Of a stretch of 56,049 nt of DNA, positions 1 to 56,049 are shown in pieces (positions within the stretch are counted from its first letter, which is position 1; the number at the start of each line of letters is the position of its first letter). The notes beneath the pieces were generated by a model. That model was not told the DNA's origin. It did not search any database and saw only the letters and a list, made by a program, of their open reading frames with translations. This DNA is from a virus, in IMG/VR virus record IMGVR_UViG_3300031520_000003, positions 1 through 56,049 of that record. The stretch is one strand, 5' to 3'. Both the position numbers and the translations under genes were made by a program.

Positions 1-127
1 TCCAGAGCAGGGCTGATTGCCTCGTTGCCTCAGTGCGTCTTCTTCTGGCTGTTGCCTCAGCCCATTTTCTTGCGCATGCATTCCACACTCCCCTCCCAAC
101 AGCAGTGCGAGGAAAGCGCACTCTGCG
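1..127. repeat. Terminal direct repeat, copy 1 (circular-closure overlap)
   Basis: Bases 1-127 are identical base for base to 55923-56049. Confidence 0.95.
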
Positions 128-402
128 TCCAGCACGCAGACGATCACCCTCTCTCCTCAGTTCCTGTGACGGCTGGACGCTCTCGACCGAGGCAGGCATC
201 GGCATGCGTCCACCAGGGGATGGGACCCTCCGACTTCGGATGGTTCTCTGATCTGGCAAGCGCACGGTGTCGGGAGCTTCGATCACGGCTCGCCGCACCG
301 AGTGCAACACCTGCTCGTTGGCGAAAGCGGTTTGTAGAGCCAGCCACACCAGGAGCACAATGCTCACAAAGAGCACACAAATAATGCTATACAGAACAAC
401 AA

Positions 403-945
403 TCATCCTTCAAACCTCGCCACAATGTCTTGTAACTGCCCTTCAGAAAGCTTTGTACTTGCCCATCCTGCTACAAACGAGGGAAGCATCATACTCTCGA
501 TTTCTTCCGCTTCCTTGTTCTGTGCAAGCAAGTCAAGAGAGGTTCCGGCTCGTAGCATCTCATAGACGTGAACAGCTTGCTTGAGGTGTGATTTTCCACC
601 TGGCGTCGGCATGACATCCAAGACGACAATCATGAGCATTTCGCGTCGGTTCGGGTCAAGAGACGGCGCGGATATGGGCTGCTCACCATGCTTCACAGTA
701 CTTGCCCAGGCTTCCGTGATAAGGCAGACTTGCTTCACCTCAGAGCCCTTGTGGTCTGCTCCAAACTGGACCCCGACGCGAAACAGATACTTCTGTTTGT
801 CTAAGGTGGTGCCATTCGGTTGACCAAAACCGTCCAAAATGAAGATGGTGCTTGCAGTGTCCGACTCGACAAGGAGAGTCGGCCAATGCGATCCATGCAC
901 TAACAAGGACTCCTTCGCATGCTGGACAATCGCGGAAATGTTCAT
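403..945 (-). CDS. hypothetical protein (180 aa)
   Basis: Clean ORF. Its start overlaps the stop of the upstream ORF by 4 nt (942-945), and it is the last gene of the left-arm operon. Confidence 0.65.
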   Translation of the reverse strand: MNISAIVQHAKESLLVHGSHWPTLLVESDTASTIFILDGFGQPNGTTLDKQKYLFRVGVQFGADHKGSEVKQVCLITEAWASTVKHGEQPISAPSLDPNRREMLMIVVLDVMPTPGGKSHLKQAVHVYEMLRAGTSLDLLAQNKEAEEIESMMLPSFVAGWASTKLSEGQLQDIVARFEG

Positions 946-1400
946 ACGTCTCCTTTCTTCAATGCGCCATCGGGCCCAAGTGCTCCCTGCTCCGAAACCG
1001 CGAGAAGCAGATCAATCGCCCCTTGCGCCTCTTCGTCATCCTCAAACAATTCGGAATCTGAATTGTTTGTCAATTCTTTTTGTTCCTCGTCTGACTTGTT
1101 TTCAGGCTCAACAAAGGGCACAATCAGCCCATATTTGAGAGCGTGGTTGATCGTTCTACATCTATCGTCAAAGGACCATCCATCAATGCCAGCTTCATTG
1201 ATAGGCAAACCTTGAAGAGACGTGATGAACCGATGAAACTGTTCATCCGTTGCATGCTCAACATCAACTGGTGGCCCGTTTTCGATAGGCAACAATTTTA
1301 CGGCTACTTCCCACGGGCGCAGGCGTTTGAAGTCCTGCTTCTGTAAGCCATCGCTCTTTGCGTTCCCAACATTTGACATGTCGATCATAGTCTTTCCCAT
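942..1400 (-). CDS. hypothetical acidic protein
   Basis: The ORF is open from 1544. ATG 1400 is preceded by AAAGGAAAGG, and the upstream part overlaps ORF 1264..2019 in another frame. Contains NNSDSELFEDDEE. Confidence 0.55.
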   Translation of the reverse strand: MGKTMIDMSNVGNAKSDGLQKQDFKRLRPWEVAVKLLPIENGPPVDVEHATDEQFHRFITSLQGLPINEAGIDGWSFDDRCRTINHALKYGLIVPFVEPENKSDEEQKELTNNSDSELFEDDEEAQGAIDLLLAVSEQGALGPDGALKKGDV

Positions 1401-2019
1401 CCTTTCCTTTGTTCGGCTTGGTAAAGTACCATCGCTTATAATAGGTCTGCATGTCGCTCGACAACCCAGGAAACGGTCTTCCCATTTTGGAAGAGAACAA
1501 CACCACATCTCGTACAGGGTCGATGTCATCATTCCCAAGATCATCGTACTTCCTTAACCTCCCAGGATTGCCAATTTTTTTAATTTCAGGGACATTCTCG
1601 CGCTCCTCGGCTTGTGGAGCCAGCGTATCAGGCTCAAACAATTCAGGAGATGAATTCTTTTGGATTCTTTTTGTTCCTGCATCCGAATTGTTTGGCGGCT
1701 CATTCTGAACAGTTTTTACTCCCTCCGGTGAATTGTTTTGGGACTCAGGCTCCGAATTGTTTTTTGCGTCAACTCCCCGCGCTTCCACGTCTGGAAATGC
1801 TTCTGCAGGAGGTTTCGGGCCTCGGTCTCGCTCTTTTTCAGGCCGTGCAAGAGGGCCTGATGGTTTCGCTCTGGGGAGCGGTACTGCTGCATAGGGTTCC
1901 TCGTTTCTCGGCTGTTCAGATCGTGCTACGGGTTCGGCTCGTCGTAGTGGCTCATCAGGTGACTCCTCTCTTGTCGGTTGTGCAGGATGCACGACGGGTA
2001 ACGGATCAGTGTGACGCAC
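1264..2019 (-). CDS. hypothetical Pro/Glu-rich protein
   Basis: 251-aa ORF with a GTG start. The N-terminal half is disordered-looking, with repeated NNS and ELFE peptides. The last ~45 codons overlap the next gene. Confidence 0.5.
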   Translation of the reverse strand: MRHTDPLPVVHPAQPTREESPDEPLRRAEPVARSEQPRNEEPYAAVPLPRAKPSGPLARPEKERDRGPKPPAEAFPDVEARGVDAKNNSEPESQNNSPEGVKTVQNEPPNNSDAGTKRIQKNSSPELFEPDTLAPQAEERENVPEIKKIGNPGRLRKYDDLGNDDIDPVRDVVLFSSKMGRPFPGLSSDMQTYYKRWYFTKPNKGKDGKDYDRHVKCWERKERWLTEAGLQTPAPVGSSRKIVAYRKRATS

Positions 2020-2105
2020 TTCTGGCCTCCGCGATTGTTCAGGTAGAGGATGCTTGAGAAAGACAAAAGGGCGTCTCGAAACGTGCTGGTCCTCGGGTTC
2101 AGGCG

Positions 2106-2918
2106 CTATGCGTTGTGGCTGCCGTTCCCGTTCGCCTGGTGTTTGCTCGGGACGGCCTTGAAAAAAGAGTCATCTGATCCACCGAGCAATTTTTCCGTAT
2201 AGCCACGAGCCATCTCGTCATCGCGCTGCTGCTGCTGCTGCTGCTGCTGCTCTTTGGCTCGACGCTCTTCTTTGGGACGCAATTTCTCATAGTGACGCTG
2301 CTGGTGACGCGCCTCTGCTTCATCAACCACGGAGAGATCGCCAGTGTAAAACCGTCTCTTCTGCTCGGTGGTCATGTTTGGAATCAGGTTCATCGCGTCA
2401 CGCACAATGTCGCGTCCGGCGTAGTCACGAGCGCGAACAACATCCTGCGCAGCTGGACGGTTGACGCTGGCATGAATGACCTTTGCCTGTGCAAAGGCAT
2501 ACCACAGGGCGATTGCGCCCATGACACCGATGATCGCCGCCTGAACGGGATGCCCCTCGACGAGAATCGTATAACAGCGAAACAGCAGAGATGAGATTTC
2601 AATGCCAGCCACCAGCCACCGCACATGCGTCCAACTGCGAAGATAACTTCCATTGCCCTTGGCGGTCGCCTCAAAACTTTCTACATGCTCACGCAGATAT
2701 TCCCCAAGCACAAACGCCTGGAACGCTGCCCCGAAAATGAAGATCGCGAAGGCCCAGGCCCCAATCTGTGTGCCAATGGAGCCGAAGACAATGGAGAGCG
2801 CAATCTCGCCCAAAAAGCCCCCAAGCAGGAATGCCTGAAATGCAAACAGGGCGTGAACCGCAATCTCAACCAAGACGGCCCAGGCAAGGCTCACTTGGTC
2901 ATTATGGAAAAATTTCAT
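2106..2918 (-). CDS. multi-pass membrane protein with C-terminal poly-Gln tract
   Basis: Several hydrophobic helices (AVLVEIAVHALFAFQAFLLGGFLG, AWAFAIFIFGAAFQAFVLG and others). Q8 is encoded by (CTG)8 at 2226-2249. Confidence 0.7.
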   Translation of the reverse strand: MKFFHNDQVSLAWAVLVEIAVHALFAFQAFLLGGFLGEIALSIVFGSIGTQIGAWAFAIFIFGAAFQAFVLGEYLREHVESFEATAKGNGSYLRSWTHVRWLVAGIEISSLLFRCYTILVEGHPVQAAIIGVMGAIALWYAFAQAKVIHASVNRPAAQDVVRARDYAGRDIVRDAMNLIPNMTTEQKRRFYTGDLSVVDEAEARHQQRHYEKLRPKEERRAKEQQQQQQQQRDDEMARGYTEKLLGGSDDSFFKAVPSKHQANGNGSHNA

Positions 2919-3017
2919 TTTTTTGTCCTTTCAGACTATACTGAAACTGTTCTGAACGAAATCCAGGACTGGCAACGGGCGCACCACTTGCGCCCCGTCG
3001 CTTTACGCGCAAACGCG

Positions 3018-3488
3018 CTACGAAACGAGAAATTTCTTGAGCACTTCCGCCGAGACCGCGATCATGAGACGCTTGTTGTTTTCGGGCACCTGCTCCCACG
3101 GAACTGCGCTTGCCTTGCGGGTCTGGTACGAATAGTCCGGTGCAAGCCGCTCATAGGTCTCGTGAAAGAAGCGGGCGACCTCTTCAGGGGTTGTCTCCTG
3201 CTCTACGACAGTCTCATCTTTCACCAGCGCGATCTGCTGCTCGCGCTCGGAATCGCTCAACACATCCTTTTCTCCACGGAAGAATATCGGGAGAGTGAGA
3301 GCATTGGTCCAGTGGAACACACCGTCACCATACCGCCAGAACTCGACATTGACGCTCTGTTCGCGCGCAATGAGACCGCGTGCAAGCGACCAGCCCTCAT
3401 CCATTGACGCAATCGGGCCAGATTGAACGACTGCACCCGTCGCATCTTTGGCGATGAAGAAGAGCGGGCCTCCCTTGTGTGTGACCAT
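3018..3488 (-). CDS. conserved phage protein, C-terminal RyR-like motif (tentative)
   Basis: The C-terminus VARFFHETYERLAPDYSYQTRKASAVPWEQVPENNKRLMIAVSAEVL resembles the HE.Y..LA...PW..vPe.nk pattern of RyR-type phage domains. Confidence 0.6.
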   Translation of the reverse strand: MVTHKGGPLFFIAKDATGAVVQSGPIASMDEGWSLARGLIAREQSVNVEFWRYGDGVFHWTNALTLPIFFRGEKDVLSDSEREQQIALVKDETVVEQETTPEEVARFFHETYERLAPDYSYQTRKASAVPWEQVPENNKRLMIAVSAEVLKKFLVS

Positions 3489-3496
3489 GATACCTC

Positions 3497-4759
3497 CTAG
3501 ACCGCGACCCGCTCATCACGTGTCACTGCTCCGGCATACTGCGCGTACGCTTCCAACGCCCACGCAATCTGCTGCTTGAGTGTCACGTCCACCGGCTGCA
3601 TCCATTCTTCGGGCGTGTACAGATCGCAATACACGTCTCGCTCGATGTACAGCCCGAGCACAGAGCGACCGCTGGGCAACTGTCCCCACGAGGTCTGCAT
3701 CCCCGGATACTGCGCCGTAATCTGCTGCTCTAACGCCTCAGCTTCAGTCTGCGTCATTCCCCATGTGTCCCCTTGCCCGTTTCCTTGTGTAACTTCCACT
3801 GGTTGAGCTATTGTTACACAAGACTGCGGAATGTCTTGCGTGATCGGGTGCGCGTGCGGCACCTCTGGCTCCGGATAGAGGCGTGTTGCGTGAGCTGGCG
3901 GTGTCCAGTCACGTGACTTGAACGCGATCTCCTCGTAGAACTTGTTGATCTTGACCAACGTCAACAGTTCATGATGATCTTTCCAGAATTTCTCAACATG
4001 CTTGAAGTACAGGATGGCGACTTCAGCTTGTCGTAAGGCGTCCTCCTCGCCTATGAGCACGGCGAGAGCTTCAAGACGCTGAGAAAGGGCCTGGAATGCT
4101 TCCTCCATATCGGCCTCCTTTCGGCACGGGGCTAAATGGGTTGTGTCTAAAAGGGACAGTTTCTCTCTCAAAGAAGAAAAAGAGTCAAGAGAGACAGGAG
4201 GGAGGGAAGGCAAGGGAAGGCTTGCGGGTACAGTTGCCTCTGGCTTCGGAGCTTCCCTATATTCCTCCTCCATATTAGGGGATATATTAGAATCCATATT
4301 CCCCCTATATTGTGTCGATTTTGAGCTTGCGATTGGAACAGCCGTGTTTCCTGTGGGAACGGTTGTGTTTCTATGAGAAACTGAGCTATTCCTGGCAGGA
4401 ACAGATGAGTCTTTCTGTGTCTCATTCCTGCTCTGCTGTTCCTCACAGGAACGGTTGCGCTTTGATGGATTGTCTTGCCAGACCTTCTCGATCTGCAACG
4501 TGAGACGTATTCCAACGTCGGTCTCTTCTCGGCTGATCCAGCCGAATTGGAGCCATTTTTGGATGGCACGCGAAATCGTGGCCTTTGCCATCTTGATGGT
4601 TCGGCACAATGCGCCCAGCGACCCCTCAAAGTAGCCTTGCTGTCCAAAATGACGCAGAAATTGAAGAAATCCAAGTTTTTCGATATCCGAGAGAGCACAA
4701 TCGAACACCACGTTGGGTACCTGGGTAAAACAGTCTCGTTTGAGAGCGATCTGTGTCAT
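3497..4759 (-). CDS. replication initiator-like winged-HTH protein (lambda O N-terminal type)
   Basis: The N-terminus FTQVPNVVFDCALSDIEKLGFLQFLRHFG....LGALCRTIKMAKATISRAIQKWLQFGWI matches the Phage_rep_O pattern (FT.vPN ... HTH). Confidence 0.6.
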   Translation of the reverse strand: MTQIALKRDCFTQVPNVVFDCALSDIEKLGFLQFLRHFGQQGYFEGSLGALCRTIKMAKATISRAIQKWLQFGWISREETDVGIRLTLQIEKVWQDNPSKRNRSCEEQQSRNETQKDSSVPARNSSVSHRNTTVPTGNTAVPIASSKSTQYRGNMDSNISPNMEEEYREAPKPEATVPASLPLPSLPPVSLDSFSSLREKLSLLDTTHLAPCRKEADMEEAFQALSQRLEALAVLIGEEDALRQAEVAILYFKHVEKFWKDHHELLTLVKINKFYEEIAFKSRDWTPPAHATRLYPEPEVPHAHPITQDIPQSCVTIAQPVEVTQGNGQGDTWGMTQTEAEALEQQITAQYPGMQTSWGQLPSGRSVLGLYIERDVYCDLYTPEEWMQPVDVTLKQQIAWALEAYAQYAGAVTRDERVAV

Positions 4760-4833
4760 TCCTGCGCCTCACTTCCATCTGTCTGCATCAAAAATACGCT
4801 TCTCTTCCCTCGTACCTTGTGTCTTGTCTGTGG

Positions 4834-6099
4834 TTGAGAAGCCTCAACCTGTGGTATACTGGCTCTATAGGCTGTGCCCCTTGAGTTGCGAAGAACCCCT
4901 TTGATGGCCTGGTGGAAACAGCCTTGTTTTTGTTTCATGATCTTCCCCTTCATGATTTTCCCGAGGGACCTCGGGAACAGGTCATCGTCGAACGGACCGG
5001 TCACTATGGACGTGCTCTTGAGCAATTTCTGCACGAGCGAGGCATCACGATCTACGAGGTCCACCCACAAGAGCACACGTCGCGCAACAAAAGCGATAAG
5101 CGCGATGCACAGATGTTGGCAGCCCTCTTGTACAATCAGGTGGAGCGCGGTGTCTTGGTCACGGATGAAAACCAGATCGCCCGCAGGCTGGTGCCACCTC
5201 ATGAGACGGTGCAACTGCTGCAAGGTCTGGTCCAGCACCGATTGGAACTGGTTCGCGAGAGCACACAGCGCAAAAATAAGCTGACCGCCATCGCCGATGA
5301 ACTGTTTCCTGAATTGACCCAGGTCAATTCGGACCCCAACAGCCAGAGCGCGTTGGCACTCAGGAAACAGTATCCGTCCCCACAAGATATCGAGAAAGCA
5401 GCTCTCGACGCCTTGTGTGAGACGCGCCTGCATACGCGTCCAAGTCGCGCACATCTCGCAGAATTGCAAGACCTGGCACGCACGACGATTGGCACGAAAC
5501 ACCCATCCAGACGCACAAGCTTGCTTCTGGAGCAAAAGCAACTCATTGCCGAACTGCACTTGCTTCAAGAGCACCTGGACGTGTTGGAAGAGGAGATTGA
5601 AACCGCTCTGCACGAGAGTCGAGACGGACGAATCTTGCTCTCGTTTCCCACCATCGGGACGACGCAAGCCTCGATCATTTTGGCGCACATGGGCAACGTC
5701 GCCAACTATCCGCGTGCCTCGAAACTGCGTGGATATATGGGTTGGTCGCCTCACCAGCGACAGACAGGCACATCCACAGACAGCATGACCTTGACCAAGG
5801 GAGGCAATCCTCTGCTGAAGCAGACCATGTTCCTGGTCTCGCTCACCGCTATTCGGACGGATACGCAGTGGCGCACCCTCTACCACCGCCTGGTGCCGCG
5901 CATCTGCCAGTTCGACGAGCGAACCGGACGCTATAAAGGTCGCATGAAGGTGATCGGACGCATCGCGGGTCCGATGATCGGCCTGATCTATGTCCTGCTG
6001 AGAAAGGATTATGACCTGCTGGCTGCGCTTGCCGAGGGAGAGGACCCGCCGGAGCCGGAGGTGTACGAGCGGAGCAAACACCGCGTTCGTGGAAGCTAA
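4834..6099 (+). mobile_element. IS110-family element, degenerate copy (exact ends not determined)
   Basis: The transposase reading frame is open from TTG 4834 but is interrupted by TGA 4882-4884. It is inserted against the direction of the surrounding minus-strand operon. Confidence 0.6.
4912..6099 (+). CDS. IS110-family (DEDD) transposase, N-terminally truncated, probably defective
   Basis: VERTGHYG, KSDKRDAQMLA and the C-terminal SFPTIGTTQASIILAHMGNV...GGNPLLKQTMF motifs are present. The first catalytic G-I-D-V-x-K block is missing. Confidence 0.8.
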   Translation: METALFLFHDLPLHDFPEGPREQVIVERTGHYGRALEQFLHERGITIYEVHPQEHTSRNKSDKRDAQMLAALLYNQVERGVLVTDENQIARRLVPPHETVQLLQGLVQHRLELVRESTQRKNKLTAIADELFPELTQVNSDPNSQSALALRKQYPSPQDIEKAALDALCETRLHTRPSRAHLAELQDLARTTIGTKHPSRRTSLLLEQKQLIAELHLLQEHLDVLEEEIETALHESRDGRILLSFPTIGTTQASIILAHMGNVANYPRASKLRGYMGWSPHQRQTGTSTDSMTLTKGGNPLLKQTMFLVSLTAIRTDTQWRTLYHRLVPRICQFDERTGRYKGRMKVIGRIAGPMIGLIYVLLRKDYDLLAALAEGEDPPEPEVYERSKHRVRGS

Positions 6100-6392
6100 C
6101 ATGCTGGCTCCAAGCAAGCCAGCGTGTGGGACATGAGTATCACAGATGTCGAAAACCCTCCTTGTCCGTCTTCATCCTGAGTATCTTGTCTTTTTGTTCT
6201 GCTTGATGGTTGAATTGCATCAAGTTCCTCTTGTGTCCAGAGAGACGTATTTTTCAAGATGCGTCCTGTGGTAGCGCGTCCTCGGCGGCGAAGATTGCGA
6301 AGGCTGGCAACACCATAAATGATTCCTCTTTTCTCTTTGAGATACTCCACCGCTTCAGCGGGAGTATACACATAATTTGGGTCCTTTTGCAT
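6096..6392 (-). CDS. small HTH DNA-binding protein (excisionase/MerR-like)
   Basis: YTPAEAVEYLKEKRGIIYGVASLRNLRRRGR...WTQEELD. The C-terminal tail runs into the IS110 end. Confidence 0.55.
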   Translation of the reverse strand: MQKDPNYVYTPAEAVEYLKEKRGIIYGVASLRNLRRRGRATTGRILKNTSLWTQEELDAIQPSSRTKRQDTQDEDGQGGFSTSVILMSHTLACLEPAC

Positions 6393-6481
6393 AGTTCCTC
6401 CATGTCACGTTATCGTGTTGTAAAGAGGATACCATGTCACCTCAATTTTTACAAGAGGACAGCTTCACTGGTGCATGAGAG

Positions 6482-7300
6482 CTAGTGTGTTTGTTGCTGC
6501 CCGATCTCTAGATCGCAACTATCAATGCTTCCATCCGGTTTGACGAGATATTGAATGTCGAAGGTGCCAGCCTGGATCACATTCTGGTTTGCATCAGTGA
6601 AAGCATCCGCACTAAATCTTGATGCAAGCGAAGAACTGATAGAAAGCACATCATAGCCTTGTGTTGATGAAAGCTCGACTCGCTTCAGCGTATGAGCGTC
6701 CGATGGCGCATACGCTGCACAGATCGCCTCTGCTGTACTTGGCGTCCAGGTCGCGCCATTGATCGATGCTACGATAATGCCCCCAGCGTTGTGCGTCCCT
6801 GGATAAGGCGAGACGATCAGTCCGTCAGTAGGGCCATTAGCAGCTCGTTGCCAGTGATAGCTATTGGTATCACTGTGATCGTTGGGGGGTCCATATTTTC
6901 CTACAAAATCGCTGATCGGTCCTCCAAGATGAGGAGTATCGTGAGTGATAGGAGGCACAGACGGTCCTCCTTGTGCGCCAGTTGGTTTGGGTGTTGTAGT
7001 TGGGATCATCGTTGGTTTCGGAGTTGGTGTGGAAGTTTGTGCTGTGGTTGCTGTAGGAAGAGTGGGGGTAGTTTTTACATCGTGAAATCCTAACGCTGAT
7101 GGATAAATAACACCTACACACGAACACAAAGCGAGAAGAAAGAGAAGTGTGCCGCATCCTATGCCCCATTGTGTGCGCTTTCGAGCTCCCCTGAACCGTC
7201 GCCACATGGATTGTTTAGGCGGTGGCGGGGCTGGAACAGGTGGGTAGCCATGCGGTCCCGTTGGCTGTTGGGAGAAGTTGCCTGGTTGAAGTTTCGACAT
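6482..7300 (-). CDS. membrane-anchored protein with Thr/Pro linker and extracytoplasmic domain
   Basis: Pro-rich N-terminus, TM segment GCGTLLFLLALCSCVGVIY, then a TTPTLPTATTAQTSTPTPKPT linker. Confidence 0.7.
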   Translation of the reverse strand: MSKLQPGNFSQQPTGPHGYPPVPAPPPPKQSMWRRFRGARKRTQWGIGCGTLLFLLALCSCVGVIYPSALGFHDVKTTPTLPTATTAQTSTPTPKPTMIPTTTPKPTGAQGGPSVPPITHDTPHLGGPISDFVGKYGPPNDHSDTNSYHWQRAANGPTDGLIVSPYPGTHNAGGIIVASINGATWTPSTAEAICAAYAPSDAHTLKRVELSSTQGYDVLSISSSLASRFSADAFTDANQNVIQAGTFDIQYLVKPDGSIDSCDLEIGQQQTH

Positions 7301-7370
7301 GATGTTTTCCCTTCATACGACTCATCTATTTCGCGTTCTACCTCTTCACACTCGAAGAGATAGGAAAAGC

Positions 7371-7399
7371 AGTATAGCAAAACGCTTCTCAAAAGTCAT
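7371..7399 (-). promoter_or_regulatory. sigma70-like promoter, leftward (ATGACT-N17-TGcTATACT)
   Basis: Read on the minus strand: -35 ATGACT (7394-7399), 17-nt spacer, extended -10 TGCTATACT (7371-7379). It lies upstream of 6482..7300. Confidence 0.5.
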
Positions 7400-7421
7400 G
7401 GAACATCTGTTTTCATGAAGA

Positions 7422-7441
7422 AATTGTAATCTTTTACAATT
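7422..7441. promoter_or_regulatory. Perfect palindrome AATTGTAA-N4-TTACAATT between the divergent early promoters (candidate operator)
   Basis: 8-bp arms at 7422-7429 and 7434-7441, read directly. Confidence 0.5.
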
Positions 7442-7464
7442 CACCCAAATCCGCACAAAAACGC

Positions 7465-7493
7465 TTGACAGTGACACGATGTCGTGATATACT
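7465..7493 (+). promoter_or_regulatory. sigma70-like promoter, rightward early operon (TTGACA-N17-TATACT)
   Basis: TTGACA 7465-7470 and TATACT 7488-7493, flanked by the inverted repeat CTTGACAGTG / CAGTGTCAAG (7464-7473 / 7513-7522). Confidence 0.65.
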
Positions 7494-7552
7494 CTCTAGT
7501 AGAGACACGATACAGTGTCAAGACAAAGAGTCATCAAAGGGGGAAACATCCA

Positions 7553-7930
7553 ATGACCACAGCTCTCACGAGCCGCAAGGCTTCGACAAAGGTTGTACGC
7601 ATTCTCGCTCGCTATCAGCTCAAGGCAAGCGGCCACGTCGTCTACGCCGTCCGTCCGAGCAAGGGCGGCGATCCGTACTACACCACCATTGTCAATGGCA
7701 AGGCGTCCGGCTGCACGTGTCCGGCGATGAAGCCCTGCTATCATATGCTCCAGTTGGAAGAGCGCGAGACTGGGCGCATCGTGAACCAGGTCGAAGCGAT
7801 GTTGAATGCGAGCGACGAGGTGGATGAGGACGAAGCGTACGAAGCCTGGAAGCACGATCATGGGTACGACGAGCCGATGACGCGCGAGGATTATGCAGCG
7901 TTTTTCGACCCCAACGGATGGGGATTGTAA
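7553..7930 (+). CDS. SWIM zinc-finger protein
   Basis: C-x-C-x6-C-x-H motif (GCTCPAMKPCYH). ATG 7553 follows AAGGGGGA, and the ORF is open from 7484. Confidence 0.65.
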   Translation: MTTALTSRKASTKVVRILARYQLKASGHVVYAVRPSKGGDPYYTTIVNGKASGCTCPAMKPCYHMLQLEERETGRIVNQVEAMLNASDEVDEDEAYEAWKHDHGYDEPMTREDYAAFFDPNGWGL

Positions 7931-8190
7931 TGTGGAATGAAAGCGATGCCATCCTCGATATGCGGGACAGCATCAGAAGCGGAGCGTTTGAGATGAGCAA
8001 CAAAACTATCTATCGCTGGGTTGAGCCTGAGACCGTTTGGTATGACGATGAGCGCATAAAGCACGTCATACCTGAGCATCAAGAGGAAGGGGAATATGTG
8101 GAAGAGGCAGATATGTGGGGCTATGTGATTGTGCTGTTGAATGGCAAAAAGCACGTTGTCAAAGAGTCGGATGTCGTAGGTATTATGTAG
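7930..8190 (+). CDS. hypothetical protein
   Basis: TAATG overlap with the upstream stop. The ORF is open from 7918. Confidence 0.6.
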   Translation: MWNESDAILDMRDSIRSGAFEMSNKTIYRWVEPETVWYDDERIKHVIPEHQEEGEYVEEADMWGYVIVLLNGKKHVVKESDVVGIM

Positions 8191-8248
8191 TTCGTTCTAG
8201 GAGTAAAGCTCTGGTCATACTGTTGACCAGAGCAAAGGAGATACGGAT

Positions 8249-9061
8249 ATGGCAATCGAGATGTACCGAGAGTCCGAAGGCTTCAGCCAGGCGCAACAAG
8301 AGATGCTCACTGCATCTCTCGACGTGAATGTGATTAAGCATCGCCCAGGGGGAAATGGGAAGATGCTCAAATATATCAAAGGCGACACAGCCATTGATAC
8401 GGCGAATCGCATTTTCGGCTACGGACACTGGGGCTACAAGGTGATCGGGCGTTCTCATGAAGTGATCGAGGATGAGAAAAAGGGACGCATGGAGTTCTAC
8501 ACGGCTGATATAGAATTGTCGGTTGTTGGGGCCGCGTTTCCCTTTCCTGGCGATGGCGTGGGGATCGTCAACGCTCCCTACACCGTCGAGATGCACGAAA
8601 AGGGACGCAAGGAGGCAACCACCGACGCCTTGAAGCGTGCCCTGCGTCACTATGGAGATCAGTTTGGCTTGTGCCTCTATGATGAGGATGATTACGTCGA
8701 GGCTGCCGATGGGACACGTATGCGCGTGGGTGATGTGAAGCCGAATAACGCGCCTGCTGCCAAGCGTGTGGTTGATGCGCACACACAACAGCATCAGCAA
8801 TTGCCATCATCCAATTCTCCTACGCCCAAGCCAGATGACGCAGTAAAAAAGCAACGCCTCAACGCCTTGTATCTGCGTGCTGTAGGCGTTGGGGAGATTG
8901 CGCGTGGAAGCAGTGCGGAAAAGTTTCTTGAGAAAATCAGTGAGATTCTCAAGGTGAAGATCACGGTTTCTGGACATCTCACTTCGTCCCGATTGGATAT
9001 GGTTGAGGCGTACTTGGAGCAATGCGAAAAGAAGAAGCCTCAACTTGAAGTCGTTCGCTAG
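8249..9061 (+). CDS. Rad52/Rad22-family single-strand annealing protein
   Basis: KYIKGDTAIDTANRIFGYGHWGYKV ... KEATTDALKRALRHYGDQFGLCLYD, the typical Rad52-type signature. Confidence 0.8.
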   Translation: MAIEMYRESEGFSQAQQEMLTASLDVNVIKHRPGGNGKMLKYIKGDTAIDTANRIFGYGHWGYKVIGRSHEVIEDEKKGRMEFYTADIELSVVGAAFPFPGDGVGIVNAPYTVEMHEKGRKEATTDALKRALRHYGDQFGLCLYDEDDYVEAADGTRMRVGDVKPNNAPAAKRVVDAHTQQHQQLPSSNSPTPKPDDAVKKQRLNALYLRAVGVGEIARGSSAEKFLEKISEILKVKITVSGHLTSSRLDMVEAYLEQCEKKKPQLEVVR

Positions 9062-9074
9062 GAAGGCGGGACAC

Positions 9075-9389
9075 ATGGCTCTTCAAGAGCAAGACCTGAA
9101 CATCCAGAATTACCGAGCCTCGAAGCCACGGTGCATCTGCGGCCTTGCCGGATGCCCCAACGTGGCTACGGTCTCGTATGTGGCGACACATTTCGCCTAT
9201 TGCGATGACTGTTGGGACAAGTGGTGCCAGATGCGCTGGGAGCAGTACATCTCAATCATGGCAAAGTTTCAGGTGCTTGACCGCATGATTACCGAGGTCC
9301 AGGCCGTGGATCCGTCCTATGTTCCACGGCTGGAGATGCCGGAGTATCTCTTGAGAGTTCCACCCACACGAAAGGACACTCATGGATGA
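9075..9389 (+). CDS. hypothetical Cys-rich protein
   Basis: ATG 9075 is 8 nt after GGAAGG. The ORF is open from 9003 inside the previous gene. Confidence 0.6.
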   Translation: MALQEQDLNIQNYRASKPRCICGLAGCPNVATVSYVATHFAYCDDCWDKWCQMRWEQYISIMAKFQVLDRMITEVQAVDPSYVPRLEMPEYLLRVPPTRKDTHG

Positions 9390-9787
9390 CAAAAACTATT
9401 CGAGAGTATGATGAGAGCAAGACGCATAGTGGGTTAGAGGCTCCCGCCTACTGGCAGATCGTTGAGAGGCGCGATGATGGTATCCTGTGGCGTCGGTTAC
9501 AGGGTGAGCCTATTCAAGTCATCGAGAGCGTTGTCCTCAAGGACGGACAACGCTGGCTCCATGTCTCTGTCTCGAAAGCTCCCAAGCGCAAAATGCCGAC
9601 CTATGAGGATGTGCAAACGGCGCGTATCCTCTTCATTGGAGAGCATCGAGAATGTTATATGATCTTTCCTCCTAAAGATCGCTACGTCAATATCAATCCC
9701 GTCTTGCATCTCTGGACGTGTCTTGATGCCCCTGATGGCGTGCTTCCACATTTTGAAGGCATGCGGGGTGGCGTCTTGCATGTGTAA
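9386..9787 (+). CDS. hypothetical protein
   Basis: ATGA overlap with the upstream gene; 133 aa; WLHVSVSK...LHLW pattern. Confidence 0.65.
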   Translation: MTKTIREYDESKTHSGLEAPAYWQIVERRDDGILWRRLQGEPIQVIESVVLKDGQRWLHVSVSKAPKRKMPTYEDVQTARILFIGEHRECYMIFPPKDRYVNINPVLHLWTCLDAPDGVLPHFEGMRGGVLHV

Positions 9788-9853
9788 TCAATTTTTATTC
9801 GCAACAGGCTGTATCCATCTCCCTACGGCCTGCCATCAGAAGGGGGTATCCCA

Positions 9854-10243
9854 ATGTTTGAAGGCATGGCTGTTCTGATGACAGCCTTCTACACCATCCA
9901 AGGCGACTATTTCGCCACAGTACGCATCAGTGGCGATAATGACCACGGGTTGAATCTCATCGTCCTGCATACGTCAGGTGCCAACACCGATGAGACCAAA
10001 GAATACAATTTCCTCGGTCACGAAGCCTCGCCCAAGATCGAGGTCGAGAACCGCGACATGCTGATTGTCCTCGCCAGGCGCACTGGCATCGTCGTGGCAA
10101 GCCAGGTCTACGAGGTCGATACTGGTGCAGTGCCACAAGGCTACTTGCTCATTCCGCGCGGAGGCTTCAACATCCTGTGTGAGCAAGATGAGCAGATGCG
10201 TGAGAGTGAGCTTTCGCCGGAGAAGGTGGAGGTGCAAGCGTGA
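9854..10243 (+). CDS. hypothetical protein
   Basis: 129-aa ORF with GAAGGGGG upstream of the ATG. Confidence 0.6.
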   Translation: MFEGMAVLMTAFYTIQGDYFATVRISGDNDHGLNLIVLHTSGANTDETKEYNFLGHEASPKIEVENRDMLIVLARRTGIVVASQVYEVDTGAVPQGYLLIPRGGFNILCEQDEQMRESELSPEKVEVQA

Positions 10244-10569
10244 GTCAACAACACACGTTGGGCAGTGCCGCAGAACTGCGCCGTCATCTCGACACGCTCA
10301 AGGCCGAACGCGATGAGGCACGCGACGCACTTCTTGCGGCACAGACAAGGGTTGCGGAGCTAGAGCAGGCTCTCGACCGTGCGACCGCAGCGCCTTCGGA
10401 GAGTATCAAACGGTTACAGCGAGACAACAAGGCGTTGCGGCACCTGGTGCGCGACCTGCATGCCGGATGGATGACTGGCGGTCCTGATCTCTCTTGGCAT
10501 GAATGGAGCGAGATACGAGCAGCGTCAAAAGGGCGTGTTGCTGAACTGTTGGGAGAGGTGCAGCAATGA
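10240..10569 (+). CDS. hypothetical coiled-coil protein
   Basis: 4-nt overlaps with both neighbouring genes. Confidence 0.6.
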   Translation: MSQQHTLGSAAELRRHLDTLKAERDEARDALLAAQTRVAELEQALDRATAAPSESIKRLQRDNKALRHLVRDLHAGWMTGGPDLSWHEWSEIRAASKGRVAELLGEVQQ

Positions 10570-11558
10570 GCGTGTATTACAACGACATTGATCCCTTTTG
10601 CTGTGCTGTCTTGAAAAAGAATATTGAACGTGGTTTGTTGCCAGGAGGATATGTCGATGGACGAGACATCCGAGAAGTACAGGCAAGTGAGCTTGTGGGA
10701 TACCAGCATGTCCATCTCTTTGCAGGGATCGGCGGATTCCCTCTTGCTTTTGAACGAGCAGGATACCCTCAGCATCTCAGAACCATCACAGGCGGGTTTC
10801 CTTGCCAGGATATTAGCAATGCGGGAAAGCAAGCGGGTATCACAGGCGAGAGAAGCGGCCTCTGGAACGAGATGTACCGTCTCATTTGCGATCTACGACC
10901 TGATGACATCGTTGTGGAGAACGTCGGTGCATTGGTTAATCGGGGACTCTCTACCGTACTTGGGAACCTGGCCCAAGCAGGGTATGATGCACAATGGCGT
11001 TGTTTACGAGCTTCAGACTTCGGTGCGCCTCACCAGCGAGAACGCATCTTCATTGTGGCCTACCCCGCGTGCAATGCCTGGCAACTACAGCAAAGTCAAT
11101 GGGAGAATATACGAAACAAGCCTACAATCAATGGCCCGTCGAGGCTTACTTTGGCCCACTCCACAGAGCAGGGATTACAAGAGCGGCGATCATCCCGATT
11201 CACCACGAGCGAAACGCAAGCAGCAGCAGGGATGGACACCGAACCTGAACGATGCCAGGAATGCGACATTGCCACCATCTCAGGAGACCAGAGACGGGAT
11301 AGTCGGTACGTTGAGACGTACCGGCTATCAGGGCAGTCTCAATCCATCCTGGGTCGAGACGCTTCAAGGCTATCCCATTGGCTGGACCGATATAGATGGC
11401 CCGCAGGACCTGGACAGCCTCAACATGAATGGGAGCCACCGCGCGTCATAGGGAAGCAAGCCCATCGGGTCGCACGTCTGAAGGCATTAGGGAATGCTAT
11501 CGTGCCGCAATGCGCGGAGTACATCGCACGCTGCATCATGGCAGGGGAGGGCGTATGA
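10566..11558 (+). CDS. dcm: DNA (cytosine-5)-methyltransferase
   Basis: Motif I LFAGIGG, motif IV GGFPCQDIS, motif VI ENV, motif VIII QRERIF and motif X GNAIVP, in canonical order. Confidence 0.9.
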   Translation: MSVYYNDIDPFCCAVLKKNIERGLLPGGYVDGRDIREVQASELVGYQHVHLFAGIGGFPLAFERAGYPQHLRTITGGFPCQDISNAGKQAGITGERSGLWNEMYRLICDLRPDDIVVENVGALVNRGLSTVLGNLAQAGYDAQWRCLRASDFGAPHQRERIFIVAYPACNAWQLQQSQWENIRNKPTINGPSRLTLAHSTEQGLQERRSSRFTTSETQAAAGMDTEPERCQECDIATISGDQRRDSRYVETYRLSGQSQSILGRDASRLSHWLDRYRWPAGPGQPQHEWEPPRVIGKQAHRVARLKALGNAIVPQCAEYIARCIMAGEGV

Positions 11559-11824
11559 CCACCTCAACCATGCCTCTACCAGGCACAACCGATACGTCTC
11601 CAGACGAGCAACTGAGCAGCCTCGTGCTAGCGGTCCTCGACTGCTATCACGCCTCTGGCCTCCTCATTCCACAAGCGATGCTCCACATGTTGCCATGCGT
11701 CCATGAGGCGTTGCAATCAGAAGAGGAGGCATACATCAACGTGACCTTGAGCCATCTGCGCGTGATCGTGGAGGACTGCGGATTGTGCGAGGAGGCGAGA
11801 GTGAGGGAGGCGATGCAGGTATGA
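11555..11824 (+). CDS. hypothetical protein
   Basis: ATGA overlap with the methyltransferase stop. Confidence 0.55.
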   Translation: MTTSTMPLPGTTDTSPDEQLSSLVLAVLDCYHASGLLIPQAMLHMLPCVHEALQSEEEAYINVTLSHLRVIVEDCGLCEEARVREAMQV

Positions 11825-12045
11825 CTCACGAGCAAGCAACTGCCCTGGTCGCACAGATCGCTATCGAAGCACAACGCATCGAAGCCAGAGTTGTCCCAAT
11901 GCGCAACCGTGGCCGCAAGAAAACGGCAGTCCACTTGCGATGTAAGGCGCTCAACCGCGAGATCGTGATTTGTCAACTCAAGCACTGGGAGTCGATCAAA
12001 GAAGCATGGGAGCTATCGTCACCAGACCCCGTAGCTCGAAGCTAG
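11821..12045 (+). CDS. hypothetical protein
   Basis: ATGA overlap with the upstream stop. Confidence 0.55.
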   Translation: MTHEQATALVAQIAIEAQRIEARVVPMRNRGRKKTAVHLRCKALNREIVICQLKHWESIKEAWELSSPDPVARS

Positions 12046-12159
12046 AGGCTTGTTCCTCACCTTCAAGGGATGCTTGGCTGTATTCAAACATCCTCCAATT
12101 AACTGGTTGAAGTTTGCGTGGCTTCGTGGAACGATTGATACAAAAGGGAGAGAAGCAAA

Positions 12160-12429
12160 ATGGAACACATGTTGACTGAAGAGCAGTACAACGAATTAGC
12201 GCAGTTCTGGCACGAATACATGCTGCTTGGTCCACGTCGTGACGAGATCGGGCTTGATCGGGCCGGGATTGCTCTGAACTTTAGTGAGTGGATCGATGCC
12301 GATGAGGACGAGCCACGCTATGGATTGCCAGAGATCCAAGCGTTCTTTGACGAGAAGGAGCGGCGCGAAGGAACAGCAGTTTCCAATGAAGAGTTGAGTC
12401 AACCAGTGAAAACGGAGAACCGTTTTTAG
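12160..12429 (+). CDS. hypothetical acidic protein
   Basis: 89-aa ORF with AAGGGAGAGAAG upstream. Confidence 0.6.
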   Translation: MEHMLTEEQYNELAQFWHEYMLLGPRRDEIGLDRAGIALNFSEWIDADEDEPRYGLPEIQAFFDEKERREGTAVSNEELSQPVKTENRF

Positions 12430-12493
12430 AAAGGAGAGCACGGCGTTTCTCCCCATTGCGAGAAACAAGGGGTTTCCCGCCGCGCACGAACTG

Positions 12494-12727
12494 ATGAAGA
12501 TCATACACTTGTTGTTGCCTCAATTCCATTTTGCTCACATCACCAAGCGAGGCATGGTTCACGTCTTCTCCGAGCAGAATGGAAGCTGGACCTTCTGTGG
12601 CAAGGCAATGGAGCCAGGTGATCGCATGCCAGAGAGACAGATCGGGCTCTCCCAGGTCTGTGGTCGCTGTCTTGCCAGCGTGCAGACCTTTGAGCGTGGA
12701 CGTATGTATGAGGTGGTTGAGTCGTGA
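12494..12727 (+). CDS. hypothetical protein
   Basis: 77-aa ORF whose stop overlaps the next start. Confidence 0.5.
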   Translation: MKIIHLLLPQFHFAHITKRGMVHVFSEQNGSWTFCGKAMEPGDRMPERQIGLSQVCGRCLASVQTFERGRMYEVVES

Positions 12728-13101
12728 TGCGGTCCTACACTCCCTGCGACTTACCACCTCTTCCACGCCTGCACTGTCCGTTCGAGTGCCGCAAGACGGT
12801 GCAGCGCTATGGCAGCAAGGCTGATCTGTATATCGTCAAAACGCCATGTACGGGCAAGCCTCTGGCAAACGGCTGGTGTGCCTGGCATCAGTCCAGCCAG
12901 GAGCTCCTGGACTGGGGCGCGCAGATCGGCTATCCACGCCTGCAAGTGAACAGTGCGCTCTGGATCACGGGCGGGATCGCCAACTGGGAGGATTACGCTG
13001 TGTGCTATCCTGCAAGTCGGCGAGAGCAGATCACATGGGCAATTGAGAACTATAGCACTTCAGAGAGGAAGCAAGCAAGATATGGACACCGTAACACCTG
13101 A
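12724..13101 (+). CDS. hypothetical Cys-rich protein
   Basis: 125-aa ORF, coupled to the upstream gene. Confidence 0.55.
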   Translation: MMRSYTPCDLPPLPRLHCPFECRKTVQRYGSKADLYIVKTPCTGKPLANGWCAWHQSSQELLDWGAQIGYPRLQVNSALWITGGIANWEDYAVCYPASRREQITWAIENYSTSERKQARYGHRNT

Positions 13102-13489
13102 GATGCACGAAGAGATCAAGGCAATGGTTTTTTTGCTCGACACAGACCTGTCCATCATCGGGAGGAGCGTTGCGCTCCAAAGCTTGATGAGAGAACGCGT
13201 CACGCGCCTGGTCGAGACCTGTATCGCCTTTGCGACAGAGCAGGTGGACCGTGAGCTTGCTGAGGCAGCCGCCAGGGTTGCAGCAGTGGAGCAAGAGCGA
13301 GAAACTGCGCTTGCACAACTCGATCTCTTAGATGATTCGTTAGAACAGGTAGTCACGCTGGTGCGCGATTACCAGCGATTTGTAGAATCCGGACACTATG
13401 CACGCATGAAGGTCTATGCGCCAAAGGAAGCGTACGAACTGAACAAACGTGCTTTTGAACTTCTTGGAGAGGAGAATACACAGGTATGA
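13082..13489 (+). CDS. hypothetical coiled-coil protein
   Basis: ATG 13082 follows GAGAGGAAGC. The ORF is open from 12953. Confidence 0.55.
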   Translation: MDTVTPEMHEEIKAMVFLLDTDLSIIGRSVALQSLMRERVTRLVETCIAFATEQVDRELAEAAARVAAVEQERETALAQLDLLDDSLEQVVTLVRDYQRFVESGHYARMKVYAPKEAYELNKRAFELLGEENTQV

Positions 13490-13671
13490 GTACTGTCCTG
13501 AAGAGTTCTTGCCCAACCTGCAAGAACATGCGAAAGATCGTTGTCTCTCCTCTGATTGTTGATCCCCATAACCTTGTGCCTCTTCTCGAAAAAGAGGACT
13601 GCTCTGAATGTCGATTGAAGAGCATACTGAAGAGTTTGAAGGTCGTGTGTGTGACAAGAGAGGAGCACTGA
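13486..13671 (+). CDS. small Zn-ribbon-like protein
   Basis: CPTC ... CSEC pairs; overlaps both neighbours. Confidence 0.5.
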   Translation: MSTVLKSSCPTCKNMRKIVVSPLIVDPHNLVPLLEKEDCSECRLKSILKSLKVVCVTREEH

Positions 13672-14018
13672 TGAACCAGATCACCGCGCCCATTCGTTTA
13701 CAGGCTCTACGACGAGAGACCGAGCCTATTCCTCGGTCTGCTCGCAACGTGCAAGGCAAGCGTCAACAGGCGCTCATCACGCACAATCCGTATGAGCCGA
13801 CGCTGGTGCTCGTCAAATCGCTCATCAGCCGCTACAGCGAGAAATATGGAGCATTGCCGAGCGTGATCGACCTCTGTGATATGCGCTATTGGACCATCAA
13901 AATCATGTGCTATGACTATTATTACATCAAGCTCGCTGATGGCAGCTATGAACGAATACCCTATCAATTACAGGAGAGAGCGGTGTTTGAAGTCAGAGTG
14001 AGAGGAGTTGCACCATGA
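13671..14018 (+). CDS. hypothetical protein
   Basis: TGATG overlap with the upstream stop, with AGGAG 6 nt upstream. Confidence 0.55.
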   Translation: MNQITAPIRLQALRRETEPIPRSARNVQGKRQQALITHNPYEPTLVLVKSLISRYSEKYGALPSVIDLCDMRYWTIKIMCYDYYYIKLADGSYERIPYQLQERAVFEVRVRGVAP

Positions 14019-14236
14019 ATCCGTGGCTCATTGGACTTGCTTTCGTTGGCGTTCTCTGTCTGCTGTATGGTTGGATCGTCATGATCGTACGCAGAAATCA
14101 TGCTCAGATGATGGCTGAGGTAGAAAGGAAGAATAGGCAGTTGATCCGTGAGCAGTTTCCGGCTTCCGACTATGAAAGCATGTATGAGAACCTGCTCAGT
14201 CATGCAGAAGAGGAGGCGGCGAAACTGCGTGCATAA
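14015..14236 (+). CDS. small single-pass membrane protein
   Basis: N-terminal TM segment LIGLAFVGVLCLLYGWIVMIV. Confidence 0.6.
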   Translation: MNPWLIGLAFVGVLCLLYGWIVMIVRRNHAQMMAEVERKNRQLIREQFPASDYESMYENLLSHAEEEAAKLRA

Positions 14237-15098
14237 TCCGCTTCATTGGCTCTATCAGCAATCGGGAGGGGTACTGCGCTCTGGGTGTGTCTCCTGCTAC
14301 TTGTGCGGCGGCACCTCGACAGAGACACACGCCGTTTCCAAGACGGTAGCCGATACCTTCAATTCCCACTATCTCGCACAGTGTCCCTCATCCTCGTGGG
14401 TGTGCGATGCCTGTGCATGGTATCTCGACAATAGTGGCGTGCATCCCGATTTCCGCAAAATGAGCCTCATCGTCCAACGCGACTCGTGGCAGAATTGGCA
14501 ACGTCCTACCATGAAACACGATGTGACGCAGTGGCTTACCTTTGGCCTTGATGGTGATGCCTACTTGGTTGTTTCGCTCTCCAAAAAGAAACATATCCTG
14601 ATGCAGGCACCGCTCAATGTCTCGTCAAGTCGAGATATAGCTGTTCAAGTCGAGGAAAACGTCGCATTCTTGTCCTTGTGGCAATGGGAAGCGATGGACG
14701 GACCGTTTCTGCGCTTGCTTGCGTTAGGACATGGCAAAGGGGAGATTCTTTCAGGCAATCTCTACGGTCAAACATTACGCAAGCATGGTCAACTCATGGA
14801 AGCGTTGCGGCTCAATCAGGAACTAGAGCCGTACCGCAAGAGTCCACAGATCGAGTTATTGAGTTACGTCACGATTGTGGAAGAAAGGACACAAGACGAT
14901 GATCGAGGAACAGGAACAACAGGCATTTCAGAGAGAGCTAGAACTGAGGCAAGTGGCGTCAGTGCTGCTAGGAGCCGTGTGGAAGAAGATCGACCCCGAG
15001 TACAAGAGCAAGTACCGAGCAGAGATTTGGCGGCAATTCGAGGAGAGGCTCCAGACCTCGGCACGGATTACGCCCAACTTGACCTCTTTTCTCAGTAA
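14229..15098 (+). CDS. csf1: Csf1-like (type IV Cas8-like) large subunit, zinc-finger N-terminus
   Basis: CVSCYLCGG...CPSSSWVCDAC Cys cluster; first gene of a Csf-type cluster. GTG 14229 lies 12 nt after GGAGG (alternative start ATG 14202; ORF open from 14148). Confidence 0.45.
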   Translation: MHNPLHWLYQQSGGVLRSGCVSCYLCGGTSTETHAVSKTVADTFNSHYLAQCPSSSWVCDACAWYLDNSGVHPDFRKMSLIVQRDSWQNWQRPTMKHDVTQWLTFGLDGDAYLVVSLSKKKHILMQAPLNVSSSRDIAVQVEENVAFLSLWQWEAMDGPFLRLLALGHGKGEILSGNLYGQTLRKHGQLMEALRLNQELEPYRKSPQIELLSYVTIVEERTQDDDRGTGTTGISERARTEASGVSAARSRVEEDRPRVQEQVPSRDLAAIRGEAPDLGTDYAQLDLFSQ

Positions 15099-15291
15099 GT
15101 TCTGTACTCTGTTTCAGGTCGCTGAGATTGGGATCGATGCCGATGAACGCCTAGAGGTTGAACGCATCTTAGCAGGCGGGTACGGCAATCCAGACGACAT
15201 TTTGTACGGCTTGCGTCGGGACCCGCAAGTGTGTGTCTTGTTGTTGAGAAATCGGTTAGATGAGGAGAAAGTCAATGCAGGCTACAAGTAG
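14899..15291 (+). CDS. cas11: Cas11-like small subunit (tentative)
   Basis: About 130 aa and helix-type (EEQEQQAFQRELELRQ...), lying between the large subunit and the Cas7-like gene. Overlaps the csf1-like 3' end out of frame. Confidence 0.35.
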   Translation: MIEEQEQQAFQRELELRQVASVLLGAVWKKIDPEYKSKYRAEIWRQFEERLQTSARITPNLTSFLSKFCTLFQVAEIGIDADERLEVERILAGGYGNPDDILYGLRRDPQVCVLLLRNRLDEEKVNAGYK

Positions 15292-16219
15292 TTATCGATT
15301 TGAGGGGATCGCACGCGCTCTGAGTGCGGTCTCGCATCTGGGGGAGAGCACAGGCGGCACCACCGCCATTTTCCGACGCGAGAAAGTCTGTGCAGGTGGG
15401 CGTGTAATCGAGGTGCCTATCCTCTCAGGCAATGCCTTTCGGGGACAACTCAGAGACACGGGTATGCGTTTCATGCTGAGGGAATTAGGTGATCCTCAGC
15501 TTTCCCCTCCTGCGTTCCACTTCCTGACATCGGGAGGCGCACTCACCAAAGACAGTGGACGTGGACTTGACATCGGACAGGCGCGCCGTTTACAAGCGTT
15601 GATTCCACTGGTGGGTGTCTTTGGCGGTGCGTGTGGACGCCAAATCCTTCCAGGCAAACTGCAAGTCGGTAAGTGGTATCCCGTGTGTCAGGAGCTTGTT
15701 GATCTCTTGCCACAGAAGTATCACCAGGAGGACCTGGTGAGCATCTACGACTTGACCGATCTTCACAGCTTTACCCGTACCGATGATGCCAAATCTGAGA
15801 AATGGCAAAAGTTCTTGCCACAAGAGCAGAGAAGCCTGTTAGAGGCTCCCAAGACAAAGACAGCCAAAGATGGGACAGAAGTTGCAGACAAGCCAGGCGT
15901 GGCGCAACAAATGCGCTACTCCCAGGAGGTGCTGATCGCAGGAACGCGCTTCTCCTGTTGGCTTCAACTGCAAGATGTGACCGATCTCGAGTACGAAGCG
16001 TTTGCCTCGGCTCTGATCGAATGGAGTAAGGCTCCCTTTGTCGGGGGACAATCTCGACATGGCTGCGGCGAGGTCGAGTTGCGCTTTGACAACTGGATGA
16101 GCATATCTCCTCTCGCGCGTGATGAGAAAGGGGTCGGATTACCTCTTGGCACGGCGTATCATGACCATTTGCAGACACAGCGTGAAGCTATTCTCGATGC
16201 GCTCAAGGAGATCGCGTGA
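15275..16219 (+). CDS. csf2: Csf2-like Cas7-family RAMP protein
   Basis: VPILSGNAFRGQLRD, LTSGGAL and the C-terminal Gly loop VGGQSRHGCGEV. ATG 15275 follows GAGGAGAAAG. Confidence 0.6.
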   Translation: MQATSSYRFEGIARALSAVSHLGESTGGTTAIFRREKVCAGGRVIEVPILSGNAFRGQLRDTGMRFMLRELGDPQLSPPAFHFLTSGGALTKDSGRGLDIGQARRLQALIPLVGVFGGACGRQILPGKLQVGKWYPVCQELVDLLPQKYHQEDLVSIYDLTDLHSFTRTDDAKSEKWQKFLPQEQRSLLEAPKTKTAKDGTEVADKPGVAQQMRYSQEVLIAGTRFSCWLQLQDVTDLEYEAFASALIEWSKAPFVGGQSRHGCGEVELRFDNWMSISPLARDEKGVGLPLGTAYHDHLQTQREAILDALKEIA

Positions 16220-16980
16220 TGGATCAGCCCATGCGGATTATCGCGTACCTTGCTGGTTCCATTGCGCTCGCCCGTCCTGAAGACCTGGCCCTTGATGGAC
16301 TGCTTGCCTATCAGGTGCTCCGCAAGCATTTCGGCTCTGACTTCTACACGTTGCCAGACCCCAAAGACGTGCTGTACTTTGCCCGCCTCCCACTCGAGAT
16401 GCGTGGTGCTCCTGATGCGTCTGTAGAACGTCTGCAGACGGGCGAGGTCTGGTACCATCGTGGACAGGGCATTGCGGATGAGAGCCTGTGGTACTGGGCG
16501 TGTTCCTCGGCACAAATCGAGGTCAAGGGACGTGACACACAGTATTGGAACAAGCGTTTTGATACGCAGGCATCGCTCTCGGACCGGATTGATTTCGGGG
16601 GGCGTGTCGAGAAAATCTTGATTGAGCAAGGTCGCTACAAAGCCTATCATATGCCCCTTCCTACGCTTGTTACAGACAAGGTGACGTGGTATGCCTATGG
16701 GGATATGGAAGCAGTTGCCGATGTGCTCATTGCGATCGTGGCGATGGGCAAAAAAAGAGTGCAGGGGAACGGACATGTTTTGCGGTGGGAGATCACACCA
16801 ATGGATGAGGATTATTCGCTCTGGCATGATGATCGTCTCATGCGCCCCGTCCCAGGTCCGCTTCTGCGGGGCATACAGTGGGATATTCCGTTCAATCTTC
16901 AGCACAGTGCGTTTCGCGCTCCACAATGGCACGCAGCCAATCAAGCACTGTGCGTGGTTGGAGGCAAGAGGCATGCGTGA
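16219..16980 (+). CDS. csf3: Csf3-like Cas5-family RAMP protein
   Basis: N-terminal LALDGLLAYQV and C-terminal Gly loop GKKRVQGNGHV. TGATG coupling to csf2, with AAGGAG upstream. Confidence 0.5.
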   Translation: MDQPMRIIAYLAGSIALARPEDLALDGLLAYQVLRKHFGSDFYTLPDPKDVLYFARLPLEMRGAPDASVERLQTGEVWYHRGQGIADESLWYWACSSAQIEVKGRDTQYWNKRFDTQASLSDRIDFGGRVEKILIEQGRYKAYHMPLPTLVTDKVTWYAYGDMEAVADVLIAIVAMGKKRVQGNGHVLRWEITPMDEDYSLWHDDRLMRPVPGPLLRGIQWDIPFNLQHSAFRAPQWHAANQALCVVGGKRHA

Positions 16981-17722
16981 CATGGAACGGTTCCAACACG
17001 AATTGTACGCAACGTTCCCAGCATTTCAGCGCAAGGTGGAGCAAGCGCAAAGACTGGTTGAGGATGCTTTGCAGCAGATGAGCCGTCCGTATATCGCCAC
17101 CAGTAGCGGCAAGGACTCGTGTGTGACCTCTCACCTGGTCTGGTCTGTCAATCCTGATGTGCCTGGCGTCTACTTTGATGCCGATTGCGCGTTCCCTGAG
17201 ACGCGAGACTACTTCGAGAGGCTTTCACGCCATCGTACGATCATCACGTGGAAGACGGAGCCACTGCTGGATACCTTTGCACGGTGCGGCGGTCCTACGG
17301 CTCCTGGTATCGGCAACGCGACGATGGAGAGCACCGTGTACGCTCCTCTTCGCTCACTCTTCGCTGAGTATCATTTTGACGGCGTGTTCTTGGGACTGCG
17401 AGCACAGGAGAGCGAGGGACGGTCCAAGAGTGCGCAATTCCACGGCTCGCTGTACCGATACAAGCGAGATGGTGTGTTGCGCTGCTTGCCTGTTGCCACG
17501 TGGACGCATCAAGATATTTGGGCGTATATCGTCAGTCGCAACCTGGACTATAACCGTGTCTATGACACGATGCAGGACATGCCGATTGCAGATAGACGCG
17601 TGTCCTATTGGGCAGGTGAGACAAAGAGACGTTGGGGAAGATGGACGTTTTTGAAGAAGCACTATCCTGATCTCTGGAACCGATTTGCTGAGAGATTCCC
17701 TGAAGTGCGAGAATATGTATGA
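16973..17722 (+). CDS. cysH: PAPS reductase / CysH-like PP-loop enzyme
   Basis: PP-loop motif SSGKDS. ...FLGLRAQESEGR... is typical of the PAPS_reduct family. ATG 16973 lies 9 nt after GGAGG and overlaps the csf3 stop. Confidence 0.8.
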   Translation: MRDMERFQHELYATFPAFQRKVEQAQRLVEDALQQMSRPYIATSSGKDSCVTSHLVWSVNPDVPGVYFDADCAFPETRDYFERLSRHRTIITWKTEPLLDTFARCGGPTAPGIGNATMESTVYAPLRSLFAEYHFDGVFLGLRAQESEGRSKSAQFHGSLYRYKRDGVLRCLPVATWTHQDIWAYIVSRNLDYNRVYDTMQDMPIADRRVSYWAGETKRRWGRWTFLKKHYPDLWNRFAERFPEVREYV

Positions 17723-17759
17723 ACAAACATATCTGCAGAGCAGAAAGCGAAGGTGAAGG

Positions 17760-17888
17760 ATGAGTCCATTGTTTCAACAACTATCCGATCAGCTGTACAT
17801 CGATTTTTGGGCGTTGCAAGTGCTCGGCGCAGAGCTGCTGATCTTGGTGTTCTTAGCGATCTGTGTGTTGCTGAAAAAATTACTGTAA
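17760..17888 (+). CDS. small membrane protein (42 aa)
   Basis: GAAGGTGAAGG then ATG; C-terminal TM segment AELLILVFLAICVLL; below the ORF-track size cut-off. Confidence 0.4.
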   Translation: MSPLFQQLSDQLYIDFWALQVLGAELLILVFLAICVLLKKLL

Positions 17889-17902
17889 AGAGAAAGTGAG
17901 GG

Positions 17903-18163
17903 ATGAGTATGCACAAGGGAGAGCCAAAAAACGACCATCCATCCACTTGGGAGCAGCAGTGGCAGACGCCACCGTTACAACCTGCCAGAGAAATACCTAG
18001 GCCGAGCAGGGGTGTTGATTGGTATGGCAGTTGGGAGTGGGCTATGTTTCTTGCTCGATCTAGCTTCGAACATGGGGAATGCTCTGAGCGGTGGAATCCT
18101 GAATGGTGGTATTACAGCGCAGTAGCTAGAGCCGCACGTGCCACACGTGAGCAACGAGCATGA
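17903..18163 (+). CDS. hypothetical Trp-rich protein
   Basis: 86-aa ORF with GTGAGGG upstream. Confidence 0.55.
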   Translation: MSMHKGEPKNDHPSTWEQQWQTPPLQPAREIPRPSRGVDWYGSWEWAMFLARSSFEHGECSERWNPEWWYYSAVARAARATREQRA

Positions 18164-18336
18164 ACAAGCGTCTCCGTAAAAAACAGCAGAAGCGCGCGAG
18201 AGCCGCTATTGCCAAGAGCCTGGACACCTTTGAGCGAGACTATGCCGCCCAGGTGCATGATCGTCAAGATCAGCCAGAGGTGGCACATATCCTCCAGGTG
18301 CAGGCAATGGCAAAGAGTGAGAGAGAGCGAGGATGA
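18160..18336 (+). CDS. hypothetical basic protein (58 aa)
   Basis: ATGA overlap with the upstream stop; translated by hand (MNKRLRKKQQKRARAAIAKS...). Confidence 0.4.
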   Translation: MNKRLRKKQQKRARAAIAKSLDTFERDYAAQVHDRQDQPEVAHILQVQAMAKSERERG

Positions 18337-18392
18337 AGTGAGCGATTATGCCGAAGCTCGTTGCGGACTGCAAAGGCATATGATCCCTCGCT

Positions 18393-18668
18393 ATGGAAGA
18401 ATGGAACAAGGCTATGACTGATGCAAGAAACGTGTATCCACGCCTCTGTTGGGCATGTTTAGGTGAGATCACATGCTACGAGGATGATAACGATCTTTTG
18501 AATTATGGCGGACACCATACCACATGTACTGGGAGGATGCCTAGATTACATGACATGCTACGGTTTCAAGGTCAAACCGGACGTATGAATAGCGTGAGAG
18601 AGCGTGATACTCTTCTGCACGAGCTCGCTCTGTGGCAGAGTCAGAGAGAGCAAGAGGTGAGTGAATGA
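18393..18668 (+). CDS. hypothetical protein
   Basis: 91-aa ORF whose stop overlaps the next start. Confidence 0.5.
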   Translation: MEEWNKAMTDARNVYPRLCWACLGEITCYEDDNDLLNYGGHHTTCTGRMPRLHDMLRFQGQTGRMNSVRERDTLLHELALWQSQREQEVSE

Positions 18669-18868
18669 TGAATGACCTCCGCACAATTGGAGTGGTTCTA
18701 GCGTCCTGGTATCGCTTCTACGCCACGTACATACCGCTCCTCGTGAAAGAGGCGTGCGTATTCTACTATAGGCTCGCAACGAATAAGATAGGGCTCCCTA
18801 CGTGGTTATGGTTGCTCGTTATGGCTGGTATGGTAGTAGCGTGTGTCGCATACTTGCTCAATGGATAA
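18665..18868 (+). CDS. small membrane protein
   Basis: Two hydrophobic segments (IGVVLASWYRFYATYIPLL and LWLLVMAGMVVACVAYLL). Confidence 0.55.
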   Translation: MMNDLRTIGVVLASWYRFYATYIPLLVKEACVFYYRLATNKIGLPTWLWLLVMAGMVVACVAYLLNG

Positions 18869-18883
18869 AATTGAGGTGGACGA

Positions 18884-19270
18884 ATGAGCAGAGACAAGCA
18901 AGGGTCACTCACGTATTGTGAGTTAGGAAAGCATGAGGCACCGTCGAAATTACGCAATTATTTTGAGTGGTCGGTCTCTATGTGTGATACCTGTCAAACT
19001 GAGTATCTGCAGCGCGACAAGCCAACAATCCAAACGATACAGGTGAACAATCTGGATGATGTGCGAACGGTCCTCCTACGTATGGTAGGGTTTCTTACTG
19101 CTCAACAAATGCATGGAGACCACAATCCCTACATCGTGACACTCCTCAAAGAGCTAGAGGCAAGTGATGATCGGATTGCAGAAGCGATGACACTGTGCAG
19201 GCAACTTGAGCAGGTCACGCAAGAGCGCGATGAGTTGCGTGATCGCATTGTGTATGGAGAGACGGCATGA
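18884..19270 (+). CDS. hypothetical protein
   Basis: 128-aa ORF with GAGGTGGA upstream. Confidence 0.6.
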   Translation: MSRDKQGSLTYCELGKHEAPSKLRNYFEWSVSMCDTCQTEYLQRDKPTIQTIQVNNLDDVRTVLLRMVGFLTAQQMHGDHNPYIVTLLKELEASDDRIAEAMTLCRQLEQVTQERDELRDRIVYGETA

Positions 19271-19279
19271 AGAGAGAAG

Positions 19280-19426
19280 ATGTACGCTCTTCCTTCGCCA
19301 GTGATGGCGCGAGAAGAGGACGCAGCGCACGATCCTGACACTGAACAATGGAACGATGCGTGGCGAGCAGAACGTGCTGCGCTCCAACACCGTGCAAAGG
19401 CGTTAGGAATTGAGGTGAACACGTGA
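19280..19426 (+). CDS. hypothetical protein (48 aa)
   Basis: Translated by hand (MYALPSPVMAREEDAAHDPDTEQW...). Its stop overlaps GTG 19423 of the next gene. Confidence 0.35.
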   Translation: MYALPSPVMAREEDAAHDPDTEQWNDAWRAERAALQHRAKALGIEVNT

Positions 19427-19737
19427 GCGACGATCTTGGAACGTCTCTTCTCCAATCCGTCATCGCTCTGCATGAGCAGATCAGACAGGCGGTAGAGCAA
19501 CGCTCCAATGGCACGTATCATGTGACGCGAATAGAGGCAACCACCGAGAGCGAATACATGCACCCTATGCATGCTCTAGGTGAACATCCTGACTTCATCC
19601 TTACATCAGCGTTTGCCATGTTCACGGTTGAGGCGCAAGATGCCGTAGGATTGACTCTGGTGAGGTGCAAAGTGGACGTGATGAGTGATGGCAGGCTTCG
19701 TATTGGAGAGTTCCTGGCAAGAAGGACAGCACTATGA
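19423..19737 (+). CDS. hypothetical protein
   Basis: GTGA and ATGA overlaps with its neighbours. Confidence 0.55.
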   Translation: MSDDLGTSLLQSVIALHEQIRQAVEQRSNGTYHVTRIEATTESEYMHPMHALGEHPDFILTSAFAMFTVEAQDAVGLTLVRCKVDVMSDGRLRIGEFLARRTAL

Positions 19738-20204
19738 CCACACTTGACCTGCGCAGTCTCTCACCAGAGGAACGCGCGACACGACTCGACGAGGCTGTGC
19801 ATGAGCATGTGATGCATCTCAAGGAGGAACCGTGTACTGATGGGCAACTTGATGAATATATGGCAGAATATTGGAGTTGTACGTGTGGTTGGATAAGCGA
19901 CTTTTACGTTGGAACCGACCATGACACAACGCATACGAAGCCCATACCCGCCTATAGTACCAGCATGGATGCGGCCTGGCTCGTGCGAGACACAATGAAA
20001 GTCCTCTCTCCACTGCTGAATCTGCATCTGCTTGCCTACACGTACAATCGCGTCTATGCTCAATTCTCTTTGAAGATTGATGAGGATGAGTGGAGCGAGG
20101 CCAATGGAGAGTATTGTGGCTCAGAGGCGATCTGTTTCGCTGCCTTCAAAATTCGGTTATTCGGCTTCTACTGTGTAATCACCGCTCCCTTTTACCTTAT
20201 GTAA
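19734..20204 (+). CDS. phage ABA-sandwich-like protein, 3' end replaced by the ISL3 insertion
   Basis: PAYSTSMDAAWLVRDTM ... EAICFAAFK resembles the ABA-sandwich family. From codon 140 onward the ORF reads IS inverted-repeat sequence. Confidence 0.55.
   Translation: MTTLDLRSLSPEERATRLDEAVHEHVMHLKEEPCTDGQLDEYMAEYWSCTCGWISDFYVGTDHDTTHTKPIPAYSTSMDAAWLVRDTMKVLSPLLNLHLLAYTYNRVYAQFSLKIDEDEWSEANGEYCGSEAICFAAFKIRLFGFYCVITAPFYLM
20152..20176 (+). repeat. ISL3 left terminal inverted repeat
   Basis: TTCGGTTATTCGGCTTCTACTGTGT equals the reverse complement of 22484-22508 except at one base. Confidence 0.8.
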
Positions 20205-20229
20205 TTCAAAGAAAATTCGGCTTCTACTG

Positions 20230-20258
20230 TTGACAAATGAAAAATAATTCGCTATACT
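20230..20258 (+). promoter_or_regulatory. sigma70-like promoter inside the IS (TTGACA-N17-TATACT), enclosed by a 13-bp inverted repeat
   Basis: TTGACA 20230-20235 and TATACT 20253-20258, with arms CGGCTTCTACTGT (20218-20230) and ACAGTAGAAGCCG (20261-20273). Confidence 0.55.
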
Positions 20259-20311
20259 ACACAGTAGAAGCCGTTGATATTGTACTCAAAAAAGAAAGCG
20301 AGAAAAAGAGA

Positions 20312-20710
20312 ATGGATCAAATTCCAGCAAATCGGACAGAAGAACTTTTAATCGAGGCACTTGTCGAAAACGCCTGTTACCACAAGCAATTCCCCACTCA
20401 TACACAAGGATATGTAGCCGAAATTACGAGCGCAAAACATCTTGCTGAGTCGAACGAGAGAAAGCAGTGGAACAACGGCAAGCTAGAGGCTATTTTGTCT
20501 ATCACCAAGCCTACTGATGACATTATGGATTTTGAGCTTATGGACGGGGGTGCATGGCCTATTTACCTCTCGGTTGCCATTATAGGGGATGATGTGACTA
20601 TCCAGTGGGAATTGCCCCCTAATCCCTGGACTACCGACCAAAGACGTAGCACCTCTAGTGATTGGCCTACCCATCCTGCCGAGTTCTTGTGGAAGCCCGA
20701 AACTGAATAA
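20312..20710 (+). CDS. IS passenger ORF, hypothetical protein
   Basis: The ORF is open from 20237, but that ATG lies in the promoter spacer. ATG 20312 is the first start downstream of the predicted transcription start. Confidence 0.5.
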   Translation: MDQIPANRTEELLIEALVENACYHKQFPTHTQGYVAEITSAKHLAESNERKQWNNGKLEAILSITKPTDDIMDFELMDGGAWPIYLSVAIIGDDVTIQWELPPNPWTTDQRRSTSSDWPTHPAEFLWKPETE

Positions 20711-21159
20711 CCAAAGAAAGGATTTGAATGCTGTGATATCCTCGCACCTTACTCCCCCCTGGTATACACTTGTAAGCCGCGAAATTGTGTTTGCGACATT
20801 CTACAGGAAGCATCTCTGGAGCGTCCATCTCGTAGAGACTCAGCATGATGCACGAAATGATACGACAACGTATTTTGTTCGTGACTATGATATGCATTGG
20901 CATCACAGCACGCCCTCCTACACTTCCGAGGGCGTTGGGTCTTGCGCCTATACGGACCTTAGCCAAGTTCGCCCCTTCCATCCATCAGCAGCATATGGAC
21001 TTGCTGCTTCCTATTAGGTCAAAGATAGCTTTTCTGTCACTCCCTATGAAGGAAGTACGCAGATGACCGTACTTCCTTCTTGGGTGCATGACCTCTTTTC
21101 TCCAAGAAAAAGGTGATGAGAAAGAGAATAGTTGAAGATACGCTTGTAATGCAGGTATA

Positions 21160-22503
21160 ATGAGTAATACACATCAAACGAGCCCCTTGACAGACAGAGA
21201 GCGGTTTCTCTTGAACATTCTCATTCTCAACCTTCCCGAATGGGAGGTCACACAGATTGATGAAGATGAGGACGATTACGTGATTACAGCACGTCCGTCC
21301 TCGTCTCTCTCTATCTGCCCCTTCTGCGGATATGATACTCTCTACAAGCATGGCGACCTTGAGCAACACATCCGCGATGTGCCAAGTCATGGCAAGCGCG
21401 TGCTGATTCAGGTGACCCGTCAACGCTATCGGTGCAAACACTGCACGAAAACGAGTTTTGAGACGTTGCCTGACATTGATGAGAAACGGTTCTGCACCAA
21501 GCGGCTCATTACGTTCTTGCAACGACGATCCATGAATGATGATCGCACGTTTCTCTCCCTGGCGGAAGAAACTGGCCTCCATGAAAAAACGGTTCGTCGT
21601 ATCTTTCACGATTATGTTCTTGAGTTAGAACGTTCAACGCATTTTGCAACACCCCGAATCATGGGCATGGATGAACTCCATGTTATCCACCAGCCACGAG
21701 CGATTATTACCAATATTGAGAGAAACACGGTAGTTGAGTTCCTGGCAGACCGCAAAAAACAAACGATCATCCGGTATCTTTCGAGTGTGCCAGATCGTGA
21801 ACACATAGCTCTCGTGTGCATCGACATGTGGCAGCCGTACCGTGAGGCCGTGAGAGAAGTCTTGCCGCACGCAATCATTGTGATTGATAAGTTCCATGCC
21901 GTAAAATTAGCGAATCAAGCGATGGAAGTTGTCCGAAAAGAGGTTCGCGCTAGCCTCACGGAAAAACAACGTCGAACGCTCATACATGATCGCTTCTTGT
22001 TGCTCAAGCGAGAAAGCGAGTTAAAGGAAAAAGAACGATTGACGCTGGAAGCATGGACGGGCAGCTTCCCAACGCTCAAAAAAGCGTATGACCTCAAGGA
22101 AGCGTTCTATGAGATATGGGATGCTCCTGATAAAGATGAGGCACATCAACGCTACTTTGCATGGCAGGAGCAAATTACACCAGAGGTTACTAGTGCCTTT
22201 ACACCTATTGCTTTAACCGTCGAAGAATGGGGCGATGAAATCTTTGCCTACTTCGATCATCGCATTACTAACGCCTACACGGAATCACTCAATGGTTTAG
22301 CAAGGGTCGCGAATCGATTGGGTAGGGGGTACTCTTTTCAGGTATTACGGGCAAGATTACTCTACGGAATAGGCCAGCATCGGCGACGAAAAGCAAAAGT
22401 GTCGAATGTGGAATCGGACTCTGAGGGAGTGGCCCTGTCCACACTCGAACAATCTGTTCTGGATTCGGGTTTAGAGACCAAAAACACGGTAGAAGCCGAA
22501 TAA
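21160..22503 (+). CDS. ISL3-family transposase
   Basis: N-terminal zinc-finger pattern CPFCG...YRCKHC, then the DDE_Tnp_ISL3-type core (IDMWQPY, VIDKFH, TNAYTESLNG). Confidence 0.9.
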   Translation: MSNTHQTSPLTDRERFLLNILILNLPEWEVTQIDEDEDDYVITARPSSSLSICPFCGYDTLYKHGDLEQHIRDVPSHGKRVLIQVTRQRYRCKHCTKTSFETLPDIDEKRFCTKRLITFLQRRSMNDDRTFLSLAEETGLHEKTVRRIFHDYVLELERSTHFATPRIMGMDELHVIHQPRAIITNIERNTVVEFLADRKKQTIIRYLSSVPDREHIALVCIDMWQPYREAVREVLPHAIIVIDKFHAVKLANQAMEVVRKEVRASLTEKQRRTLIHDRFLLLKRESELKEKERLTLEAWTGSFPTLKKAYDLKEAFYEIWDAPDKDEAHQRYFAWQEQITPEVTSAFTPIALTVEEWGDEIFAYFDHRITNAYTESLNGLARVANRLGRGYSFQVLRARLLYGIGQHRRRKAKVSNVESDSEGVALSTLEQSVLDSGLETKNTVEAE

Positions 22504-22508
22504 CCGAA
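22484..22508 (-). repeat. ISL3 right terminal inverted repeat
   Basis: ACACGGTAGAAGCCGAATAACCGAA; overlaps the transposase stop codon. Confidence 0.8.
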
Positions 22509-22527
22509 AAAAGAAATGGAGCGAATC

Positions 22528-22695
22528 ATGAAGTGGAATAGCAGCACAGGCGATTATGAGGCAACAACGGTAGAGGATTGTACCGATTTGTGGGTATGGT
22601 TGCTGAATGGAGACGTACTCGAAGACATCTCTCCAGACATCGTGACACTGAACGATTGCCAGTTAGCCGATGTGCTGACGGCAGCGCAGGGATAG
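22528..22695 (+). CDS. hypothetical acidic protein (55 aa)
   Basis: GGAG 6 nt upstream of the ATG; translated by hand; followed directly by a terminator. Confidence 0.45.
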   Translation: MKWNSSTGDYEATTVEDCTDLWVWLLNGDVLEDISPDIVTLNDCQLADVLTAAQG

Positions 22696-22701
22696 TGCGA
22701 A

Positions 22702-22728
22702 GAGGCGGAACACACCGCCTCTTTTTTT
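22702..22728 (+). terminator. Rho-independent terminator
   Basis: GAGGCGG-aacaca-CCGCCTC followed by T7. Confidence 0.8.
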
Positions 22729-22779
22729 GTCCTTTGTATCCAATTTCTTTGATGTTTTTGAAATTAGCATCAATATCTA

Positions 22780-22808
22780 TTGACAACCTTTGCTTATTCT
22801 GTTAATAT
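22780..22808 (+). promoter_or_regulatory. sigma70-like promoter (TTGACA-N17-TAATAT)
   Basis: TTGACA 22780-22785 and TAATAT 22803-22808. Confidence 0.6.
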
Positions 22809-22860
22809 TAACAATGTAATCAATGTGATTGCGAAACACGAGAAAATGAGGAGAACAAGT

Positions 22861-23265
22861 ATGAAGTTTGTCGTTGAGACTGGCTCTGGAAGCCATAGCA
22901 CAAGTTCAGCATTAGTGCAAGCCAAATTCGTCAGAGGTCAATTCGACGGACAATTTCTGTATCAGCAGAAACAGTTCCAAGTCAAGACCGAATGGGACAC
23001 CAGCAAGACCAACGAAAAGTGGGTCACAACCGAATATAATCTACCAGAAGGGACACAAATCGCCGTGATCGGGAAAGGTCGAACAGGAGCGTGTGGTGTA
23101 GATAAGCATGAGTTCCACCGTGTGTATCGCCTTGAGAGCGGCGCTGACGTGCTTGATGAGACAGTTGATTGTGGGTTACGTGACTGTATGCTGAAAGGTC
23201 GCATGGTTCTTGTGCGCGATCTGGTTGCGGAGCGCACTGGGGTCACTACTGATGAAGGGTTTTAG
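22861..23265 (+). CDS. hypothetical protein
   Basis: ATG 22861 follows GAGGAGAA. The ORF is open from 22780. Confidence 0.6.
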   Translation: MKFVVETGSGSHSTSSALVQAKFVRGQFDGQFLYQQKQFQVKTEWDTSKTNEKWVTTEYNLPEGTQIAVIGKGRTGACGVDKHEFHRVYRLESGADVLDETVDCGLRDCMLKGRMVLVRDLVAERTGVTTDEGF

Positions 23266-23266
23266 C

Positions 23267-23485
23267 ATGATGGGAAAGAGTCTTGATTTCAGCTTCTTCT
23301 GGGAGGATCATCCTCCCACATCACCTGACGACATGACCATTGACGAACTGTTTGATTGCCCCAATTGCGAGGAATATTCTCTCAAGAACGGGGAATGTCC
23401 GATATGTGGCTATGAGCTTGTCTTAATGGCAGGTCGTGTTGAATATCGTCGCCAGTGGCTCAAAGACCACCCAGGTGAGCAGTAA
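23267..23485 (+). CDS. small Zn-ribbon protein
   Basis: CPNC...CPIC pairs. Confidence 0.55.
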   Translation: MMGKSLDFSFFWEDHPPTSPDDMTIDELFDCPNCEEYSLKNGECPICGYELVLMAGRVEYRRQWLKDHPGEQ

Positions 23486-23742
23486 TGGGCGCAAAGAAGG
23501 GCAACACCAATCGGCTTGGCAAGACCAAGCCGATTGAGGAACGGGTACCAGAGCCAGAGACACTGAGTCTCTCCTGGACCTCGCGGCGCAAGGAACGCCT
23601 GAGAAATGCGATTGCGTGGCATGAGGGATACATTCCTGAAGACGATGAGGTAGCGGCAAAGGCCCGTAGCATCTGTTATGAGGTGCTTGATCTCTTCTGT
23701 GAGAGTATCGAAAAGGATCAAGAGCGAGCGATCATCCCGTAA
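23485..23742 (+). CDS. hypothetical protein
   Basis: TAATG coupling to the upstream gene. Confidence 0.55.
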   Translation: MGAKKGNTNRLGKTKPIEERVPEPETLSLSWTSRRKERLRNAIAWHEGYIPEDDEVAAKARSICYEVLDLFCESIEKDQERAIIP

Positions 23743-23881
23743 CAGACCTGCCTCTGCTGCATCGGGCGCAGAGAGCAGGGAGACGTGGAGCAAATGCGAA
23801 CATGCATCTGCTCCTTTTTTGCGGCACAGAGCAATTTGCGCGAGAAATGCAGAAATTGGTGCTCCATTCGCTGGTTTCCCC

Positions 23882-23911
23882 TTGACAAATGTATACAAAA
23901 TTGTGTACAAT
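23882..23911 (+). promoter_or_regulatory. sigma70-like promoter (TTGACA-N18-TACAAT), copy A of a duplicated promoter-leader module
   Basis: TTGACA 23882-23887 and TACAAT 23906-23911. The spacer holds the palindromic boxes TGTATACA and TGTGTACA. Confidence 0.6.
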
Positions 23912-23986
23912 AAGCATGCCCAAGAATGAGGGACACCCAAAATAACACAGGGGGCAAGTCCTCAGAGGAGAAAAAGGAGAAACAAT

Positions 23987-24514
23987 ATGGGAGAGTTGAG
24001 TCACGCGTGGGATGAGATCGACGCCAATGCGGTCTCGCGTCCTCAGTCAAGATACGACAGGATTGTTGAGCAGAATAATGCTGCTCAACAGGAAAAAGCT
24101 CTCATACGAGAGCGAAACCAAAATCAAGCACAGTTTCAGACGATGCTGGCGACTGCGCACCGCCTGAATGCCATTGGGCAACAGGTATTGATTGGAGAGG
24201 AACTGCTTCCCTTCGAGGTTCCTCTGCCAGAGCATAGCAACGATTTCTCTCGGTTGCGCCCAACGCTCCAGGTGCGGATCGACTCAGCCACATGCACGTT
24301 GCCCACGACCAAGCGTGGGCACGGGTTCTTCAAGTGGACCAATTTCTATGAAATCTGGCTCAAATTGCCAGGTATACAGAAGAGTGTGGAAGTCTATCGG
24401 CTCGGAGATGAGCCAGAGGATGCGCCTTGGCGCTTGGAAAAGGACTTCCAGGCATACAAACGGACACACAAAGAGCATCTGATCGCTGAGTGGAAGGCAT
24501 CTCAACATGCCTAA
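23987..24514 (+). CDS. hypothetical protein
   Basis: 175-aa ORF with AAAAGGAGAAAC upstream. Confidence 0.65.
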   Translation: MGELSHAWDEIDANAVSRPQSRYDRIVEQNNAAQQEKALIRERNQNQAQFQTMLATAHRLNAIGQQVLIGEELLPFEVPLPEHSNDFSRLRPTLQVRIDSATCTLPTTKRGHGFFKWTNFYEIWLKLPGIQKSVEVYRLGDEPEDAPWRLEKDFQAYKRTHKEHLIAEWKASQHA

Positions 24515-25220
24515 GCGGTCCTATCCTCGCAAATCAGAGAGTGAGCAGCGTATTCCTTATACATCCTCGCTCTCTGACAAGCGTCTCAAGCGGTTTCGTC
24601 AGGCTCTTACTCTCGAACTAGGGCAAGAGCCAACACAGGATCAATGCAAGAAAAAGGCGGTGATGTTAGCAGATCAGGCCATTGATGCTTTCATCGCGCA
24701 ATGGCGAGAACAGCAGAAAGCAATGGAGAGCTATCAAGAGCAGAGAGAGCGTATTCTCGAATTGTCTCGTCAAATCGCTGCAATCAAGGCGGCGACGTAT
24801 GGCAAGACAACCACAAAGTATGATGAGCCTGTACGGGTCAAGCTGCTTCGTGAGACCACAGAATTCAATGAAGTCCTTCGAGAGCGTGCTGAAGGTGTTC
24901 TCAATGACTATACAGGTCAACCGACAGACGCGAAAGATGTTCGTCTTGAATTGGCGGACATTGTCTACTACAACACGCAAGATCACGCCCAAGAGCCAGA
25001 TGCACGCTCCTGGCTGGCTGTTATGGAGCACTATAGCAAACTTGCGGGAGTGACCATTATACAAGCTCTCGATGATTGTATCGCCAAGTTCTCTTGTCGT
25101 GTGGCACATCCCACGCTCAAGCAGCAGGACAAGAAAGCGGCCTATCTGCTAGAGCATGAGGCAGTAGCAGAGCAAAATGAGGTTTTGGCACACTCGAAAA
25201 CTGATGCCAAAACCTCTTGA
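24507..25220 (+). CDS. MazG-like nucleotide pyrophosphohydrolase domain protein (C-terminal half)
   Basis: LLRETTEFNEVL ... DVRLELADIVYY matches the E..E...ELADv MazG helix pattern. Confidence 0.5.
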   Translation: MPKRSYPRKSESEQRIPYTSSLSDKRLKRFRQALTLELGQEPTQDQCKKKAVMLADQAIDAFIAQWREQQKAMESYQEQRERILELSRQIAAIKAATYGKTTTKYDEPVRVKLLRETTEFNEVLRERAEGVLNDYTGQPTDAKDVRLELADIVYYNTQDHAQEPDARSWLAVMEHYSKLAGVTIIQALDDCIAKFSCRVAHPTLKQQDKKAAYLLEHEAVAEQNEVLAHSKTDAKTS

Positions 25221-25245
25221 CAATGTATACAAAGTTGTGTACAAT
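25217..25245 (+). promoter_or_regulatory. sigma70-like promoter (TTGACA-N17-TACAAT), copy B of the duplicated module
   Basis: TTGACA 25217-25222 and TACAAT 25240-25245. Confidence 0.6.
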
Positions 25246-25313
25246 AAGCATATCCCCAAGATGAGGGACACGAAAAACAGCACAGTGGGGCACGTCCCCA
25301 AAGGAGAGAAGAA

Positions 25314-25640
25314 ATGACTGAACTGATAAATCTTACGCCACACACATTAAACGTGATTGTTGGTGAGCGTCGTCTTGAAATTCCCCCCAGCGGTACCATC
25401 GCTCGTGTGAGCGTGAAAAGCGTCCCTGCTGGGGAAGTGGCCGGTATTCCCTTTGTGGAGAATATGTATGGTGAGGTCGAGGGCCTGCCTGCTCCTGAAG
25501 AGGGTAAGGCATATATTGTGAGTGCGCTTGTTGGTGGGCGTGTGACGGGCCGAACCGATGTCTTCGGCCCCGATAGCGGAAATACGGCTCTTCGTGAAAA
25601 TGGTCAAATCGTAGGTGTTGTTCGTTTAGTGCGGTTCTAG
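25314..25640 (+). CDS. hypothetical protein
   Basis: 108-aa ORF with AAAGGAGAGAAG upstream. Confidence 0.65.
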   Translation: MTELINLTPHTLNVIVGERRLEIPPSGTIARVSVKSVPAGEVAGIPFVENMYGEVEGLPAPEEGKAYIVSALVGGRVTGRTDVFGPDSGNTALRENGQIVGVVRLVRF

Positions 25641-25731
25641 TCGAGAGTCGCATGAGTGGGCGGTAGCTAATCCGCCTACAGGAGAGAAGCAGCGTGAAGC
25701 TGCTCAGCATTTCCTCAAAGAGTTAGAGGAA

Positions 25732-25827
25732 ATGACTGACCCCAACGTGGAACATTCGATCTGTTGCCATTGTGGGCAATCGGTGCCCGTGTCCTGGCTG
25801 AACGAGTATGGGAATTGTTGTTTGTAG
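25732..25827 (+). CDS. small Cys-rich peptide (31 aa), possibly longer
   Basis: MTDPNVEHSICCHCGQSVPVSWLNEYGNCCL. The frame is open and protein-like from 25630 but has no start codon there. Confidence 0.3.
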   Translation: MTDPNVEHSICCHCGQSVPVSWLNEYGNCCL

Positions 25828-25862
25828 GAGCGGCGGGTCAATCCCGCCAGAGAGGAAACATC

Positions 25863-26087
25863 ATGAACATCTTTGAAAATGGCAAGGAGAAGTTTCAGGA
25901 GTTGGCTGCTCATGGCACGCCTGAGCAGCAAGAGCTCGGGCAGCAGATGCTTGATGAAATGCATCTCTTGCAAAATCCCCCTCATCAGGGAACGAGCGAG
26001 TTCTATGCAAGTGACAAATGTGCGTATTGCGACAATTATAGCGGGTATGGTTTCGACTGGTGCGGTCAGTGTGAGGGAGGCCGCTAA
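25863..26087 (+). CDS. hypothetical Cys-rich protein
   Basis: ATG 25863 follows GAGAGGAAAC. Confidence 0.55.
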   Translation: MNIFENGKEKFQELAAHGTPEQQELGQQMLDEMHLLQNPPHQGTSEFYASDKCAYCDNYSGYGFDWCGQCEGGR

Positions 26088-26215
26088 GTTTCTCTCCGTA
26101 GCTGTGCGAACTCGGTTCAGTTCCGAGACGGAGAGCCACCGCGAATGTGCGGGATGTTTGAATTGTGGAATGATCTAAGTCATATGGCGGCGCATCCGCT
26201 ACGAGAGAAGAAACA

Positions 26216-26494
26216 ATGGAAGAGAAGACCGTCAGTATAGGCGAGCTCTTTGAGACTTATACTGACCTCCTGAAGAAAATTGTCAAGGTTGGTTTTGACA
26301 ATGATGGACCTGGGGTGGACCCCCAAAAGATTTGGTCAAAGTTTTGTATCGTGGCAGGTAAACAAGCCGTTGCCTCTGGCATAACGGTTGAGCAGTATCG
26401 AGAATGGCTTGAGATGTATCAGGCCACTCACAATCCTGCGACGATTATTGGGTCAGAGATTGACCGTCTCTATGAAGAAAGAAGGAAATCATGA
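26216..26494 (+). CDS. hypothetical protein
   Basis: 92-aa ORF with GAGAGAAGAAAC upstream. Confidence 0.6.
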   Translation: MEEKTVSIGELFETYTDLLKKIVKVGFDNDGPGVDPQKIWSKFCIVAGKQAVASGITVEQYREWLEMYQATHNPATIIGSEIDRLYEERRKS

Positions 26495-26703
26495 ACGAAC
26501 AAGAAGAGGCAGACAGACAGTGGTGGAATGGCCGCTATTGTAGTGGTTGTCAAGCTACTGTCGATGTCAATAGTTTGGGATATTGTGCATCTTGTATGGC
26601 TGCTGAGGAGCAGTTCGGGCAAGATTTGCGAGATGGCAAGATTGAGTTTGATGTTCCTGCCAATCCGCAGGTCGGAGATGTCATCAAGATCAAGCGAAAA
26701 TGA
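26491..26703 (+). CDS. small Zn-ribbon protein
   Basis: CSGC...CASC pairs; ATGA coupling. Confidence 0.55.
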   Translation: MNEQEEADRQWWNGRYCSGCQATVDVNSLGYCASCMAAEEQFGQDLRDGKIEFDVPANPQVGDVIKIKRK

Positions 26704-26727
26704 ATGATGAGGATGATGGCAAGAAGT

Positions 26728-26758
26728 GAGCGTCCTGGTACAAGCGACCAGGACGCTC
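26728..26758. terminator. Bidirectional terminator hairpin between convergent operons
   Basis: Perfect 12-bp stem GAGCGTCCTGGT / ACCAGGACGCTC with a 7-nt loop, followed by TTTGTGT. Confidence 0.7.
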
Positions 26759-26803
26759 TTTGTGTCTGGAATGGTGCACAAGACTCCCACGCACACACCA
26801 TCT

Positions 26804-27535
26804 CTAGCGCATCTGGGCCTTCGTCTCATGCTTCTTGAAATGGTGGTAAAATGCCACCTCTTCTTCCGAGAGATACTGTTCTCGATCTACCTGTGTCCAG
26901 CCAGATGTATGCACCAGGCGCATGTCGGATGTCGTATTGGTGCCATGCAGCACGTAGATATACGATGCGGGGTCAACGATGCGAGCGAGGCGTGCGTTCT
27001 GAGCGAGCAGAGCATGGACAAAGCGCACATCCTCCCCCACGTTGACCGATGCAAAGTGGATCCCTTGTTGCCAGTAGGACGCTCGGTACATCAGCGTCCC
27101 ATAATGCACATCCTGCTTGAAGAGTTGTCGGTGGGTGCAGTCATCACAGGTCCAGAGCGTTCCCTGCCTCGCGTCGAGCAGGAGTGACATACGCATGCCG
27201 CTACACTCCGCCTCTCCACGGAGCAGTGGCTCTACTTGCTTTGAGAGACGGTGAGGGCCGTAGTAGTCATCATCATCGAAGTGACAAATGATCTCCCCTG
27301 TCGCAAATGAACATCCGAGATTCCGTTTCATACCAATGCTACATGGCTCTGATATGGATATATACCGTAGAGTGCCAGTTCCCCTTGGAAGAAGGTCTGC
27401 TATCTTCTCTTCCCCATCGTCTATGAGAATGAGTTCCTTCTCCGCATAGTCCTGGTGCCAGAAGTATTTGAGTGCTTGAGGAATGAATTGCCGACGATTG
27501 CGCGTCGGCATGATAACGCTAATTTTTGTCGTCAT
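26804..27535 (-). CDS. family 2 glycosyltransferase
   Basis: ISVIMPTRNR ... LILIDDGEE ... HFDDDDYY (GT-A fold, DxD motifs). Confidence 0.8.
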   Translation of the reverse strand: MTTKISVIMPTRNRRQFIPQALKYFWHQDYAEKELILIDDGEEKIADLLPRGTGTLRYISISEPCSIGMKRNLGCSFATGEIICHFDDDDYYGPHRLSKQVEPLLRGEAECSGMRMSLLLDARQGTLWTCDDCTHRQLFKQDVHYGTLMYRASYWQQGIHFASVNVGEDVRFVHALLAQNARLARIVDPASYIYVLHGTNTTSDMRLVHTSGWTQVDREQYLSEEEVAFYHHFKKHETKAQMR

Positions 27536-28185
27536 TTTCCAACTGCCGCTATACGAATCGTATCATCAGGCGAGGCCGTTCCTGGCACCGACTGAGGCAC
27601 AAATTGGCCTTGACTGAAATCGTAGGTCGAAACGGGTGGTGCATTTTGCAGAACACTCTGTTGTGGAGTATTCAACGATTGCACGTTGGGCGTCATGTCA
27701 ACAGTCGAGGGTTGTGCTGGTGCTGGAAAAGGCCCCTGTGGAACGCTTTCGCTGGATGACTGCACAGAGCGCGGTGGTTGATCTGCTTGAGATGGTGCGA
27801 ACGCCAGTGGGACAACCTGCACGACTGGCGCGGAAGCAGGCGGCACATTCACGATTGGTGGAGCCACATTGACGACAGGAGGTTGAACAGGTGTTTGTGC
27901 CTGGCTTAATCGCTTTTCTAGCTCGGCAACCTGTGTGTTTGCCTGTGCAATCGTGTCGTCCTTTGCGGTCAGTAGCTCCCCGACATGCCCAGGCACATAG
28001 CTTTTTAAGGCCGCTCCAAACAGAGCCAGAAACGCGACGATAGCGGTGGAGATCGTCGCACTGACGGTGATATGTCCCCCTCTCAGGAGGTATTCAATGC
28101 CTGCTTGTATTCCTCCTGCAATGGCCGAGATGAGCATACTAAACACGGCTGCAATGAGCAGGTTTTGTGATGATGTGAGTTTCAT
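27532..28185 (-). CDS. membrane protein (holin-like candidate) with coiled-coil and Pro-rich tail
   Basis: Two TM helices, then AQANTQVAELEKRLSQAQ and PVQPPVVNVAPPIVNVPP. Adjacent to the putative endolysin. Confidence 0.5.
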   Translation of the reverse strand: MKLTSSQNLLIAAVFSMLISAIAGGIQAGIEYLLRGGHITVSATISTAIVAFLALFGAALKSYVPGHVGELLTAKDDTIAQANTQVAELEKRLSQAQTPVQPPVVNVAPPIVNVPPASAPVVQVVPLAFAPSQADQPPRSVQSSSESVPQGPFPAPAQPSTVDMTPNVQSLNTPQQSVLQNAPPVSTYDFSQGQFVPQSVPGTASPDDTIRIAAVGK

Positions 28186-29186
28186 GAGTTGGCAATCTCC
28201 TTGAGTTGTTGTAGTTTCGCCTTGAGTTGTGTGTTTTCTTTGGCGATTTGGTCATTATTCGGTTGTGCTATGAACTGCTTGGTGAGTTTGGCGACCTCTT
28301 CTTCTAATGGAGCCAGCAACGCTTGTGCGATGAGACGCTGCCCAGGTCCGCTATCGGTATGCATCAGGTAGCAAGGGCCTTCGGTCGGTGCTGTATCAAG
28401 TTTGCGATCCGGGTCATAAATCATGATCGCAGCTTCCGTGACCATGAATACCACGCCTGGATGATCTTTGACGCCAATCTCAGGCGTGATCGGCAGTCGG
28501 AAGATGCCGCCATATTTGAGGAAAAACGTCGTGAAGCCTTGCCCCATGACGATGTTCTTGTCACGGCGCTTGATGCGACCATTGCCAGCATCCTCAAAGT
28601 AGCGTGCGATGTGGGGCGTTTGTAGTGTTGCCATTGGTTGATCCTCCTGTGCCGAATGGATTTTCTCGAGCACCCAGAGCTTTGTACTCCGGAGTCTTTG
28701 CATCCATTCGCTGTCAGAATAGGTAAAAGCGTGGGCTCCATACGTGTCCATCATCGTGAGGCTTCCAGGGGCATCCTTGTACCAGACACAGACATGGCTC
28801 CAGAGATTGCGATAGGCAAGGGGCGCATAATCGTCCTGTTGCGTGAAAACCACTGGAAGGCCCTGCGCGAGGTACTGATGCGCACGCGCGACCGCTGTTG
28901 CTGCATCAGGGCACTCGACTGGATAGAGCCGTACTCCACGCCGAGCGCACCAACTCACGTAGGCGACAGCATCCGTGCCTTGATCGGCCCAGCCCTCTCC
29001 GTACGCCTCATCCTTCATCGCATCAGGATTGTATTCCGCATTCAGATGCGTGATGCCCAGCAGCCACATGACGCCTGCTAGGATGGACGTGTTCACGCAA
29101 TCAAATTGCGCGTTCTCACTCGGGCGTCCGTCTCCTGTGAGGGTGGTCAATTGATTCACAAACGGGAAATTGTGAAGTTCGCTCAT
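28182..29186 (-). CDS. papain-like (C39-type) cysteine peptidase, putative endolysin
   Basis: NAQFDCVNTSILAGVMWLLG (Gln/Cys) and NLWSHVCVWY (His). Located in the lysis position after the tail genes. Confidence 0.5.
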   Translation of the reverse strand: MSELHNFPFVNQLTTLTGDGRPSENAQFDCVNTSILAGVMWLLGITHLNAEYNPDAMKDEAYGEGWADQGTDAVAYVSWCARRGVRLYPVECPDAATAVARAHQYLAQGLPVVFTQQDDYAPLAYRNLWSHVCVWYKDAPGSLTMMDTYGAHAFTYSDSEWMQRLRSTKLWVLEKIHSAQEDQPMATLQTPHIARYFEDAGNGRIKRRDKNIVMGQGFTTFFLKYGGIFRLPITPEIGVKDHPGVVFMVTEAAIMIYDPDRKLDTAPTEGPCYLMHTDSGPGQRLIAQALLAPLEEEVAKLTKQFIAQPNNDQIAKENTQLKAKLQQLKEIANS

Positions 29187-29198
29187 CGTGTTCCTTTC

Positions 29199-29585
29199 TT
29201 AGGATGCATGCTCCGGAGAACTGCCTCGCTTTGGCAGTGTCCTGGTTGGCCTGGTCGGTTCATTTGCTGGTCGGTAGCGTTTGCTGGTGCTGCTTGTTCC
29301 GTCGCTGATCGTCACCATTTCGCCATCCACGGTCACCACCAGACCTCGCAGCTTTAACGTTGCGATGATGGTCTCAATGACATGCTCATGGATGACGATC
29401 TTTTTCTCCAGGTCTTCGATTTTTTTTTCAAGCAGATCAGTCCGTTCTTTCAATGCCTTATTGGTCTCCTCTTGAAATTTCGTCAATTGGATTTGCCGTC
29501 CATTTCTGAAAGCAGACATGCCTCCAATGGTGAGGCAGACTGCAAGCACCGCTGACACAACAGGCAGAAAATTGAGGATGTTCAT
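29199..29585 (-). CDS. N-terminally anchored coiled-coil membrane protein (lysis-associated candidate)
   Basis: TM segment LNFLPVVSAVLAVCLTIGG, then the heptad-like LKERTDLLEKKIEDLEKKI. Confidence 0.5.
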   Translation of the reverse strand: MNILNFLPVVSAVLAVCLTIGGMSAFRNGRQIQLTKFQEETNKALKERTDLLEKKIEDLEKKIVIHEHVIETIIATLKLRGLVVTVDGEMVTISDGTSSTSKRYRPANEPTRPTRTLPKRGSSPEHAS

Positions 29586-30010
29586 GCACTCTCCCGAGGC
29601 GGCACGACCAGCCGACGCGCCGCCTCCGCCGAGACGTGTGATGCATCCGCCGCCTCCGCCGAGATATCCGCCGCCTCCGCCGCTTTTCTGACACTCTCCA
29701 CAAGAGCGTTCTGCAATGCTGGTGTGCGAGGCGCGTCTCCACTGTCCTGTCGAGCCGCAGCCGCAAGCAGAGATGCGGCTGCCTCTGCTGCCTCTCTCAC
29801 GCGCACAGCCGCTGCCTCTGCCGTCGCCGCTACGACCTGTGCTGCCTCCGCTGCTTTGTTGGCTGCCTCCGTTGAGGTGAGGGCAACCGCAATCAGGGCG
29901 TCGTCTTTTTTTTGCGCACGCCTGGCACCATCACGCCAGATGCGCCACAAGAGGAGCAGCGCCAGGAACAGCCAAAAGAGATACACATACGTTAAAATCG
30001 TTTGCCACAT
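29582..30010 (-). CDS. N-terminally anchored Ala-rich membrane protein
   Basis: TM segment TYVYLFWLFLALLLLW and Ala/Glu-rich repeats (SAEAAD). Confidence 0.5.
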   Translation of the reverse strand: MWQTILTYVYLFWLFLALLLLWRIWRDGARRAQKKDDALIAVALTSTEAANKAAEAAQVVAATAEAAAVRVREAAEAAASLLAAAARQDSGDAPRTPALQNALVESVRKAAEAADISAEAADASHVSAEAARRLVVPPRESA

Positions 30011-30061
30011 AGGTTTCCTACTTTCTCTACTGACTTTTGAAAGGCTGTAAATCTATCATTC

Positions 30062-33000
30062 CTATAATTGCCGCTGAAAGAGTTTCGTGAAATCGCCCAG
30101 GTCCGGACCCGACACGGCTTGAATCGTGAACCAGGGCACAGGGACGCCACCTGGTCCCGTCGTAAAGACCGTTTTCACACTGCGAATAAGCATCTGCACA
30201 TCCGTCAGATTATGCTCAGGCACGAATACGCTGAAGAGTTGCCCAGGGGCAAGTCCCCCACGCAGCGTTGTCGCAGTGAGCATCTGTCCAATCACGCCGT
30301 ATTGCTGGACTCTCGCTTGAGCCAGTTGGTCGCCTGCCGCCTTGGTGAGGCCCGTGCCATCTTCAACATTCTCCACAATGCCTGAGCCGCCTCGCAGTTG
30401 TGCTCTGGCCTGCTGTCCTGGCACGTCGTCGTACTGCGAATAGGTGAGGTACTGGCCTGTTCCTGTGAAGGTGATCGTTTGGGTGCTGTCATAGATTGGC
30501 TTGGACGGGTCTGCTGTGACAATAGGACTGCCAATCGTGTAATAGAAGTCTTTTCCGGTATCGATACCGGAGATGCCTACCAATGCAGGAGGCCCGTTGT
30601 TGACCGTGATGGTTGGCGCGGAAGCGAGAGCATTGCCCAGCGTCCAGGAAATTGAGACGCTATCCCCTTGATGCTGCTCGTTGATCGCAATGGTGGCGAG
30701 TACATTGGTGATGTATTGCCGATTGCGGTATAAATCACCCTCAACGCGCACAGTGAGGCCCGCATCTAAGAAATCTCCTCCATTGGTCGAACCGATCCAC
30801 GGCGCTGGAACCGAGGTACGCCCTTGCAGATTGAACCGCATGTTTTTGTCGATGTACCACCAGCCATTCGGGAATTTCTTCGCCAGGTCGGAAAAGTTGG
30901 CGTCCAGTGACTTGAATCCGTACTGTGTGCTCGGAATGATCGCGCCATTGCCGATAGCAGGCGAGTGTGCCGACAACGTGAGATCGAGGACTTGCGGCGT
31001 GAAGGCTGGATTGGTACTGCTGAGTCGTAAGCGCGTCAGGACCTGTCTTGCAGTCACATCGTCGCCTTGCGGCTGCATCCTGAGTTGATAGAAACGCGCG
31101 GTGCCGCCTCCGGTGCGCAGGCCACACGTGCCTCCCGCAAGCGGCGTTGGATCGGTGTAGGTCGCGACAGCCAGACCATCAAAGAAGGCCGTGATGACGT
31201 TGCCTAGCATCGTTACACGCACGCGGTGATAGGTATTCACTGGCACACGTTGGAAGTTGATCGCCGATGACGCCACCAGGGACCGTACTCCTGCCTCGAC
31301 TTCGTAGATCGCCAGAGTGTTCGGGTTGCCTGCATTGGAAGACGCATCCTGGACGACCACCTCGTAGAAGGTGTTGGTATCGGTGTAGCGCCAGACCAGG
31401 CCACCGGAATCGCTTGCGTCCATATCCGTGAAGAGATCGATATCCGTCGCCGTGAGCGTGCTATACAGACAGAGCGCGGAGGCTCCGCCCGTTGCGACCA
31501 TGCGTCTGTTGGCGCTGTCAAAGGTATAGGTGGCCGCGGTTCCCCCAGCGCGGTAGGTGCTCGTATAATTGGCTGCCGTATTGGTCGCAAAGCTGTCGAT
31601 CGTCGGGTCTGGCTGGATACCCAGGCCCGGAATGCTGCCGCCATTTTGCGCGGTCACATCCTGCCACGTGGCCCCATTGTCAATCGAGGTATCCACGCCC
31701 AATGCGGTTCCTGCTGGCAGATTCCTATTCCAGGCCACAAGGCTATTGCCCAGCCGTCCGACGTTTTGCAGCGACAGTGGCGTTCCTATGCGCGTGCCTG
31801 TGGCGTTGAACGCGCTAGTCACCAGCCAAGTGAGCCCTTGGAGGATGACGGTCACATTGGCGTTGTTGGAGGTCAGCGTGGCGCGTATTTGCAGATTGAC
31901 GCCTGAGAGGTTGAGCCCTGGTGTCAACTGCGGGATAGCCCCACCATTCGCACAGGCTTGCCAGGTGCCCCCGATGGAGGTCTCAACGAGGAGGCTGGCA
32001 TTATTGGGGACCGTCGCATTCCACTGAATCACTGATGAGCCAACGGACCCAACCGAGGTGAGGTTCGTGTAGGGCGAAACACGGTTTCCACTCAGTTGAT
32101 AGATGATGCCGAACTCCTTGAAATACGCATTATGGCGCGTGTTCGTGAGACTGTTGAAGTGGCGATATCCCACGCCGCCACTGCTATACGTCGTGTCGGT
32201 GGCGTTGATGTAGAGCACATCGTTGACATAGACCTTGTGATTGGAGCCTGTTGCGACCACTTTGAGTCGATACCAGACCCCAGATGCGAGACTGACGGAA
32301 AAGACTGCAACTCCGAAGAGATTGCCAACGGTGCCACTACTGTTGCTGCCCCGATCCAGGTGGATTCCGTTCGCATCAATGTAGGCTGCGTAGCCATAGG
32401 TATTGTTCGTGTTGCCCCAGTTCGACGTGCGATAGACGATGCCATAATTGCCCGAAGTGTCTGATGAGGAATTGCCGAATTGCACGTCCAGTTCAATCGT
32501 GCCATCCGACCAGGTTCCAACGAAATCGAGACGTGCTCGCGCATCCAGTCCACCGTCGCATCTGAGATAGTAGCTCGACAGATTGATGCCATCAGCCGGA
32601 TTACTGCCAAAGAGCGTCCTGCTGCCAACGGAGCCATCACCGTAGCTCTTAAAGGCGCCAGTCAACTCCAATGCGCCAGAACTGCCAGACGCGATGCTGG
32701 TCACGTTGCTGAGTGTGCCTGCATTCCAGTCTGCCTGCGATGTGGTGACGTTGGCGACATCCGTTTTGGTGGCAGCGTAACTGGGCGAGATCGTCACGTT
32801 CATGTCGTAGAGAATGGGTGAGATCGTCGGGTCCGATCCGCCGATAGCCAGGGTGTGGCGAAATTGGATGCTGAGACCAGTCATGTTCTGACCTGGCACA
32901 AGCCCCGGAATAGGACCGTGATTGGTGCATGGCTGCCAGGTTGCTCCACCATCAAGCGTGGTCTCAATCGTCACCTGTGGCGTTTTCGCATTTTGCGTGG

Positions 33001-35344
33001 CTGGCGATGCGTTCCAGTTGACTTGCGAGGACCTGGCAATGCCCACGCTGCCAAGCGAAAAGATCGGCGAGGTGCGATAGCCTGGATTGGTGTAGGAGGT
33101 CACTTTCGTCAGCGACACAGTGGAATAGCCGACATTGCTGATGACGATATTCTTTTGCAAGTTGTGCAAGAAAAAGGTCTGTTTGAGCGTGCTGGTGCTA
33201 TCAAAAAGCTGAATCGTATCAAAATAGGCCGTGTAGGTTCCATTCGGGTCGCCTTCCAGTGCCACTTCAATGGAAGCCAGCGTTTTTCCGGCTGCAGTCG
33301 AGAGGTCGAGTTGTCGGAAGTAGCGCGCATCGCTCGCATAGCCGGAGAGATCGCCGCCTGGATGCAGGGTGATCGACTGTTGATCGTAGATCGGAAGTCC
33401 GCGTAAGATGGTGCCATCGGTGCAGATGCCATCCACGCCTGCGATGGCCGCAGGACTGGTAGAGCTAATCCAAATGAAATAGCGTAAGGTGTCCCCAGCA
33501 GCGAGCGCAACAGCCCCTTCCCAAATTTTGATGTAGGCGTAGTTATTGGCGCTTCCTTGCTGCGAGGTGCCTTGCAATTTGAGCGCATCGTTGGGAAACA
33601 GCGTCAACTGGTCATTGACGCCATACGTCCCGACCAGGGTACTGCCTGGCGCGGACCAATCTGCTGTTCTGGTCTCCGTGACCGAGACGGTTCCGCCCGC
33701 CGGAGTCAATTCCAGGTCGCCATCGCCGACGTTGCCCGTGGCCGTGGTATTCGAGAGCGTCCCCTGTGCCAACTGCAAGCCCGTGGTCTCGCGCCTCGAT
33801 GCATACTGAGCGGTGATGCCCTCGTTGGCGAGCGTGTTCAGGAGATCGGTTGCAATCGCGCCTGCGGAGAGATTGACCCATTCAGGACCGACAAAGACGC
33901 GGTTGAGCGCGGTCTCATGATTGTCGATGCAGCCTATTTTGGTGAGGATAGTCTTGTTCGGTGAGAGGATGCTCGCTTCCGCCGTTTTGACCTCGCCAGT
34001 AAAAAAGACCCCGCGCTGCGAGTCCGAGATCGTGACCGTCTGACCTTTGGTATAGTGCTGCGTGCCCGTATCATCGCGGATCGTGAAATAGATGATCGAA
34101 GGCGTCTCTAGCGTATCCTCAAGCGAAAAGGAGCCTTCGAGGATGTGTACCGGAATGCCACTCACGCTGATCGTGATCCCCAACACAGGCGCAGGAGCCA
34201 CGCTGGACAGAACGGTGGTCTCCGCACTATAGGTTGCAAGTTGCGTATCGGTGATCGTGGCGACATACAAGCCTGTGATTGTGGTCGCCTCTGCCGCATA
34301 GGTCGTAAGCTGTGTGTCCACAATGGTTGTGGTCACGTTGGCGCGCGTGGTCGCGTTGGCATCATAGCCTGCAAGCTGTGGATCGCTTATGGATGTGCTG
34401 CCGCTTCCGGCAATGGTCGCATCTGCACTGTAGCCAGGCAGAGAGGTATCCGTGATCGGCGTGTTTCCACTGCCTGTTATGGTCGCATCTGCCGCATAGG
34501 TAGGTAATTGCGTATCGGTGATCGTGGTGGTGTAGTTGGTCGTCGGCGAAGACGCGGCAGACGTGGCATCAGCCGTATAGCCTGGGAGTTGCGTATCCGT
34601 GATCGTTGGAACGATTCCAGAGCCCGCTATCGTCGCATTGGCGTCATAGCCAGGTAATTGCGTATCACTGATCGAGGTTGTGCCACTGCCTGCTACGCTT
34701 GTCTCAGCGCTATAGGTCGAGAGTTGTGTATCCGTGATCGTCGTGGTGTAGTTGGTGTTGGAAGCCACTCCATCAGTGACCGTATAGCTGTCAAAGGTCA
34801 CGATATCTGAGGTCAGGTTGAGTTTGGTGTAGAAGCCAAAGAGACCCGAGGTGAGTGAGGTATCGGTGACAGAGGCAATCGTCCAGGTTGATGGCTCGCT
34901 TGTGCCATCGGCCCACATTTTGCCTTGAATGGTTGTGCCAATGACGCTCAGACGAAGCCAATAGAACGTATTGGCGGAAAGCGTCACCGTTGCGGTTCCA
35001 AGCGTGGTCGAGGTGCCACTGACTGTTTTGGCAAGCGTCAGCGTCGTCCCAGTCACGCTCAGCCTGTAGCGGCTCGAAGTCGTCCCAGATCCGCTTTGCC
35101 TGGTCACCAAACCAAAGCCGTCAGAGGTGGAAGACACCTGGAAGCGGATACGGCTATTGGTATCGGGTGGCGTCGTGGTACCAAGCGCGGTATTCGTGAT
35201 CGCTGTCGCACCGGTGCCTGTGCCCTCGCTTGGAGTGACTGAAAACGACACAGAGCCTTGCAGCACTTGCCAGACTTGAGTGTCTGAAGCAGTGCCTAGC
35301 CCTGTGCTCGTTCTATTGAAAGTGTCCTGTCCAAGCGTCGCCAT
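30062..35344 (-). CDS. tail fibre / host-recognition protein with LamG-like lectin modules and about 10 tandem 20-aa repeats
   Basis: 1760 aa, directly downstream of the tape measure and a distal tail gene. Three ConA/LamG-like blocks (for example YWLRLSVIGTTIQGKMWADG, WYRLKVVATGSNHKVYVND, YHRVRVTMLGNVITAFFDG). Confidence 0.8.
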   Translation of the reverse strand: MATLGQDTFNRTSTGLGTASDTQVWQVLQGSVSFSVTPSEGTGTGATAITNTALGTTTPPDTNSRIRFQVSSTSDGFGLVTRQSGSGTTSSRYRLSVTGTTLTLAKTVSGTSTTLGTATVTLSANTFYWLRLSVIGTTIQGKMWADGTSEPSTWTIASVTDTSLTSGLFGFYTKLNLTSDIVTFDSYTVTDGVASNTNYTTTITDTQLSTYSAETSVAGSGTTSISDTQLPGYDANATIAGSGIVPTITDTQLPGYTADATSAASSPTTNYTTTITDTQLPTYAADATITGSGNTPITDTSLPGYSADATIAGSGSTSISDPQLAGYDANATTRANVTTTIVDTQLTTYAAEATTITGLYVATITDTQLATYSAETTVLSSVAPAPVLGITISVSGIPVHILEGSFSLEDTLETPSIIYFTIRDDTGTQHYTKGQTVTISDSQRGVFFTGEVKTAEASILSPNKTILTKIGCIDNHETALNRVFVGPEWVNLSAGAIATDLLNTLANEGITAQYASRRETTGLQLAQGTLSNTTATGNVGDGDLELTPAGGTVSVTETRTADWSAPGSTLVGTYGVNDQLTLFPNDALKLQGTSQQGSANNYAYIKIWEGAVALAAGDTLRYFIWISSTSPAAIAGVDGICTDGTILRGLPIYDQQSITLHPGGDLSGYASDARYFRQLDLSTAAGKTLASIEVALEGDPNGTYTAYFDTIQLFDSTSTLKQTFFLHNLQKNIVISNVGYSTVSLTKVTSYTNPGYRTSPIFSLGSVGIARSSQVNWNASPATQNAKTPQVTIETTLDGGATWQPCTNHGPIPGLVPGQNMTGLSIQFRHTLAIGGSDPTISPILYDMNVTISPSYAATKTDVANVTTSQADWNAGTLSNVTSIASGSSGALELTGAFKSYGDGSVGSRTLFGSNPADGINLSSYYLRCDGGLDARARLDFVGTWSDGTIELDVQFGNSSSDTSGNYGIVYRTSNWGNTNNTYGYAAYIDANGIHLDRGSNSSGTVGNLFGVAVFSVSLASGVWYRLKVVATGSNHKVYVNDVLYINATDTTYSSGGVGYRHFNSLTNTRHNAYFKEFGIIYQLSGNRVSPYTNLTSVGSVGSSVIQWNATVPNNASLLVETSIGGTWQACANGGAIPQLTPGLNLSGVNLQIRATLTSNNANVTVILQGLTWLVTSAFNATGTRIGTPLSLQNVGRLGNSLVAWNRNLPAGTALGVDTSIDNGATWQDVTAQNGGSIPGLGIQPDPTIDSFATNTAANYTSTYRAGGTAATYTFDSANRRMVATGGASALCLYSTLTATDIDLFTDMDASDSGGLVWRYTDTNTFYEVVVQDASSNAGNPNTLAIYEVEAGVRSLVASSAINFQRVPVNTYHRVRVTMLGNVITAFFDGLAVATYTDPTPLAGGTCGLRTGGGTARFYQLRMQPQGDDVTARQVLTRLRLSSTNPAFTPQVLDLTLSAHSPAIGNGAIIPSTQYGFKSLDANFSDLAKKFPNGWWYIDKNMRFNLQGRTSVPAPWIGSTNGGDFLDAGLTVRVEGDLYRNRQYITNVLATIAINEQHQGDSVSISWTLGNALASAPTITVNNGPPALVGISGIDTGKDFYYTIGSPIVTADPSKPIYDSTQTITFTGTGQYLTYSQYDDVPGQQARAQLRGGSGIVENVEDGTGLTKAAGDQLAQARVQQYGVIGQMLTATTLRGGLAPGQLFSVFVPEHNLTDVQMLIRSVKTVFTTGPGGVPVPWFTIQAVSGPDLGDFTKLFQRQL
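34190..34760 (-). repeat. In-frame tandem repeats (period about 66-72 bp) encoding TITDTQLPGY.A.AT units
   Basis: The recurrent DNA core TTGCGTATC(C/G)GTGATCG and the recurrent peptide, read directly. Confidence 0.8.
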
Positions 35345-35366
35345 TTACACACGCCTTACTCCCGTA

Positions 35367-36200
35367 TTAGAGCTTAATCACAGCAGTAAACGTCTGGTCG
35401 GTTGTGCCATTGATGATCGCTTGCGGCACAATGCACGATGCGCCGACGGAGTTAGCGACAATTGGATTGGCATTGCAGAGACGAAACCAGGTGTAGGTGC
35501 CTGCTGGTGTGGAGATCCCAGGATACTTCTTCGTGATCGTGCGTGTGCGTAATCCCTGCCCTGTGCCAGTAAGAGGACTGTAGTCAGCAGCGACCAGCGC
35601 GAGATATTGCGCCCCTGCTGGACTCGCAGAAGGATTGTCAGTCACAGGCGCAACGGGTACAACCGATTTGCCGACCGCGTGTGAGTAGGCTGGTGTAAAT
35701 ACACCACCCCCAACGGCGGTCACTGGCAGAGATGTTGCGTTCGCAGCACATCCTGTAGTCTGGACAAGTTCCTCTGATCCTGTGGAGTAGTCAATCTTGA
35801 CGGTGCCAGCGGGAATGGCGTTTGGTGCTGCTGCAATGCCGAGCGCTGCCCCTGTTGGAGCTGTGCCAGCGACGAGTGCGGTAGTGAGCGTGGTTGAGCC
35901 AGCTTCCGTTGAGATGCATGCGATATTCATAAGACCGTAGGCATTGGCGGTTGCCGCGAACAGGTTGCCTATGCTCGCCTGAGCGCCCAGGTCCGTGATG
36001 GCGTTGCGATAAATGTTTCGTTCGAGTATCTCGCCTGTTCGATTATCAGAAGCGACAATTTCCCAGATGCCGCGTATGCCAGGCTCAGGCAGCAGGAGAG
36101 CGCAGACCTCTTCAAGCGTTTGTGGACGCTGCGCCTCTGGTAAGCTCCAATATTCCTTGAATGCAACGTGTGTGTAGTTTGGTTTCGTTCTTGTCTGCAT
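35367..36200 (-). CDS. tail-tip/distal tail structural protein (hypothetical)
   Basis: 277 aa, between the tape measure and the fibre. Confidence 0.55.
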   Translation of the reverse strand: MQTRTKPNYTHVAFKEYWSLPEAQRPQTLEEVCALLLPEPGIRGIWEIVASDNRTGEILERNIYRNAITDLGAQASIGNLFAATANAYGLMNIACISTEAGSTTLTTALVAGTAPTGAALGIAAAPNAIPAGTVKIDYSTGSEELVQTTGCAANATSLPVTAVGGGVFTPAYSHAVGKSVVPVAPVTDNPSASPAGAQYLALVAADYSPLTGTGQGLRTRTITKKYPGISTPAGTYTWFRLCNANPIVANSVGASCIVPQAIINGTTDQTFTAVIKL

Positions 36201-36211
36201 ATCGTGTTCTC

Positions 36212-38938
36212 CTATGCCGCTCGTCCATTCGGCCCGAGCTTGAGGCTGACATGTTGATAGGTATTCTTGTTGACAATGGTCGCCAACGTCATCCCGTCAA
36301 CGAGAAAAGAGATATGTTGTACATTGCCGTTGCCGCCTGAGCTATACGAGGAGCCGGAGCCACCGCTTGGCAGCATTCCCTGTCCCTGCGGATAGATGCT
36401 TGCCCCTTGTGGCACATACATCAGCTCAGGCCCTTGTTCGCCAACCCATGCGAGGCCACCGCCGAAGTTCTGGACGCCGCCTGCAAAGCCAGGGATGCCG
36501 TGGAAGCCAAGCGCGGACAAGCCGCCCGCGATGGCGTCATGGATAGCGCTGCCGACGGCTCCGCCAGCCGCACCGATCCCACTTGCCAGCATCTGCATGA
36601 GGTTGGAGCCAAAGTCGGAAAAGACATGGCCCAGATTGCCGAAGAAACCAGAGATGCTGGATTGCAGCGAGTTGAGCGGAGGCGCGATATAGCGATTCCA
36701 GGCATTCCCGAAAACGCCACTGATAAACTGCCATGCTTGAGTGACTTTGTTGCCGATCTCCGTCATCGTGCTTGATGTGGCGCTACTGGCTTGATTCCAG
36801 CCTGATTTGATGCCGTCAACCGCTGAGCTTACTTTGTCATGAACCGTTGATGAGATGGCAGACCAGACACTGCCTGCCGTATTTTGCAGTTCGTGCCAGC
36901 GGTCTCCGACATATTTGGATGAGGCTGACCAGGCGTTCTTGACCCAATCGACGACAGGTGACACGACAGAACGTATTGTTGAAGTTATAGCATTCCAGAC
37001 CGAGGATGCGGTATTCTTCAGTTCGTTCCAGCGGTCGGTCACGTACGAGGTCGCAGCCTTCCATACGCGAGGCACCCACGTTGTAATGTCAGTGACCACG
37101 ATCTTGATGCCATCGACTGCCAGTTTCCAGTAGTAGTTGTGGTCGTAGAGCCAACTGAACCAGCCGACGACCGTAGACACAGCCGTATGCCATGCGTTGC
37201 CAACCCACGTCACGACGGCCGAAACCGCAGTATGAATTGCCGCTCCTGTAGCTCCCCAAGCGGCCTGCGCCCCTGCCTTGAGCCCATTCCACGTGTTGAC
37301 CAGATTGACCACTGCCCCCTTCGCAAAAGAAACGATGCTCTTCCAGACCCCCACGAACGATGAGGAAATCCCAGACCAGACGCCCGTGAAAAATGCACCG
37401 ATATTTCCCAAGACGCCCATGAACCAGCCTGAGAAGGCTCCCCATACGCCACTGAGCCATTTGGTAATGTCGCCCCAGTGCTGAACGGCTAAGATGATTC
37501 CAGCCACGACAAGCGCAACCACTGCACCCACGAGCAAAATAGGCCAGGTTGCGGCAAGCGTTGCGATGGCTGCGGCTCCTGCTGCAATCGTCCAGGCGAC
37601 GAACGCGCTCACCAGGTTCATGGTGACGATGGCCGCGAACGCGATCAGTGTGCCTTGCAGGAAGGCCATAGCCACTTGATTCTGCTGGAAGAAGTTGATG
37701 ATCCCCGCACCGACGGTCACGACGTTTTGGATTCCGTTGCCCAAGGCACCAAGCGCATTCTCGACGCCATGTGTCTTGGTTTCCCACGTGGTAAAAGTGA
37801 CAATCATCGGTGTCACTTTGTCGAGCAAATTCCCTACCATCGGCAACAGAGCCGTTCCCAACTTGATCCCGAGCACTTCCACGGCTGCCTTGGCCTGGTC
37901 CATCTTGAAATTGAAATTGCCCTGCACATCCGACCAGCCCATGATCGAATTGCCACCCGCTTTGACGGCTGAGGTCACGCTTGCGACATTATCCGTAAAG
38001 GCTTTCATATGGCTTCCTGACAGTTCCAAGTACGCCATCATCTGCTTTGAGCCACCTGCAATATTTTTGATGGCCTGGTTGTACTTGTCGCTGCCCTCGG
38101 GAAATTTCTTCCCTACCGCGTCTGTCACCATCTGGACGGCCCCTGGCAGGGAGATTTTCATTTCATCGGCAAGCTCCTTTGAGGAGAGACCGACGGACTT
38201 CATGGCCGCCGCACCAATTTTCGACGGTGCCTCAAACGCTAAGATCATCTGGCGTAAGTGCGTTGCAGCACTTGAGGCACTATCTCCCTGCATGGTCATG
38301 GTTGCTATAGCGGCTGTGGTGTCAATCAGCGAGATATGGAACTTGGCTGTCGCAGGCAGGACATTGGAAACGGCATTGGCGAGGTCATTGAGGGTCATCT
38401 TGCCAGCGGCAGTCGCTGCAATCAGGGTATTCATGGTTCCGGCGGCGGTCAGTCCCTGGCCTGAGTACGCATTAAGAGCACTGGTTAACGTTTTAACCAC
38501 ATCTGTGACGCTGGCGTTTTCCGCCTTTGCGCCCATTGCGGCAATACGTAAAATTTGGAGACCTGCCGCACCGTGGAAACCCGCACTCTCGACCCAGTAC
38601 ATCGCATCGATGAGCTTTTGCGCCCCTGTGCCAACCTGGGTAGACATGCCAAGAACGCCATCGCCCACCATTTGCAGGTTGGCTTTGGCCTCGCCTGCTG
38701 TCGTGTAGAGTTTGGTGACGCTTTGCTGGAAATTGCCCGCCATTGAGACGACTTTTGCGCCTAAGACGACAGCGCTAGCGCCAACTGCGGCCAGTGCGAT
38801 GCCTGTTGGAGCGAGACCGCCCGCGACACCAGAAGAGAAGCCAGACACGATCTTCGTCGCCATGGCGAATCCGCTTTGGAGTCCACTAATATTCGCGCCA
38901 ACGTTGACGTTCATGTCTCCAAGCGAGATTCCTGCCAT
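36212..38938 (-). CDS. tail tape measure protein
   Basis: 908 aa. TP901-type core (VGTGAQKLIDAMYWVESAGFHGAAGLQILRIAAMGAKA...), a central TM/Gly-rich block, and a position after the G/G-T chaperone. Confidence 0.9.
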   Translation of the reverse strand: MAGISLGDMNVNVGANISGLQSGFAMATKIVSGFSSGVAGGLAPTGIALAAVGASAVVLGAKVVSMAGNFQQSVTKLYTTAGEAKANLQMVGDGVLGMSTQVGTGAQKLIDAMYWVESAGFHGAAGLQILRIAAMGAKAENASVTDVVKTLTSALNAYSGQGLTAAGTMNTLIAATAAGKMTLNDLANAVSNVLPATAKFHISLIDTTAAIATMTMQGDSASSAATHLRQMILAFEAPSKIGAAAMKSVGLSSKELADEMKISLPGAVQMVTDAVGKKFPEGSDKYNQAIKNIAGGSKQMMAYLELSGSHMKAFTDNVASVTSAVKAGGNSIMGWSDVQGNFNFKMDQAKAAVEVLGIKLGTALLPMVGNLLDKVTPMIVTFTTWETKTHGVENALGALGNGIQNVVTVGAGIINFFQQNQVAMAFLQGTLIAFAAIVTMNLVSAFVAWTIAAGAAAIATLAATWPILLVGAVVALVVAGIILAVQHWGDITKWLSGVWGAFSGWFMGVLGNIGAFFTGVWSGISSSFVGVWKSIVSFAKGAVVNLVNTWNGLKAGAQAAWGATGAAIHTAVSAVVTWVGNAWHTAVSTVVGWFSWLYDHNYYWKLAVDGIKIVVTDITTWVPRVWKAATSYVTDRWNELKNTASSVWNAITSTIRSVVSPVVDWVKNAWSASSKYVGDRWHELQNTAGSVWSAISSTVHDKVSSAVDGIKSGWNQASSATSSTMTEIGNKVTQAWQFISGVFGNAWNRYIAPPLNSLQSSISGFFGNLGHVFSDFGSNLMQMLASGIGAAGGAVGSAIHDAIAGGLSALGFHGIPGFAGGVQNFGGGLAWVGEQGPELMYVPQGASIYPQGQGMLPSGGSGSSYSSGGNGNVQHISFLVDGMTLATIVNKNTYQHVSLKLGPNGRAA

Positions 38939-38960
38939 GTCTGTCTGCTTTCTTGTACGA

Positions 38961-39613
38961 TCATCCTAACAAGTTATGGGAATTCGAGGGCTGGTTGTTT
39001 CTCTTGACCTCTTCCTCTTCAATGAGGTAGACGGCAGCCCATTCCACATGCTCTGAGCTGCCGAGTCGGTGTTCCAGTTCTGCGACGGTGCAGGTTAGCC
39101 TGGTTGCGAGCCGGAATTTGAAGCGGCGCCCTGGATCAGACTCAAGTTTTTTTTGGCTTCCTCAACGGCTGCTGCGTTCGGGTTCAGGCCAAGGAACTCC
39201 ATGAGCTGAACGCTGAGCGGCTGCAAGATCGAGGTGCCTAGCTCTGCGACACGCAGCGTGTCGCCTGGTGCCTGAAACACAGAGTCGCCTGACTCCTTGA
39301 AGACCAGCGAATGAATAAGCAGGAGTGCGGTGATTTTGGCTGCGTCCGGACGACCTTCAGGCGTTACCAGCCCTTGCAAGGCGATCACCTGGTCAAGCGG
39401 CATGTCCTTGATTGCCAACTTCTTGTCAAGTTTGGGCCAGAAGGGAGTTGTGACATCCTGCTGTTTCATCGGCTGGTCGAAGATGTAGGTACGAGCTTCT
39501 GATGCACTGTTCACATCAGGAGTGGCATCGACCACGGGCTTGACTGGCTCGGTGACAGGTGCGACGACAGGGGTCTCTGGTGCTGGTGTGGTCACTGGAT
39601 GTTCGATATTCAT
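38961..39613 (-). CDS. tail assembly chaperone -1 frameshift product (gpGT-like)
   Basis: The -1 frame is open from the A_AAA_AAC site to TGA 38961-38963 and reads ...LTCTVAELEHRLGSSEHVEWAAVYLIEEEEVK... Confidence 0.6.
39095..39613 (-). CDS. tail assembly chaperone (gpG-like)
   Basis: Lies immediately upstream of the tape measure. ATG 39613 follows GAAAGGAAGG. A slippery site sits near its 3' end. Confidence 0.7.
   Translation of the reverse strand: MNIEHPVTTPAPETPVVAPVTEPVKPVVDATPDVNSASEARTYIFDQPMKQQDVTTPFWPKLDKKLAIKDMPLDQVIALQGLVTPEGRPDAAKITALLLIHSLVFKESGDSVFQAPGDTLRVAELGTSILQPLSVQLMEFLGLNPNAAAVEEAKKNLSLIQGAASNSGSQPG
39146..39154 (-). other. Programmed -1 ribosomal frameshift slippery sequence (A_AAA_AAC within an A8 run)
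   Basis: Minus strand GCC AAA AAA AAC in the gpG-like frame. Confidence 0.6.
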
Positions 39614-39672
39614 CGGTTTTACCTTCCTTTCGGAATACGAGAAAGACTCTATTCTGCACGATTTGCAGAACA

Positions 39673-40314
39673 TTACGCGGTGATGATCGGTTGTCCGGTC
39701 ACGTCAAACTCTAGGCTCTGCGTGGTGAGCGCGGAGATGGACGCTTTGAAGCCATCAGCCTTGAGATAGCCATAGCCGACGATGCGTTGTGTCGCCGTCT
39801 GCCCTGGCGTAATCTTGAGTACTTGCAGATTCCCGGACGTGATCTGCTGTGTGAAAAAGCCATCCGACCAGAATTTGGACAGTTTGAACGCGGCGTCGCT
39901 GATGTTGGGAACGATGGTTTTCCAGTTCGATGGCGGGTTGGTGAATGCGGTGCTGGCGAGCATTGTGGTAGTGCCAATCCATTCCACGCTCTCCGCTTGC
40001 GCCAGAAAGTTCAGGACAAGATAGTTCCCGCTCGTGATGCGCACTTGCAAGGTCGGACTTTGCGCCACGGCGAACTTGACCCGGGCCTCGATGGACTGCA
40101 ACTGGAAGCCCGTGGTGATCGGGGTCCACGTGACCCCGCCATCTGCCGAGGTCGAGACGACGATGGGCGTAAACGGGTCAAGATACTGATGCCCTGCCAC
40201 CATATCGACATAGGTGATGTGATCGCCTGAGTCGGTCAGCATATCGTTGGTCAACGCGATAGACGGTGGCGAGGAAATGAAGACATTGGCCTTCCAGCCT
40301 GGGATCGCAGCCAT
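39673..40314 (-). CDS. major tail (tube) protein
   Basis: Position directly upstream of the chaperone. Its C-terminal block GYGYLKADGFKAS...LEFDVTG is shared with the upstream paralogue. Confidence 0.65.
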   Translation of the reverse strand: MAAIPGWKANVFISSPPSIALTNDMLTDSGDHITYVDMVAGHQYLDPFTPIVVSTSADGGVTWTPITTGFQLQSIEARVKFAVAQSPTLQVRITSGNYLVLNFLAQAESVEWIGTTTMLASTAFTNPPSNWKTIVPNISDAAFKLSKFWSDGFFTQQITSGNLQVLKITPGQTATQRIVGYGYLKADGFKASISALTTQSLEFDVTGQPIITA

Positions 40315-40327
40315 AGATCACCTCGTC

Positions 40328-40729
40328 TCAGGCATATGCGAGAGCGCCATTCGAATCGAGGTCAAACTCGATATCGCTGACGTTATTCACCGGAAACTTC
40401 ATCGGCATACTCGCGAGGTACCCTTGCCCGGTAAAGGCATTCACGCCGTTATTGGGACTGACCGACCAGAAGATCGGATTGCCTTGCAGATAGGCGGTGA
40501 GCAGCGTCGATTGTGCGGCATCAGCAGCCAGGTCGAAGTTCGCCATGACCTTGAGTTTGTAGTCATTGATACCGACGATGATCTGTTTCCAATTGAGTTG
40601 GAAGACAGTGATATCGTAGATGCCTGCGCTACAACTCAGGTCTGCGGATTTGGCCTGTCCGATGGCGACGAGCGTGGCTGCCGTAAGCCCGACCTTTGCA
40701 ATCGTTTTATATCCAGGTAATGCTGGCAT
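40328..40729 (-). CDS. tail tube protein paralogue (phi13/TP901-like size)
   Basis: 133 aa. GQGYLASMPMKFPV...IEFDLDSNG parallels the C-terminus of 39673..40314. Confidence 0.55.
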   Translation of the reverse strand: MPALPGYKTIAKVGLTAATLVAIGQAKSADLSCSAGIYDITVFQLNWKQIIVGINDYKLKVMANFDLAADAAQSTLLTAYLQGNPIFWSVSPNNGVNAFTGQGYLASMPMKFPVNNVSDIEFDLDSNGALAYA

Positions 40730-40730
40730 A

Positions 40731-41156
40731 TTAGAGAGCCTCCTGTGTATAGATGCGATACCTCGCGGTGAGGTGAAGGATGATACCTTCCGGCTCTGGC
40801 AGCATCATCGAATTGACGTACCAGATGCCGACGTTTGCTTGACTGGACAACGTGAGTTGCTGACGATGTAAGAGCACATTGAGCCGTCCGAGCATCTTGT
40901 AGAGCCGTTCAGAGCTATGCGACTCATCCCACAGGTGGATCAGCAGAGGCGCATCGTAGCCCCGCAAGCCAAACGTGTCGTCCTGCTTCTCCTGCGGCAT
41001 CTCGCCTAACACGATGTACGGGAAGAGTTGCCGCTTTGGAATGCCCGCGATATCGAACACGCCAGTCATGCCAAGCGCAAGCAGCGGTGCATCGGCGCTC
41101 AGCAGTGACCACAGCGCCGCGCGTACCTGCGGGTTGGAGGTGCCAATAGCTGGCAT
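40731..41156 (-). CDS. tail terminator / tail completion protein (DUF3168-like)
   Basis: ...LFPYIVLGE....LLIHLWD... pattern, plus position. Confidence 0.6.
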   Translation of the reverse strand: MPAIGTSNPQVRAALWSLLSADAPLLALGMTGVFDIAGIPKRQLFPYIVLGEMPQEKQDDTFGLRGYDAPLLIHLWDESHSSERLYKMLGRLNVLLHRQQLTLSSQANVGIWYVNSMMLPEPEGIILHLTARYRIYTQEAL

Positions 41157-41530
41157 CAGGGCACCAACTTCGGAAGCATGGTGCTCAAGTTGTCGCGCAA
41201 GTCCTGCGTGTTTTTCTCAAAGGCGGGCCCGAGAAACGGCTGTGCTGCCATCTTATACGTGCCTAATTCGATATACCAGGCGTGATCGGTGCCATAGACG
41301 ACGGAACCACTGGACGAGCCGGTATACTCGATATGTCCAGTGTCGCGCAAATGCTCCTCGGTCGTGTTGGTGTCGTCATAGGGACACGCTGCCTGTGAGT
41401 CGGCCAGCGTGCCTTCTAACGCGTGGCGTACCTCGCCATCGACAAAGAGTTTGCCCACTATCGGGATGCGTACCAGCTTCGAGAGAATGTTGTCCGCTCC
41501 ACTGATGCTCACGCTCAGGTTGTCAGCCAT
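41156..41530 (-). CDS. HK97 gp10-family head-tail joining protein
   Basis: HAWYIELGTYKMAAQPFLGPAF signature. ATG 41530 follows GAGGG. Confidence 0.7.
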   Translation of the reverse strand: MADNLSVSISGADNILSKLVRIPIVGKLFVDGEVRHALEGTLADSQAACPYDDTNTTEEHLRDTGHIEYTGSSSGSVVYGTDHAWYIELGTYKMAAQPFLGPAFEKNTQDLRDNLSTMLPKLVP

Positions 41531-41840
41531 CTTGTCCCTCTTTCTGTTTGTTTGCTGGTTCAAACGTGATGCTCGCATGGAAACCGTCGGCAAACGTGAG
41601 CGTATAGGTGTGGTGGTTTCCTGGCTTGAATTCCTTCCACGTCTGTTGTGATGCTTCCTCGGGAGGGACTTGAAGGATTTCAGACGGTATCACAAGTTGT
41701 GTCACTGACTCAACAGATCGATTGAGGTCATGAATCAGCCAGTATTTGATCGTTCGAAAGTATCCCCAGTCCTCGTGGTTCAGACACTCTTGTGCTACCT
41801 GTGCCTCTAGCCAGTTTCCTTGTTGTGGAATATCAGCCAT
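41523..41840 (-). CDS. hypothetical head-tail region protein
   Basis: ATG 41840 follows AGGAG. The ORF is open from 41915. Confidence 0.55.
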   Translation of the reverse strand: MADIPQQGNWLEAQVAQECLNHEDWGYFRTIKYWLIHDLNRSVESVTQLVIPSEILQVPPEEASQQTWKEFKPGNHHTYTLTFADGFHASITFEPANKQKEGQDG

Positions 41841-41841
41841 A

Positions 41842-42234
41842 TTACGTCTCCTGTGTGATGATCGGGTCTCTGGACACCAGCGCGAGTCGTACTGCCTCAA
41901 AGGTGCTCGGCCCAACCGGGTCGATCACAAAGTAGGTCACGTTCGCAACGATGACGCGATCATCTGTCTGCACATCAGCCCCTCTCGGGAACAGGATGTG
42001 TTTGAGCACTTTGCCCGCCAATTGATCGCCCACGACTCGCTCTTGTGGCAAGCGCAGCAGATCAAGCACCGCGCAGGGCGACGTTGCGACGGGCGTTCCC
42101 GTTGTACTGGTGTCGCCACCAGAGGAATCAGGCACTCTCGTATGCCGCATGATGCTTGCCGTGTCCGTCATAAACAGATCGAGTGCAAGATCGCTGAAAC
42201 TCTGCAAGTCCGCAGCCGTAAGGAAAGCCATCAC
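41842..42234 (-). CDS. head-tail adaptor / head closure protein
   Basis: Size, position and a ...DRVIVANVTYFVID... pattern typical of the Phage_H_T_join family. Confidence 0.55.
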   Translation of the reverse strand: MMAFLTAADLQSFSDLALDLFMTDTASIMRHTRVPDSSGGDTSTTGTPVATSPCAVLDLLRLPQERVVGDQLAGKVLKHILFPRGADVQTDDRVIVANVTYFVIDPVGPSTFEAVRLALVSRDPIITQET

Positions 42235-42698
42235 ATCACCTCATTGCCGCTATACGGAAATGGCGGCAATCCGTACGGAAAATCGGGCTCCAGGTAATCG
42301 AGTGGCACACGTCCCATCTGCAATCCAGACTTGCTGCCAACGGCATAGCCGAGATTGGCACACTCCGCCTCTGCCTCCTCCAAGAGTTGCTGCACTTGCT
42401 TGAAAGCCTGAGATCGCAACGCTTGCAGTGATCCTGCAATCTGCACATCGAAGCGTATCGACAAGAGCCGAGAAAACCGCCGCAAGGCGTAGTAGTTGAG
42501 CAAAGCCAGGTACACCGTGATCTGACTTTGCGGCACATCAGTCGTCGCCAGCACGTCCTCGGTGTAGCCAAGTTGGCGTAAGCTCATATCTACGGCGAAA
42601 GTGTAGGCATCGCTCGTTTGCTGCGTCGTGAATTTGACCTCAGTGACCAACTCTGCATATTCCGTGGTGAGGATCGCGGTTGCGGCAGTGCGATTCAT
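42231..42698 (-). CDS. head-tail connector (gp6-like)
   Basis: Follows the capsid gene and is coupled to the adaptor gene. Confidence 0.5.
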   Translation of the reverse strand: MNRTAATAILTTEYAELVTEVKFTTQQTSDAYTFAVDMSLRQLGYTEDVLATTDVPQSQITVYLALLNYYALRRFSRLLSIRFDVQIAGSLQALRSQAFKQVQQLLEEAEAECANLGYAVGSKSGLQMGRVPLDYLEPDFPYGLPPFPYSGNEVM

Positions 42699-42701
42699 CG
42701 G

Positions 42702-42932
42702 TTATGCCTTGATCGGGTCGCCGTTGCAGTTAACGAGCACACCCCCGACGAGATACTGCCCGCCTTCCGGTCCTTCATCAAGTCGCTTGTCTGAGTTTTC
42801 AGGTGCAGCCTGCTTGCTTGGTTGTGCCTCTGGTGGGACGCTTTGACCGCTTGGCACATTCGCACCGCTCTGTGCGGTTGCAGCCTGTGTCTCTGTGGGT
42901 GGTGTCGGCTCTTTGGATGCTGTATCAGCCAT
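42702..42932 (-). CDS. hypothetical Pro/Gln-rich protein
   Basis: 76-aa ORF between the capsid and connector genes. Confidence 0.5.
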   Translation of the reverse strand: MADTASKEPTPPTETQAATAQSGANVPSGQSVPPEAQPSKQAAPENSDKRLDEGPEGGQYLVGGVLVNCNGDPIKA

Positions 42933-42998
42933 AGTTCCCTCAATTTTTCCTGTGTCAAAATGTGCTAGCTCACATGAGCGAACAATGATAAGCCTGTG

Positions 42999-44069
42999 TT
43001 AGTAGCTTGCCGGAGCCTGGTACGTCGCATTGTTGAGACATAATACTGCCCCGTTTGTGCGTTCCTGCACGCCAACGCCAAACTCGCGCTCCATGTACTG
43101 CGCGTGCAGGGGATACTGGTCGAGCTCCGCCGCGATATGCAGATCGCCTGAGACTCCATCGCGTGTGCGCCTGGCTAATGGCTTACGCTGATTGGGATTG
43201 AAGGCAAACATGTAGTTCGCAGGTATCCACGGTTTGACCCACACTTCAGCAGCTCCAAGCACGCCAATCGCACGGTTGTAGACATTCATCATGTTCAATG
43301 GAGCTTCACCAACCGATTGCGTGGTCTGTGGGATGATGCGGGTATCGACATAGGGCGTAAAACCAACGCCCGCCGACGTTCCTGCTAAACTTCTGACAAA
43401 TGCCTCTGAACCCTGGTTGATATACACCTTCACCGCGCCATCGTTGTAGTGCTCAAGCACCGTTGCGATGAGCCCAAGCACGTCTGCCAGCGCTGGTGTC
43501 GCGGTTGCCAGATAGTGCGTGTGCGTTGCGGGATTGAACACATTTCCATACGGGTCCGCTGGAATTTGTGTTCCATCGGCGTTGAGCAGTGCTCGAAGCG
43601 GCAGGTTCAGGTTATCGACCAGCCGATCCAGGTAGTTCAAGTTGTTGACCGGATTGAAAAATGCTTTCTTCAGCTCGGTCTGGATGCGTCGCACATCGGC
43701 GGTCATGGCGGCAGTGACTTGTCCAGCCAGTTCCGCCACGGTATGCGTTTGCTGGTATTTCTTGGTCCACTGCAAGCCAATTTGATAGAGCTTGAGCGGA
43801 AAGCCGACATTGACGCCTGGGAGGAGTTTCTGCACATCAGGCGAGCTAAACTCGTCGCCTTCGATCATTTGCATTGCATCGACGCCCCCATAGCGTCGTA
43901 AGCGATCGGTGGTGTCCTCGGCCAGATCGCCAAGCATCATCTGCACGATCTCGTTGTGCGCATTGAGGTACTGCTGGATTGCGCGGTAGGCGTTGTCTTC
44001 GCCGTATGCTGCAATATATTGCCGATTCGCAGCAAGGGTATCAAGAATTTGTAAGGTGCCGTATGCCAT
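42999..44069 (-). CDS. major capsid protein
   Basis: 356 aa, preceded by the scaffold and decoration genes and followed by connectors. Confidence 0.75.
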   Translation of the reverse strand: MAYGTLQILDTLAANRQYIAAYGEDNAYRAIQQYLNAHNEIVQMMLGDLAEDTTDRLRRYGGVDAMQMIEGDEFSSPDVQKLLPGVNVGFPLKLYQIGLQWTKKYQQTHTVAELAGQVTAAMTADVRRIQTELKKAFFNPVNNLNYLDRLVDNLNLPLRALLNADGTQIPADPYGNVFNPATHTHYLATATPALADVLGLIATVLEHYNDGAVKVYINQGSEAFVRSLAGTSAGVGFTPYVDTRIIPQTTQSVGEAPLNMMNVYNRAIGVLGAAEVWVKPWIPANYMFAFNPNQRKPLARRTRDGVSGDLHIAAELDQYPLHAQYMEREFGVGVQERTNGAVLCLNNATYQAPASY

Positions 44070-44100
44070 CTCTGGTTATCCTTTCAGTGCAGACAGCACA

Positions 44101-44499
44101 TTAGTAACTCTTGCGTACCCAAATGCGGGTGTCGTCAATGATTCGTCCGATGACCGTTGTGCCGCCGAGCGAGGTGGCGGTATCCAGGCCACCAGGAACG
44201 GTGCCGGAGAGGTAGAGTGAGGTTCCAGGCGTGAGACCTGCACCATAGCGGAAGTTGACGTGCCAATAGAGCGTCAACACCTCATTGAGATTCGCCCCTG
44301 TTGCAGCAAAGCCATCGACGGCGGCAGCGGCATTGGCGGCAGCTCCATTGGAACGATAGAGTTTGTTGTCAGCGGAGTTGATGTAGCAGGCGTCCCCCGC
44401 GGCAATGGCCTCGCCTGCTTGCAGACCGGACAACCGCACAACGGGAGGCGGGACAGCGTTGGAGAGCGAGGGTATTCCTGTTTTGGTGATAGCAGCCAT
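44101..44499 (-). CDS. DUF2190-like head decoration / cement protein
   Basis: EAIAAGDACYINSADNKLY ... GLTPGTSLYLS pattern. Confidence 0.6.
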   Translation of the reverse strand: MAAITKTGIPSLSNAVPPPVVRLSGLQAGEAIAAGDACYINSADNKLYRSNGAAANAAAAVDGFAATGANLNEVLTLYWHVNFRYGAGLTPGTSLYLSGTVPGGLDTATSLGGTTVIGRIIDDTRIWVRKSY

Positions 44500-44519
44500 A
44501 CGGCTACTCCTTTACGATG

Positions 44520-45113
44520 TTAGAAACTGTTGTAGAACCCGCTGCCGAGCATCTTGTTCTTGATCTCATCGTTACTGGGAGCGGATGCGCTCGGCTTGGG
44601 ATTTGGGCTATTGCCTGGCTGCATGCCACGTTGCTGCTGTGCGAAACGCTCTGCTAAGGGCTTGAGCTTCTCAAGTGAGGCAAGACGCTCCTCAACTGGC
44701 GTCTCTTTGCCAGGAACGAGCGATTTGACCTCATCAGGCCATGAGCTTATTTGTTCTTTGATCTGCTCATGCACCAGGTCAGAGAGTTTCGTGTAGCGTT
44801 CTATCGTTGGCTCAAGCTCTTTGACGCGTGCTTCGTGTTTCTCGGCAAGCTGTTTGAATTCGCCTTGTTCCTTCAAGCGGTGTTGCTCAGCCGCCTGGGC
44901 TGCAGCTTCTTGCTCTTTGTTCTTGGCACGATGCCTGGCGTTTTCATTGCGTAATTCGGTTATCTGTCGCTGCAGATCATCCTGCGACGCGTGTTGTTGT
45001 TGACTGTTGGAAGAGTTCTGATCCACCTGGGATGCAGAGGTGGCCGCCTGGGCCTGGAGGTCCGCTCCGCCCGATGCCTGACCGTGCGCAGTGGAAGTAT
45101 CGTTGTTATTCAT
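44520..45113 (-). CDS. capsid scaffolding protein
   Basis: Gln/Glu-rich coiled coil (QRQITELRNENARHRAKNKEQEAAAQAAEQHRLKEQ), upstream of the capsid genes. The ORF is open from 45158. Confidence 0.7.
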   Translation of the reverse strand: MNNNDTSTAHGQASGGADLQAQAATSASQVDQNSSNSQQQHASQDDLQRQITELRNENARHRAKNKEQEAAAQAAEQHRLKEQGEFKQLAEKHEARVKELEPTIERYTKLSDLVHEQIKEQISSWPDEVKSLVPGKETPVEERLASLEKLKPLAERFAQQQRGMQPGNSPNPKPSASAPSNDEIKNKMLGSGFYNSF

Positions 45114-45172
45114 AAGATACCATACCTTTCTTGTCTTGTCAAGATGTTGTACGTACAAGTAAACTGAGAGTG

Positions 45173-45370
45173 TTATTCTTCTCTCATCTCTAGTGCCTTG
45201 TGCACTTCAGCACGCACAAAGGCGCGGAGGTCGTTATCCGTTGCAAAAACGGTTCTACTCTGCTCAAATCCCTCGCGTATCGTCTCCGCAATCAATGCCT
45301 TGAGTACCTGCTTACTCGTCTCAGTGATTTCATAGGTGAGGGGTACGACCATTTCTGGTATCTTCGCCAT
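45173..45370 (-). CDS. hypothetical protein
   Basis: 65-aa ORF. Confidence 0.5.
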   Translation of the reverse strand: MAKIPEMVVPLTYEITETSKQVLKALIAETIREGFEQSRTVFATDNDLRAFVRAEVHKALEMREE

Positions 45371-45546
45371 TATTTTTCTGCTTTCTTCACTGGCTTCGGC
45401 TTGTTTCCCTTGAGCCGAAGGTCTTTCTTGGTTCCAGGGTTCGGTTTGCCTCCCATGTTTCCCTTCTTTCTTGTGTAATTTTATGTTCTAAATTCTCATA
45501 TGCCGCACATATCAGTACTTAGTCGTTATATTTATATTTGCTTGTT

Positions 45547-45864
45547 TTATACGTCTTCGCCTTTGATCTCTTCATAGGCGAGAATGTCCATCTCCACCTG
45601 ATGGACGCGCTGTATTGATCGTAGAGGCTTGTTATCATCAGCACGAAGCACTGTGCCTCGATCACTCATCTCGACCAGGGTCAATTCAGCTTTTATCAGC
45701 TCTTCGGGTATCAGAGTAAGCACGATCTTCTCGATATTTGGGATCATCTCGCCCGTTTCCAGGTCGATGATCGACGTTTTGTAGCCAATACCGTCAGGAC
45801 CGTTGATCTTGATGCGTCGGTAGCGTTTCTGACTCACTGTTCTCTCTTTTCTTCTCATAGGCAA
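45547..45864 (-). CDS. hypothetical protein
   Basis: 105-aa ORF. Confidence 0.55.
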   Translation of the reverse strand: MPMRRKERTVSQKRYRRIKINGPDGIGYKTSIIDLETGEMIPNIEKIVLTLIPEELIKAELTLVEMSDRGTVLRADDNKPLRSIQRVHQVEMDILAYEEIKGEDV

Positions 45865-46033
45865 TCATACAGATGGAATAGCAGTAGTCACACACAGAGC
45901 GCTTGATGCCCTCGATCTCGCCCGCGAAATGGGCATGACTGGCGCAGATCGGGTCATCGCAGAGGTGACAATACGTGGCTGATGCCTGTTTGCATTCGGT
46001 GCATGGAGGCGGTTTTGAGTGTGGAAAGGTCAT
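45794..46033 (-). CDS. Cys/His-rich zinc-binding protein
   Basis: CTEC...CHLCDDPICASHAH...CDYC. Confidence 0.5.
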   Translation of the reverse strand: MTFPHSKPPPCTECKQASATYCHLCDDPICASHAHFAGEIEGIKRSVCDYCYSICMIAYEKKRENSESETLPTHQDQRS

Positions 46034-46314
46034 CTGTCTTCTCTCATGTTCCTTTCGTATCCCTTCATTTGTTGTTGCTGTCTGCGAGACATGCCGACCT
46101 CTTCACTTGCCGCCTTGAGCAGTGATGCCGCCAAAGGACAGGCGTGAATGGCATCGTACGGTTGCTGCTTGTGCGCGCATTCTCGCGCCACCAGGTCTTG
46201 TGCCAGGACGTAGCCTTCGTCAAGCACGTTCTCAATCTCCATACCAGCGTCATACAACTCTTGCATGAACGGCTGGAGAAGGGAGACGAGTTGTTCAGTC
46301 TCCTCTGTTGTCAT
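46030..46314 (-). CDS. hypothetical protein
   Basis: ATGA overlap with the stop of 46311..46901. The ORF is open from 46368. Confidence 0.5.
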   Translation of the reverse strand: MTTEETEQLVSLLQPFMQELYDAGMEIENVLDEGYVLAQDLVARECAHKQQPYDAIHACPLAASLLKAASEEVGMSRRQQQQMKGYERNMREDR

Positions 46315-46901
46315 GCATTCTGTCCCTTTGCCAGAGCTTGTAACGTTGACTCTTCCTGTCTTAGCCATGCCAGGAGTGACAAGGCTTGTTGCGCATCGAG
46401 AGAGACGTGATTACTTTCAATGTCTCCATACCCGCCATTGATGACAATACCTCTCCACTCGGACTCAAGATACACAGGGCTATACTCTGCCTTCGCATGC
46501 GTCCATGTGTTCTCCCCTGCATCGAGGGTGCCATCATGCGTCTTTTCGCTCACTGCTGTTTCCCTCCCTTGTGCTTGACGCTTTTCCGCAGCGTAGAGAT
46601 CACTCCAATCTTGTGTGAGCCACTCTTGAGATGAGGAGTGGACCGAGAACTCTCCACGTTCATTCTCCACGAGAACCAGTTTGACGAGTCGTCCCGTATG
46701 AAACGTGAAGGACCATGAGTGACACGCGCACTTGACACCATCTATCTCTCGTAGTGTCATGGGTTTCCCCACCATTTCCTTGATATCCTCAAAGGACCAT
46801 CCTTCCACCAGAACGATGTACCATGTGAGGAACCGAATGATCGGCTGCTCTTTCTTCTCGCGAAAGAACTCTAAACTAGACTTGCCTTGTAGTGCTGCCA
46901 T
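46311..46901 (-). CDS. hypothetical protein (portal-adjacent)
   Basis: ATG 46901 follows AGGAGG. The ORF is open from 47051 inside the portal gene. Confidence 0.6.
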   Translation of the reverse strand: MAALQGKSSLEFFREKKEQPIIRFLTWYIVLVEGWSFEDIKEMVGKPMTLREIDGVKCACHSWSFTFHTGRLVKLVLVENERGEFSVHSSSQEWLTQDWSDLYAAEKRQAQGRETAVSEKTHDGTLDAGENTWTHAKAEYSPVYLESEWRGIVINGGYGDIESNHVSLDAQQALSLLAWLRQEESTLQALAKGQNA

Positions 46902-48594
46902 TGGACACCTCCTGTGTATTCCCATTCGACTGCTGCTGATCTTGCCCTTGTTGTGACTGATTCGGCGGTGCTTGCTGCTGCTGCTGTTTGGCTTGCGCAA
47001 TCTGTAACGTCTTGTCTTGTTGTGCCTGGGCTTCCTTCTTTTGTGCATCAAGCAGCGTCTTCAGCTCTGCCAATTCCTCATCCGTCCATCCCTCATCTTT
47101 GAGCACAAATTCCAGTGGCACTCCGGCAGCCACGGCCAGACTCACGCCTTGCCACATCGCCATCTTCTCGTTTGCCACCTCAAGCTTCGTCGGCACGAGC
47201 AAGGGACGAGGCATAATCGCCATGTCGAGCTTGCCCGATGCGTAGCTGTCCAAATCGAACGGCAAGAACTTTTGTTGTTGCGGCGTGAGCGTGCCCCACG
47301 CACGACTGTTCGCTCGGAACCCTGCAATAGCGACGGCCATTCTGAACAGCGACATGGTGCCCTGATCGTAGGCCGCCATCGTTTCAATGACCCTGCTTGC
47401 AACATCGCCAGAGAGACGTGCAGCTGCTGGGCCTGTTACTTGCGACATCGAGCGCAACTCTTTGTAAAACGTCAACTCCGGGTGATCTTGCTCAATCTCC
47501 AGGAGTAACTGCTGCATGTAGCCAGCTGCATCAGACAGGTTCAACTCTCCAGTCAGACTGTCCACATGTCCATCGGCTGAGCCTTTCCACATGAGGACGT
47601 TTTCTTCTTCACCAGCTTGCGGTGTATCGAATTCGTTGGTGATGCCTCGCTTTTTGGTGTTGAAAAGGTTGCCAATGGCATCACTGGACCAGACAATCAT
47701 CGGGGCCCCAATTTTCTTGTGTATCTGGTCATGCACATGGGAGGCCAGGTTGTTCAGTTCGTCGATCTTGCCGATGGAGCCGGAGATGAGGGGACTGCCA
47801 TGATCGCCGCCAACATCGAGCGGTTTAATCCAGACCGCAGGAACGAAACCATACGGATGTTCCAGGACTGCGCCATTGCCGAAATCGTAGGGGTCGCCAT
47901 CGCGGAAATAGCGGATCTGCTGCTGATCGACCTCTTTGCGGTAGAGATAGGAACCGCGTTCGTCCTTCGTGGGATACTGGATGGCATAGCTTTTGGCGTT
48001 GCCTGCCCCATCCAGCACCAGGTCATACACAAAGCCAGGCCACACAATGTCGGCGGTGACTTTGCCATGCTCTAAATCATCCACGACTTCGATCAGCACG
48101 CTGCCCAGGGCACCTCCAAAACGCACTTGGCGCGCTTTCATGGCTTGCCAGTTGCTCCACTGCCAGAATTGCGCGATGGCATCCTTCAAGGCGTGCGGCG
48201 TGTCCTGTGAGAATGGAATAGCGAGCGGCACACCGTCGGGGAGGGACGAGCCATCTTCTGAGAGCATGCCTGGATAGATTTGCCCTGCGTAAAAATCGAC
48301 GAGTCGTTTGGTGGGATTGTAGATCATGCGGATATTGCGATAGAGGTTGTAGTTGCTCTTGTAGCCAGCCCAGGGGTTGAGCGCGTAGTTTTGGTACCGG
48401 TTCATGACCTGAATCGTGCGGTCAAACATGGCGTTATTGTAGTACGACCAGAGCAGTTGGTACTGTGTCGCCTGGTTATAAAACGCCTCTTGTTGGTAAG
48501 CGGTGGCCGGGTCTTCAAACACCCTGCGAGCGGTAACATATCCGGCTTGAATACCGGCGATCCCTGCTGTTATCATTTGGTTGATCAATCCCAT
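46876..48594 (-). CDS. portal protein
   Basis: 572 aa, immediately downstream of the large terminase, with an acidic/Gln-rich C-terminus. Confidence 0.85.
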   Translation of the reverse strand: MGLINQMITAGIAGIQAGYVTARRVFEDPATAYQQEAFYNQATQYQLLWSYYNNAMFDRTIQVMNRYQNYALNPWAGYKSNYNLYRNIRMIYNPTKRLVDFYAGQIYPGMLSEDGSSLPDGVPLAIPFSQDTPHALKDAIAQFWQWSNWQAMKARQVRFGGALGSVLIEVVDDLEHGKVTADIVWPGFVYDLVLDGAGNAKSYAIQYPTKDERGSYLYRKEVDQQQIRYFRDGDPYDFGNGAVLEHPYGFVPAVWIKPLDVGGDHGSPLISGSIGKIDELNNLASHVHDQIHKKIGAPMIVWSSDAIGNLFNTKKRGITNEFDTPQAGEEENVLMWKGSADGHVDSLTGELNLSDAAGYMQQLLLEIEQDHPELTFYKELRSMSQVTGPAAARLSGDVASRVIETMAAYDQGTMSLFRMAVAIAGFRANSRAWGTLTPQQQKFLPFDLDSYASGKLDMAIMPRPLLVPTKLEVANEKMAMWQGVSLAVAAGVPLEFVLKDEGWTDEELAELKTLLDAQKKEAQAQQDKTLQIAQAKQQQQQAPPNQSQQGQDQQQSNGNTQEVSNGSTTRQV

Positions 48595-49959
48595 CTAATA
48601 GCCTCTATAGTTGTTCAGGTCGGTCACAAGATCACTGTCGAGCTCTGCCATTTCTCCCAATCCTGCGTCAACATGAGCCACGGCATACCGAGCGGTATCG
48701 AGTGCGTGGTTATTCTCGTCCACCGGAACTTCCTTCACAGGCTTTCCGTCTTTGGCTTGCGGCCACACGTAGGCGTCGATCTCCTGCTCAAAACAGTACG
48801 GCTTGTGCGCCTGCTCTAAGGTCTCATCGCGCTCGCGAAGTGCATATTCGTAGACACAGAAGCGCGGGCGTCCATCTGGGCAGGGCTTCAGTCTGGTCGC
48901 GAGATAATTGATACCTGGCACAATCTCGTTTGATGCCCCTTTCGCATGAAGCCCATGCGTGTTGAATTGCTGAATATAGGCGGGTTCCGATGGATCACAC
49001 GCCCAATGCTCAATGCCGAATTCCTGCGTGAGCAGGTGTGCTTGCGCAATCCACCAATCAATCGTGCGCTTTGTGCGATAGACCTCACACAGCTGATACA
49101 TCCTGCCATCGTAATCAATGGCGTAGACCTGCAAGCAGCCAGGATTGGTATAGCCCCAGTCCGCAGCACCGAGCACGTGACGAACCGCTGTGCGATTGAG
49201 TGAACCATTGGAGTACAGGATGTTCCATGCAACGAGGTGTGCGTGCGTGACCAGGTGAACAGGACGATTCCATTCTTCATAGACAAGTCCTTCAGCAGCC
49301 GCCCATCGTCCCAGATAATAGCGTTCATAACGCACGCCTGTCAGTGCCTTCAAGCGTGCTAATCGTTCTGGTGTGATCGAAGGGTTATCTTCATGACGAC
49401 TCTGGAGCATTTTTGTGCTCCCCCGATCACAGCGACGCTTGAGCCAGTGCGTTGGCGGACCAGGATTGCAGTCGCCCAGCAATTGCTGATACGGCATCGC
49501 CCCATTCCGCAGGCGCATACCCAGGATTTCCCAATCATTCTCGTTCAGTTCTGTCGCTTCCTGCGGATAGATCATGTCCCATTCTGAAGACAGCACTTTT
49601 TCGGCGTTATCCATGCCGCCAACGGCAAGAATGGAGCCATTGGGATATTCGTATTGCTGCTCTGTCGTATTGAAGCGAATCAGCTTGCCGAGCCAGCCGT
49701 GTGGAAGCACTTTCTTTTCATACGTCACCATTGCCGTTTGGCTGAGACTTGTTCGCGTCTTACGCACCATCAGGAGGCGAGCATTGGGATATTTGTCGGC
49801 GCAGTAATGCAGTTTCTCCAGGATACTTCTGCTCTTGCCCGTGTCAGCAGGTCCACAGAGGAGCAACTCAGGACGACGCGAACGCCATGCGAGACGCGAT
49901 GCGCCAAAGGGTTGGTAGGGAGCGCGTTCCTTTGGCCGTGAAAGCACAGCAGACGTCAT
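48595..49959 (-). CDS. terL: terminase large subunit
   Basis: Walker A LLLCGPADTGKS, ATPase and nuclease halves, 454 aa. Confidence 0.9.
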   Translation of the reverse strand: MTSAVLSRPKERAPYQPFGASRLAWRSRRPELLLCGPADTGKSRSILEKLHYCADKYPNARLLMVRKTRTSLSQTAMVTYEKKVLPHGWLGKLIRFNTTEQQYEYPNGSILAVGGMDNAEKVLSSEWDMIYPQEATELNENDWEILGMRLRNGAMPYQQLLGDCNPGPPTHWLKRRCDRGSTKMLQSRHEDNPSITPERLARLKALTGVRYERYYLGRWAAAEGLVYEEWNRPVHLVTHAHLVAWNILYSNGSLNRTAVRHVLGAADWGYTNPGCLQVYAIDYDGRMYQLCEVYRTKRTIDWWIAQAHLLTQEFGIEHWACDPSEPAYIQQFNTHGLHAKGASNEIVPGINYLATRLKPCPDGRPRFCVYEYALRERDETLEQAHKPYCFEQEIDAYVWPQAKDGKPVKEVPVDENNHALDTARYAVAHVDAGLGEMAELDSDLVTDLNNYRGY

Positions 49960-50459
49960 AGCTCCTCCTCAATTCCGTCATCATCGGGCGTGTTGATGTA
50001 TTCTTTGGGAGTCGTGGTCACGTTGAGAGTTGCGCTCTTGTCGCGGAACTCTGGCATGCGAGACTTGGCAAGGAGTGCTAAGAGGCTATCACTATACTTG
50101 GGCACAGTAAGAGGCTCATCATTGTGGTAGACAATCTTGCCCATACTCGTGACAAATTCATCTACTCCGTCGATGGCACGTCGCTTCATTTCGGCACGTA
50201 TCACATCATCAGCATCGGCGCGAGCTTGATGGTATTGGAACGAGAATTCCTGATCGTGTTCTTGCCACTCGTAGACCGTTGAGCGATGAATACCAGCAAC
50301 CTGACACGCATCTTTGATGGTGACGCACTCAGCTAATGCCTCCAAAAACGCATGTTGTGCAGCTTTGCGTTTCCGTGGTTTCAATGGCCCTGACTTGCGT
50401 GTGGGAGGTGTCGGAATGTCGGAATTCACGCTCAATTCTTCCTTCTTAGTGTTCCCCAA
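49956..50459 (-). CDS. terS: terminase small subunit (HTH)
   Basis: HTH IKDACQVAGIHRSTVYEW. Overlaps the terL start. Confidence 0.75.
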   Translation of the reverse strand: MGNTKKEELSVNSDIPTPPTRKSGPLKPRKRKAAQHAFLEALAECVTIKDACQVAGIHRSTVYEWQEHDQEFSFQYHQARADADDVIRAEMKRRAIDGVDEFVTSMGKIVYHNDEPLTVPKYSDSLLALLAKSRMPEFRDKSATLNVTTTPKEYINTPDDDGIEEEL

Positions 50460-50601
50460 ATGCGCGCAGACACGCCTTGCGGTAGGCGCGCTGCATCGCT
50501 TCCTCGTCTAGATCGACTGGAACTCGGGGTCGCCATCTCATACCGAGGCGTATCAGCAGTTCGCGCCATCCTCTACGCCTTTTGATCGTTGCTCGATACA
50601 T
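50446..50601 (-). CDS. hypothetical basic protein (51 aa)
   Basis: AGGAGG 5 nt upstream of ATG 50601; translated by hand (MYRATIKRRRGWRELL...). Confidence 0.4.
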   Translation of the reverse strand: MYRATIKRRRGWRELLIRLGMRWRPRVPVDLDEEAMQRAYRKACLRAFGEH

Positions 50602-50727
50602 CCGGTCCTCCTGTTGTGGCGACGACTCCGGCTCTCTCTGCTGCTCCCCGTCCTGCGACTCGCCTCACAAAGTGACTGGCAGAGAAAGAACCGTTGTCGT
50701 CTTGTTCGTCGTCGCCATGTGTTTCTC

Positions 50728-50940
50728 TTAGCAATGAGACCTCATCTCATGTAATGCATATGCGAGTGCTTCAAATGGTCCAGGAAAACCGCCTGTCACA
50801 CATGATTGGCCGTCCTGCTCAAATTGGCAACTCCATAAGATCACATCCGTCACATGTGCGTGTAACTGCACATCACGAAGAGGACCGTACTCATATGCTG
50901 AGCCTGCACGAAAATGCGGGTCTCGCTGTTCGTTTCGCAT
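50728..50940 (-). CDS. hypothetical protein (weak)
   Basis: The only same-strand ORF in this gap, with no clear RBS. Confidence 0.3.
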   Translation of the reverse strand: MRNEQRDPHFRAGSAYEYGPLRDVQLHAHVTDVILWSCQFEQDGQSCVTGGFPGPFEALAYALHEMRSHC

Positions 50941-50946
50941 GTCTCG

Positions 50947-51318
50947 TTACCCAAAAAAGCCGCAGAAGACGGTGCCTTGTGGCAACGCAGGCAGTGGCAC
51001 GATATACACAAAGCGTTGTGTCGCCTGATTGACGATCTGTGTCACGGTAGCGCGTTGCTGCACCAGTGTTCGCATGATTGAGCGAGACAGAGGCTCCAGG
51101 TCCTCTTCCGCGATGAACAGATATTTGGGGTCGGCGTCATGCTGGGCGTACAGTGTGGCGAACACCTCTTGTACGGACTCACACGTGACCTCTGGCAGCG
51201 TCACCATCGCGCTGTGGTAATCGCCAATGGTGTGCTGATCGGCGAGTTTCTGTGCAAGCATCTTGCGCGTCACCATCGGATATTCTGCTACATCTGTCTT
51301 TCGGTTGATGATCGTCAT
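50947..51318 (-). CDS. hypothetical protein
   Basis: ATG 51318 follows GGAGGAAGG-N6. The ORF stays open to GTG 51426 through the duplicated repeat. Confidence 0.55.
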   Translation of the reverse strand: MTIINRKTDVAEYPMVTRKMLAQKLADQHTIGDYHSAMVTLPEVTCESVQEVFATLYAQHDADPKYLFIAEEDLEPLSRSIMRTLVQQRATVTQIVNQATQRFVYIVPLPALPQGTVFCGFFG

Positions 51319-51407
51319 ATCAATCCTTCCTCCTGTCCAATCGGCTGTCCTGGTCTCCGTGATCGAGACCGTCTTTCGGTTGATGATCGTCATATCAATC
51401 CTTCCTC
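51296..51407 (-). CRISPR. Candidate mini-array: 37-bp repeat, 38-bp spacer, 37-bp repeat
   Basis: GTCTTTCGGTTGATGATCGTCATATCAATCCTTCCTC occurs perfectly at 51296-51332 and 51371-51407. The 38-bp insert matches tail-fibre bases 33652-33689 at 32/38 positions. Confidence 0.4.
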
Positions 51408-51472
51408 GGCCCGTGAATGCCGCCACGTCTTTCCCTGCCTTCCCTTCCTTCGTATCGAAAGGTGCCTGAAGA

Positions 51473-51517
51473 AAGACAAAAACGGCATTCGACTCCTACG
51501 AAGGAATCGAACGCCGT
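51473..51517 (-). terminator. Rho-independent terminator, minus-strand specific
   Basis: A 16-bp stem with a 4-nt loop (51482-51517). The two non-Watson-Crick positions are G-U on the minus-strand RNA but A-C on the plus-strand RNA. A U-run follows on the minus strand. Confidence 0.7.
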
Positions 51518-52108
51518 TAATCGTTTGCCGTCACTGGCACGTTCACAGATGTTTCAAACCCGATACGGGAAGCTGGGATGGAGGATGCCTTGTGTTCGTC
51601 ATCCTACCCTGATGGAATGCGTATCATGCAGAAGCATTCCATCCTCATCACCTGCATTGCGAAACGGATCCGCACAACACAAGGCTTTTCCTGCTCCATA
51701 TGGAGCAAGCTGGCTTTCCTCCTCGCCAGGACACTTTCAACAATTGGGTATGCTCAGAGTATAGCACACACAAGACGAATCAGGAAGCTTCGTGCTGCTC
51801 TGGAAACAGAGGGACCGTCATGAACCCCATGCCTAAAGGCGAGGGGCTTGTGTCTGGACTCCACTTCAACTCTCTTGAGCAGAATGCCTCAAGAGCTTCA
51901 GTTTCACGGTCCGACACATCAAGGCACCATGACAAGGTACCTGTCCTTTCTCAGCAGAGCGGTCAAGCTACTTCCGAAAAAGGAACGTTGTTCGACCAAG
52001 AACATTTTACCTTCGCGTGGATTTCCGCGAAGAACGCCTTATGTTCAATTATCAAAGAACCATGAGGAAAACTGTCTCTCTCTGGCGAACCAGAGTGTCT
52101 TACCCTCA
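51518..52108 (-). ncRNA. Candidate ~600-nt structured non-coding transcript / late-operon leader
   Basis: Bounded by a consensus promoter and a terminator. The track lists no minus-strand ORF of 60 aa or more here. Several perfect hairpins are present (52080-52095, 52011-52032, 51611-51643). Confidence 0.4.
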
Positions 52109-52114
52109 GGACAG

Positions 52115-52143
52115 AGTATAGCACATTGACATCTCGGTGTCAA
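52115..52143 (-). promoter_or_regulatory. Consensus sigma70 promoter, leftward (TTGACA-N17-TGcTATACT)
   Basis: Minus strand: TTGACA (52138-52143), 17-nt spacer, TATACT (52115-52120) preceded by TGC. Confidence 0.7.
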
Positions 52144-52154
52144 GCGTGTATCAT
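52126..52154 (+). promoter_or_regulatory. sigma70-like promoter, rightward (TTGACA-N17-TATCAT), leaderless start
   Basis: TTGACA 52126-52131 and TATCAT 52149-52154. ATG 52161 lies only 6 nt after the -10 box. Confidence 0.6.
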
Positions 52155-52160
52155 GGCACT

Positions 52161-52337
52161 ATGAGAAAGAAACAAGCTAATGCAACAACAATTCGACTTG
52201 AACTCGCAGATCGAGAAGCGATTGCACACATCCGAGAACTCTACGGATGTTCGTCTGATAGTGCAGCAATCAAACTCGCAGTACGCATGGTGGCAAGACA
52301 AGAGCTACCTACACGCGCCATTCCTCCTCGTGACTAG
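52161..52337 (+). CDS. ribbon-helix-helix (CopG/Arc-like) DNA-binding protein
   Basis: TIRLELADREAIAHIRELYGCSSDSAAIKLAVRMVA fits a beta-strand plus two helices. The ORF is open from 52137. Confidence 0.6.
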   Translation: MRKKQANATTIRLELADREAIAHIRELYGCSSDSAAIKLAVRMVARQELPTRAIPPRD

Positions 52338-52579
52338 AAGTCAGGGGCATCCTGGCGCGACCTGGTGAAATCCCGTCGCCATTGGTCGGGCATGAAGGAG
52401 GTGAGCCATCGAACGGGTCCGATCCGACCCTTCTCGACGCGAGCCGTCAGCTCTGCATAGCCCCCGTTACGCCGCTTAATGTAGCCAATTTCTCGATCCA
52501 GCCACTTGACCCAGGTTGGCGAGAGATGCTTGAGTTTGATCGCTGCATGCCGATCTGTGTCGTCTGTAGATGTCCCCAT
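52334..52579 (-). CDS. hypothetical protein
   Basis: 81-aa ORF, convergent with the RHH gene. Confidence 0.5.
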   Translation of the reverse strand: MGTSTDDTDRHAAIKLKHLSPTWVKWLDREIGYIKRRNGGYAELTARVEKGRIGPVRWLTSFMPDQWRRDFTRSRQDAPDF

Positions 52580-52803
52580 GCCTTGTCTCCCTGCCGTTGA
52601 ACAAATGTGCTACTCTTTCATAAAACGAATGGTACTGCTTGCTTGTAACAGCTTTCCTCGATCACGCACATCGAGACCGCGCGACCAAAGCGGGACTCTT
52701 GTCCTATTGGTGTCCTGATTGACGATTCAGATGATCTCATTTCTTCGTTGGTTCGTATGAGTTGGTACAGGGGGAATTCGCAAAGGGGCACAGAGAGACA
52801 CAC

Positions 52804-52847
52804 AAAGACGCTCGTGAAAGGATGGTTCTTTCACGAGCGTCTTTTTT
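52804..52847. terminator. Strong hairpin terminator (17-bp stem), T-run on the plus side
   Basis: AAAGACGCTCGTGAAAG-gatggtt-CTTTCACGAGCGTCTTT followed by TTT. Overlaps the stop of 52846..53079. Confidence 0.6.
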
Positions 52848-53079
52848 ACGTGCCATGTGCTGATCGTGCGTCTGCTTGATACTGCTGATCGAGGTCAAGC
52901 CATGCATCGTGGATCATGGCTTGGACAAGGCTTTTTCCTGTGGCATCTGGTTGGACCAGCCTTCGCTGTCCAACCAGAATCGCTAACTCACGCGCCGATT
53001 CTCCATCGAGAAACAGGCGTTGACGGAGGCGACCTGCACCAGTGCGAGGACCTCCGCTCCGATGTTTCTGTCCAGTCAT
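52846..53079 (-). CDS. hypothetical protein
   Basis: 77-aa ORF. Confidence 0.45.
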   Translation of the reverse strand: MTGQKHRSGGPRTGAGRLRQRLFLDGESARELAILVGQRRLVQPDATGKSLVQAMIHDAWLDLDQQYQADARSAHGT

Positions 53080-53134
53080 GCCGCTTTCCTTCGCGGGACC
53101 GGCTGCAAGGCACGGTCCCGCTCTGCTCTCCTAT

Positions 53135-53386
53135 TTACTTGATGAGCTTGACCATCGAACGGCGCATATCGCTATCCAGATAGCGATAATCGTACTCTAC
53201 GATCTGAGAACCGTACTCATCGGCATCAATACGGATACTGAGCCACTGAGCAGCGCCATAGGCATTGCTGCGATGAGACTCCACCGTGCCGTACTCAGCG
53301 GGACTGCACTCCCACATTTCGCTCTCGCAGCGCACACGCGCGCCGAGAGGGAAAATCTCTTCAAAGTTGGGCTCTTGTTGTGTCAT
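53135..53386 (-). CDS. hypothetical protein
   Basis: 83-aa ORF with GAAGAGGAGAAC upstream, downstream of a consensus promoter. Confidence 0.6.
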   Translation of the reverse strand: MTQQEPNFEEIFPLGARVRCESEMWECSPAEYGTVESHRSNAYGAAQWLSIRIDADEYGSQIVEYDYRYLDSDMRRSMVKLIK

Positions 53387-53429
53387 CGCTGTTCTCCTCT
53401 TCGTTGTCGCTCATTCTTGGTCTATTTGA

Positions 53430-53458
53430 ATTATATCATCAATCATATGGAATGTCAA
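53430..53458 (-). promoter_or_regulatory. Perfect consensus sigma70 promoter, leftward (TTGACA-N17-TATAAT)
   Basis: Minus strand: TTGACA (53453-53458), 17-nt spacer, TATAAT (53430-53435). Confidence 0.7.
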
Positions 53459-53510
53459 GAGGTTTTGGAGCAGTTTCAGAACGTGTCCAAAATTTGTGAA
53501 AAGAGGCCAC

Positions 53511-53539
53511 AAAAAAGCTCCTGGCGTGCTACCAGGAGC
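53511..53539 (-). terminator. Rho-independent terminator (minus strand)
   Basis: GCTCCTGG-N7-CCAGGAGC, with A6 on the plus strand giving U6 after the hairpin on the minus-strand RNA. Confidence 0.7.
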
Positions 53540-53631
53540 CATGCCGCCATTACAGCGACGTGCGCATAGCCTACCCTCCACTCTCTGAACACCCGTTTGT
53601 ACCGTTGCAAAGGCGCTACGATGGAAGTATA

Positions 53632-53853
53632 TCACGACAGCTTGATGCCGAGTGCTCTGGCGTGAGCACCGAGATTGCACTGCTCTGCCTCGCTGACGTG
53701 TGCATGGTACTCTTGTATCAACTGCTCCAATTGCTCGATGCGTCTTCGTGCATCACGCAACGCATATTGATCGGCGATAGCCTGTTCGACGTAGCGGCGT
53801 AATCGCTGTGCTCGCACGTCAAAGCGCGCTGTCGATTTCACTTGTGTGCTCAT
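53632..53853 (-). CDS. hypothetical coiled-coil protein
   Basis: 73-aa ORF, coupled to the upstream gene. Confidence 0.55.
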   Translation of the reverse strand: MSTQVKSTARFDVRAQRLRRYVEQAIADQYALRDARRRIEQLEQLIQEYHAHVSEAEQCNLGAHARALGIKLS

Positions 53854-54125
53854 AGCCGTTGATGCTCCTTCGCCTGAACCAGGTCCATCACATCCTGATA
53901 GTCTTGGCTCTCCTGCTCAAACACCGCAGAGACGACGCCTGGGACGATCATGCTCAGAAAGGACAGGATAGCCGCTTCCCCTGCAACACAGCACTCCTCT
54001 CGCGCCCTCTCGCTCAAATGCTCCCATGCCTTTGACGGAAACGGCGGCCCGTTGTGCTCGTGGTCAAGCTCATTCAAGCGAGCGGCAACCGCTTTGCCTA
54101 ATGCCTCTCGCAATCCTTGTTTCAT
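53850..54125 (-). CDS. hypothetical protein
   Basis: 91-aa ORF. Confidence 0.55.
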   Translation of the reverse strand: MKQGLREALGKAVAARLNELDHEHNGPPFPSKAWEHLSERAREECCVAGEAAILSFLSMIVPGVVSAVFEQESQDYQDVMDLVQAKEHQRL

Positions 54126-54479
54126 TTATGGCCTCCAGTGCTTCATCGTCTCAGCTGCACGTGCGTCGTACTGGATGCCGATGTCTGTCGCTGTCATGCC
54201 GAGGAATCGCTTCTCATACTCCTTGCTCAAGTGATCGGCTTCTGTGCCGAGTGCGAGGTTCCATTCATCTGCTGTGAAGAGCCCTTTGGCGAGACACAGC
54301 TCTAGGAGCGCATTCACCTCTGCTCTGAGCAAGAGAGTTGCTTCTCTATGGTCTCGTACCGCATCACACTCCGGGTCGCCCTTGGGACGTGTCCCAAGTT
54401 GCCAACCCGCGAAAACACTGCGCCATTTCGCCAATCGATTGACTGCTTTGAATGCTTGTTCTGCTCTATTTTTATTCAT
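54126..54479 (-). CDS. hypothetical protein
   Basis: ATGA overlap with the upstream stop at 54476-54479. The ORF is open from 54596. Confidence 0.55.
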   Translation of the reverse strand: MNKNRAEQAFKAVNRLAKWRSVFAGWQLGTRPKGDPECDAVRDHREATLLLRAEVNALLELCLAKGLFTADEWNLALGTEADHLSKEYEKRFLGMTATDIGIQYDARAAETMKHWRP

Positions 54480-54673
54480 TTCGCCTCCTGCTCTGGCAAC
54501 GCTTTGCCGATATAATAGCTGTGCAGTTTCTTGTCCTTGCGGTAATAGCCGTAGAAATACGGGCCATGCCGTTTTCCCGTTCTGCACGGATAGCAATTGG
54601 GCTTATTGCACGTGCGGTATTGTCGTTGCACGCACATCGGGATGTCATTGATAATTTTTGTTTTCGTGCTCAT
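54476..54673 (-). CDS. small zinc-ribbon protein
   Basis: CVQRQYRTCNKPNCYPCRTGKRHGPYFYGYY. Start at ATG 54673. Confidence 0.5.
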   Translation of the reverse strand: MSTKTKIINDIPMCVQRQYRTCNKPNCYPCRTGKRHGPYFYGYYRKDKKLHSYYIGKALPEQEAK

Positions 54674-54791
54674 CACCGGCCTCCTGTGTTGTAGACGGCA
54701 ACCGTTCCCAGGACAGCGAGGAGAATCGAGAGGAGAAACAGGCCGATCACGAAGGCAATGTAGACGAGTCGCATGATGGAAAGCACTCTCT

Positions 54792-54986
54792 TCAAGCCCA
54801 CACCAGCTTTCGGAACGCAAGCCAGGTGTCGCAATCCTGGCTCCGAAAGATCACTTGCTCTGGTTCGGTAATCCTCGGATTGCGCCTGGTGATCGCCTGC
54901 ATGTCCTCCTGTGTGAGATAGATCGTTTTCTTGCATTGTGGACAGATCACGAATGCGATATCAGTGCCTGATGGCTCATTGCCCAT
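54792..54986 (-). CDS. small zinc-ribbon protein
   Basis: CPQC...C. The ORF is open from 55004. Confidence 0.45.
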   Translation of the reverse strand: MGNEPSGTDIAFVICPQCKKTIYLTQEDMQAITRRNPRITEPEQVIFRSQDCDTWLAFRKLVWA

Positions 54987-55662
54987 TGTTTTTTCTTCTC
55001 TCATAGACTTCTATGTAGTCATGTATTCCATCCCACTGGACAGGCTTGTGAGAGGCGACCTCATTCCATTCCTCATGGAGAACCTTGAAGAATGCATCGT
55101 CAGCCGTACATCCACCCTCGCTTTCACCGATGTACACCAATCGCTTGCCTGAATAGGTGTTGAGGCAATGAAACGCCATCTCTTCAGCATAGGGAGGCCA
55201 GCAGAGGAAAAGTGTTCTCTCACGATGCTGAGCAAGATCGCTCGGGCCTCCACGCTGTATCGGGTGATAGACCTCCCGCAGTTCATACGAGAAATCCCCA
55301 GAGTGTGAGACGCGAGGGCTATGGTAGTGGTTGCGGGTATCCTGATCGGGCGGGAAGAGATCATAGCACAGCATATCTACGCCCAAGTGCGACAGTTGCC
55401 ATGCCCAATACCCTGTACCAGCACCCATCTCAACCGCTTTCGGACCAAGCCATTCAGCGACAAAAGCGAGCGATGCAGGGTCGGGAATAGCCCAGCTATA
55501 CTTTTCGCAATAGTCATAGCGTGAAACGAAAAGGTGCCTCGCCTCTTCCATCTTCTTGTCGGAAAGGTATTTCCCCGAACGGAATCCGTACGGATCATCA
55601 ATGGGCTTGTCTTTGATCTCATCCCAATAGGGATTGAGTGTTCGTGTCCCATATATGGTCAT
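54976..55662 (-). CDS. class I SAM-dependent methyltransferase-like protein
   Basis: Motif I VEMGAGTGYWAWQL, followed by an acidic-loop CYDLFPP. Confidence 0.55.
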   Translation of the reverse strand: MTIYGTRTLNPYWDEIKDKPIDDPYGFRSGKYLSDKKMEEARHLFVSRYDYCEKYSWAIPDPASLAFVAEWLGPKAVEMGAGTGYWAWQLSHLGVDMLCYDLFPPDQDTRNHYHSPRVSHSGDFSYELREVYHPIQRGGPSDLAQHRERTLFLCWPPYAEEMAFHCLNTYSGKRLVYIGESEGGCTADDAFFKVLHEEWNEVASHKPVQWDGIHDYIEVYERRKNNGQ

Positions 55663-55880
55663 ACCGATACTTCCTCCACTATCCCCTTGCCGAGAATGCG
55701 TTTCAGATCGTCTAAAAAGACCTCAGTTATTCGATAGTGGCAGCCTTGCAGATGCAGCCTGGTTCCCAGTTTTGCCGCTCGTAGTTGGGTGAGTTGCTCG
55801 GCTGTCCCATGATGAGCGAGCAGTGTATATATTTCTTGAGGAGGAGCCATCTGGTACAGGCTCCCCTTGCTTTTGGTCAT
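55659..55880 (-). CDS. hypothetical protein
   Basis: 73-aa ORF with ATGA coupling to the methyltransferase-like gene. Confidence 0.55.
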   Translation of the reverse strand: MTKSKGSLYQMAPPQEIYTLLAHHGTAEQLTQLRAAKLGTRLHLQGCHYRITEVFLDDLKRILGKGIVEEVSV

Positions 55881-55922
55881 ATCTTCCCCTTTCTTCAGAG
55901 TGACTTTCGTTCAAGACGCGTT

Positions 55923-56049
55923 TCCAGAGCAGGGCTGATTGCCTCGTTGCCTCAGTGCGTCTTCTTCTGGCTGTTGCCTCAGCCCATTTTCTTGCGCATG
56001 CATTCCACACTCCCCTCCCAACAGCAGTGCGAGGAAAGCGCACTCTGCG
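55923..56049. repeat. Terminal direct repeat, copy 2 (circular-closure overlap)
   Basis: Identical to bases 1-127. Confidence 0.95.

What the first reader, a model, noticed from the sequence alone, without database searches (positions are those of the whole stretch)
14229..17722. Array-less type IV-B-like Csf effector module plus a CysH-like PP-loop enzyme inside a phage early operon
Seen: five consecutive ORFs with overlapping starts and stops.
1. 14229..15098 has an N-terminal Cys cluster (CVSCYLCGG...CPSSSWVCDAC), as in Csf1 large subunits.
2. 14899..15291 is a ~130-aa helical, Glu/Arg/Leu-rich protein in the Cas11 position.
3. 15275..16219 has Cas7/RAMP hallmarks: VPILSGNAFRGQLRD, LTSGGAL and the Gly loop VGGQSRHGCGEV.
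4. 16219..16980 is a second RAMP with LALDGLLAYQV and the Gly loop GKKRVQGNGHV (Cas5/Csf3-like).
5. 16973..17722 carries the PP-loop SSGKDS of the PAPS-reductase/CysH family.

Established knowledge: type IV-B CRISPR-Cas loci are described as csf1-cas11-csf2(cas7)-csf3(cas5) without cas6, dinG, adaptation genes or an array. They are characteristically linked to a cysH-like gene, are mainly found on mobile elements, and have no resolved biological function.

Inference: this is a divergent IV-B-like module carried by a virion-forming phage and co-transcribed with early genes. That argues for a takeover or inter-MGE role rather than host immunity. The same genome carries an orphan repeat-spacer-repeat unit (51296-51407), which would be unexpected for IV-B.
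Basis: partly seen in the sequence, partly recalled or inferred. Interest (0 to 1): 0.85.

Follow-up and report, generated by a model that had tools for sequence, protein, structure and literature searches.

The report
Phage-borne type IV-B CRISPR-Cas cassette
A complete 56-kb tailed-phage genome carries an intact, array-less type IV-B CRISPR-Cas effector operon with its signature CysH-like enzyme; this is a genuine but already described kind of system whose function is still unknown.

Summary
The five overlapping ORFs exist as described. They are csf1, cas11, csf2 (cas7), csf3 (cas5) and a cysH-like PP-loop gene, which is the canonical type IV-B layout.

- **Identity.** PADLOC profiles match at 7e-19, 1e-13, 4e-73 and 6e-45; Pfam PAPS_reduct matches at 1.5e-21. 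The closest solved Csf2 is the Mycobacterium IV-B complex 7JHY (6e-28). The AlphaFold model of Csf3 matches type IV-A Csf3 subunits. The CysH-like model matches PAPS reductases but has no C-terminal catalytic cysteine.
- **Carrier.** The window is a circularly assembled siphovirus-like genome of 55,922 bp. No cas6, cas1/2, helicase or integrase was detected.
- **Repeat pair.** The "orphan repeat-spacer-repeat" at 51296-51407 is not CRISPR. It is a duplicated ribosome-binding site, start codon and seven codons of a conserved 123-aa gene.
- **Conservation.** The five genes are the only conserved set across about 98 related loci, many next to terminase genes, and are under strong purifying selection.
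- **Isolated relative.** Skermania phage SPI1 carries the same cassette, unannotated.

IV-B loci on prophages, phages and an archaeal virus are already published, so this is a new member of a known kind. Its value is as a lead for the unresolved IV-B function.

The parts
14229..15098 (+). csf1: type IV large subunit (Cas8-like) with an N-terminal CxxC...CxxC zinc-finger cluster. The last ~66 codons (14899-15098) overlap cas11 in another frame.
   Evidence: PADLOC Csf1_0_IV 7.2e-19 over residues 20-214. TIGR03114 cas8u_csf1 1.2e-6, below its cut-off. C23, C26, C59 and C62 are kept in 70-90% of 90 family members. The Reticulibacter homolog is 222 aa and has no overlapping tail.
14899..15291 (+). 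cas11: type IV small subunit, 130 aa, helical.
   Evidence: PADLOC Cas11_1_IV 1.1e-13 and Cas11_0_IV 1.4e-6. Present in 53 of 53 non-redundant related loci that have enough upstream sequence.
15275..16219 (+). csf2: Cas7 backbone subunit, 314 aa.
   Evidence: PADLOC Csf2_0_IV 3.8e-73. TIGR03115 4.2e-19. PDB 7jhy Csf2 6.4e-28. 348 homologs, many named Csf2 by JGI. More than 50 positions are at least 90% conserved, including SGNxxRGxLRD, SGG, FGG, TRxDD, QQMxY and GGxxxxGxG. dN/dS about 0.06.
16219..16980 (+). csf3: Cas5 subunit, 253 aa.
   Evidence: PADLOC Csf3_0_IV 6e-45. Homologs carry Pfam PF27782 Csf3. The AlphaFold2 model has pLDDT 87.7. Its Foldseek top hits are Csf3 of type IV-A complexes: 8rc3_F 3e-12, 7xg1_B and 8rc2_F, TM 0.54-0.70.
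16973..17722 (+). cysH-like (CasCysH) PP-loop ATP-pyrophosphatase-fold enzyme, 249 aa. It has the PP-loop S44-S-G-K-D-S49 and no C-terminal catalytic cysteine.
   Evidence: Pfam PAPS_reduct 1.5e-21. PDB PAPS reductases about 2e-9. The AlphaFold2 model has pLDDT 93.7. Its Foldseek top hits are CysH 6vpu, 1sur and 2o8v, followed by APS reductase, FAD synthase, TtuA and TilS. S44, G46, D48 and S49 are at least 90% conserved. The last cysteine is C171 (sequence). Linked to the csf genes in 40 of 42 loci.
7465..7493 (+). Context only: promoter-like site (TTGACA-17-TATACT with TG) at the head of the + strand non-structural gene train that contains the cassette.
   Evidence: Consensus scan. No strong terminator-like site lies between it and the cassette. 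This is a pattern match, not proof of transcription.

Best explanation
**What it is.** Window 14229-17722 is an intact, array-less subtype IV-B CRISPR-Cas effector operon (csf1-cas11-csf2-csf3) with its signature cysH-like accessory gene. It is joined by overlapping start and stop codons to the non-structural gene train (Rad52-like recombinase, C5 DNA methylase) of a complete 55.9-kb siphovirus-like phage. The probable host is a Ktedonobacteria-type Chloroflexota.

**Working model.** The gene identities are shown here; the rest is inferred by homology to the Mycobacterium Csf complex.
- Csf2 polymerises with Cas11 around an RNA of about 55-60 nt. Csf3 (Cas5) and the zinc-finger Csf1 cap the filament.
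- The phage supplies no crRNA of its own, so the complex loads on non-CRISPR or scavenged RNA.
- The CysH-like enzyme keeps the PP-loop but lacks the PAPS-reductase cysteine. It therefore most likely performs ATP-dependent adenylation or modification of a substrate held or found by the RNP, not sulfate reduction.
- The benefit goes to the phage during infection, as counter-defence or competition with other mobile elements. It is not adaptive immunity.

**Confidence.** The identity as a IV-B cassette is about 0.95. The mechanistic and biological part is about 0.35-0.4. The figure given is for the whole statement.
For: **Identity.** Profile matches, the PDB match to 7JHY, and structure models with Foldseek hits.

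**Integrity and selection.**
- All five ORFs are open and translationally coupled.
- dN/dS is 0.04-0.12 against the closest relative.
- Catalytic and structural motifs are conserved across 76-99 family members.

**Self-contained module.**
- The five genes are the only recurrent gene set in about 98 non-redundant loci: csf3 42/42, cysH 40/42, csf1 52/53, cas11 53/53.
- In some loci cysH sits between csf2 and csf3.

**Phage carrier.**
- Structural genes are present and the assembly is circular.
- No integrase, Cas6, Cas1/2 or helicase Pfam family is found in 73 other proteins.
- Relatives lie next to TerL in at least 8 independent loci.
- Skermania phage SPI1 has the same five genes.

**No array.**; the repeat pair is explained as a gene-start duplication.

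**Mechanistic priors.** The IV-B complex binds heterogeneous RNA of about 55-60 nt (PMC7937560). CasCysH lacks the catalytic cysteine and has a PP-motif (PMC8175902).
Against: - No experiment exists for this locus, and the library searched holds no functional study of any IV-B system.
- "Early expression" is inferred from gene order, overlaps and one promoter-like match.
- No candidate guide RNA was found.
- Two IS elements, one of them polymorphic between samples, suggest long residence inside cells. That would also fit a lysogen-protecting or plasmid-like role.
- The TIGRFAM Csf models match only below their curated cut-offs.
- The host assignment rests only on cassette homologs in Reticulibacter and Ktedonobacterales.
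Confidence: 0.6

Rival explanations
1. RNA-guided reading. The Csf complex scavenges mature crRNAs from the host's own CRISPR systems, or from a co-resident element. It uses them to silence or mark competing phages or plasmids, or to protect a carrier cell. In that case it behaves as a mobile, array-less interference module.
For: - The Csf3 model has the Cas5 fold; Cas5 subunits bind crRNA 5' handles in other class 1 systems.
- The idea has been proposed in the literature (PMC8175902, PMC7038947).
- Some related loci have CRISPR arrays within 10 kb: L002, L075 and L090.
- IS insertions hint at long intracellular residence.
Against: - The Mycobacterium complex did not load co-expressed crRNAs (PMC7937560).
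- IV-B anti-correlates with other CRISPR systems (PMC7038947).
- In L002 the nearby array belongs to an adjacent Cas12f/TnpB-like gene, not to the Csf genes.
- This reading gives no role to CysH.
- The cassette is coupled to lytic-arm genes rather than set apart as a moron with its own promoter.
Confidence: 0.2
2. The 37-nt repeat - 38-nt spacer - 37-nt repeat at 51296-51407 is a solitary CRISPR unit that supplies a crRNA to the Csf complex, as proposed for the archaeal Fuxivirus.
For: - The two copies are identical, with CRISPR-like 37/38/37 geometry.
- The virus-borne IV-B system of Fuxivirus has a two-repeat mini-array (PMC10848311).
Against: - On the minus strand the repeat reads GAGGAAGGATTGAT-ATG plus 7 codons, and the two copies are in frame.
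- The downstream copy is the true start of a 123-aa gene. Homologs of that gene keep this N-terminus (M-I/T-I/V-N-R-K..AEYP).
- The repeat has no fold signal (z = -1.0).
- The repeat core was not found in IMG/VR apart from one chance hit, and part of the spacer gave no match there.
- No cas6 is present.
- The unit lies 19-34 kb from the cassette.
Confidence: 0.03
3. The cysH-like gene acts on its own as a phage DNA- or nucleotide-modification or auxiliary metabolic gene (DndC-, BrxP- or phage PAPS-reductase-like). It merely sits next to the csf genes.
For: - There are weak matches to BrxP and DndC, and to PHROG phage PAPS-reductase families.
- Two cysH subfamilies are swapped between otherwise near-identical csf cores.
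- The same operon has a C5 DNA methylase.
Against: - cysH is linked in 40 of 42 loci.
- It overlaps csf3 by 8 nt here and is inserted between csf2 and csf3 in other loci.
- It lacks the cysteine needed for PAPS reduction or DndC-type chemistry (sequence; PMC8175902).
Confidence: 0.07
4. The cassette is an inert or decaying passenger with no current function.
For: - The Reticulibacter chromosomal copy has a frameshifted cysH.
- Type IV-B has no demonstrated activity.
Against: - All five ORFs are intact and coupled.
- dN/dS is 0.04-0.12.
- Motifs are conserved.
- The GC content of the cassette (0.54) matches that of the genome (0.53).
Confidence: 0.03

Closest known systems
Type IV-B Csf complex of Mycobacterium sp. 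JS623 (PDB 7JHY; PMC7937560)
   Same: It has the same gene set (csf1, cas11, csf2, csf3) and no array or cas6. Its Csf2 is the best solved relative (6.4e-28).
   Different: It sits on an actinobacterial megaplasmid rather than in a phage genome. Csf2 of actinobacterial plasmids is only 31-35% identical to the window protein. The window belongs to a separate, mainly metagenomic clade (44-85% identity).
Skermania phage SPI1 (KR011061) Orf40-44
   Same: It is an isolated siphovirus of 55.7 kb with the same five-gene order and overlapping junctions: csf1, cas11, csf2, csf3 (PADLOC) and a cysH-like gene with SGGKDS.
   Different: Its Csf2 is 35.5% identical and its CysH 28%. The host is an actinobacterium. 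All five genes are annotated as hypothetical. It was the only hit among 50,697 GenBank phage records.
Fuxivirus type IV-B (Bathyarchaeia virus; PMC10848311)
   Same: A virus-borne csf1-cas11-csf2-csf3 module with a cysH-like gene.
   Different: It is an archaeal virus with an adjacent two-repeat mini-array and a Cas4. Here there is no genuine array and no Cas4.
Type IV-A effector complexes (PDB 8RC3, 7XG1, 8RC2)
   Same: The Csf3 fold matches (TM 0.54-0.70), and Csf2 is distantly related.
   Different: IV-A has DinG, Cas6/Csf5 and an array, and lacks cas11 and cysH. None of DinG, Cas6 or an array is present here.
PAPS reductase CysH (PDB 1SUR, 2O8V, 6VPU)
   Same: The Rossmann-like PP-loop fold matches (TM about 0.6-0.68) and the protein matches Pfam PF01507.
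   Different: There is no C-terminal ECGLH-type cysteine; the last cysteine is C171 of 249. The C-terminus is distinct and conserved (R209-x-S-Y-W-A-G...G222-R). Scores are far below the NCBIfam equivalog cut-offs.

Membership tests
Type IV-B CRISPR-Cas | csf2 (type IV Cas7) present | tested here: met
   PADLOC 3.8e-73; 7jhy 6.4e-28.
Type IV-B CRISPR-Cas | csf3 (Cas5) present | tested here: met
   PADLOC 6e-45. The structure model matches Csf3 chains at 3e-12.
Type IV-B CRISPR-Cas | csf1 (small Cas8-like large subunit), not a Cas10-like HD protein (IV-C) or a Csf1-Csf3 fusion (IV-E) | tested here: met
   PADLOC Csf1_0_IV 7e-19. It is a separate 289-aa ORF with a conserved Cys cluster.
Type IV-B CRISPR-Cas | cas11-like small subunit present | tested here: met
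   PADLOC Cas11_1_IV 1.1e-13.
Type IV-B CRISPR-Cas | Adjacent cysH-like gene of the Cas-associated kind (PP-loop, no catalytic Cys) | tested here: met
   The gene overlaps csf3 by 8 nt. PF01507 1.5e-21. The SxGxDS motif is conserved. There is no cysteine after residue 171. Placement within the published CasCysH clade by phylogeny was not done.
Type IV-B CRISPR-Cas | No DinG (IV-A) or RecD (IV-D) helicase, no Cas6/Csf5, no Cas1/2/4 | tested here: met
   Among 73 other window proteins, no such Pfam family appears at E<=1e-5. The 25 PADLOC families shown, of 46 matched, are all methyltransferases.
Type IV-B CRISPR-Cas | No associated CRISPR array | tested here: met
   No spaced multi-copy repeat family outside coding repeats. 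The 37-nt pair is a gene-start duplication.
Type IV-B CRISPR-Cas | Forms an RNA-containing Csf2/Cas11 filament | not testable with these tools
   Inferred from homology to 7JHY only.
PAPS reductase (CysH sensu stricto) | C-terminal catalytic cysteine (ECGLH motif) and a score above the equivalog cut-off | tested here: not met
   No C-terminal cysteine. NF002537 scores 57 bits against a cut-off of 154, and TIGR02057 scores 50.5 against 254.
CRISPR mini-array / solitary repeat unit | Non-coding repeat flanking a spacer; the repeat is shared with a host or related array, or is processed | tested here: not met
   The repeat consists of a Shine-Dalgarno sequence, the ATG and the conserved N-terminal codons of a real gene. 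It was not found elsewhere in IMG/VR. Host genomes could not be scanned for it.

The most novel reading that the evidence does not exclude
The window represents a large, mostly phage-borne branch of type IV-B that is distinct from the actinobacterial plasmid branch. In this branch the Csf filament and an exchangeable PP-loop enzyme work as an infection-phase RNA-scaffolded machine. In some relatives a small P-loop kinase or a SpoU-type RNA methylase lies between csf3 and cysH. The machine would chemically modify or sequester RNA (crRNA, tRNA or transcripts). That would make it a new class of phage counter-defence or takeover device, not an immune system.
Probability: 0.2. Interest if true: 0.8.

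Novelty: new member of a known kind. Interest (0 to 1): 0.45.

Why it matters
Type IV-B is the one CRISPR-Cas subtype for which the library searched holds no demonstrated function. Here a complete virion-forming phage keeps the cassette under strong purifying selection. The cassette is translationally coupled to recombination and methylase genes, with no array, nuclease or integrase. This argues that the system serves the mobile element during infection.

The survey also gives practical leads.
- Skermania phage SPI1, an isolated phage with a culturable host, carries the same unannotated cassette and could be used for genetics.
- The cysH-like gene is exchangeable between csf cores.
- Optional kinase and RNA-methylase inserts point towards nucleotide or RNA chemistry.

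Tried and rejected
- **DNA-level search of 13000-19000 against GenBank phages:** no match.
- **Single-protein Csf2 scan of genome contigs:** nothing. The alignment-based rescan worked.
- **Sequence search of Csf1, Cas11 and Csf3 against PDB:** no meaningful hits. This is why Csf3 was modelled.
- **Repeat pair as CRISPR:**
  - the 19-nt core hit IMG/VR once, by chance, inside a terminase gene;
  - a 21-nt piece of the spacer gave no hit;
  - spacers from the arrays in L002, L075 and L090 and the window "spacer" match none of the held loci;
  - the repeat shows no fold signal.
- **Link between the L002 array and the Csf genes:** rejected. The array is flanked by a Cas12f/TnpB-like ORF, and the L002 repeat was found only in its own contig.
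- **Conserved neighbours beyond the five genes:** none.
- **Rfam on the whole window:** nothing.
- **Pfam RAMPs and the TIGRFAM Csf models:** they match only below their cut-offs, so standard annotation would leave these genes as hypothetical.
- **dS is saturated** for all but the closest relative, so the dN/dS values are rough.
- **Paper on SPI1:** none held in the library.

Full report
**Observation**

The five + strand ORFs are at the stated coordinates, and public gene callers call the same genes on the same contig. The junctions are those of a translationally coupled operon:
- the upstream phage ORF and csf1 overlap by 8 nt, and GAGGAGG lies 11 nt before the GTG at 14229;
- csf1 and cas11 overlap by 200 nt;
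- cas11 and csf2 overlap by 17 nt, with GAGGAG 6 nt before the ATG;
- csf2 and csf3 overlap by 1 nt (TGATG);
- csf3 and cysH overlap by 8 nt.

**Identity of the proteins**

- PADLOC/CRISPRCasTyper-derived profiles give Csf1_0_IV 7.2e-19, Cas11_1_IV 1.1e-13, Csf2_0_IV 3.8e-73 and Csf3_0_IV 6e-45.
- The older TIGRFAM Csf1/2/3 models match at 1e-6, 4e-19 and 2e-11. These scores are far below their cut-offs. Pfam RAMPs is only marginal. Routine annotation would therefore miss these genes.
- The fifth protein matches Pfam PAPS_reduct at 1.5e-21.
- Against solved structures, Csf2's best relative is the Mycobacterium type IV-B Csf2 of 7JHY (6.4e-28). Type IV-A Csf2 chains match much more weakly.
- Csf3 had no usable sequence hit in PDB. 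Its AlphaFold2 model (pLDDT 87.7) matches Csf3 subunits of type IV-A complexes: 8rc3_F 3e-12, 7xg1_B and 8rc2_F, TM 0.54-0.70. Cas5 of type I-A and Csm4 follow.
- The CysH-like model (pLDDT 93.7) matches PAPS reductases best (6vpu, 1sur, 2o8v). APS reductases, the FAD-synthase PAPS domain, TtuA and TilS follow.
- The CysH-like protein keeps the PP-loop (S44-x-G-K-D-S49, at least 90% conserved in 76 relatives). It has no cysteine after residue 171, so it lacks the ECGLH nucleophile of true PAPS reductases. This is exactly the property described for Cas-associated CysH (PMC8175902).

**The carrier**

- The window encodes TerS, TerL, portal, major head protein and tape measure on the minus strand at 26.8-50.5 kb.
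- The + strand non-structural train from about 7.5 kb holds a Rad52-like recombinase, DUF7694 and a C5 DNA methylase.
- The window has an exact 127-nt terminal overlap, and the ENA record is a rotation of it. It is therefore a circularly closed genome of 55,922 bp.
- Scanning 73 other proteins gave no integrase, Cas1/2/4, Cas6, DinG/RecD or nuclease family at E<=1e-5. The PADLOC families listed were all methyltransferases.
- A strong promoter-like site at 7465-7493 heads the gene train, and no strong terminator precedes the cassette. "Early and co-transcribed" is thus plausible but inferred.
- The GC content of the cassette (0.54) equals that of the genome (0.53).
- The closest cellular homologs are in Reticulibacter mediterranei and Ktedonobacterales MAGs. 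The suggested Ktedonobacteria host is tentative.

**Array-less?**

No spaced multi-copy repeat family exists apart from coding repeats in a tail gene. The 37-nt pair at 51296-51407 is real, but several results show it is not a CRISPR unit:
- On the minus strand it reads as a Shine-Dalgarno sequence, ATG and seven codons, and the two copies are in frame.
- The downstream copy is the start of a 123-aa gene that public callers also call.
- That gene has homologs of the same length that keep the N-terminus M-(T)I-(I/V)-N-R-K-..-AEYP.
- The repeat has no fold signal and was not found elsewhere.

It is a duplicated gene start.

**Comparative survey**

- Csf2 has 348 database relatives. Using viral, metagenome and genome scans I assembled about 98 non-redundant loci.
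- With in-session profile searches, the five genes are the only recurrent set. Where enough flank is held, csf3 is present in 42/42 loci, cysH in 40/42, csf1 in 52/53 and cas11 in 53/53. A subset has the order csf2-cysH-csf3.
- Against the closest relative, dN/dS is 0.04-0.12 for all five genes, although dS is saturated.
- A terminase large subunit lies within the held +/-10 kb in at least eight independent loci. These include MAG contigs assigned to Bacteroidota and Acidobacteriota and a 517-kb contig, which is presumably a prophage. Other long loci look phage-like.
- Only one of 50,697 GenBank phage records has a Csf2 relative: Skermania phage SPI1. Its Orf40-44 are csf1, cas11, csf2, csf3 and a cysH-like gene, all annotated as hypothetical. 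BFVD holds a single Csf3-like viral protein.
- The classical actinobacterial plasmid IV-B Csf2 proteins are only 31-35% identical to the window protein.
- CysH identity to the window is bimodal (50-69% or 29-36%) and independent of Csf2 identity. Two cysH subfamilies have therefore been exchanged between csf cores.
- In some relatives a small AAA_33 P-loop kinase or a SpoU-type methylase is inserted between csf3 and cysH.

**Mechanism**

What is shown: an intact, selected five-gene IV-B cassette in a virion-forming phage, with a PP-loop enzyme that cannot be a PAPS reductase and with no crRNA source.

What is inferred from 7JHY (PMC7937560) and from PP-loop enzymology (PMC8175902):
- Csf2 and Cas11 form a filament on RNA of about 55-60 nt, capped by Csf3 and Csf1.
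- CysH performs ATP-dependent adenylation or modification of a substrate presented by the complex.
- The benefit goes to the phage, as counter-defence or inter-element competition.

Rivals:
- crRNA scavenging for guided silencing is plausible. It gives no role to CysH and is disfavoured by the Mycobacterium loading data.
- The repeat pair acting as a guide source is essentially refuted.
- cysH acting alone is disfavoured by its linkage to the csf genes.
- A decaying passenger is disfavoured by the selection evidence.

**Comparison and novelty**

The locus passes every sequence-testable criterion for subtype IV-B. IV-B loci on plasmids and predicted prophages (10.1101/270033; PMC7038947), type IV systems in some lytic phages, and IV-B in an archaeal virus (PMC10848311) are already published. 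No functional study of IV-B was found in the library.

This is therefore a new member of a known kind. It is of moderate interest, mainly because it adds phage-context constraints and an experimentally tractable relative (SPI1) for a long-open question.

Noticed in passing
window 51296-51407 (minus strand): The perfect 37-nt direct repeat pair is a duplication of the Shine-Dalgarno sequence, ATG and first 7 codons of a conserved 123-aa gene (50947-51318). The copies are in frame, so an N-terminally extended isoform (+25 aa) is possible.
   Followed up: yes
window 51470-52143 (minus strand): A strong promoter-like site (TTGACA-17-TATACT with TG, 52143-52115) and a 17-bp-stem intrinsic terminator (51518-51481) bracket about 630 nt with no convincing ORF. 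The stretch folds with z = -6.8 and has no Rfam family. It is a candidate phage non-coding RNA.
   Followed up: partly
window 1-127 and 55923-56049: An exact 127-nt terminal overlap, and an ENA record that is a rotation of the window. This indicates a circular assembly with a unit length of 55,922 bp.
   Followed up: yes
window 4756-6117 (-) and 21160-22503 (+): Two IS transposases lie inside the phage genome, one of the IS110 family and one of the ISL3 family. The ISL3 copy sits in a low-GC stretch and is absent from an otherwise identical contig from another sample (L005). It is therefore a recent insertion.
   Followed up: partly
L002 8700-10750 (IMGVR_UViG_3300027706_000010): A related phage contig (Csf2 79% identical) carries a 491-aa Cas12f/TnpB-like ORF (PADLOC Cas12u4 1.6e-69). 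Directly after it comes an 8-repeat CRISPR array (37-nt repeats, 35-38-nt spacers, one spacer duplicated). The pair lies 1.5 kb downstream of the IV-B cassette and 1 kb upstream of TerL.
   Followed up: partly
L075 921-1180; L090 11449-11677: Two further loci have 4-repeat CRISPR arrays within 10 kb of a IV-B cassette. The effector they belong to was not determined.
   Followed up: no
related loci, e.g. L024 vs L025, L064: CysH-like identity to the window is bimodal (50-69% or 29-36%) regardless of Csf2 identity. Two cysH subfamilies have been exchanged between csf cores.
   Followed up: partly
L038 11702-12178; L031 9851-10357; L129 12038-12517; L048 2784-3239: Optional genes are inserted between csf3 and cysH in relatives. 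Three loci have a small AAA_33 P-loop kinase and two have a SpoU-type methylase; the second SpoU case is on a JGI contig for which no DNA was held.
   Followed up: partly
window 14899-15098: The csf1 reading frame runs 200 nt into cas11 in another frame, adding a low-complexity tail of about 66 aa beyond the Csf1 profile. The Reticulibacter Csf1 stops before cas11.
   Followed up: partly
L003 (Reticulibacter mediterranei BNJK01000003.1, 349-370 kb): A chromosomal copy of the cassette has a frameshifted or truncated cysH. Divergently transcribed DndC-like (PAPS_reduct + DUF3440), ParB_N and acetyltransferase genes lie beside it.
   Followed up: no
window 34198-34748 (minus-strand 1760-aa ORF 30062-35344): Degenerate coding repeats of 66-69 nt in the giant tail-associated protein.
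   Followed up: no

Follow-up and report, generated by a model that had tools for sequence, protein, structure and literature searches.

Type IV-B is the most enigmatic of the CRISPR subtypes. Surveys of type IV-B loci recovered no arrays, mini-arrays or solitary repeats (PMC7038947), canonical IV-B complexes bind heterogeneous RNA and the solved complex carries RNA that is non-specific (PMC7937560), and in the 2025 classification the subtype is still array-less, with a mechanism of unknown kind (PMC12669027). Mini-arrays carried by viruses are mostly aimed at related viruses (PMC11656645, PMC6858448), and in one archaeal virus type IV-B genes are found together with a one-spacer mini-array (PMC10848311). 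Here, we describe a phage genome in which a type IV-B module co-occurs with a mini-array whose single spacer has a homologue in the phage's own tail-fibre gene.

The stretch of DNA that we analyzed (hereafter, the window; 56,049 nucleotides of IMG/VR record IMGVR_UViG_3300031520_000003) represents the circular genome, of about 55.9 kb, of a tailed phage with terS, terL, tape measure and fibre genes. Five genes on its plus strand form a type IV-B locus. The csf1 gene (positions 14148 to 15098), encoding the type IV Cas8-like large subunit, is matched by the PADLOC profile Csf1_0_IV (E = 8.6e−19) and the NCBIfam profile cas8u_csf1 (E = 1.5e−6). It is followed by cas11, encoding the type IV small subunit (14875 to 15291; PADLOC typeIV_Cas11, E = 1.2e−13), whose true start is probably further downstream, since the listed open reading frame overlaps the end of csf1. 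Next are csf2, encoding Cas7 (15260 to 16219; PADLOC, E = 4.1e−73), and csf3, encoding Cas5 (16216 to 16980; PADLOC, E = 5e−45). The best match of Csf2 among solved structures is the type IV-B complex (PDB 7jhy, E = 3.8e−28). Overlapping the end of csf3 is a cysH-like gene of the PAPS-reductase family (16973 to 17722; Pfam PAPS_reduct, E = 1.5e−21), an accessory that nearly always accompanies type IV-B. The NCBIfam matches to the csf genes are under the curated cut-offs, yet the genes are syntenic. As predicted from these profile matches, the effector module (Csf1, Cas11, Csf2 and Csf3) is complete, intact and syntenic with the cysH-like gene. Among the 76 further open reading frames, no Cas1, Cas2, Cas4, Cas6, Csf5, DinG, RecD or nuclease was detected at the sensitivity of the NCBIfam and PADLOC models (E ≤ 1e−3), and the same two collections revealed no reverse transcriptase. 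A candidate TIGR-Tas match was rejected, because the protein with this NCBIfam match is the IS110 transposase.

The mini-array occupies positions 51296 to 51407 and consists of a 37-nt repeat, a 38-nt spacer and a second 37-nt repeat. Read on the minus strand, repeat copy 1 (51371 to 51407; GAGGAAGGATTGATATGACGATCATCAACCGAAAGAC, or GAGGAAGGATTG...TCAACCGAAAGAC in abbreviated form) would be leader-proximal if transcription proceeds on that strand; it is followed by the spacer (51333 to 51370; GGTCTCGATCACGGAGACCAGGACAGCCGATTGGACAG) and by repeat copy 2 (51296 to 51332), which is 100% identical to copy 1. Two perfect 37-nt repeats around a unique 38-nt insert are the footprint of CRISPR spacer integration. 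The array lies upstream of the packaging module, which comprises terS (49956 to 50459, minus strand) and terL (48595 to 49959, minus strand), and, measured along the shorter arc of the circular genome, is 18.7 kb away from the cas genes.

Repeat copy 2 also provides the Shine-Dalgarno sequence, the ATG (51318 to 51316) and 7 codons of a downstream orphan gene (50947 to 51321, minus strand; 123 aa), which therefore starts inside the repeat. The arrangement of the Shine-Dalgarno sequence (GAGGAAGGA, 5 nt, ATG) resembles that of other genes of the phage, and the 75-nt period leaves the upstream repeat copy in frame with the orphan gene (MTIINRKTVSITETRTADWTGGRIDMTIINRKTDV...). Homologues of the orphan gene were found neither in 5.8 billion proteins nor in terL-related phage loci. 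On the other side of the array, the putative leader (51408 to 51518, minus strand) is composed of a 17-bp intrinsic terminator (51518 to 51481) and 73 nt that end in TCACGGGCC adjoining repeat 1, and no sigma-70-type promoter was found in this short stretch. The upstream hairpin was also considered as a tRNA or attP, a reading rejected because no tRNA was found.

Scans for the exact repeat gave no match in 185,579 species-representative genomes, in JGI metagenome contigs or in IMG/VR. Searches of IMG/VR with the repeat halves gave either no hits or five single chance matches with non-matching flanks, no CRISPR-DR or other Rfam family matches the repeat, and no further degenerate copy beyond chance was detected in the window or in related loci. 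A weak Rfam match to the C/D-box RNA sR21 (E = 0.65) was taken as chance. In a strain that is 98 to 99% identical and comes from another sample, contigs assembled at k=31 break precisely 30 nt into the repeat from either side, from which we infer that the repeat is duplicated in that strain as well; contigs of the window's own strain break in the repeat likewise.

The spacer is certainly homologous to the tail-fibre-like gene (30062 to 35344, minus strand; 1760 aa), which is located downstream of the tape-measure gene. The initial annotation had pointed to a protospacer-like site in this gene, and we confirmed its placement: the fibre sequence ACCGTCTCGGTCACGGAGACCAGAACAGCAGATTGGTCCGCG is found at positions 33650 to 33691 on the minus strand, about 1.66 kb inside the start of the 5.3-kb gene, and encodes ...GGTVSVTETRTADWSAPGS... 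in the fibre reading frame. The site itself (33652 to 33689, minus strand) is identical to the array spacer at 32 of 38 positions, a match expected by chance about 3e−9 times in the window. The 42-nt "spacer region" to which the annotation compared it (ACGGTCTCGATCACGGAGACCAGGACAGCCGATTGGACAGGA) was located at 51331 to 51372 on the minus strand, but its first AC and last GA are part of the repeats on either side; the spacer proper comprises the 38 nt from 51333 to 51370, and the final G residue of the peptide given for the longer segment is not spacer-encoded.

The six differences between the spacer and the fibre 38-mer are found at positions 1, 8, 22, 28, 35 and 37, with four at third and two at first codon positions. 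Three fibre/spacer codon pairs are synonymous (ACC/ACG, AGA/AGG and GCA/GCC), and two change the amino acid (GTC/ATC, V to I; TCC/ACA, S to T). When six substitutions are placed at random, the probability is 0.09 for at least four third-position changes, 0.065 for at most two amino acid changes and 0.002 for a BLOSUM62 score equal to or better than the observed one. The codon-structured pattern claimed in the annotation is thus real, with three synonymous and two conservative (V/I and S/T) changes at P of about 0.002, though it rests on just six sites. Given the clear homology and the protein-conservative differences, the spacer looks like a copy of a diverged coding homologue and not like a random similarity or a fresh copy of the phage's own gene, as had also been proposed.

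The donor of the spacer was not found. The exact spacer has no match in IMG/VR, a degenerate pattern for the common peptide VS[V/I]TETRTADW has none in IMG/VR or JGI metagenomes, and a blastn search of GenBank phages yielded no donor. The site is unchanged in the fibre gene of the sole close relative (in contig L003), with the differences between the two fibre genes clustered in the 3′ part of the gene, and other fibre homologues in IMG/VR have at most 44% protein identity. Hence, none of the related fibre genes checked matches the spacer better, which was the comparison that the annotation had called for, and the sole detectable match remains the one to the phage's own fibre gene, at 32/38. 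The proposal that the spacer was copied from the fibre gene of a diverged relative is therefore upheld in its homology and in the conservative nature of the differences, and is not matched by a donor sequence. Alternatively, the spacer may derive from the fibre gene of the phage itself, in the form of an allele that was ancestral or had been exchanged.

To place the locus among its relatives, we compared the type IV-B genes and arrays of other phages. Close relatives of the window's Csf2 are limited to two IMG/VR contigs, L057 and L058 (77 to 79% amino acid identity), and both carry arrays. The L057 array has eight 37-nt repeats with spacers of 35 to 38 nt and is located 650 nt upstream of terS/terL, so that linkage of the array to the packaging genes is common to L057 and the window. 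In L058, a unit of two repeats and one spacer lies 1.3 kb from csf1, in frame within an open reading frame; its spacer has a 17-nt exact match to L058's own csf3 (chance expectation, 4e−5). The window and L058 repeats share GAG(G)AAGGATT...TCAACCG (shuffle P of about 0.015), and the 9 nt preceding the first repeat are identical at 8 of 9 positions between the window and L057, with no conserved leader beyond this 9-nt junction. Arrays with 37- to 39-nt repeats thus accompany IV-B genes in three related phage genomes, and the link between the arrays and the IV-B proteins is one of co-occurrence only. Among GenBank phages, a Csf2 homologue was found only in the more distant Skermania phage SPI1, of which 47.7 kb were examined and contained no mini-array. 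Csf2 of the window is just 33 to 35% identical to Csf2 of actinobacterial plasmids.

The host of the phage is bacterial and probably belongs to the Ktedonobacteria, to judge from a single hint, an ISL3 transposase with 80% protein identity to one from a Ktedonobacteraceae metagenome-assembled genome, the sole match in our genome scan. Comparison of the insertion sequence transposases with those of plasmids gave at most 50% identity and was uninformative on the host.

We favor, and give about an even chance of being correct, the reading that the phage carries a mini-CRISPR array with a spacer derived from the fibre gene of a diverged relative, and uses it in inter-phage competition. Under this model, a host Cas1-Cas2 integrase would have inserted a fragment of the homologous fibre gene from a diverged relative during co-infection, with duplication of the repeat. 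The array would be transcribed on the minus strand, toward the orphan gene and terS/terL, and a host Cas6 or some other RNase would process the crRNA, to be loaded either into the IV-B complex of the phage, which lacks a nuclease, or into an effector of the host. The loaded complex would then bind the fibre gene of the competitor and block its expression or replication, and the phage's own fibre copy would be spared because, counted from either end of the spacer, two of the first eight positions are mismatched. Inter-phage targeting, which the initial annotation had offered as one of two explanations, gains strong support that the annotation did not foresee from the phage's own complete IV-B module and from the arrays of the same geometry in related IV-B phages. 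More tentatively, and with rather more doubt than confidence, we conjecture that a soil-phage clade that probably infects Ktedonobacteria re-coupled the "array-less" IV-B system to arrays of its own, with host adaptation enzymes supplying the spacers and the Csf complex, possibly together with the CysH-like protein, acting as a programmable silencer of rivals' structural genes.

Several observations count against reading the array as a guide. None of the three contig collections scanned contained the exact repeat. A Shine-Dalgarno sequence, an ATG and 7 codons in the repeat, together with the 75-nt frame, are what is expected of a duplicated native gene start. The leader has no sigma-70-type promoter, and the searched collections hold no better-matching donor. 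Finally, RNA in canonical IV-B complexes is heterogeneous, and SPI1, a more distant IV-B phage, shows no array in the 47.7 kb covered.

The serious rival, which we regard as unlikely, is that the locus is a scar of off-target integration, in which host Cas1-Cas2 would have inserted a related phage's prespacer where the orphan gene has its 5′ end. The 37 bp of native sequence carrying the Shine-Dalgarno sequence, the ATG and 7 codons would have been duplicated in the event, no guide would be processed, and the duplication would have persisted because it leaves an intact copy of the gene and an in-frame copy upstream. Consistent with such a scar, the repeat holds a typical Shine-Dalgarno sequence and ATG, the open reading frame that follows remains open for 123 codons, and the upstream copy stays in frame through the 75-nt period, as the L058 unit is likewise in frame inside an open reading frame. 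The absence of the repeat from every genome, metagenome and viral contig scanned, its presence in two copies only and the lack of a recognizable leader or promoter also agree with it, and the origin of new arrays via off-target integration is documented (Nivala 2018, cited in 10.1101/148544; Shmakov 2020, cited in PMC13142298). However, a scar would have to arise by coincidence in a phage that has CRISPR effector genes of its own and whose two close IV-B relatives both carry arrays of the same geometry, and, by a further coincidence, upstream of terS/terL, just as the eight-repeat array of L057. Moreover, the purine-rich "Shine-Dalgarno-like" motif is common to the L058 repeat and may therefore characterize the repeat and not mark the start of a gene. 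With no homologue of the orphan gene found, there is no example of an empty site, and the sole close relative carries the duplication too.

Improbable in our assessment is a self-regulatory role, in which a crRNA-like RNA would lead the IV-B complex by partial complementarity to the phage's own fibre gene and tune late gene expression, in analogy to CreA, tracr-L and other crRNA-like regulators. That the spacer's sole detectable match is in the same genome and that the L058 spacer has its 17-nt exact match in its own csf3 (chance, 4e−5) would fit this role, as would the lack of a nuclease in IV-B, given that type IV-A works by transcriptional silencing (PMC12669027), and the wide distribution of partial-match crRNA-like regulators, which are also used by phages (10.1101/2023.03.03.530964; 10.1101/2024.10.29.618823). 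However, the mismatches track codon structure, as expected from divergence of a coding homologue and not from selected pairing. The target is 1.66 kb into a 5.3-kb gene and not at a promoter, and the repeats are perfect and distant from the cas genes, unlike those of known regulators. Furthermore, two mismatches in the first eight positions at either end should weaken binding in both orientations, by analogy to the behavior of seeds in other class 1 systems.

A non-CRISPR origin by capture of a fibre fragment (the other suggestion of the initial annotation), by templated insertion or replication slippage, or by a retroelement diversity system, with CRISPR-like dimensions arising by accident, is highly improbable: fibre genes are recombination hot spots and the differences between the window and L003 do concentrate toward the 3′ end, but an exact 37-bp duplication around a 38-bp foreign insert is unlike the products of homologous or illegitimate recombination and is left unexplained by gene-fragment capture. 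Tandem duplication was rejected because the spacer has no relation to the stretch preceding repeat 1 or to that following repeat 2, and an invertible cassette because both copies are on the same strand. A diversity-generating retroelement was also rejected: there is no adenine bias, as just three of the six differences affect adenines in the spacer and two affect adenines in the fibre gene, and the profile searches detected no reverse transcriptase.

We suggest that the spacer is likely a weapon against related phages, and that the phage thereby offers what is rare for type IV-B, a guide that can be read. The recognizable target class of its spacer is the tail-fibre gene of relatives, with the phage's own mismatched copy as a natural "self" control, and such a concrete guide and target would make it possible to ask if IV-B is guided by RNA, if it silences its targets instead of cutting them, and what role the CysH-like protein plays. 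If the more tentative conjecture of a re-coupled IV-B system is true, IV-B is genuinely crRNA-guided in nature and the genome supplies a defined guide-target pair. A guide against rival phages would also extend virus-virus conflict by mini-arrays from archaeal viruses to bacterial phages with an effector of their own. If the locus is a scar instead, it is a rare natural record of Cas1-Cas2 spacer integration into a phage genome.

Among described systems, CreA, tracr-L and crlRNAs (10.1101/2023.03.03.530964; 10.1101/2024.10.29.618823) resemble the locus in having a mini-array spacer partly complementary to a target on the same element. However, these regulators are in or beside cas loci, with degenerate repeats and promoter targets, whereas the window's array has perfect repeats, matches the middle of a structural gene and is 18.7 kb from the cas genes. 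Neo-CRISPR loci (Nivala et al. 2018; Shmakov et al. 2020) share the spacer-sized insert, the repeat-length duplication and the location away from cas genes; the documented cases are in bacterial chromosomes, and here the insert is inside the genome of an effector-encoding phage. The mini-arrays of the Saccharolobus portogloboviruses SPV1 and SPV2 (Medvedeva et al. 2019, PMC6858448; PMC11656645) are likewise one-spacer, two-repeat arrays in viral genomes, with spacers against a gene of a closely related virus and a proposed role in competitor exclusion. In contrast to the window's repeat, which has no match in the collections scanned, their repeats are identical to those of the host and they rely on host Cas proteins, whereas the window phage brings its own effector genes and shows just a 32/38 match, to its own gene. 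Fuxivirus, a virus of Bathyarchaeia (PMC10848311), also has csf1, csf2, csf3 and a cysH-like gene, lacks adaptation genes and carries one spacer between two repeats. This archaeal virus, however, has its array inside the cas locus, and no protospacer was found for it, whereas the window phage has a bacterial host, probably of the Ktedonobacteria, an array beside the packaging genes and a spacer with an identifiable homologue. The canonical IV-B systems of actinobacterial plasmids (Mycobacterium sp. JS623, 7JHY, PMC7937560; PMC7038947) have the same csf1-cas11-csf2-csf3 gene set with an adjacent cysH-like gene, and the same lack of Cas6, helicase, nuclease and adaptation genes. Canonical loci, however, have no arrays, mini-arrays or solitary repeats (PMC7038947), and their complexes are assembled on non-CRISPR RNA (PMC7937560). 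The window phage, L057 and L058 depart from the subtype in carrying arrays.

Two identical 37-nt direct repeats (51296-51332 and 51371-51407; plus strand GTCTTTCGGTTGATGATCGTCATATCAATCCTTCCTC) enclose a unique 38-nt segment (51333-51370) that matches a site (33652-33689, minus strand) in the 1760-aa ORF of the fibre gene (30062-35344, minus strand), located 3′ of the tape-measure gene. The initial annotation compared a 42-mer (51331-51372, minus strand), taken as the spacer, with fibre sequence at 33650-33691 (minus strand), which encodes GGTVSVTETRTADWSAPGS. The homology is genuine, as 32 of 38 positions are identical where chance predicts ~3e−9 matches of this quality across the window. Because the 37-nt repeats bound the 38-nt segment, two bases at each end of that 42-mer belong to the repeat. 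The six mismatches (positions 1, 8, 22, 28, 35, and 37) comprise three synonymous codon changes, V to I, and S to T (two bases of one codon), in agreement with the codon-structured differences noticed earlier. BLOSUM62 conservatism at least as high arose in 0.2% of trials with six substitutions placed at random, while the third-position excess, taken alone, has P = 0.09. The observation holds, on the basis of six sites.

That the differences are protein-conservative shows that one copy was evolving as protein-coding DNA once the two had separated. Such conservatism fits the proposal that the spacer was copied from a diverged relative, but it fits equally a spacer drawn from the phage's own fibre gene, in an earlier or exchanged allelic form, with the gene changing afterwards; the source may be either. 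Exact and degenerate spacer patterns and blastn gave no match to a donor, and the suggested check for a related fibre gene carrying the exact spacer found none. The sole other strain, which is 98-99% identical to the window (Logan sample SRR22405847, loci L002-L004), shares the protospacer-like site and matches the window throughout the 5′ 3 kb of its fibre gene, so the divergence of spacer and fibre predates that strain split. Its fibre gene differs from that of the window at 75 sites (58 at third positions); only one of these lies outside the 3′ 40%. No other fibre homologue found exceeds 44% protein identity, yet the motif LELxPAGxxVxxxExTTADF/W is conserved in the family. A protein homology search with two fibre-protein fragments returned no matches; since it missed the fibre protein itself, which the collection holds as a cluster representative, its negatives are uninformative for this gene. 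The 128-aa product of 29199-29585 (minus strand) shares a 90% cluster with a protein of a 67,546-bp contig (P0022), which suggests a further related phage genome and candidate source of the donor. The 5′ part of the fibre gene also holds seven diverged 66-81-nt coding repeats (34215-34741, minus strand; motif ...ITDTQLPGY.A.AT...), and its central part encodes 3-keto-disaccharide hydrolase (DUF1080-like) domains.

The same genome encodes a type IV-B module. The first clue was a Csf3 gene call beside a PAPS-reductase gene on a Logan contig, and targeted scans then found the full set on the plus strand: csf1 (14148-15098; PADLOC, 8.6e−19), cas11 (within 14875-15291; PADLOC, 1.2e−13), csf2, encoding Cas7 (15260-16219; PADLOC, 4.1e−73; NCBIfam, 4.4e−19), csf3, encoding Cas5 (16216-16980; PADLOC, 5e−45), and a cysH-like gene (16973-17722; Pfam, 1.5e−21). 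The top solved-structure match of Csf2 is the type IV-B complex 7JHY (E = 3.8e−28), far ahead of IV-A Csf2 structures. Cas1, Cas2, Cas4, Cas6/Csf5, DinG, and RecD were not found among the 76 other ORFs; csf1-cas11-csf2-csf3 with cysH, lacking adaptation, Cas6, and helicase genes, is the IV-B architecture (PMC7038947). Within this set of 76, PADLOC gave two further strong matches, to Unk_01 ("unknown small protein sometimes fused to CARF"; 6.5e−20) and C3a69 (1.6e−7), which fall outside the 20 ORFs checked near the cas locus. Given the 37/38/37 geometry, the foreign coding insert, and cas genes in one genome, we consider it very likely that the array arose by CRISPR integration, whether it is functional or a scar.

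A scan of IMG/VR for Csf2 yielded two close relatives only (L057 and L058, phage loci with 77-79% protein identity), each encoding csf1-cas11-csf2-csf3-cysH and each with CRISPR-like repeats. In L057, eight copies of a 37-nt repeat (CTTGCAAGGCATGATAAGGAAGATGGGGATAGGCCAC; spacers 35-38 nt; last copy degenerate) follow cysH at ~3 kb and precede terS/terL by 650 nt, so that window and L057 both link the array to packaging genes. Within L057:8700-10790, the array directly follows the 3′ end of a 491-aa TnpB-like ORF ending in ...DRDHNAAINIV..., and two neighbouring spacers of the array are identical, the repeat-spacer unit being duplicated. In L058, a single spacer between two repeats (39/33/39 nt) lies 1.3 kb upstream of csf1. 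The sequence GAG(G)AAGGATT...TCAACCG is common to the L058 repeat and that of the window (shuffle P of about 0.015); the L057 repeat is unrelated to the window's. The 9 nt before the first repeat are 8/9 identical between the window (TCACGGGCC, 51408-51416) and L057 (TCACCGGCC, 10188-10196), with CTTCCGGC at the same place in L058; this similarity, which was noticed post hoc, may reflect a signal at the leader-repeat junction or be coincidental. No repeat-spacer unit was seen in Skermania SPI1, a more distant IV-B phage (Csf2 35% identical), and the array link thus appears specific to the close Csf2 clade. The k=31 contigs of the SRR22405847 strain stop exactly 30 nt into the upstream repeat and resume with exactly the last 30 nt of the downstream copy, and the window's own strain in sample SRR8416121 shows an equal break at the terminase side; these exact breaks indicate that the repeat is probably duplicated in the SRR22405847 relative too.

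Arrays in three of three genomes with this Csf2 clade, the conserved position adjoining packaging genes in window and L057, and the partial repeat similarity to L058 favour function. We put at about an even chance that the array is a functional, competitor-directed mini-array, with its link to IV-B one of co-occurrence and its donor and host repeat putative. By analogy with the degenerate distal repeat of L057 and the shared junction motif, the array would be transcribed on the minus strand. Its crRNA would thus be sense to the fibre transcript and base-pair with the template strand, which would make DNA, not RNA, the target. At either end of the spacer, mismatches occupy two of the eight outermost positions (1 and 8; 35 and 37), and the phage's own gene would therefore be spared with a seed at either end.

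Alternatively, the array could be a scar left when Cas1-Cas2 integrated DNA off-target at a native gene start, a type of event that is documented (Nivala 2018 via 10.1101/148544; Shmakov 2020 via PMC13142298). On the minus strand, the repeat reads GAGGAAGGATTGAT-ATG-ACGATCATCAACCGAAAGAC: it holds a Shine-Dalgarno sequence typical for genes of this phage and then the ATG and seven codons with which a 123-aa orphan gene (50947-51321, minus strand) opens; no homologue of this gene was found. Since the 75-nt period equals 25 codons, the upstream repeat copy stays in frame, with the spacer read in the fibre's own frame (MTIINRKTVSITETRTADWTGGRIDMTIINRKTDV...), as such an integration would leave them. 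The repeat is also unique: its exact sequence has no match in IMG/VR, 185,579 representative genomes, or JGI metagenome contigs, its halves have chance matches only, and an Rfam search matched no CRISPR family. This gene-start content and uniqueness speak for a scar, which we regard as a serious but less likely explanation. Spacer and repeat 1 (51336-51402, minus strand) weakly match the archaeal C/D-box sRNA sR21 in Rfam (20.1 bits, E = 0.65), which we take as chance. The 73-nt leader, in which no sigma-70-type promoter was found, comes after a strong terminator (51518→51481); this, like the lack of any donor match, counts against a plain functional mini-array. Nearby, 546 bp (51819-52364) missing from the 98%-identical strain (L004) contain divergent near-consensus promoters (52115-52154), a small ribbon-helix-helix-like ORF (52137-52337, plus strand), and an 81-aa ORF (51820-52065, plus strand). 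The minus-strand promoter would yield a ~630-nt transcript with no called gene, ending at the terminator upstream of the array.

A self-regulatory guide would suit a IV-B system without a nuclease, and the spacer of the L058 unit (L058:7465-7575) matches that phage's csf3 exactly over 17 nt (L058:11044-11060; chance ~4e−5), with no likeness beyond the 17 nt. The L058 unit also lies in frame inside a minus-strand ORF (72-nt period). For the window, we think such a guide unlikely, and origins other than CRISPR very improbable.

The first and last 127 nt of the window (contig k141_413917, metagenome assembly ERZ27247748) are identical (1-127 = 55923-56049), because the k=141 assembly is circular and overlaps there, which gives a phage genome unit of ~55,922 bp (about 55.9 kb). 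Along the shorter arc of the circle, 18.7 kb separate the array from csf1. The minus strand carries terS, terL, the tape-measure gene, and the fibre gene, with a portal-sized ORF between terL and capsid-region genes; Rad52 and a C5-methylase are also encoded. IS110 (4912-6099) and ISL3 (21160-22503) insertion sequences, both on the plus strand, are present in related Logan contigs. The former has an IS110-family (RNA-guided) transposase (NCBIfam, 2.7e−43). The ISL3 element lies where GC is low (47%), and its transposase shares 80% protein identity with one from a Ktedonobacteraceae MAG, the sole hint of a possible Ktedonobacteraceae host.

Type IV-B systems are described as without arrays, mini-arrays, or solitary repeats, and as of unknown function (PMC7038947, PMC12669027), and the solved IV-B complex binds heterogeneous non-CRISPR RNA (PMC7937560). 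Two known cases come closest. The defining trait of the first, virus-borne mini-arrays, is a repeat equal to that of the host (PMC6858448, PMC11656645); the window's repeat has no match in the collections searched. The second, the Bathyarchaeia "Fuxivirus" (PMC10848311), combines IV-B with a one-spacer mini-array of no known target, while the window's spacer has an identifiable target class. Unlike Fuxivirus and other known cases, the window phage is bacterial and falls in a small clade with repeated co-occurrence of IV-B genes and arrays, among them the eight-repeat array of L057.

Follow-up and report, generated by a model that had tools for sequence, protein, structure and literature searches.

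Off-target spacer integration in vivo, together with natural candidates for it ('neo-CRISPR'), was reportedly described by Nivala, Shipman and Church in 2018 (Nat Microbiol 3:310); the evidence is said to comprise a demonstration in over-expressing E. coli and proposals for a few chromosomal loci. To our knowledge, Cas1-Cas2 is the sole enzyme known to place a foreign fragment of spacer size between duplicated copies of a repeat-sized target. In vitro, Cas1-Cas2 of Pyrococcus furiosus performs full-site off-target integration at non-CRISPR sites, where the G/C borders lie one repeat-length apart and identity to the repeat can be as low as 43% (PMC6698737). Faure et al. 2019 reported solitary repeat units and mini-arrays of phages, as far as that work is described in PMC6858448. 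For type IV-B systems, the solved complex is without processing subunits and binds non-CRISPR RNA (PMC7937560), and in one archaeal virus (Fuxivirus) the type IV-B locus includes a mini-array with a single spacer (PMC10848311).

Here we analyze a repeat-spacer-repeat unit in the genome of a phage (IMG/VR record IMGVR_UViG_3300031520_000003). The window, by which we mean the whole stretch of DNA analyzed (56,049 nt), represents a circular genome of 55,922 bp in permuted form, the same 127 nt standing at both of its ends, and it is identical to ENA contig k141_413917. Positions of all features are given in Table 1. We argue that the CRISPR connection of this unit probably concerns its origin and not its function.

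Table 1. Features of the unit, its surroundings and related loci in the window
Feature	Position	Strand	Basis or remark
R1 (upstream copy, duplicated 37-bp target)	51371..51407	minus	exact repeat; minus-strand read GAGGAAGGATTGATATGACGATCATCAACCGAAAGAC
Insert ('spacer'), 38 bp	51333..51370	minus	fragment of a diverged fibre homologue; VSITETRTADWT in frame with ORF123
R2 (downstream copy, 37-bp target)	51296..51332	minus	working Shine-Dalgarno site, ATG (51318-51316) and first 7 ORF123 codons
ORF123, 123 aa, conserved phage gene with duplicated 5' end	50947..51318	minus	codon usage, homologues, AlphaFold2
Possible 148-aa ORF123 isoform from the R1 ATG	50947..51393	minus	open frame; 25-aa extension MTIINRKTVSITETRTADWTGGRID; predicted
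Flank, terminator to R1	51408..51470	minus	purine-rich AAGGCAGGGAAAGA; no sigma-70-type promoter
Intrinsic-terminator-like hairpin and T run	51471..51518	minus	17-pair stem, 8 G-C pairs, TTTTTGTCTTTC tail
Fibre or distal tail gene, 1760 aa	30062-35344	minus	PF06439 domain; position
Own copy of the donor segment	33652..33689	minus	inside the 1760-aa fibre gene; 6 differences from the insert
Array-less type IV-B module (Csf1, Cas11, Csf2, Csf3, CysH-like)	14148..17722	plus	PADLOC, Pfam

Unit geometry and the duplicated gene start

The preliminary description, made from the sequence alone, had reported two mismatch-free 37-nt copies 38 bp apart in a CRISPR-like geometry, and an exact-repeat scan bears this out: the repeat (GTCTTTCGGTTGATGATCGTCATATCAATCCTTCCTC) has two exact copies in the window, and a search of the whole window at up to three mismatches yields no third one. 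The resulting 37/38/37 layout (112 nt in total) has what is expected of an array, namely at least two direct repeats of ~23-50 nt around a unique spacer of about their size. The usual lengths of CRISPR repeats and spacers include 37 and 38 bp. A hairpin had also been noted in the repeat; it exists, but is weak, with energies of -5.3 and -4.1 kcal/mol that do not stand out from those of shuffled sequences (z of -1.0 and -0.6). A tandem 75-bp duplication was ruled out, as the outer flanks of both copies are unrelated to the insert.

Solely since the source is a metagenome assembly, we also considered that the unit might be an assembly artefact, for which we see practically no chance. The k=141 contig crosses the unit and spans all of its 112 nt. 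The k=31 assemblies of two runs stop within the repeat: in the Logan assembly of SRR8416121, one contig ends in the repeat's first 30 nt and another begins with its last 30 nt, and the contigs of a sibling strain (SRR22405847) likewise stop after 30 nt of the repeat, from either side. Breaks at this distance correspond to the k-1 overlap and hence indicate a genuine 37-nt repeat. The data of ERZ27247748 and SRR8416121 are 100% identical and possibly represent one and the same dataset.

On the minus strand the 37-mer reads GAGGAAGG-ATTGAT-ATG-ACG-ATC-ATC-AAC-CGA-AAG-AC, so that each copy consists of a Shine-Dalgarno site (GAGGAAGG), six nucleotides, an ATG and seven codons. This ribosome-binding site and start within each repeat, and the 75-bp period that leaves the frame open, had been pointed out before and are confirmed by reading the open frames. 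The gene caller also places the start of the 123-aa gene (ORF123) in R2, while R1 contains a second Shine-Dalgarno site with an ATG at 51393-51391. Throughout the window's genome, a Shine-Dalgarno-like motif is present upstream of 26 of 32 genes.

ORF123 is a real coding gene. Its codon-usage score is +0.25 bits per codon in frame, with negative values in all five other frames, and resembles that of confirmed genes in the same phage (0.15-0.29). An exhaustive HMMER search retrieved 23 homologues (the closest with 60% and 59% identity), and the AlphaFold2 model made from the homologue alignment reaches a pLDDT of 81: it is confident from about residue 35 onwards, with the first 30 residues predicted to be disordered. 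As to function, there is no match to a Pfam, PHROG or PADLOC family and no significant fold match in the PDB. The N-termini are conserved, reading MTIINRKTDVAEYPMVTR in the window, (M)MIVNRKADTAQYPIVTR in homologue P0023 and MMRTPVRKSDTAEYPIVTR in P0024. Given a coding gene with 23 homologues and a conserved N-terminus, the 37-mer is to be read as the native gene start; judged by these alignments it is native phage sequence and no imported CRISPR repeat.

The contig that encodes P0023, the 60%-identical homologue (L044, run SRR22405847), reads straight through the gene start at k=31. Here the start (CAGGGAAGGATGAGATGATGATCGTCAATCGAAAGGC) occurs once, has no insert and is identical to the window's 37-mer at 27 of 37 positions without gaps. 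Going by this comparison, L044 has an empty site that represents the ancestral arrangement. The locus thereby holds one insert between exact copies of its target, and a relative shows the corresponding empty site. The repeat of an array should be non-coding and should not have a single-copy homologue in relatives, whereas this one is the start of ORF123 and corresponds to the single L044 site. Taken together, the unit very probably stems from an insertion into a native gene start by which the target was duplicated. This agrees with the alternative that the preliminary description had offered, a recombination scar in which a translation-initiation region was duplicated around a fibre fragment; that alternative is what the sequence shows.

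Upstream of R1 the flank lacks simple collinearity with that of L044, so the history of the locus may include more than one step. A purine-rich stretch in this flank (AAGGCAGGGAAAGA) matches the Shine-Dalgarno flank of L044 at 13 of 14 positions, which is marginal, since 9 of 1000 shuffles score at least as high. We also considered an older third repeat upstream that had been lost in part by deletion, and rejected it, as the repeat-like element there does not stand out from chance (242 of 1000 shuffles).

The sibling strain has a nucleotide identity of 96% in the tail region, rising to 98.3% near the terminase genes. Judged from the contig breaks that flank the repeat, the duplicated structure appears to be common to this strain as well. 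Over ORF123 and about 1 kb of sequence downstream of the unit, the window and the sibling have 100% identity, which points to recent sharing of this part of the genome between strains; mosaic recombination patches are observed between them. Further strains were not found via look-ups with capsid and tail proteins. The ORF123 family was not found in IMG/VR, and the TerL relatives present there (up to 71% identity) have neither an ORF123 homologue nor a comparable repeat unit. Word-indexed protein searches missed the self matches of two queries and were treated as uninformative.

It might be argued that the duplication was kept for a coding or translational reason, as a second start, a 25-aa extension of ORF123 or a means of tuning translation. 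The 75-nt period is in frame and the insert stands in the fibre's own stop-free frame; the Shine-Dalgarno sites and ATGs are identical in both copies, the N-terminus that would be extended is predicted to be disordered, and the unit is found in two strains (in the sibling by contig breaks). Nevertheless we consider this improbable: an open in-frame arrangement is estimated to arise by chance in about 1 out of 5 cases, and the R1 start is a prediction only. The homologues with 56-60% identity are moreover without such an extension. The scar is probably just tolerated, given that R2 retains the ribosome-binding site and start and that the in-frame R1 start would add only 25 residues to a disordered N-terminus.

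Source of the insert

The insert had been described as a diverged copy of the phage's own fibre gene in the same orientation. This holds, and the match is unique in the window: the own segment is identical at 32 of 38 positions on the same strand, against 23 of 38 for the next best ungapped match, and a binomial estimate for such a match among ~112,000 positions is about 3e-9. The 1760-aa gene that contains the segment is preceded by the genes for the tape measure and for a 277-aa tail protein, and by position it is reasonable to regard it as encoding a fibre or distal tail protein.

Homology ends at the edges of the insert, except for two further bases (GT on the plus strand, AC on the minus strand) that extend the match to 34 of 40. 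This 2-base AC overlap between the insert's homology and the repeat could indicate a microhomology-based mechanism. Read in the fibre's own frame on the minus strand, the insert encodes VSITETRTADWT, against VSVTETRTADWS in the fibre. With the two shared flanking bases counted, the differences comprise three synonymous third-position changes (ACC/ACG, AGA/AGG and GCA/GCC) and the replacements V/I and S/T. Third positions account for 4 of the 6 changes (p ~0.10, a weak test). These substitutions are compatible with a copy taken from a diverged but functional fibre gene.

Given that the repeats are identical at 37 of 37 positions while the insert differs by 16% from the own fibre gene, a recent capture from a more distant relative is indicated. 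The same figures argue against a copy from the own genome that subsequently decayed. The sibling is no better match: its own fibre segment is identical to that of the window at 38 of 38 positions, hence likewise 32 of 38 to the insert. A template repeat of a diversity-generating retroelement (DGR) was rejected too, since the 84 ORFs contain no reverse transcriptase domain, the six differences are mixed and not adenine-specific, and homology covers just 38-40 nt.

The exact donor was not found. A 38/38 match in the fibre gene of a sibling phage had been suggested as a check, and IMG/VR contains none; a degenerate pattern encoding VS[VI]TETRTADW[ST] has no match in IMG/VR or in the JGI metagenomes, and the closest fibre relatives in IMG/VR reach at most 42% amino-acid identity. 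Still, with changes that are mostly synonymous or conservative, the insert has the character of a fragment from foreign or mobile DNA.

Proposed guide-RNA function and the type IV-B module

The preliminary description had put forward a virus-borne mini-array, in which a crRNA directed against the fibre gene of a competitor would serve host Cas proteins or the phage's type IV-B Csf module, with six mismatches sparing the phage itself. Part of the evidence is in line with this. The layout is that of a one-spacer array, and the unit is kept in the sibling strain (by contig-break evidence). The match to the own locus is imperfect, with mismatches also among positions 1-8 counted from either end, which is the pattern described for virus-borne mini-arrays (PMC6858448). 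Furthermore, the phage does carry a type IV-B module, and the archaeal virus with both type IV-B genes and a one-spacer mini-array provides a precedent (PMC10848311).

The module itself, which had been described as an array-less Csf module, stands on PADLOC matches to Csf1 (E-value 8.6e-19), Cas11 (1.2e-13), Csf2 (4.1e-73) and Csf3 (5e-45) and on a Pfam match of the CysH-like protein to PAPS_reduct (3.6e-21). Its composition is that of type IV-B: csf1, cas11, csf2 (Cas7), csf3 (Cas5) and a cysH-like gene are present, while cas6, adaptation genes and an array are lacking. The idea that the unit is the source of guides for this module did not hold up, as nothing was found that connects both loci. 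They lie 34 kb apart, or ~19 kb the other way round the circle, and the phage has no Cas6. Moreover, the solved type IV-B complex has no RNA-processing subunits and assembles on non-CRISPR RNA (PMC7937560).

Searches for the repeat argue against a mini-array in the same way. IMG/VR has no match to the full 37-mer, neither the 185,579 GTDB species genomes nor the JGI metagenomes contain its central 22-mer, and blastn of the 112-nt unit against PLSDB and INPHARED returns chance-level matches in unrelated genes only. The CRISPR-DR families of Rfam do not match the repeat, even at E-values up to 10. The proposed check against repeat collections thus gave no array with this repeat in five public collections and no Rfam family, although an unsampled host could differ.

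As to expression, a strong terminator-like hairpin, 64 nt upstream, marks the end of the transcription unit that precedes the locus, and a scan for one type of promoter (sigma-70) gave no match at 51408-51470, that is, between terminator and R1. Given the upstream terminator, the missing sigma-70-type promoter, the lack of significant structure in the repeat, the absence of Cas6 and a minus-strand transcript that would be sense to the fibre mRNA, no guide-RNA function is to be expected, and the unit is expected to be without crRNA function. With a repeat that is the Shine-Dalgarno site and start of a conserved gene, has a homologous single-copy site in L044 and matches none of the collections, use as a mini-array by host Cas or Csf loses its ground, and we regard a working mini-array as quite improbable.

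The two ideas can also be combined into a newborn working mini-CRISPR, created by ectopic Cas1-Cas2 integration at the gene start and now guiding host Cas or the own Csf proteins against the fibre gene of a sibling. We give this very little credit; if true, it would show the origin of virus-borne mini-arrays and supply a guide source for type IV-B.

Origin of the unit and comparison with known systems

A transposon was ruled out as the agent of the insertion. The phage encodes ISL3 and IS110 transposases (their 90% protein clusters contain phage copies only). Neither is known for target duplications of such length, which are ~8 bp for ISL3 and absent for IS110. The duplication is too long, and the 38-bp insert does not have transposon ends.

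We put the chance that a Cas1-Cas2 of the host was the agent at about even on our analysis. The lengths of 37 and 38 bp, the G borders and an insert related to another phage together lead us to take ectopic integration by a host Cas1-Cas2 as the likeliest origin. With respect to the borders, the duplicated target reads G...C, which gives a 5' G on both strands (estimated to occur by chance with a probability of ~0.07); G/C is thereby present at both integration borders, a preference that is documented for P. furiosus. Among the 84 phage ORFs there is no Pfam match to Cas1, Cas2, Cas4 or Cas6, and because the phage is without Cas1 and Cas2 the integrase must be assumed to be host-borne. The sole hint to the host comes from distant TerL relatives in MAGs of Chloroflexia (46%), Phycisphaeraceae (42%) and Thermomicrobiales (35%).

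The event may be pictured as follows. The ancestral order was flank, Shine-Dalgarno site with ATG and seven codons, and rest of ORF123, as in L044. In a cell where DNA of another, related phage was present as the source of the fibre fragment, the CRISPR adaptation integrase of the host (Cas1-Cas2) would have performed one off-target full-site integration into phage DNA. The two 3' ends of the fragment would attack both strands one repeat-length apart, each at a G, and gap repair would then duplicate the 37-bp target. The product would be a one-spacer CRISPR layout built from sequence that was never a CRISPR repeat. It could persist with R2 retaining an intact ribosome-binding site and start codon, and with the 75-nt period keeping the R1 start in frame, which would put at most 25 additional residues on a disordered N-terminus.

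A scar that is unrelated to CRISPR seems a less probable origin. It could result from capture of a 38-bp filler at a staggered double-strand break whose 37-nt overhangs were filled and joined around it, from template-switching during replication into the fibre gene of a co-infecting relative or from annealing by a protein of the Rad52 family. The repeat is native with an empty site in a relative, the phage encodes a Rad52/22-family protein, its strains show mosaic recombination patches and one junction shares two bases (AC/GT) with the donor locus, all of which a scar of this kind would accommodate. The other junction is without microhomology, however, and a filler from the own genome would match at 38 of 38 positions instead of the observed 32. 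In addition, a G starts both target strands, like at integrase sites, and no known repair or template-switch route predicts a repeat-sized duplication plus a spacer-sized insert.

If the integrase origin is true, the unit represents a natural off-target spacer integration in a phage genome that was kept in a wild population; no report of such an integration in a phage was found in the searchable literature. It would mean that the adaptation machinery of a host can write into the invader's own genome, and it would offer a concrete route for the birth of virus-borne mini-arrays. For annotation, a repeat-spacer-repeat geometry together with a spacer match to a related virus is insufficient to call a viral mini-array, and such calls require that the repeat be compared beforehand with homologous sites that relatives have in single copy.

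Compared with known systems, the unit resembles the target-site duplications of transposons in that direct copies of the target stand on both sides of the inserted DNA. Known duplications of this kind measure ~2-15 bp. The duplication in the window is far longer, and unlike a transposon the insert is devoid of terminal inverted repeats and of any coding content.

Like other type IV-B viruses and mobile genetic elements, the phage has csf1, cas11, csf2, csf3 and a cysH-like gene without Cas6, adaptation genes or an adjacent array. In Fuxivirus the mini-array lies in the type IV-B locus (PMC10848311), whereas the unit described here lies 34 kb off (~19 kb round the circle) and has a gene start as its repeat. 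With the virus-borne mini-arrays of Medvedeva et al. 2019 (PMC6858448) it shares one spacer between two repeats in a virus without adaptation genes, and a spacer that is related to a gene of close relatives with the carrier's own locus mismatched. Those mini-arrays have host-like repeats and are intergenic, whereas here the repeat is native, coding and ribosome-binding, and no array match was found for it.

The closest likeness is to the neo-CRISPR loci, a putative assignment made from geometry alone. As in these loci, a foreign fragment of spacer size lies between two exact copies of a non-CRISPR target as long as a repeat, the borders of the target are G/C, a relative has the empty site and the insert comes from a mobile element. 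Unlike these loci, the present case is located in a phage genome instead of a chromosome or plasmid, sits at a translation start and is found in two natural strains.

Genome form and gene content

The window represents one circular genome, 55,922 bp in length; its ends (1-127 and 55923-56049, 127 nt each) are identical, and the same circle is found in permuted form in the ENA contig. The carrier of the array-less type IV-B module is a tailed phage. When its 84 ORFs were scanned, we found a Rad52/22-family annealing protein and a family-2 glycosyltransferase (together with the cytosine methylase listed in the table), and one ORF with a hit (E 6.5e-20) to 'Unk_01, unknown small protein sometimes fused to CARF', a model from PADLOC. 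This ORF is not one of the ten small ORFs beside the Csf module, which were re-scanned. For both transposases, the 90% protein clusters hold phage copies only. Within the fibre gene, tandem repeats of 66-69 nt are present at 34207-34756, close to its N-terminal part, and code for units of the ...TDTQLPxY... type.

Features of the phage genome
Feature	Position	Strand	Remarks
IS110-family transposase gene	4912-6099	+	
C5 cytosine methylase	10566-11558	+	among the 84 ORFs scanned
Type IV-B CRISPR-Cas module	14148-17722	+	complete, array-less; Csf1, Cas11, Csf2, Csf3, CysH-like PAPS reductase
ISL3-family transposase gene	21160-22503	+	
Purine-rich element GAAGGAAGGGAAGGCAGGGAAAGAC	51427-51450	-	upstream of the first repeat copy, 19 nt from element end to repeat

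Differences between strains

Comparison with the sibling strain (a close relative of the phage, from run SRR22405847; L043) reveals length differences: a 546-bp segment (51819-52364) is missing there, and 441 additional nt adjoin the IS110 gene. The missing segment contains an 81-aa ORF on the plus strand and, at 52115-52154, two strong promoter-like sites arranged back to back. In the TerL (large terminase) gene the differences between the two compared strains (L042 against L002) are concentrated in a short patch, positions 1888-2047, whereas the adjoining 1 kb is identical; this clustering suggests a recombination patch.

Upstream flank and its counterpart in a related phage

The purine-rich element ends in GAAAGAC, as does the 37-bp repeat, and the sibling strain has 7 additional nt in this region. 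Part of the element matches, at 13 of 14 positions (9 of 1000 shuffles), the Shine-Dalgarno flank of L044, a contig of a related phage from the same run. The element may be a remnant of an older rearrangement. Directly upstream of the L044 homologue of ORF123 (the ORF that starts in the repeat unit), GATCATAAGG(A) is present in four copies, with both orientations represented (L044 9900-9990), and these copies look like operators.

Follow-up and report, generated by a model that had tools for sequence, protein, structure and literature searches.

Upstream of the packaging operon of this phage, a minus-strand consensus promoter is followed by some 600 nt free of minus-strand ORFs and then by a terminator. 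From the letters alone, an earlier sequence-only reading had postulated that this arrangement is either a processive-antitermination leader controlling late genes or a discrete long ncRNA. The question is therefore what kind of transcription unit, or units, the interval holds. Analysis of the window (the whole 56,049-nt stretch of viral DNA) indicates that the feature is genuine but was misread in part. Positions 51481-52364 probably comprise two juxtaposed transcription units, a cassette (unit A) and a resident unit (unit B), and the reading as one RNA gene is rejected. An ncRNA fits the 5' ~290 nt and a late leader is plausible for the 3' ~270 nt, but a single unit of ~600 nt does not hold, as 548 bp of the interval (52364-51817) is missing from a strain that is 98-99% identical.

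A cassette missing from a near-identical strain

The following features define the cassette and the gene that it interrupts:

51817-52364, no strand assigned: portable cassette of 548 bp, consisting of a ribbon-helix-helix (RHH) gene, back-to-back promoters and an RNA gene
52334-52579, minus strand: gene of 81 aa lying upstream, with its final 9 codons derived from the cassette
51780-51816, minus strand: orphaned original 3' end of the 81-aa gene (…VPLFPEQHEAS, stop), recognized by strain comparison

The cassette is present in some strains and absent from others. L050 (Logan SRR22405847), which is 98-99% identical to the window on either flank, is without exactly 52364-51817, its position 10215 corresponding to window position 52365 and its position 10214 to 51818; L016, from a different sample, contains the cassette and has 100% identity to the window. 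A 2-nt AC microhomology makes the exact junction ambiguous, and the target site is not duplicated. In L050, the counterpart of the 81-aa ORF continues across the cassette-less junction, and the variant P0123 (83 aa) terminates in ...RRDFTVPLFPEQHEAS, as opposed to the ...RRDFTRSRQDAPDF of the 81-aa protein.

The cassette is also conserved and portable. The same layout, in which an RHH gene and paired promoters with an invariant 15-nt core stand divergent to an RNA, is found in two further contigs of viruses and in others of bacterial appearance. In a related phage (L060/L084), it lies upstream of the 81-aa gene homologue, ~1.1 kb away, among neighbouring genes that are otherwise syntenic with those of the window, and its RNA is directed away from terS, an orientation relative to the packaging genes that is opposite to the window's. 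In L088, the RNA is likewise opposed to the adjoining genes, and the RHH-side end of the cassette varies between loci. Given that the cassette is missing in a near-identical strain and lies in the opposite orientation in a related phage, the 5' ~290 nt cannot belong intrinsically to a late leader.

A pattern scan of IMG/VR with the core of the RNA promoter (P1) gave 33 matches, two of which were true loci, while scans with loop, outer-stem and 3'-end patterns gave chance matches only. At the DNA level, no homologue of the interval was found in GenBank phages or, by blastn, nhmmer and tblastx, in 46 TerL-related loci drawn from viral, metagenome and genome collections; apart from the 98% strain variant, the nearest TerL relatives are ≤71% identical, with the region absent. 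A LAGLIDADG remnant was sought in the interval, and none was found.

When the cassette half and the resident half are compared, nothing is common to them except one 14-mer. The 636-nt stretch folds on the minus strand to -251.6 kcal/mol (z -7.2), and the halves taken separately give z -4.5 (cassette RNA) and -4.1 (resident leader), against a background for 280-nt windows over the whole window with a mean of -0.76 and an sd of 1.46, in which 1.5% fall below -4. The plus strand is nearly as structured, and consequently fold energy by itself cannot assign the strand; a strand call from total folding energy was abandoned as indecisive (z -7.2 vs -6.9). The perfect hairpins noticed earlier are all present: CTCTGG-TTCG-CCAGAG at 52095-52080, CTTCGCG-N8-CGCGAAG at 52032-52011, GATGGAATGC-N13-GCATTCCATC at 51643-51611, and GCTCC-ATAT-GGAGC, which lies at 51706-51693 and had been placed at 51691-51704. 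As a more general caution, a "long ncRNA" read from a single genome can be the chance abutment of an inserted unit and a resident leader.

Promoters, RHH gene and RNA of the cassette

Within the cassette, five features can be distinguished:

52126-52154, plus strand: RHH gene promoter, TTGACA-N17-TATCAT, overlapping P1 back to back
52161-52337, plus strand: leaderless RHH gene (58 aa), putative repressor of the promoter pair, from homologues, Pfam and a fold model
52115-52143, minus strand: P1, promoter of the cassette RNA, TTGACA-N17-(TGTGC)TATACT, an 11/12 match with a TG extension
51817-52108, minus strand: cassette RNA gene, predicted at ~292 nt, with a 5' hairpin (52095-80), a two-tier stem-loop (52000-52046, minus strand; from a covariance model and manual alignment), and a 3' hairpin and tail
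51817-51850, minus strand: conserved 3' end of the cassette RNA, CAAG-CCCCUCGCC-UUUA-GGCAUGGGG-UUCAUGAC, -15.4 kcal/mol, with no U-run

The consensus minus-strand promoter is indeed present at 52143-52115, and TTGACA-N15-19-TATACT occurs at just 3 sites in the window, vs 0.03 expected by chance. Its -35 hexamer and that of the RHH promoter together read TTGACA-N6-TGTCAA; no other consistent inverted repeat was found in the promoter core. At P1 lies the 15-nt core TGTCAATGTGCTATA, unchanged across 6 loci (the window, L051, L056, L057, L060 and L088), among which RHH identity is only 56-88%. This core is the candidate RHH operator. In six loci, exactly 6 nt separate the end of the -10 hexamer of the RHH promoter from the ATG.

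The absence of minus-strand ORFs was borne out, the longest between 51426 and 52334 having ≤53 aa. Plus-strand ORFs there had been regarded as noise, which is wrong for 52161-52337, a conserved gene whose product has 48 homologues at E≤1e-3, with 82-88% identity in 3. Pfam RHH_1 matches 7 of 38 family members (weakly, best E 2e-4), and there are matches to VapB, RelB and ParD as well. An AlphaFold model (pLDDT 82) has an extended TTIRL segment and then two helices (15-28 and 33-48); the closest folds are ParD2, VapB11, NikR and MazE-mt1, all at E>0.4 owing to the shortness of the protein. An N-terminal beta-strand followed by two helices, in a protein with similarity to the family, thus points to the ribbon-helix-helix (Arc/MetJ/CopG) class on the predicted model. 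No match to the RHH gene was found in phage and plasmid databases, and its codon score is -0.01; it may be foreign DNA. Gene callers missed it on the window contig.

RNAs homologous to the cassette RNA lie 3' of a homologous P1 promoter in L060, L088, L051, L056, L057 and L332. In the window, the predicted tail of the RNA stops exactly on the cassette boundary. The two-tier motif consists of an outer stem (GAACAU/AUGUUC) and an inner stem (CUUCGCG/CGCGAAG), joined by a 5' internal loop ending in GUU and a 3' internal loop of GUAAA, and closed by the hairpin loop GAAAUCCA. When the window sequence is left out of the covariance model, the best match in the entire window is at 52060-51998, a weak one (13.4 bits, E 0.34), and the outer stem of this copy was placed by manual alignment; L088, also excluded from the model, scores 79.6 bits. 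The covariation is clear: 98.6% of cells are paired, 8 of 13 pairs show double changes, none of 500 shuffles does as well and slid controls reach ≤57%. In the manual motif alignment, all 72 cells are canonical on the P1 strand, where 5 are G-U pairs; the opposite strand would have C-A mismatches in their place. The check for covariation among homologous loci that had been proposed thus supports both motif stems, by tool and by hand. The 3' hairpin also varies, with GGC/GCC in L060 vs GCC/GGC in the window and CCCCUGCA/UGCAGGGG in L088, while the 3' end of L332 has AGACACAAGC...GUUCNUGAC in common with the window. On sequence grounds, the motif 3' of a P1 homologue, the divergent RHH gene and the covarying stems, syntenic in 6 loci, make this an RNA family, of small size (6 distinct motif instances, three to four full-length RNAs).

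With Rfam 15 at the gathering threshold, there were 0 matches in the whole window, and local searches at E≤10 gave sub-threshold matches only, with none in L088; on L055-L057 there was one snoRNA match (E 0.98), outside the cassette RNA. A HEARO (IscB guide RNA) identity was considered and rejected: the match reaches 17 vs 83 bits, the first hairpin alone aligns, the G-U pairs favour the opposite strand, the ORF of that strand is the 58-aa RHH gene and L088 has no match. No complementarity of the cassette RNA >14 nt, as expected of an antisense target, was found within the phage.

The resident leader and the late operon

The second unit (51768-51481) is located at the border of the small middle genes with the packaging/structural operon, and comprises:

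51755-51768, minus strand: P2 box TGTGCTATACTCTG, which repeats the 14-mer of 52125-52112 exactly; an extended -10 whose TATACT lies at 51763-51758, the -35 being poor
51481-51751, minus strand: resident structured leader of ~270 nt (z -4.1), identical in the cassette-less strain
51471-51518, minus strand: intrinsic terminator with a 17-bp stem, 2 G-U pairs and loop UCGU, followed by UUUUUGUCUUU (-30.3 kcal/mol, z -7.8)

The second box that had been noticed is confirmed at 51768-51755. It occurs in cassette-plus and cassette-less strains, and its -35 fails the criteria of the promoter scan. The 14-mer that P1 and P2 share is in part promoter consensus, because GCTATACT boxes recur in these phages. 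The terminator, likewise confirmed at 51518-51481, has 17 pairs (16 had been counted), two of them G-U, followed by TTTTTGTCTTT, and is the strongest of its region. Between it and terS, there is no sigma-70-like promoter of at least 10/12. In this picture, the extended -10 of P2 would drive the ~270-nt leader up to the terminator, and late genes would need read-through of the 51481 terminator via antitermination or an equivalent. Unit B is a plausible checkpoint for the late operon. However, no homologue of the leader was found in 46 TerL-related loci, and the related phage L060 lacks unit B; the proposed role is therefore based on position alone.

Since the 3' hairpin of the cassette RNA has no U-run, transcripts from P1 probably continue to the 51481 terminator, for a predicted RNA of ~630 nt. 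Such a read-through RNA, as the sequence-only reading had pictured, may thus be made in this strain. It is nevertheless unlikely that P1 to the terminator is a single ~630-nt leader for processive antitermination of the late operon, whether of the lambdoid PR'-tR' type or put-like. The consensus promoter, the strong terminator, the lack of a further promoter before terS and three serial long-stem terminators (53540, 52843 and 51518), which suggest antitermination control, would all be accounted for, and P1/P2 and the terminator do immediately precede the late operon, as in PR'-tR'. However, neither P1 nor the first 290 nt is required, both being missing from the near-identical strain, and the homologous RNA of the related phage is directed away from its late genes, so that the leader is not conserved as an integral part of the late operon. 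Furthermore, no Q-family gene stands immediately upstream: the 81-, 77- and 83-aa proteins and those further upstream gave no Pfam or PHROG match, whether to a Q-like or to another antiterminator family. The put RNA of HK022 consists of two stem-loops of ~70 nt near the promoter and modifies RNA polymerase in cis. No put-like element was among the Rfam matches, a search that included no put model, and none of the hairpins present in the interval could be linked to put.

In the cassette itself, it would be the RNA that is the cargo, acting in trans in an accessory, moron-like role. A dimer of the RHH protein would bind the invariant core overlapping both promoters, thereby setting how much RHH protein and how much RNA is made, and might also act at the identical 14-mer of P2. 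Taken further, it is possible, though doubtful, that the cassette represents a novel class of mobile self-regulated module with a ~290-nt structured RNA as effector instead of a protein, the RNA serving perhaps in anti-defence, as a decoy, or in addiction, and that such modules are precisely inserted into and excised from phage and bacterial genomes, passing between the two with no target duplication.

An alternative that is likewise unlikely is that the hairpins function as DNA, the cassette being a non-autonomous IS200/IS605-like single-strand element or a recombination unit whose subterminal hairpins are bound by a transposase supplied in trans and whose transcription is incidental. The clean presence/absence, the 2-nt microhomology without target duplication, the differing positions and orientations, one conserved hairpin 8 nt from a cassette end and the weak plus-strand HEARO match (17 bits, E 0.22), which begins exactly at the boundary 51817, are all consistent with such an element. 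However, the covarying two-tier motif is internal rather than terminal, a near-consensus promoter facing it is kept in all loci, and the RHH-side end differs among them. In addition, TnpA, TnpB and IscB genes are absent from the cassette, L088 has no HEARO match and the HEARO gathering score of 83 is far above that observed.

RHH proteins are typical antitoxins, and VapB, ParD, RelB and MazE antitoxins are the nearest folds or Pfam matches of the protein encoded here. An addiction or toxin-antitoxin-like module, in which a harmful RNA or its peptide is restrained by an RHH repressor, would also suit a unit that is small, self-contained and mobile and has a very strong promoter. This seems rather improbable, as there is no adjoining toxin gene, the RNA has no conserved small ORF, type III antitoxin-like repeats were not found and antisense targets in the phage are not above chance.

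It is very unlikely that small proteins are the product, whether from the plus-strand 81-aa ORF at 51820-52065 or from 28- and 34-aa minus-strand ORFs with SD-like sequences. Gene callers do annotate 51820-52065 on two contigs, and its codon score of 0.00 is close to that of the real RHH gene, but this ORF matches itself alone among 5.8 billion proteins, has no Pfam match and begins at the cassette boundary, so that a ribosome-binding site has no room. The RNAs of L060, L088, L332 and L051 share no reading frame, tblastx was negative and no peptide is conserved across the homologous RNAs in any frame. Codon scores of the interval ORFs are ≤0.01, vs 0.26 ± 0.14 in real genes. The downstream 123-aa protein and a plus-strand 121-aa ORF have no relatives except themselves.

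The RNA had earlier been suggested as a possible ligand of the Csf complex. Least probable of all is that it naturally serves this array-less type IV-B-like complex (encoded at ~14-17.7 kb) as ligand or guide: the phage does have Csf3-like and PAPS-reductase genes with no CRISPR array found, and we know of no native RNA partner for type IV-B complexes, but no Csf or PAPS-reductase homologue occurs in the cassette-bearing loci (1-14 kb covered per locus), the bacterial copies lie in unrelated contexts, the RNA is nothing like a repeat, and its linkage is to the RHH gene, not csf.

Comparison with known systems

The nearest precedents for the RNA itself are GOLLD, ROOL and HEARO of Rfam, which, like the cassette RNA, are long, highly structured, ORF-free and borne by phages or mobile elements. 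In contrast, the cassette RNA is shorter, is tied to a dedicated RHH gene and falls below Rfam 15 thresholds. It represents a structured RNA family new to Rfam, from little-studied phages, probably of Chloroflexota, and from bacteria. Moreover, it comes with a clear genetic partner, a putative RHH regulator of its own at promoters that are conserved as a pair, and strains with (ERZ27247748 / SRR8416121) and without (SRR22405847) the cassette occur naturally and are thus ready-made controls.

Unit B, and only unit B, resembles the late leader of phage lambda, in which PR' gives rise to the 6S RNA that ends at tR' and Q provides antitermination. Both have a promoter, a non-coding RNA of a few hundred nt and a strong terminator before the packaging genes, with no additional late promoter. 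However, neither a Q-family gene nor a Q-binding element was found, the -35 of P2 is poor and the leader is unconserved in relatives.

The immI region of phage P22 encodes two RHH repressors, Mnt and Arc, with overlapping Pant and Pmnt promoters and the sar RNA. As in the cassette, an RHH gene lies divergent from a strong promoter, the promoters overlap back to back and a small RNA is included, and both are accessory regulatory regions within the late part of a phage genome. However, sar is a 69-nt antisense RNA to the ant mRNA, whereas the cassette RNA has ~290 nt, no complementary target of it was detectable and the divergent transcript is the RNA itself; an antirepressor gene is absent.

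The acr-aca units offer a further parallel. In Aca14, an RHH regulator controls its own promoter and a neighbouring one via the same motif over the -10 element (PMC13551039). The cassette shares with this system a small RHH regulator, a strong promoter and the nature of a portable accessory unit of phages and mobile elements; the conserved motif over the -10, recurring at a nearby promoter, has its counterpart in the invariant core. The cassette differs in that its regulator is divergent rather than in the same operon, in that no consistent inverted repeat was defined, and in that its cargo is a structured RNA, where theirs is a protein. If the RNA is indeed the cargo of a mobile cassette, the pairing of regulator and cargo seen in acr-aca and moron units would apply to RNAs as well as to proteins.

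A strain polymorphism divides the interval

All of the features listed in the sequence-only reading, which pictured a single RNA of ~600 nt acting as an antitermination leader of the late operon or as an ncRNA, are present in the sequence. They include the minus-strand promoter P1, four hairpins together with a second TGCTATACT box, the terminator, and an interval in which no minus-strand ORF exceeds 53 aa. The 636-nt stretch folds with a z of -7.2 and its halves, taken separately, with z of about -4.1 to -4.5 each, values below -4 being found in only 1.5% of background windows. However, the plus strand folds nearly as well as the minus strand, and consequently folding energy cannot assign the strand.

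The key result of the analysis is a strain polymorphism. The 81-aa protein encoded upstream has an 83-aa sibling in its 90% cluster, encoded by a 29-kb contig (L050, Logan SRR22405847) that matches the window at 98-99% identity on either side. The alignment passes straight from window position 52365 to 51818; thus, the window carries 548 additional bp. No target duplication marks the junction, where the sole microhomology is a 2-nt AC. In L050 the upstream ORF continues across the junction to the C-terminus ...VPLFPEQHEAS; in the window these codons remain as an orphan at 51816-51780, and the 81-aa gene closes with 9 residues encoded by the additional block. Across 51816-51481, the two strains have the same sequence except for two substitutions near the junction.

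Features of the interval
52364-51817: the 548-bp block (cassette), holding P1, the 5' ~290 nt of the "RNA" and, on the plus strand, ORF 52161-52337
52161-52337, plus: ribbon-helix-helix (RHH) gene, 58-aa product starting MRKKQANATTIRLELADREAIAHIRELYG..., characterized by homologue search, Pfam and AlphaFold
52143-52115, minus: P1, TTGACA-N17-(TG)cTATACT, 11/12 match, one of only 3 such sites in the window versus 0.03 expected
51768-51755, minus: 14-mer that exactly repeats the P1 box, in the half common to both strains
51518-51481, minus: terminator, 17 bp with two G-U pairs and then a U-run, -30.3 kcal/mol, z -7.8

The interval is a portable RHH-plus-RNA cassette lying beside a resident leader and terminator. 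The earlier interpretation was half right: a leader and terminator gating the late operon probably stand, but two units are juxtaposed here in place of a single RNA unit. A single late leader spanning the whole interval is weakened both by the cassette indel and by the inverted orientation of the cassette elsewhere.

The RHH gene and the RNA of the cassette

In an exhaustive HMMER search, the 58-aa protein matched 48 homologues at E<=1e-3, with identities of 82-88% for three, and their alignment forms a clear family. Pfam matches among its members are weak (RHH_1 in 7/38, VapB, RelB, ParD). The AlphaFold model (pLDDT 82) has an extended TTIRL segment followed by two helices; its nearest PDB folds are the RHH proteins ParD2, VapB11, NikR and MazE-mt1, with non-significant E-values for this very short chain. 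In six loci exactly 6 nt, of variable sequence, separate the end of the -10 hexamer from the RHH ATG, and the mRNA thus appears to be leaderless.

The same back-to-back promoter pair is kept in contigs with close RHH homologues, some bacterial-looking (L051-L055, L056), others viral (L060/L084, L088), and also in L057. A 15-nt core, TGTCAATGTGCTATA, is invariant, although identity between the RHH proteins is no more than 56-88%. In L084, which is related to this phage, the 81-aa gene, the 123-aa gene and terS all have homologues, arranged in the same order; its cassette is inverted and lies about 1.1 kb further upstream, with the RNA directed away from the late genes. The RNA of L088 likewise runs opposite to every neighbouring gene, and L055 diverges from L051 right after the RHH stop codon. 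The conserved promoter pair, together with these differing positions and orientations, argues that the cassette is a discrete mobile unit with an RNA that is not a leader intrinsic to the late genes. In bacterial-looking contigs (L051 3997-5966; L055 1-420), the cassette is preceded by a 259-aa LAGLIDADG-like gene and followed by one with a metallo-beta-lactamase fold.

All loci have in common a two-tier stem-loop 3' of P1. Its outer stem has 6-7 bp and its inner stem 6-8 bp; between them lie a 5' internal loop that ends in GUU and a 3' internal loop of GUAA(A), and the hairpin loop includes AAAUC or AAAAC. A covariance model built on four loci, with the window left out, scored highest, over both strands of the entire window, at the expected place, 52060-51998 (13.4 bits, E 0.34, which rescales by our own estimate to roughly 1e-3 for the ~300 nt downstream of P1). 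L088, also not part of the model, was recovered at 79.6 bits. In the model-derived alignment, 98.6% of cells are paired, two-sided changes occur in 8/13 pairs, and 6/6 inner-stem pairs covary; 0/500 shuffles were as good, and slid controls reached <=57% paired. A manual alignment, which additionally places the outer stem of the window (GAACAU/AUGUUC), has 72/72 cells canonical on the P1 strand and double changes in 11/12 pairs. Its five G-U pairs would turn into C-A mismatches if read from the opposite strand, which argues that the P1 transcript is the functional one. Conservation extends to the 3' end, a CCCC...GGGG hairpin in which L060 has GGC/GCC in place of GCC/GGC, a compensatory change; L332, a further locus, shares AGACACAAGC-hairpin-GUUCNUGAC with it. 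In the window this tail stops exactly at the cassette boundary, 51817, with no U-run. By this comparative evidence, the cassette RNA is a member of a new, small family that is not in Rfam.

It is suggestive that the hairpins might instead be the DNA-level ends of a mobile element, given the clean indel, a subterminal hairpin, and a weak match to HEARO (IscB guide RNA) at 51817-52010 (plus strand) that begins exactly at the cassette boundary. However, this match is far under threshold (17 bits versus a gathering score of 83), aligns only at the terminal GUCA...CCCC..UAAA..GGGGCUUG hairpin, and has no comparable counterpart in L088. Furthermore, the motif that covaries lies inside the cassette, which has no transposase. 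The similarity of the RHH protein to antitoxins would suit a TA-like addiction module, but the cassette has no adjacent toxin gene, no peptide is conserved in any frame of the RNA family, and no antisense target stands out in the phage.

The possibility that the interval encodes small proteins has no support. Gene callers place an 81-aa ORF on its plus strand, but among 5.8 billion proteins this has no relative but itself. No ORF inside the interval has a Pfam match, and their codon-usage scores are <=0.01, compared with 0.26 +/- 0.14 for real genes and -0.21 +/- 0.17 for wrong-frame stretches. An Rfam 15 search gave no match at the gathering threshold, and local searches gave chance-level matches only. 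Apart from the overlooked ORF 52161-52337, the interval is neither coding nor a known RNA. The suggestion that the RNA is a Csf ligand is unsupported: in the cassette-bearing contigs, which cover 1-14 kb per locus, the cassette RNA does not co-occur with csf.

The phage and its late operon

The first and last ~127 nt of the window (1-127 and 55923-56049) duplicate each other, indicating a circular phage of about 55.9 kb (~55,922 bp); ENA ERZ27247748 k141_413917 is identical to the window. MAGs of Chloroflexia and Thermomicrobiales contain TerL relatives, and the host is therefore probably a member of the Chloroflexota. Divergent promoters at 7371-7493 (plus, TTGACA-N17-TATACT, 7465-7493; minus, ATGACT-N17-TATACT, 7399-7371) are probably the start point of two long opposing transcription units. 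The genome also contains an IS110-family (4912-6099, plus) and an ISL3-family (21160-22503, plus) transposase gene; around the former, the near-identical strain L050 differs, with a transposase of 433 aa rather than 391-395 aa and an additional 147-aa gene. A Csf3-like gene (weak Pfam match) adjoins a PAPS-reductase (CysH-like) gene at 14148-17722 (plus), a type IV-B-like layout with no CRISPR array seen nearby.

Features flanking the interval
53540-53516, minus: long-stem terminator, 10 bp, upstream of the interval
53458-53430, minus: promoter, 12/12 consensus with TG extension, directly after that terminator
52843-52800, minus: long-stem terminator, perfect 17-bp hairpin with U-rich tail, -27.9 kcal/mol, directly 3' of a 77-aa gene
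49956-50459, minus: terS, just 3' of the interval
48595-49959, minus: terL, just 3' of the interval

The resident 14-mer is a predicted extended -10 element whose -35 is poor, followed by a structured RNA stretch of ~270 nt (z -4.1) and then by the terminator. Between this terminator and terS, no promoter scores >=10/12. The layout fits temporal control through terminator read-through, and, judged purely by position, this resident pair of leader and terminator probably acts as a gate for the late operon. The searches detected no antiterminator family, and no related phage, L060 included, has a homologue of the leader. The closest IMG/VR relative (L002, TerL 71% identical) has its own ~700-nt ORF-free stretch upstream of the late genes (3330-4180), with a TTGCAA-N17-TATACT promoter, a short hairpin, a 73-aa gene and a terminator, and no sequence similarity to the leader of the window. 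Nearby, ~220 nt without ORFs separate the terminator at 52843-52800 from the 81-aa gene (region 52580-52860, minus), and the most structured 280-nt window of the whole phage is 52740-53019 (z -7.6). An exact 37-bp direct repeat occurs at 51296-51332 and 51371-51407, 75 bp apart. Each copy contains the SD, ATG and first 8 codons of a 123-aa gene, the 38-bp spacer carries a GGTCTC-N7-GAGACC hairpin, and variant-strain assemblies break at the repeat.

Both the RNA family and its putative dedicated regulator are new and testable. The 14-mer shared by P1 and the resident box could be a candidate RHH operator, although part of the identity may be mere promoter consensus, because GCTATACT boxes are frequent in strong promoters of these phages. 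There is a precedent in Aca14, an RHH protein whose repression acts both on its own promoter and on an adjacent one, via a motif over the -10 element (PMC13551039).
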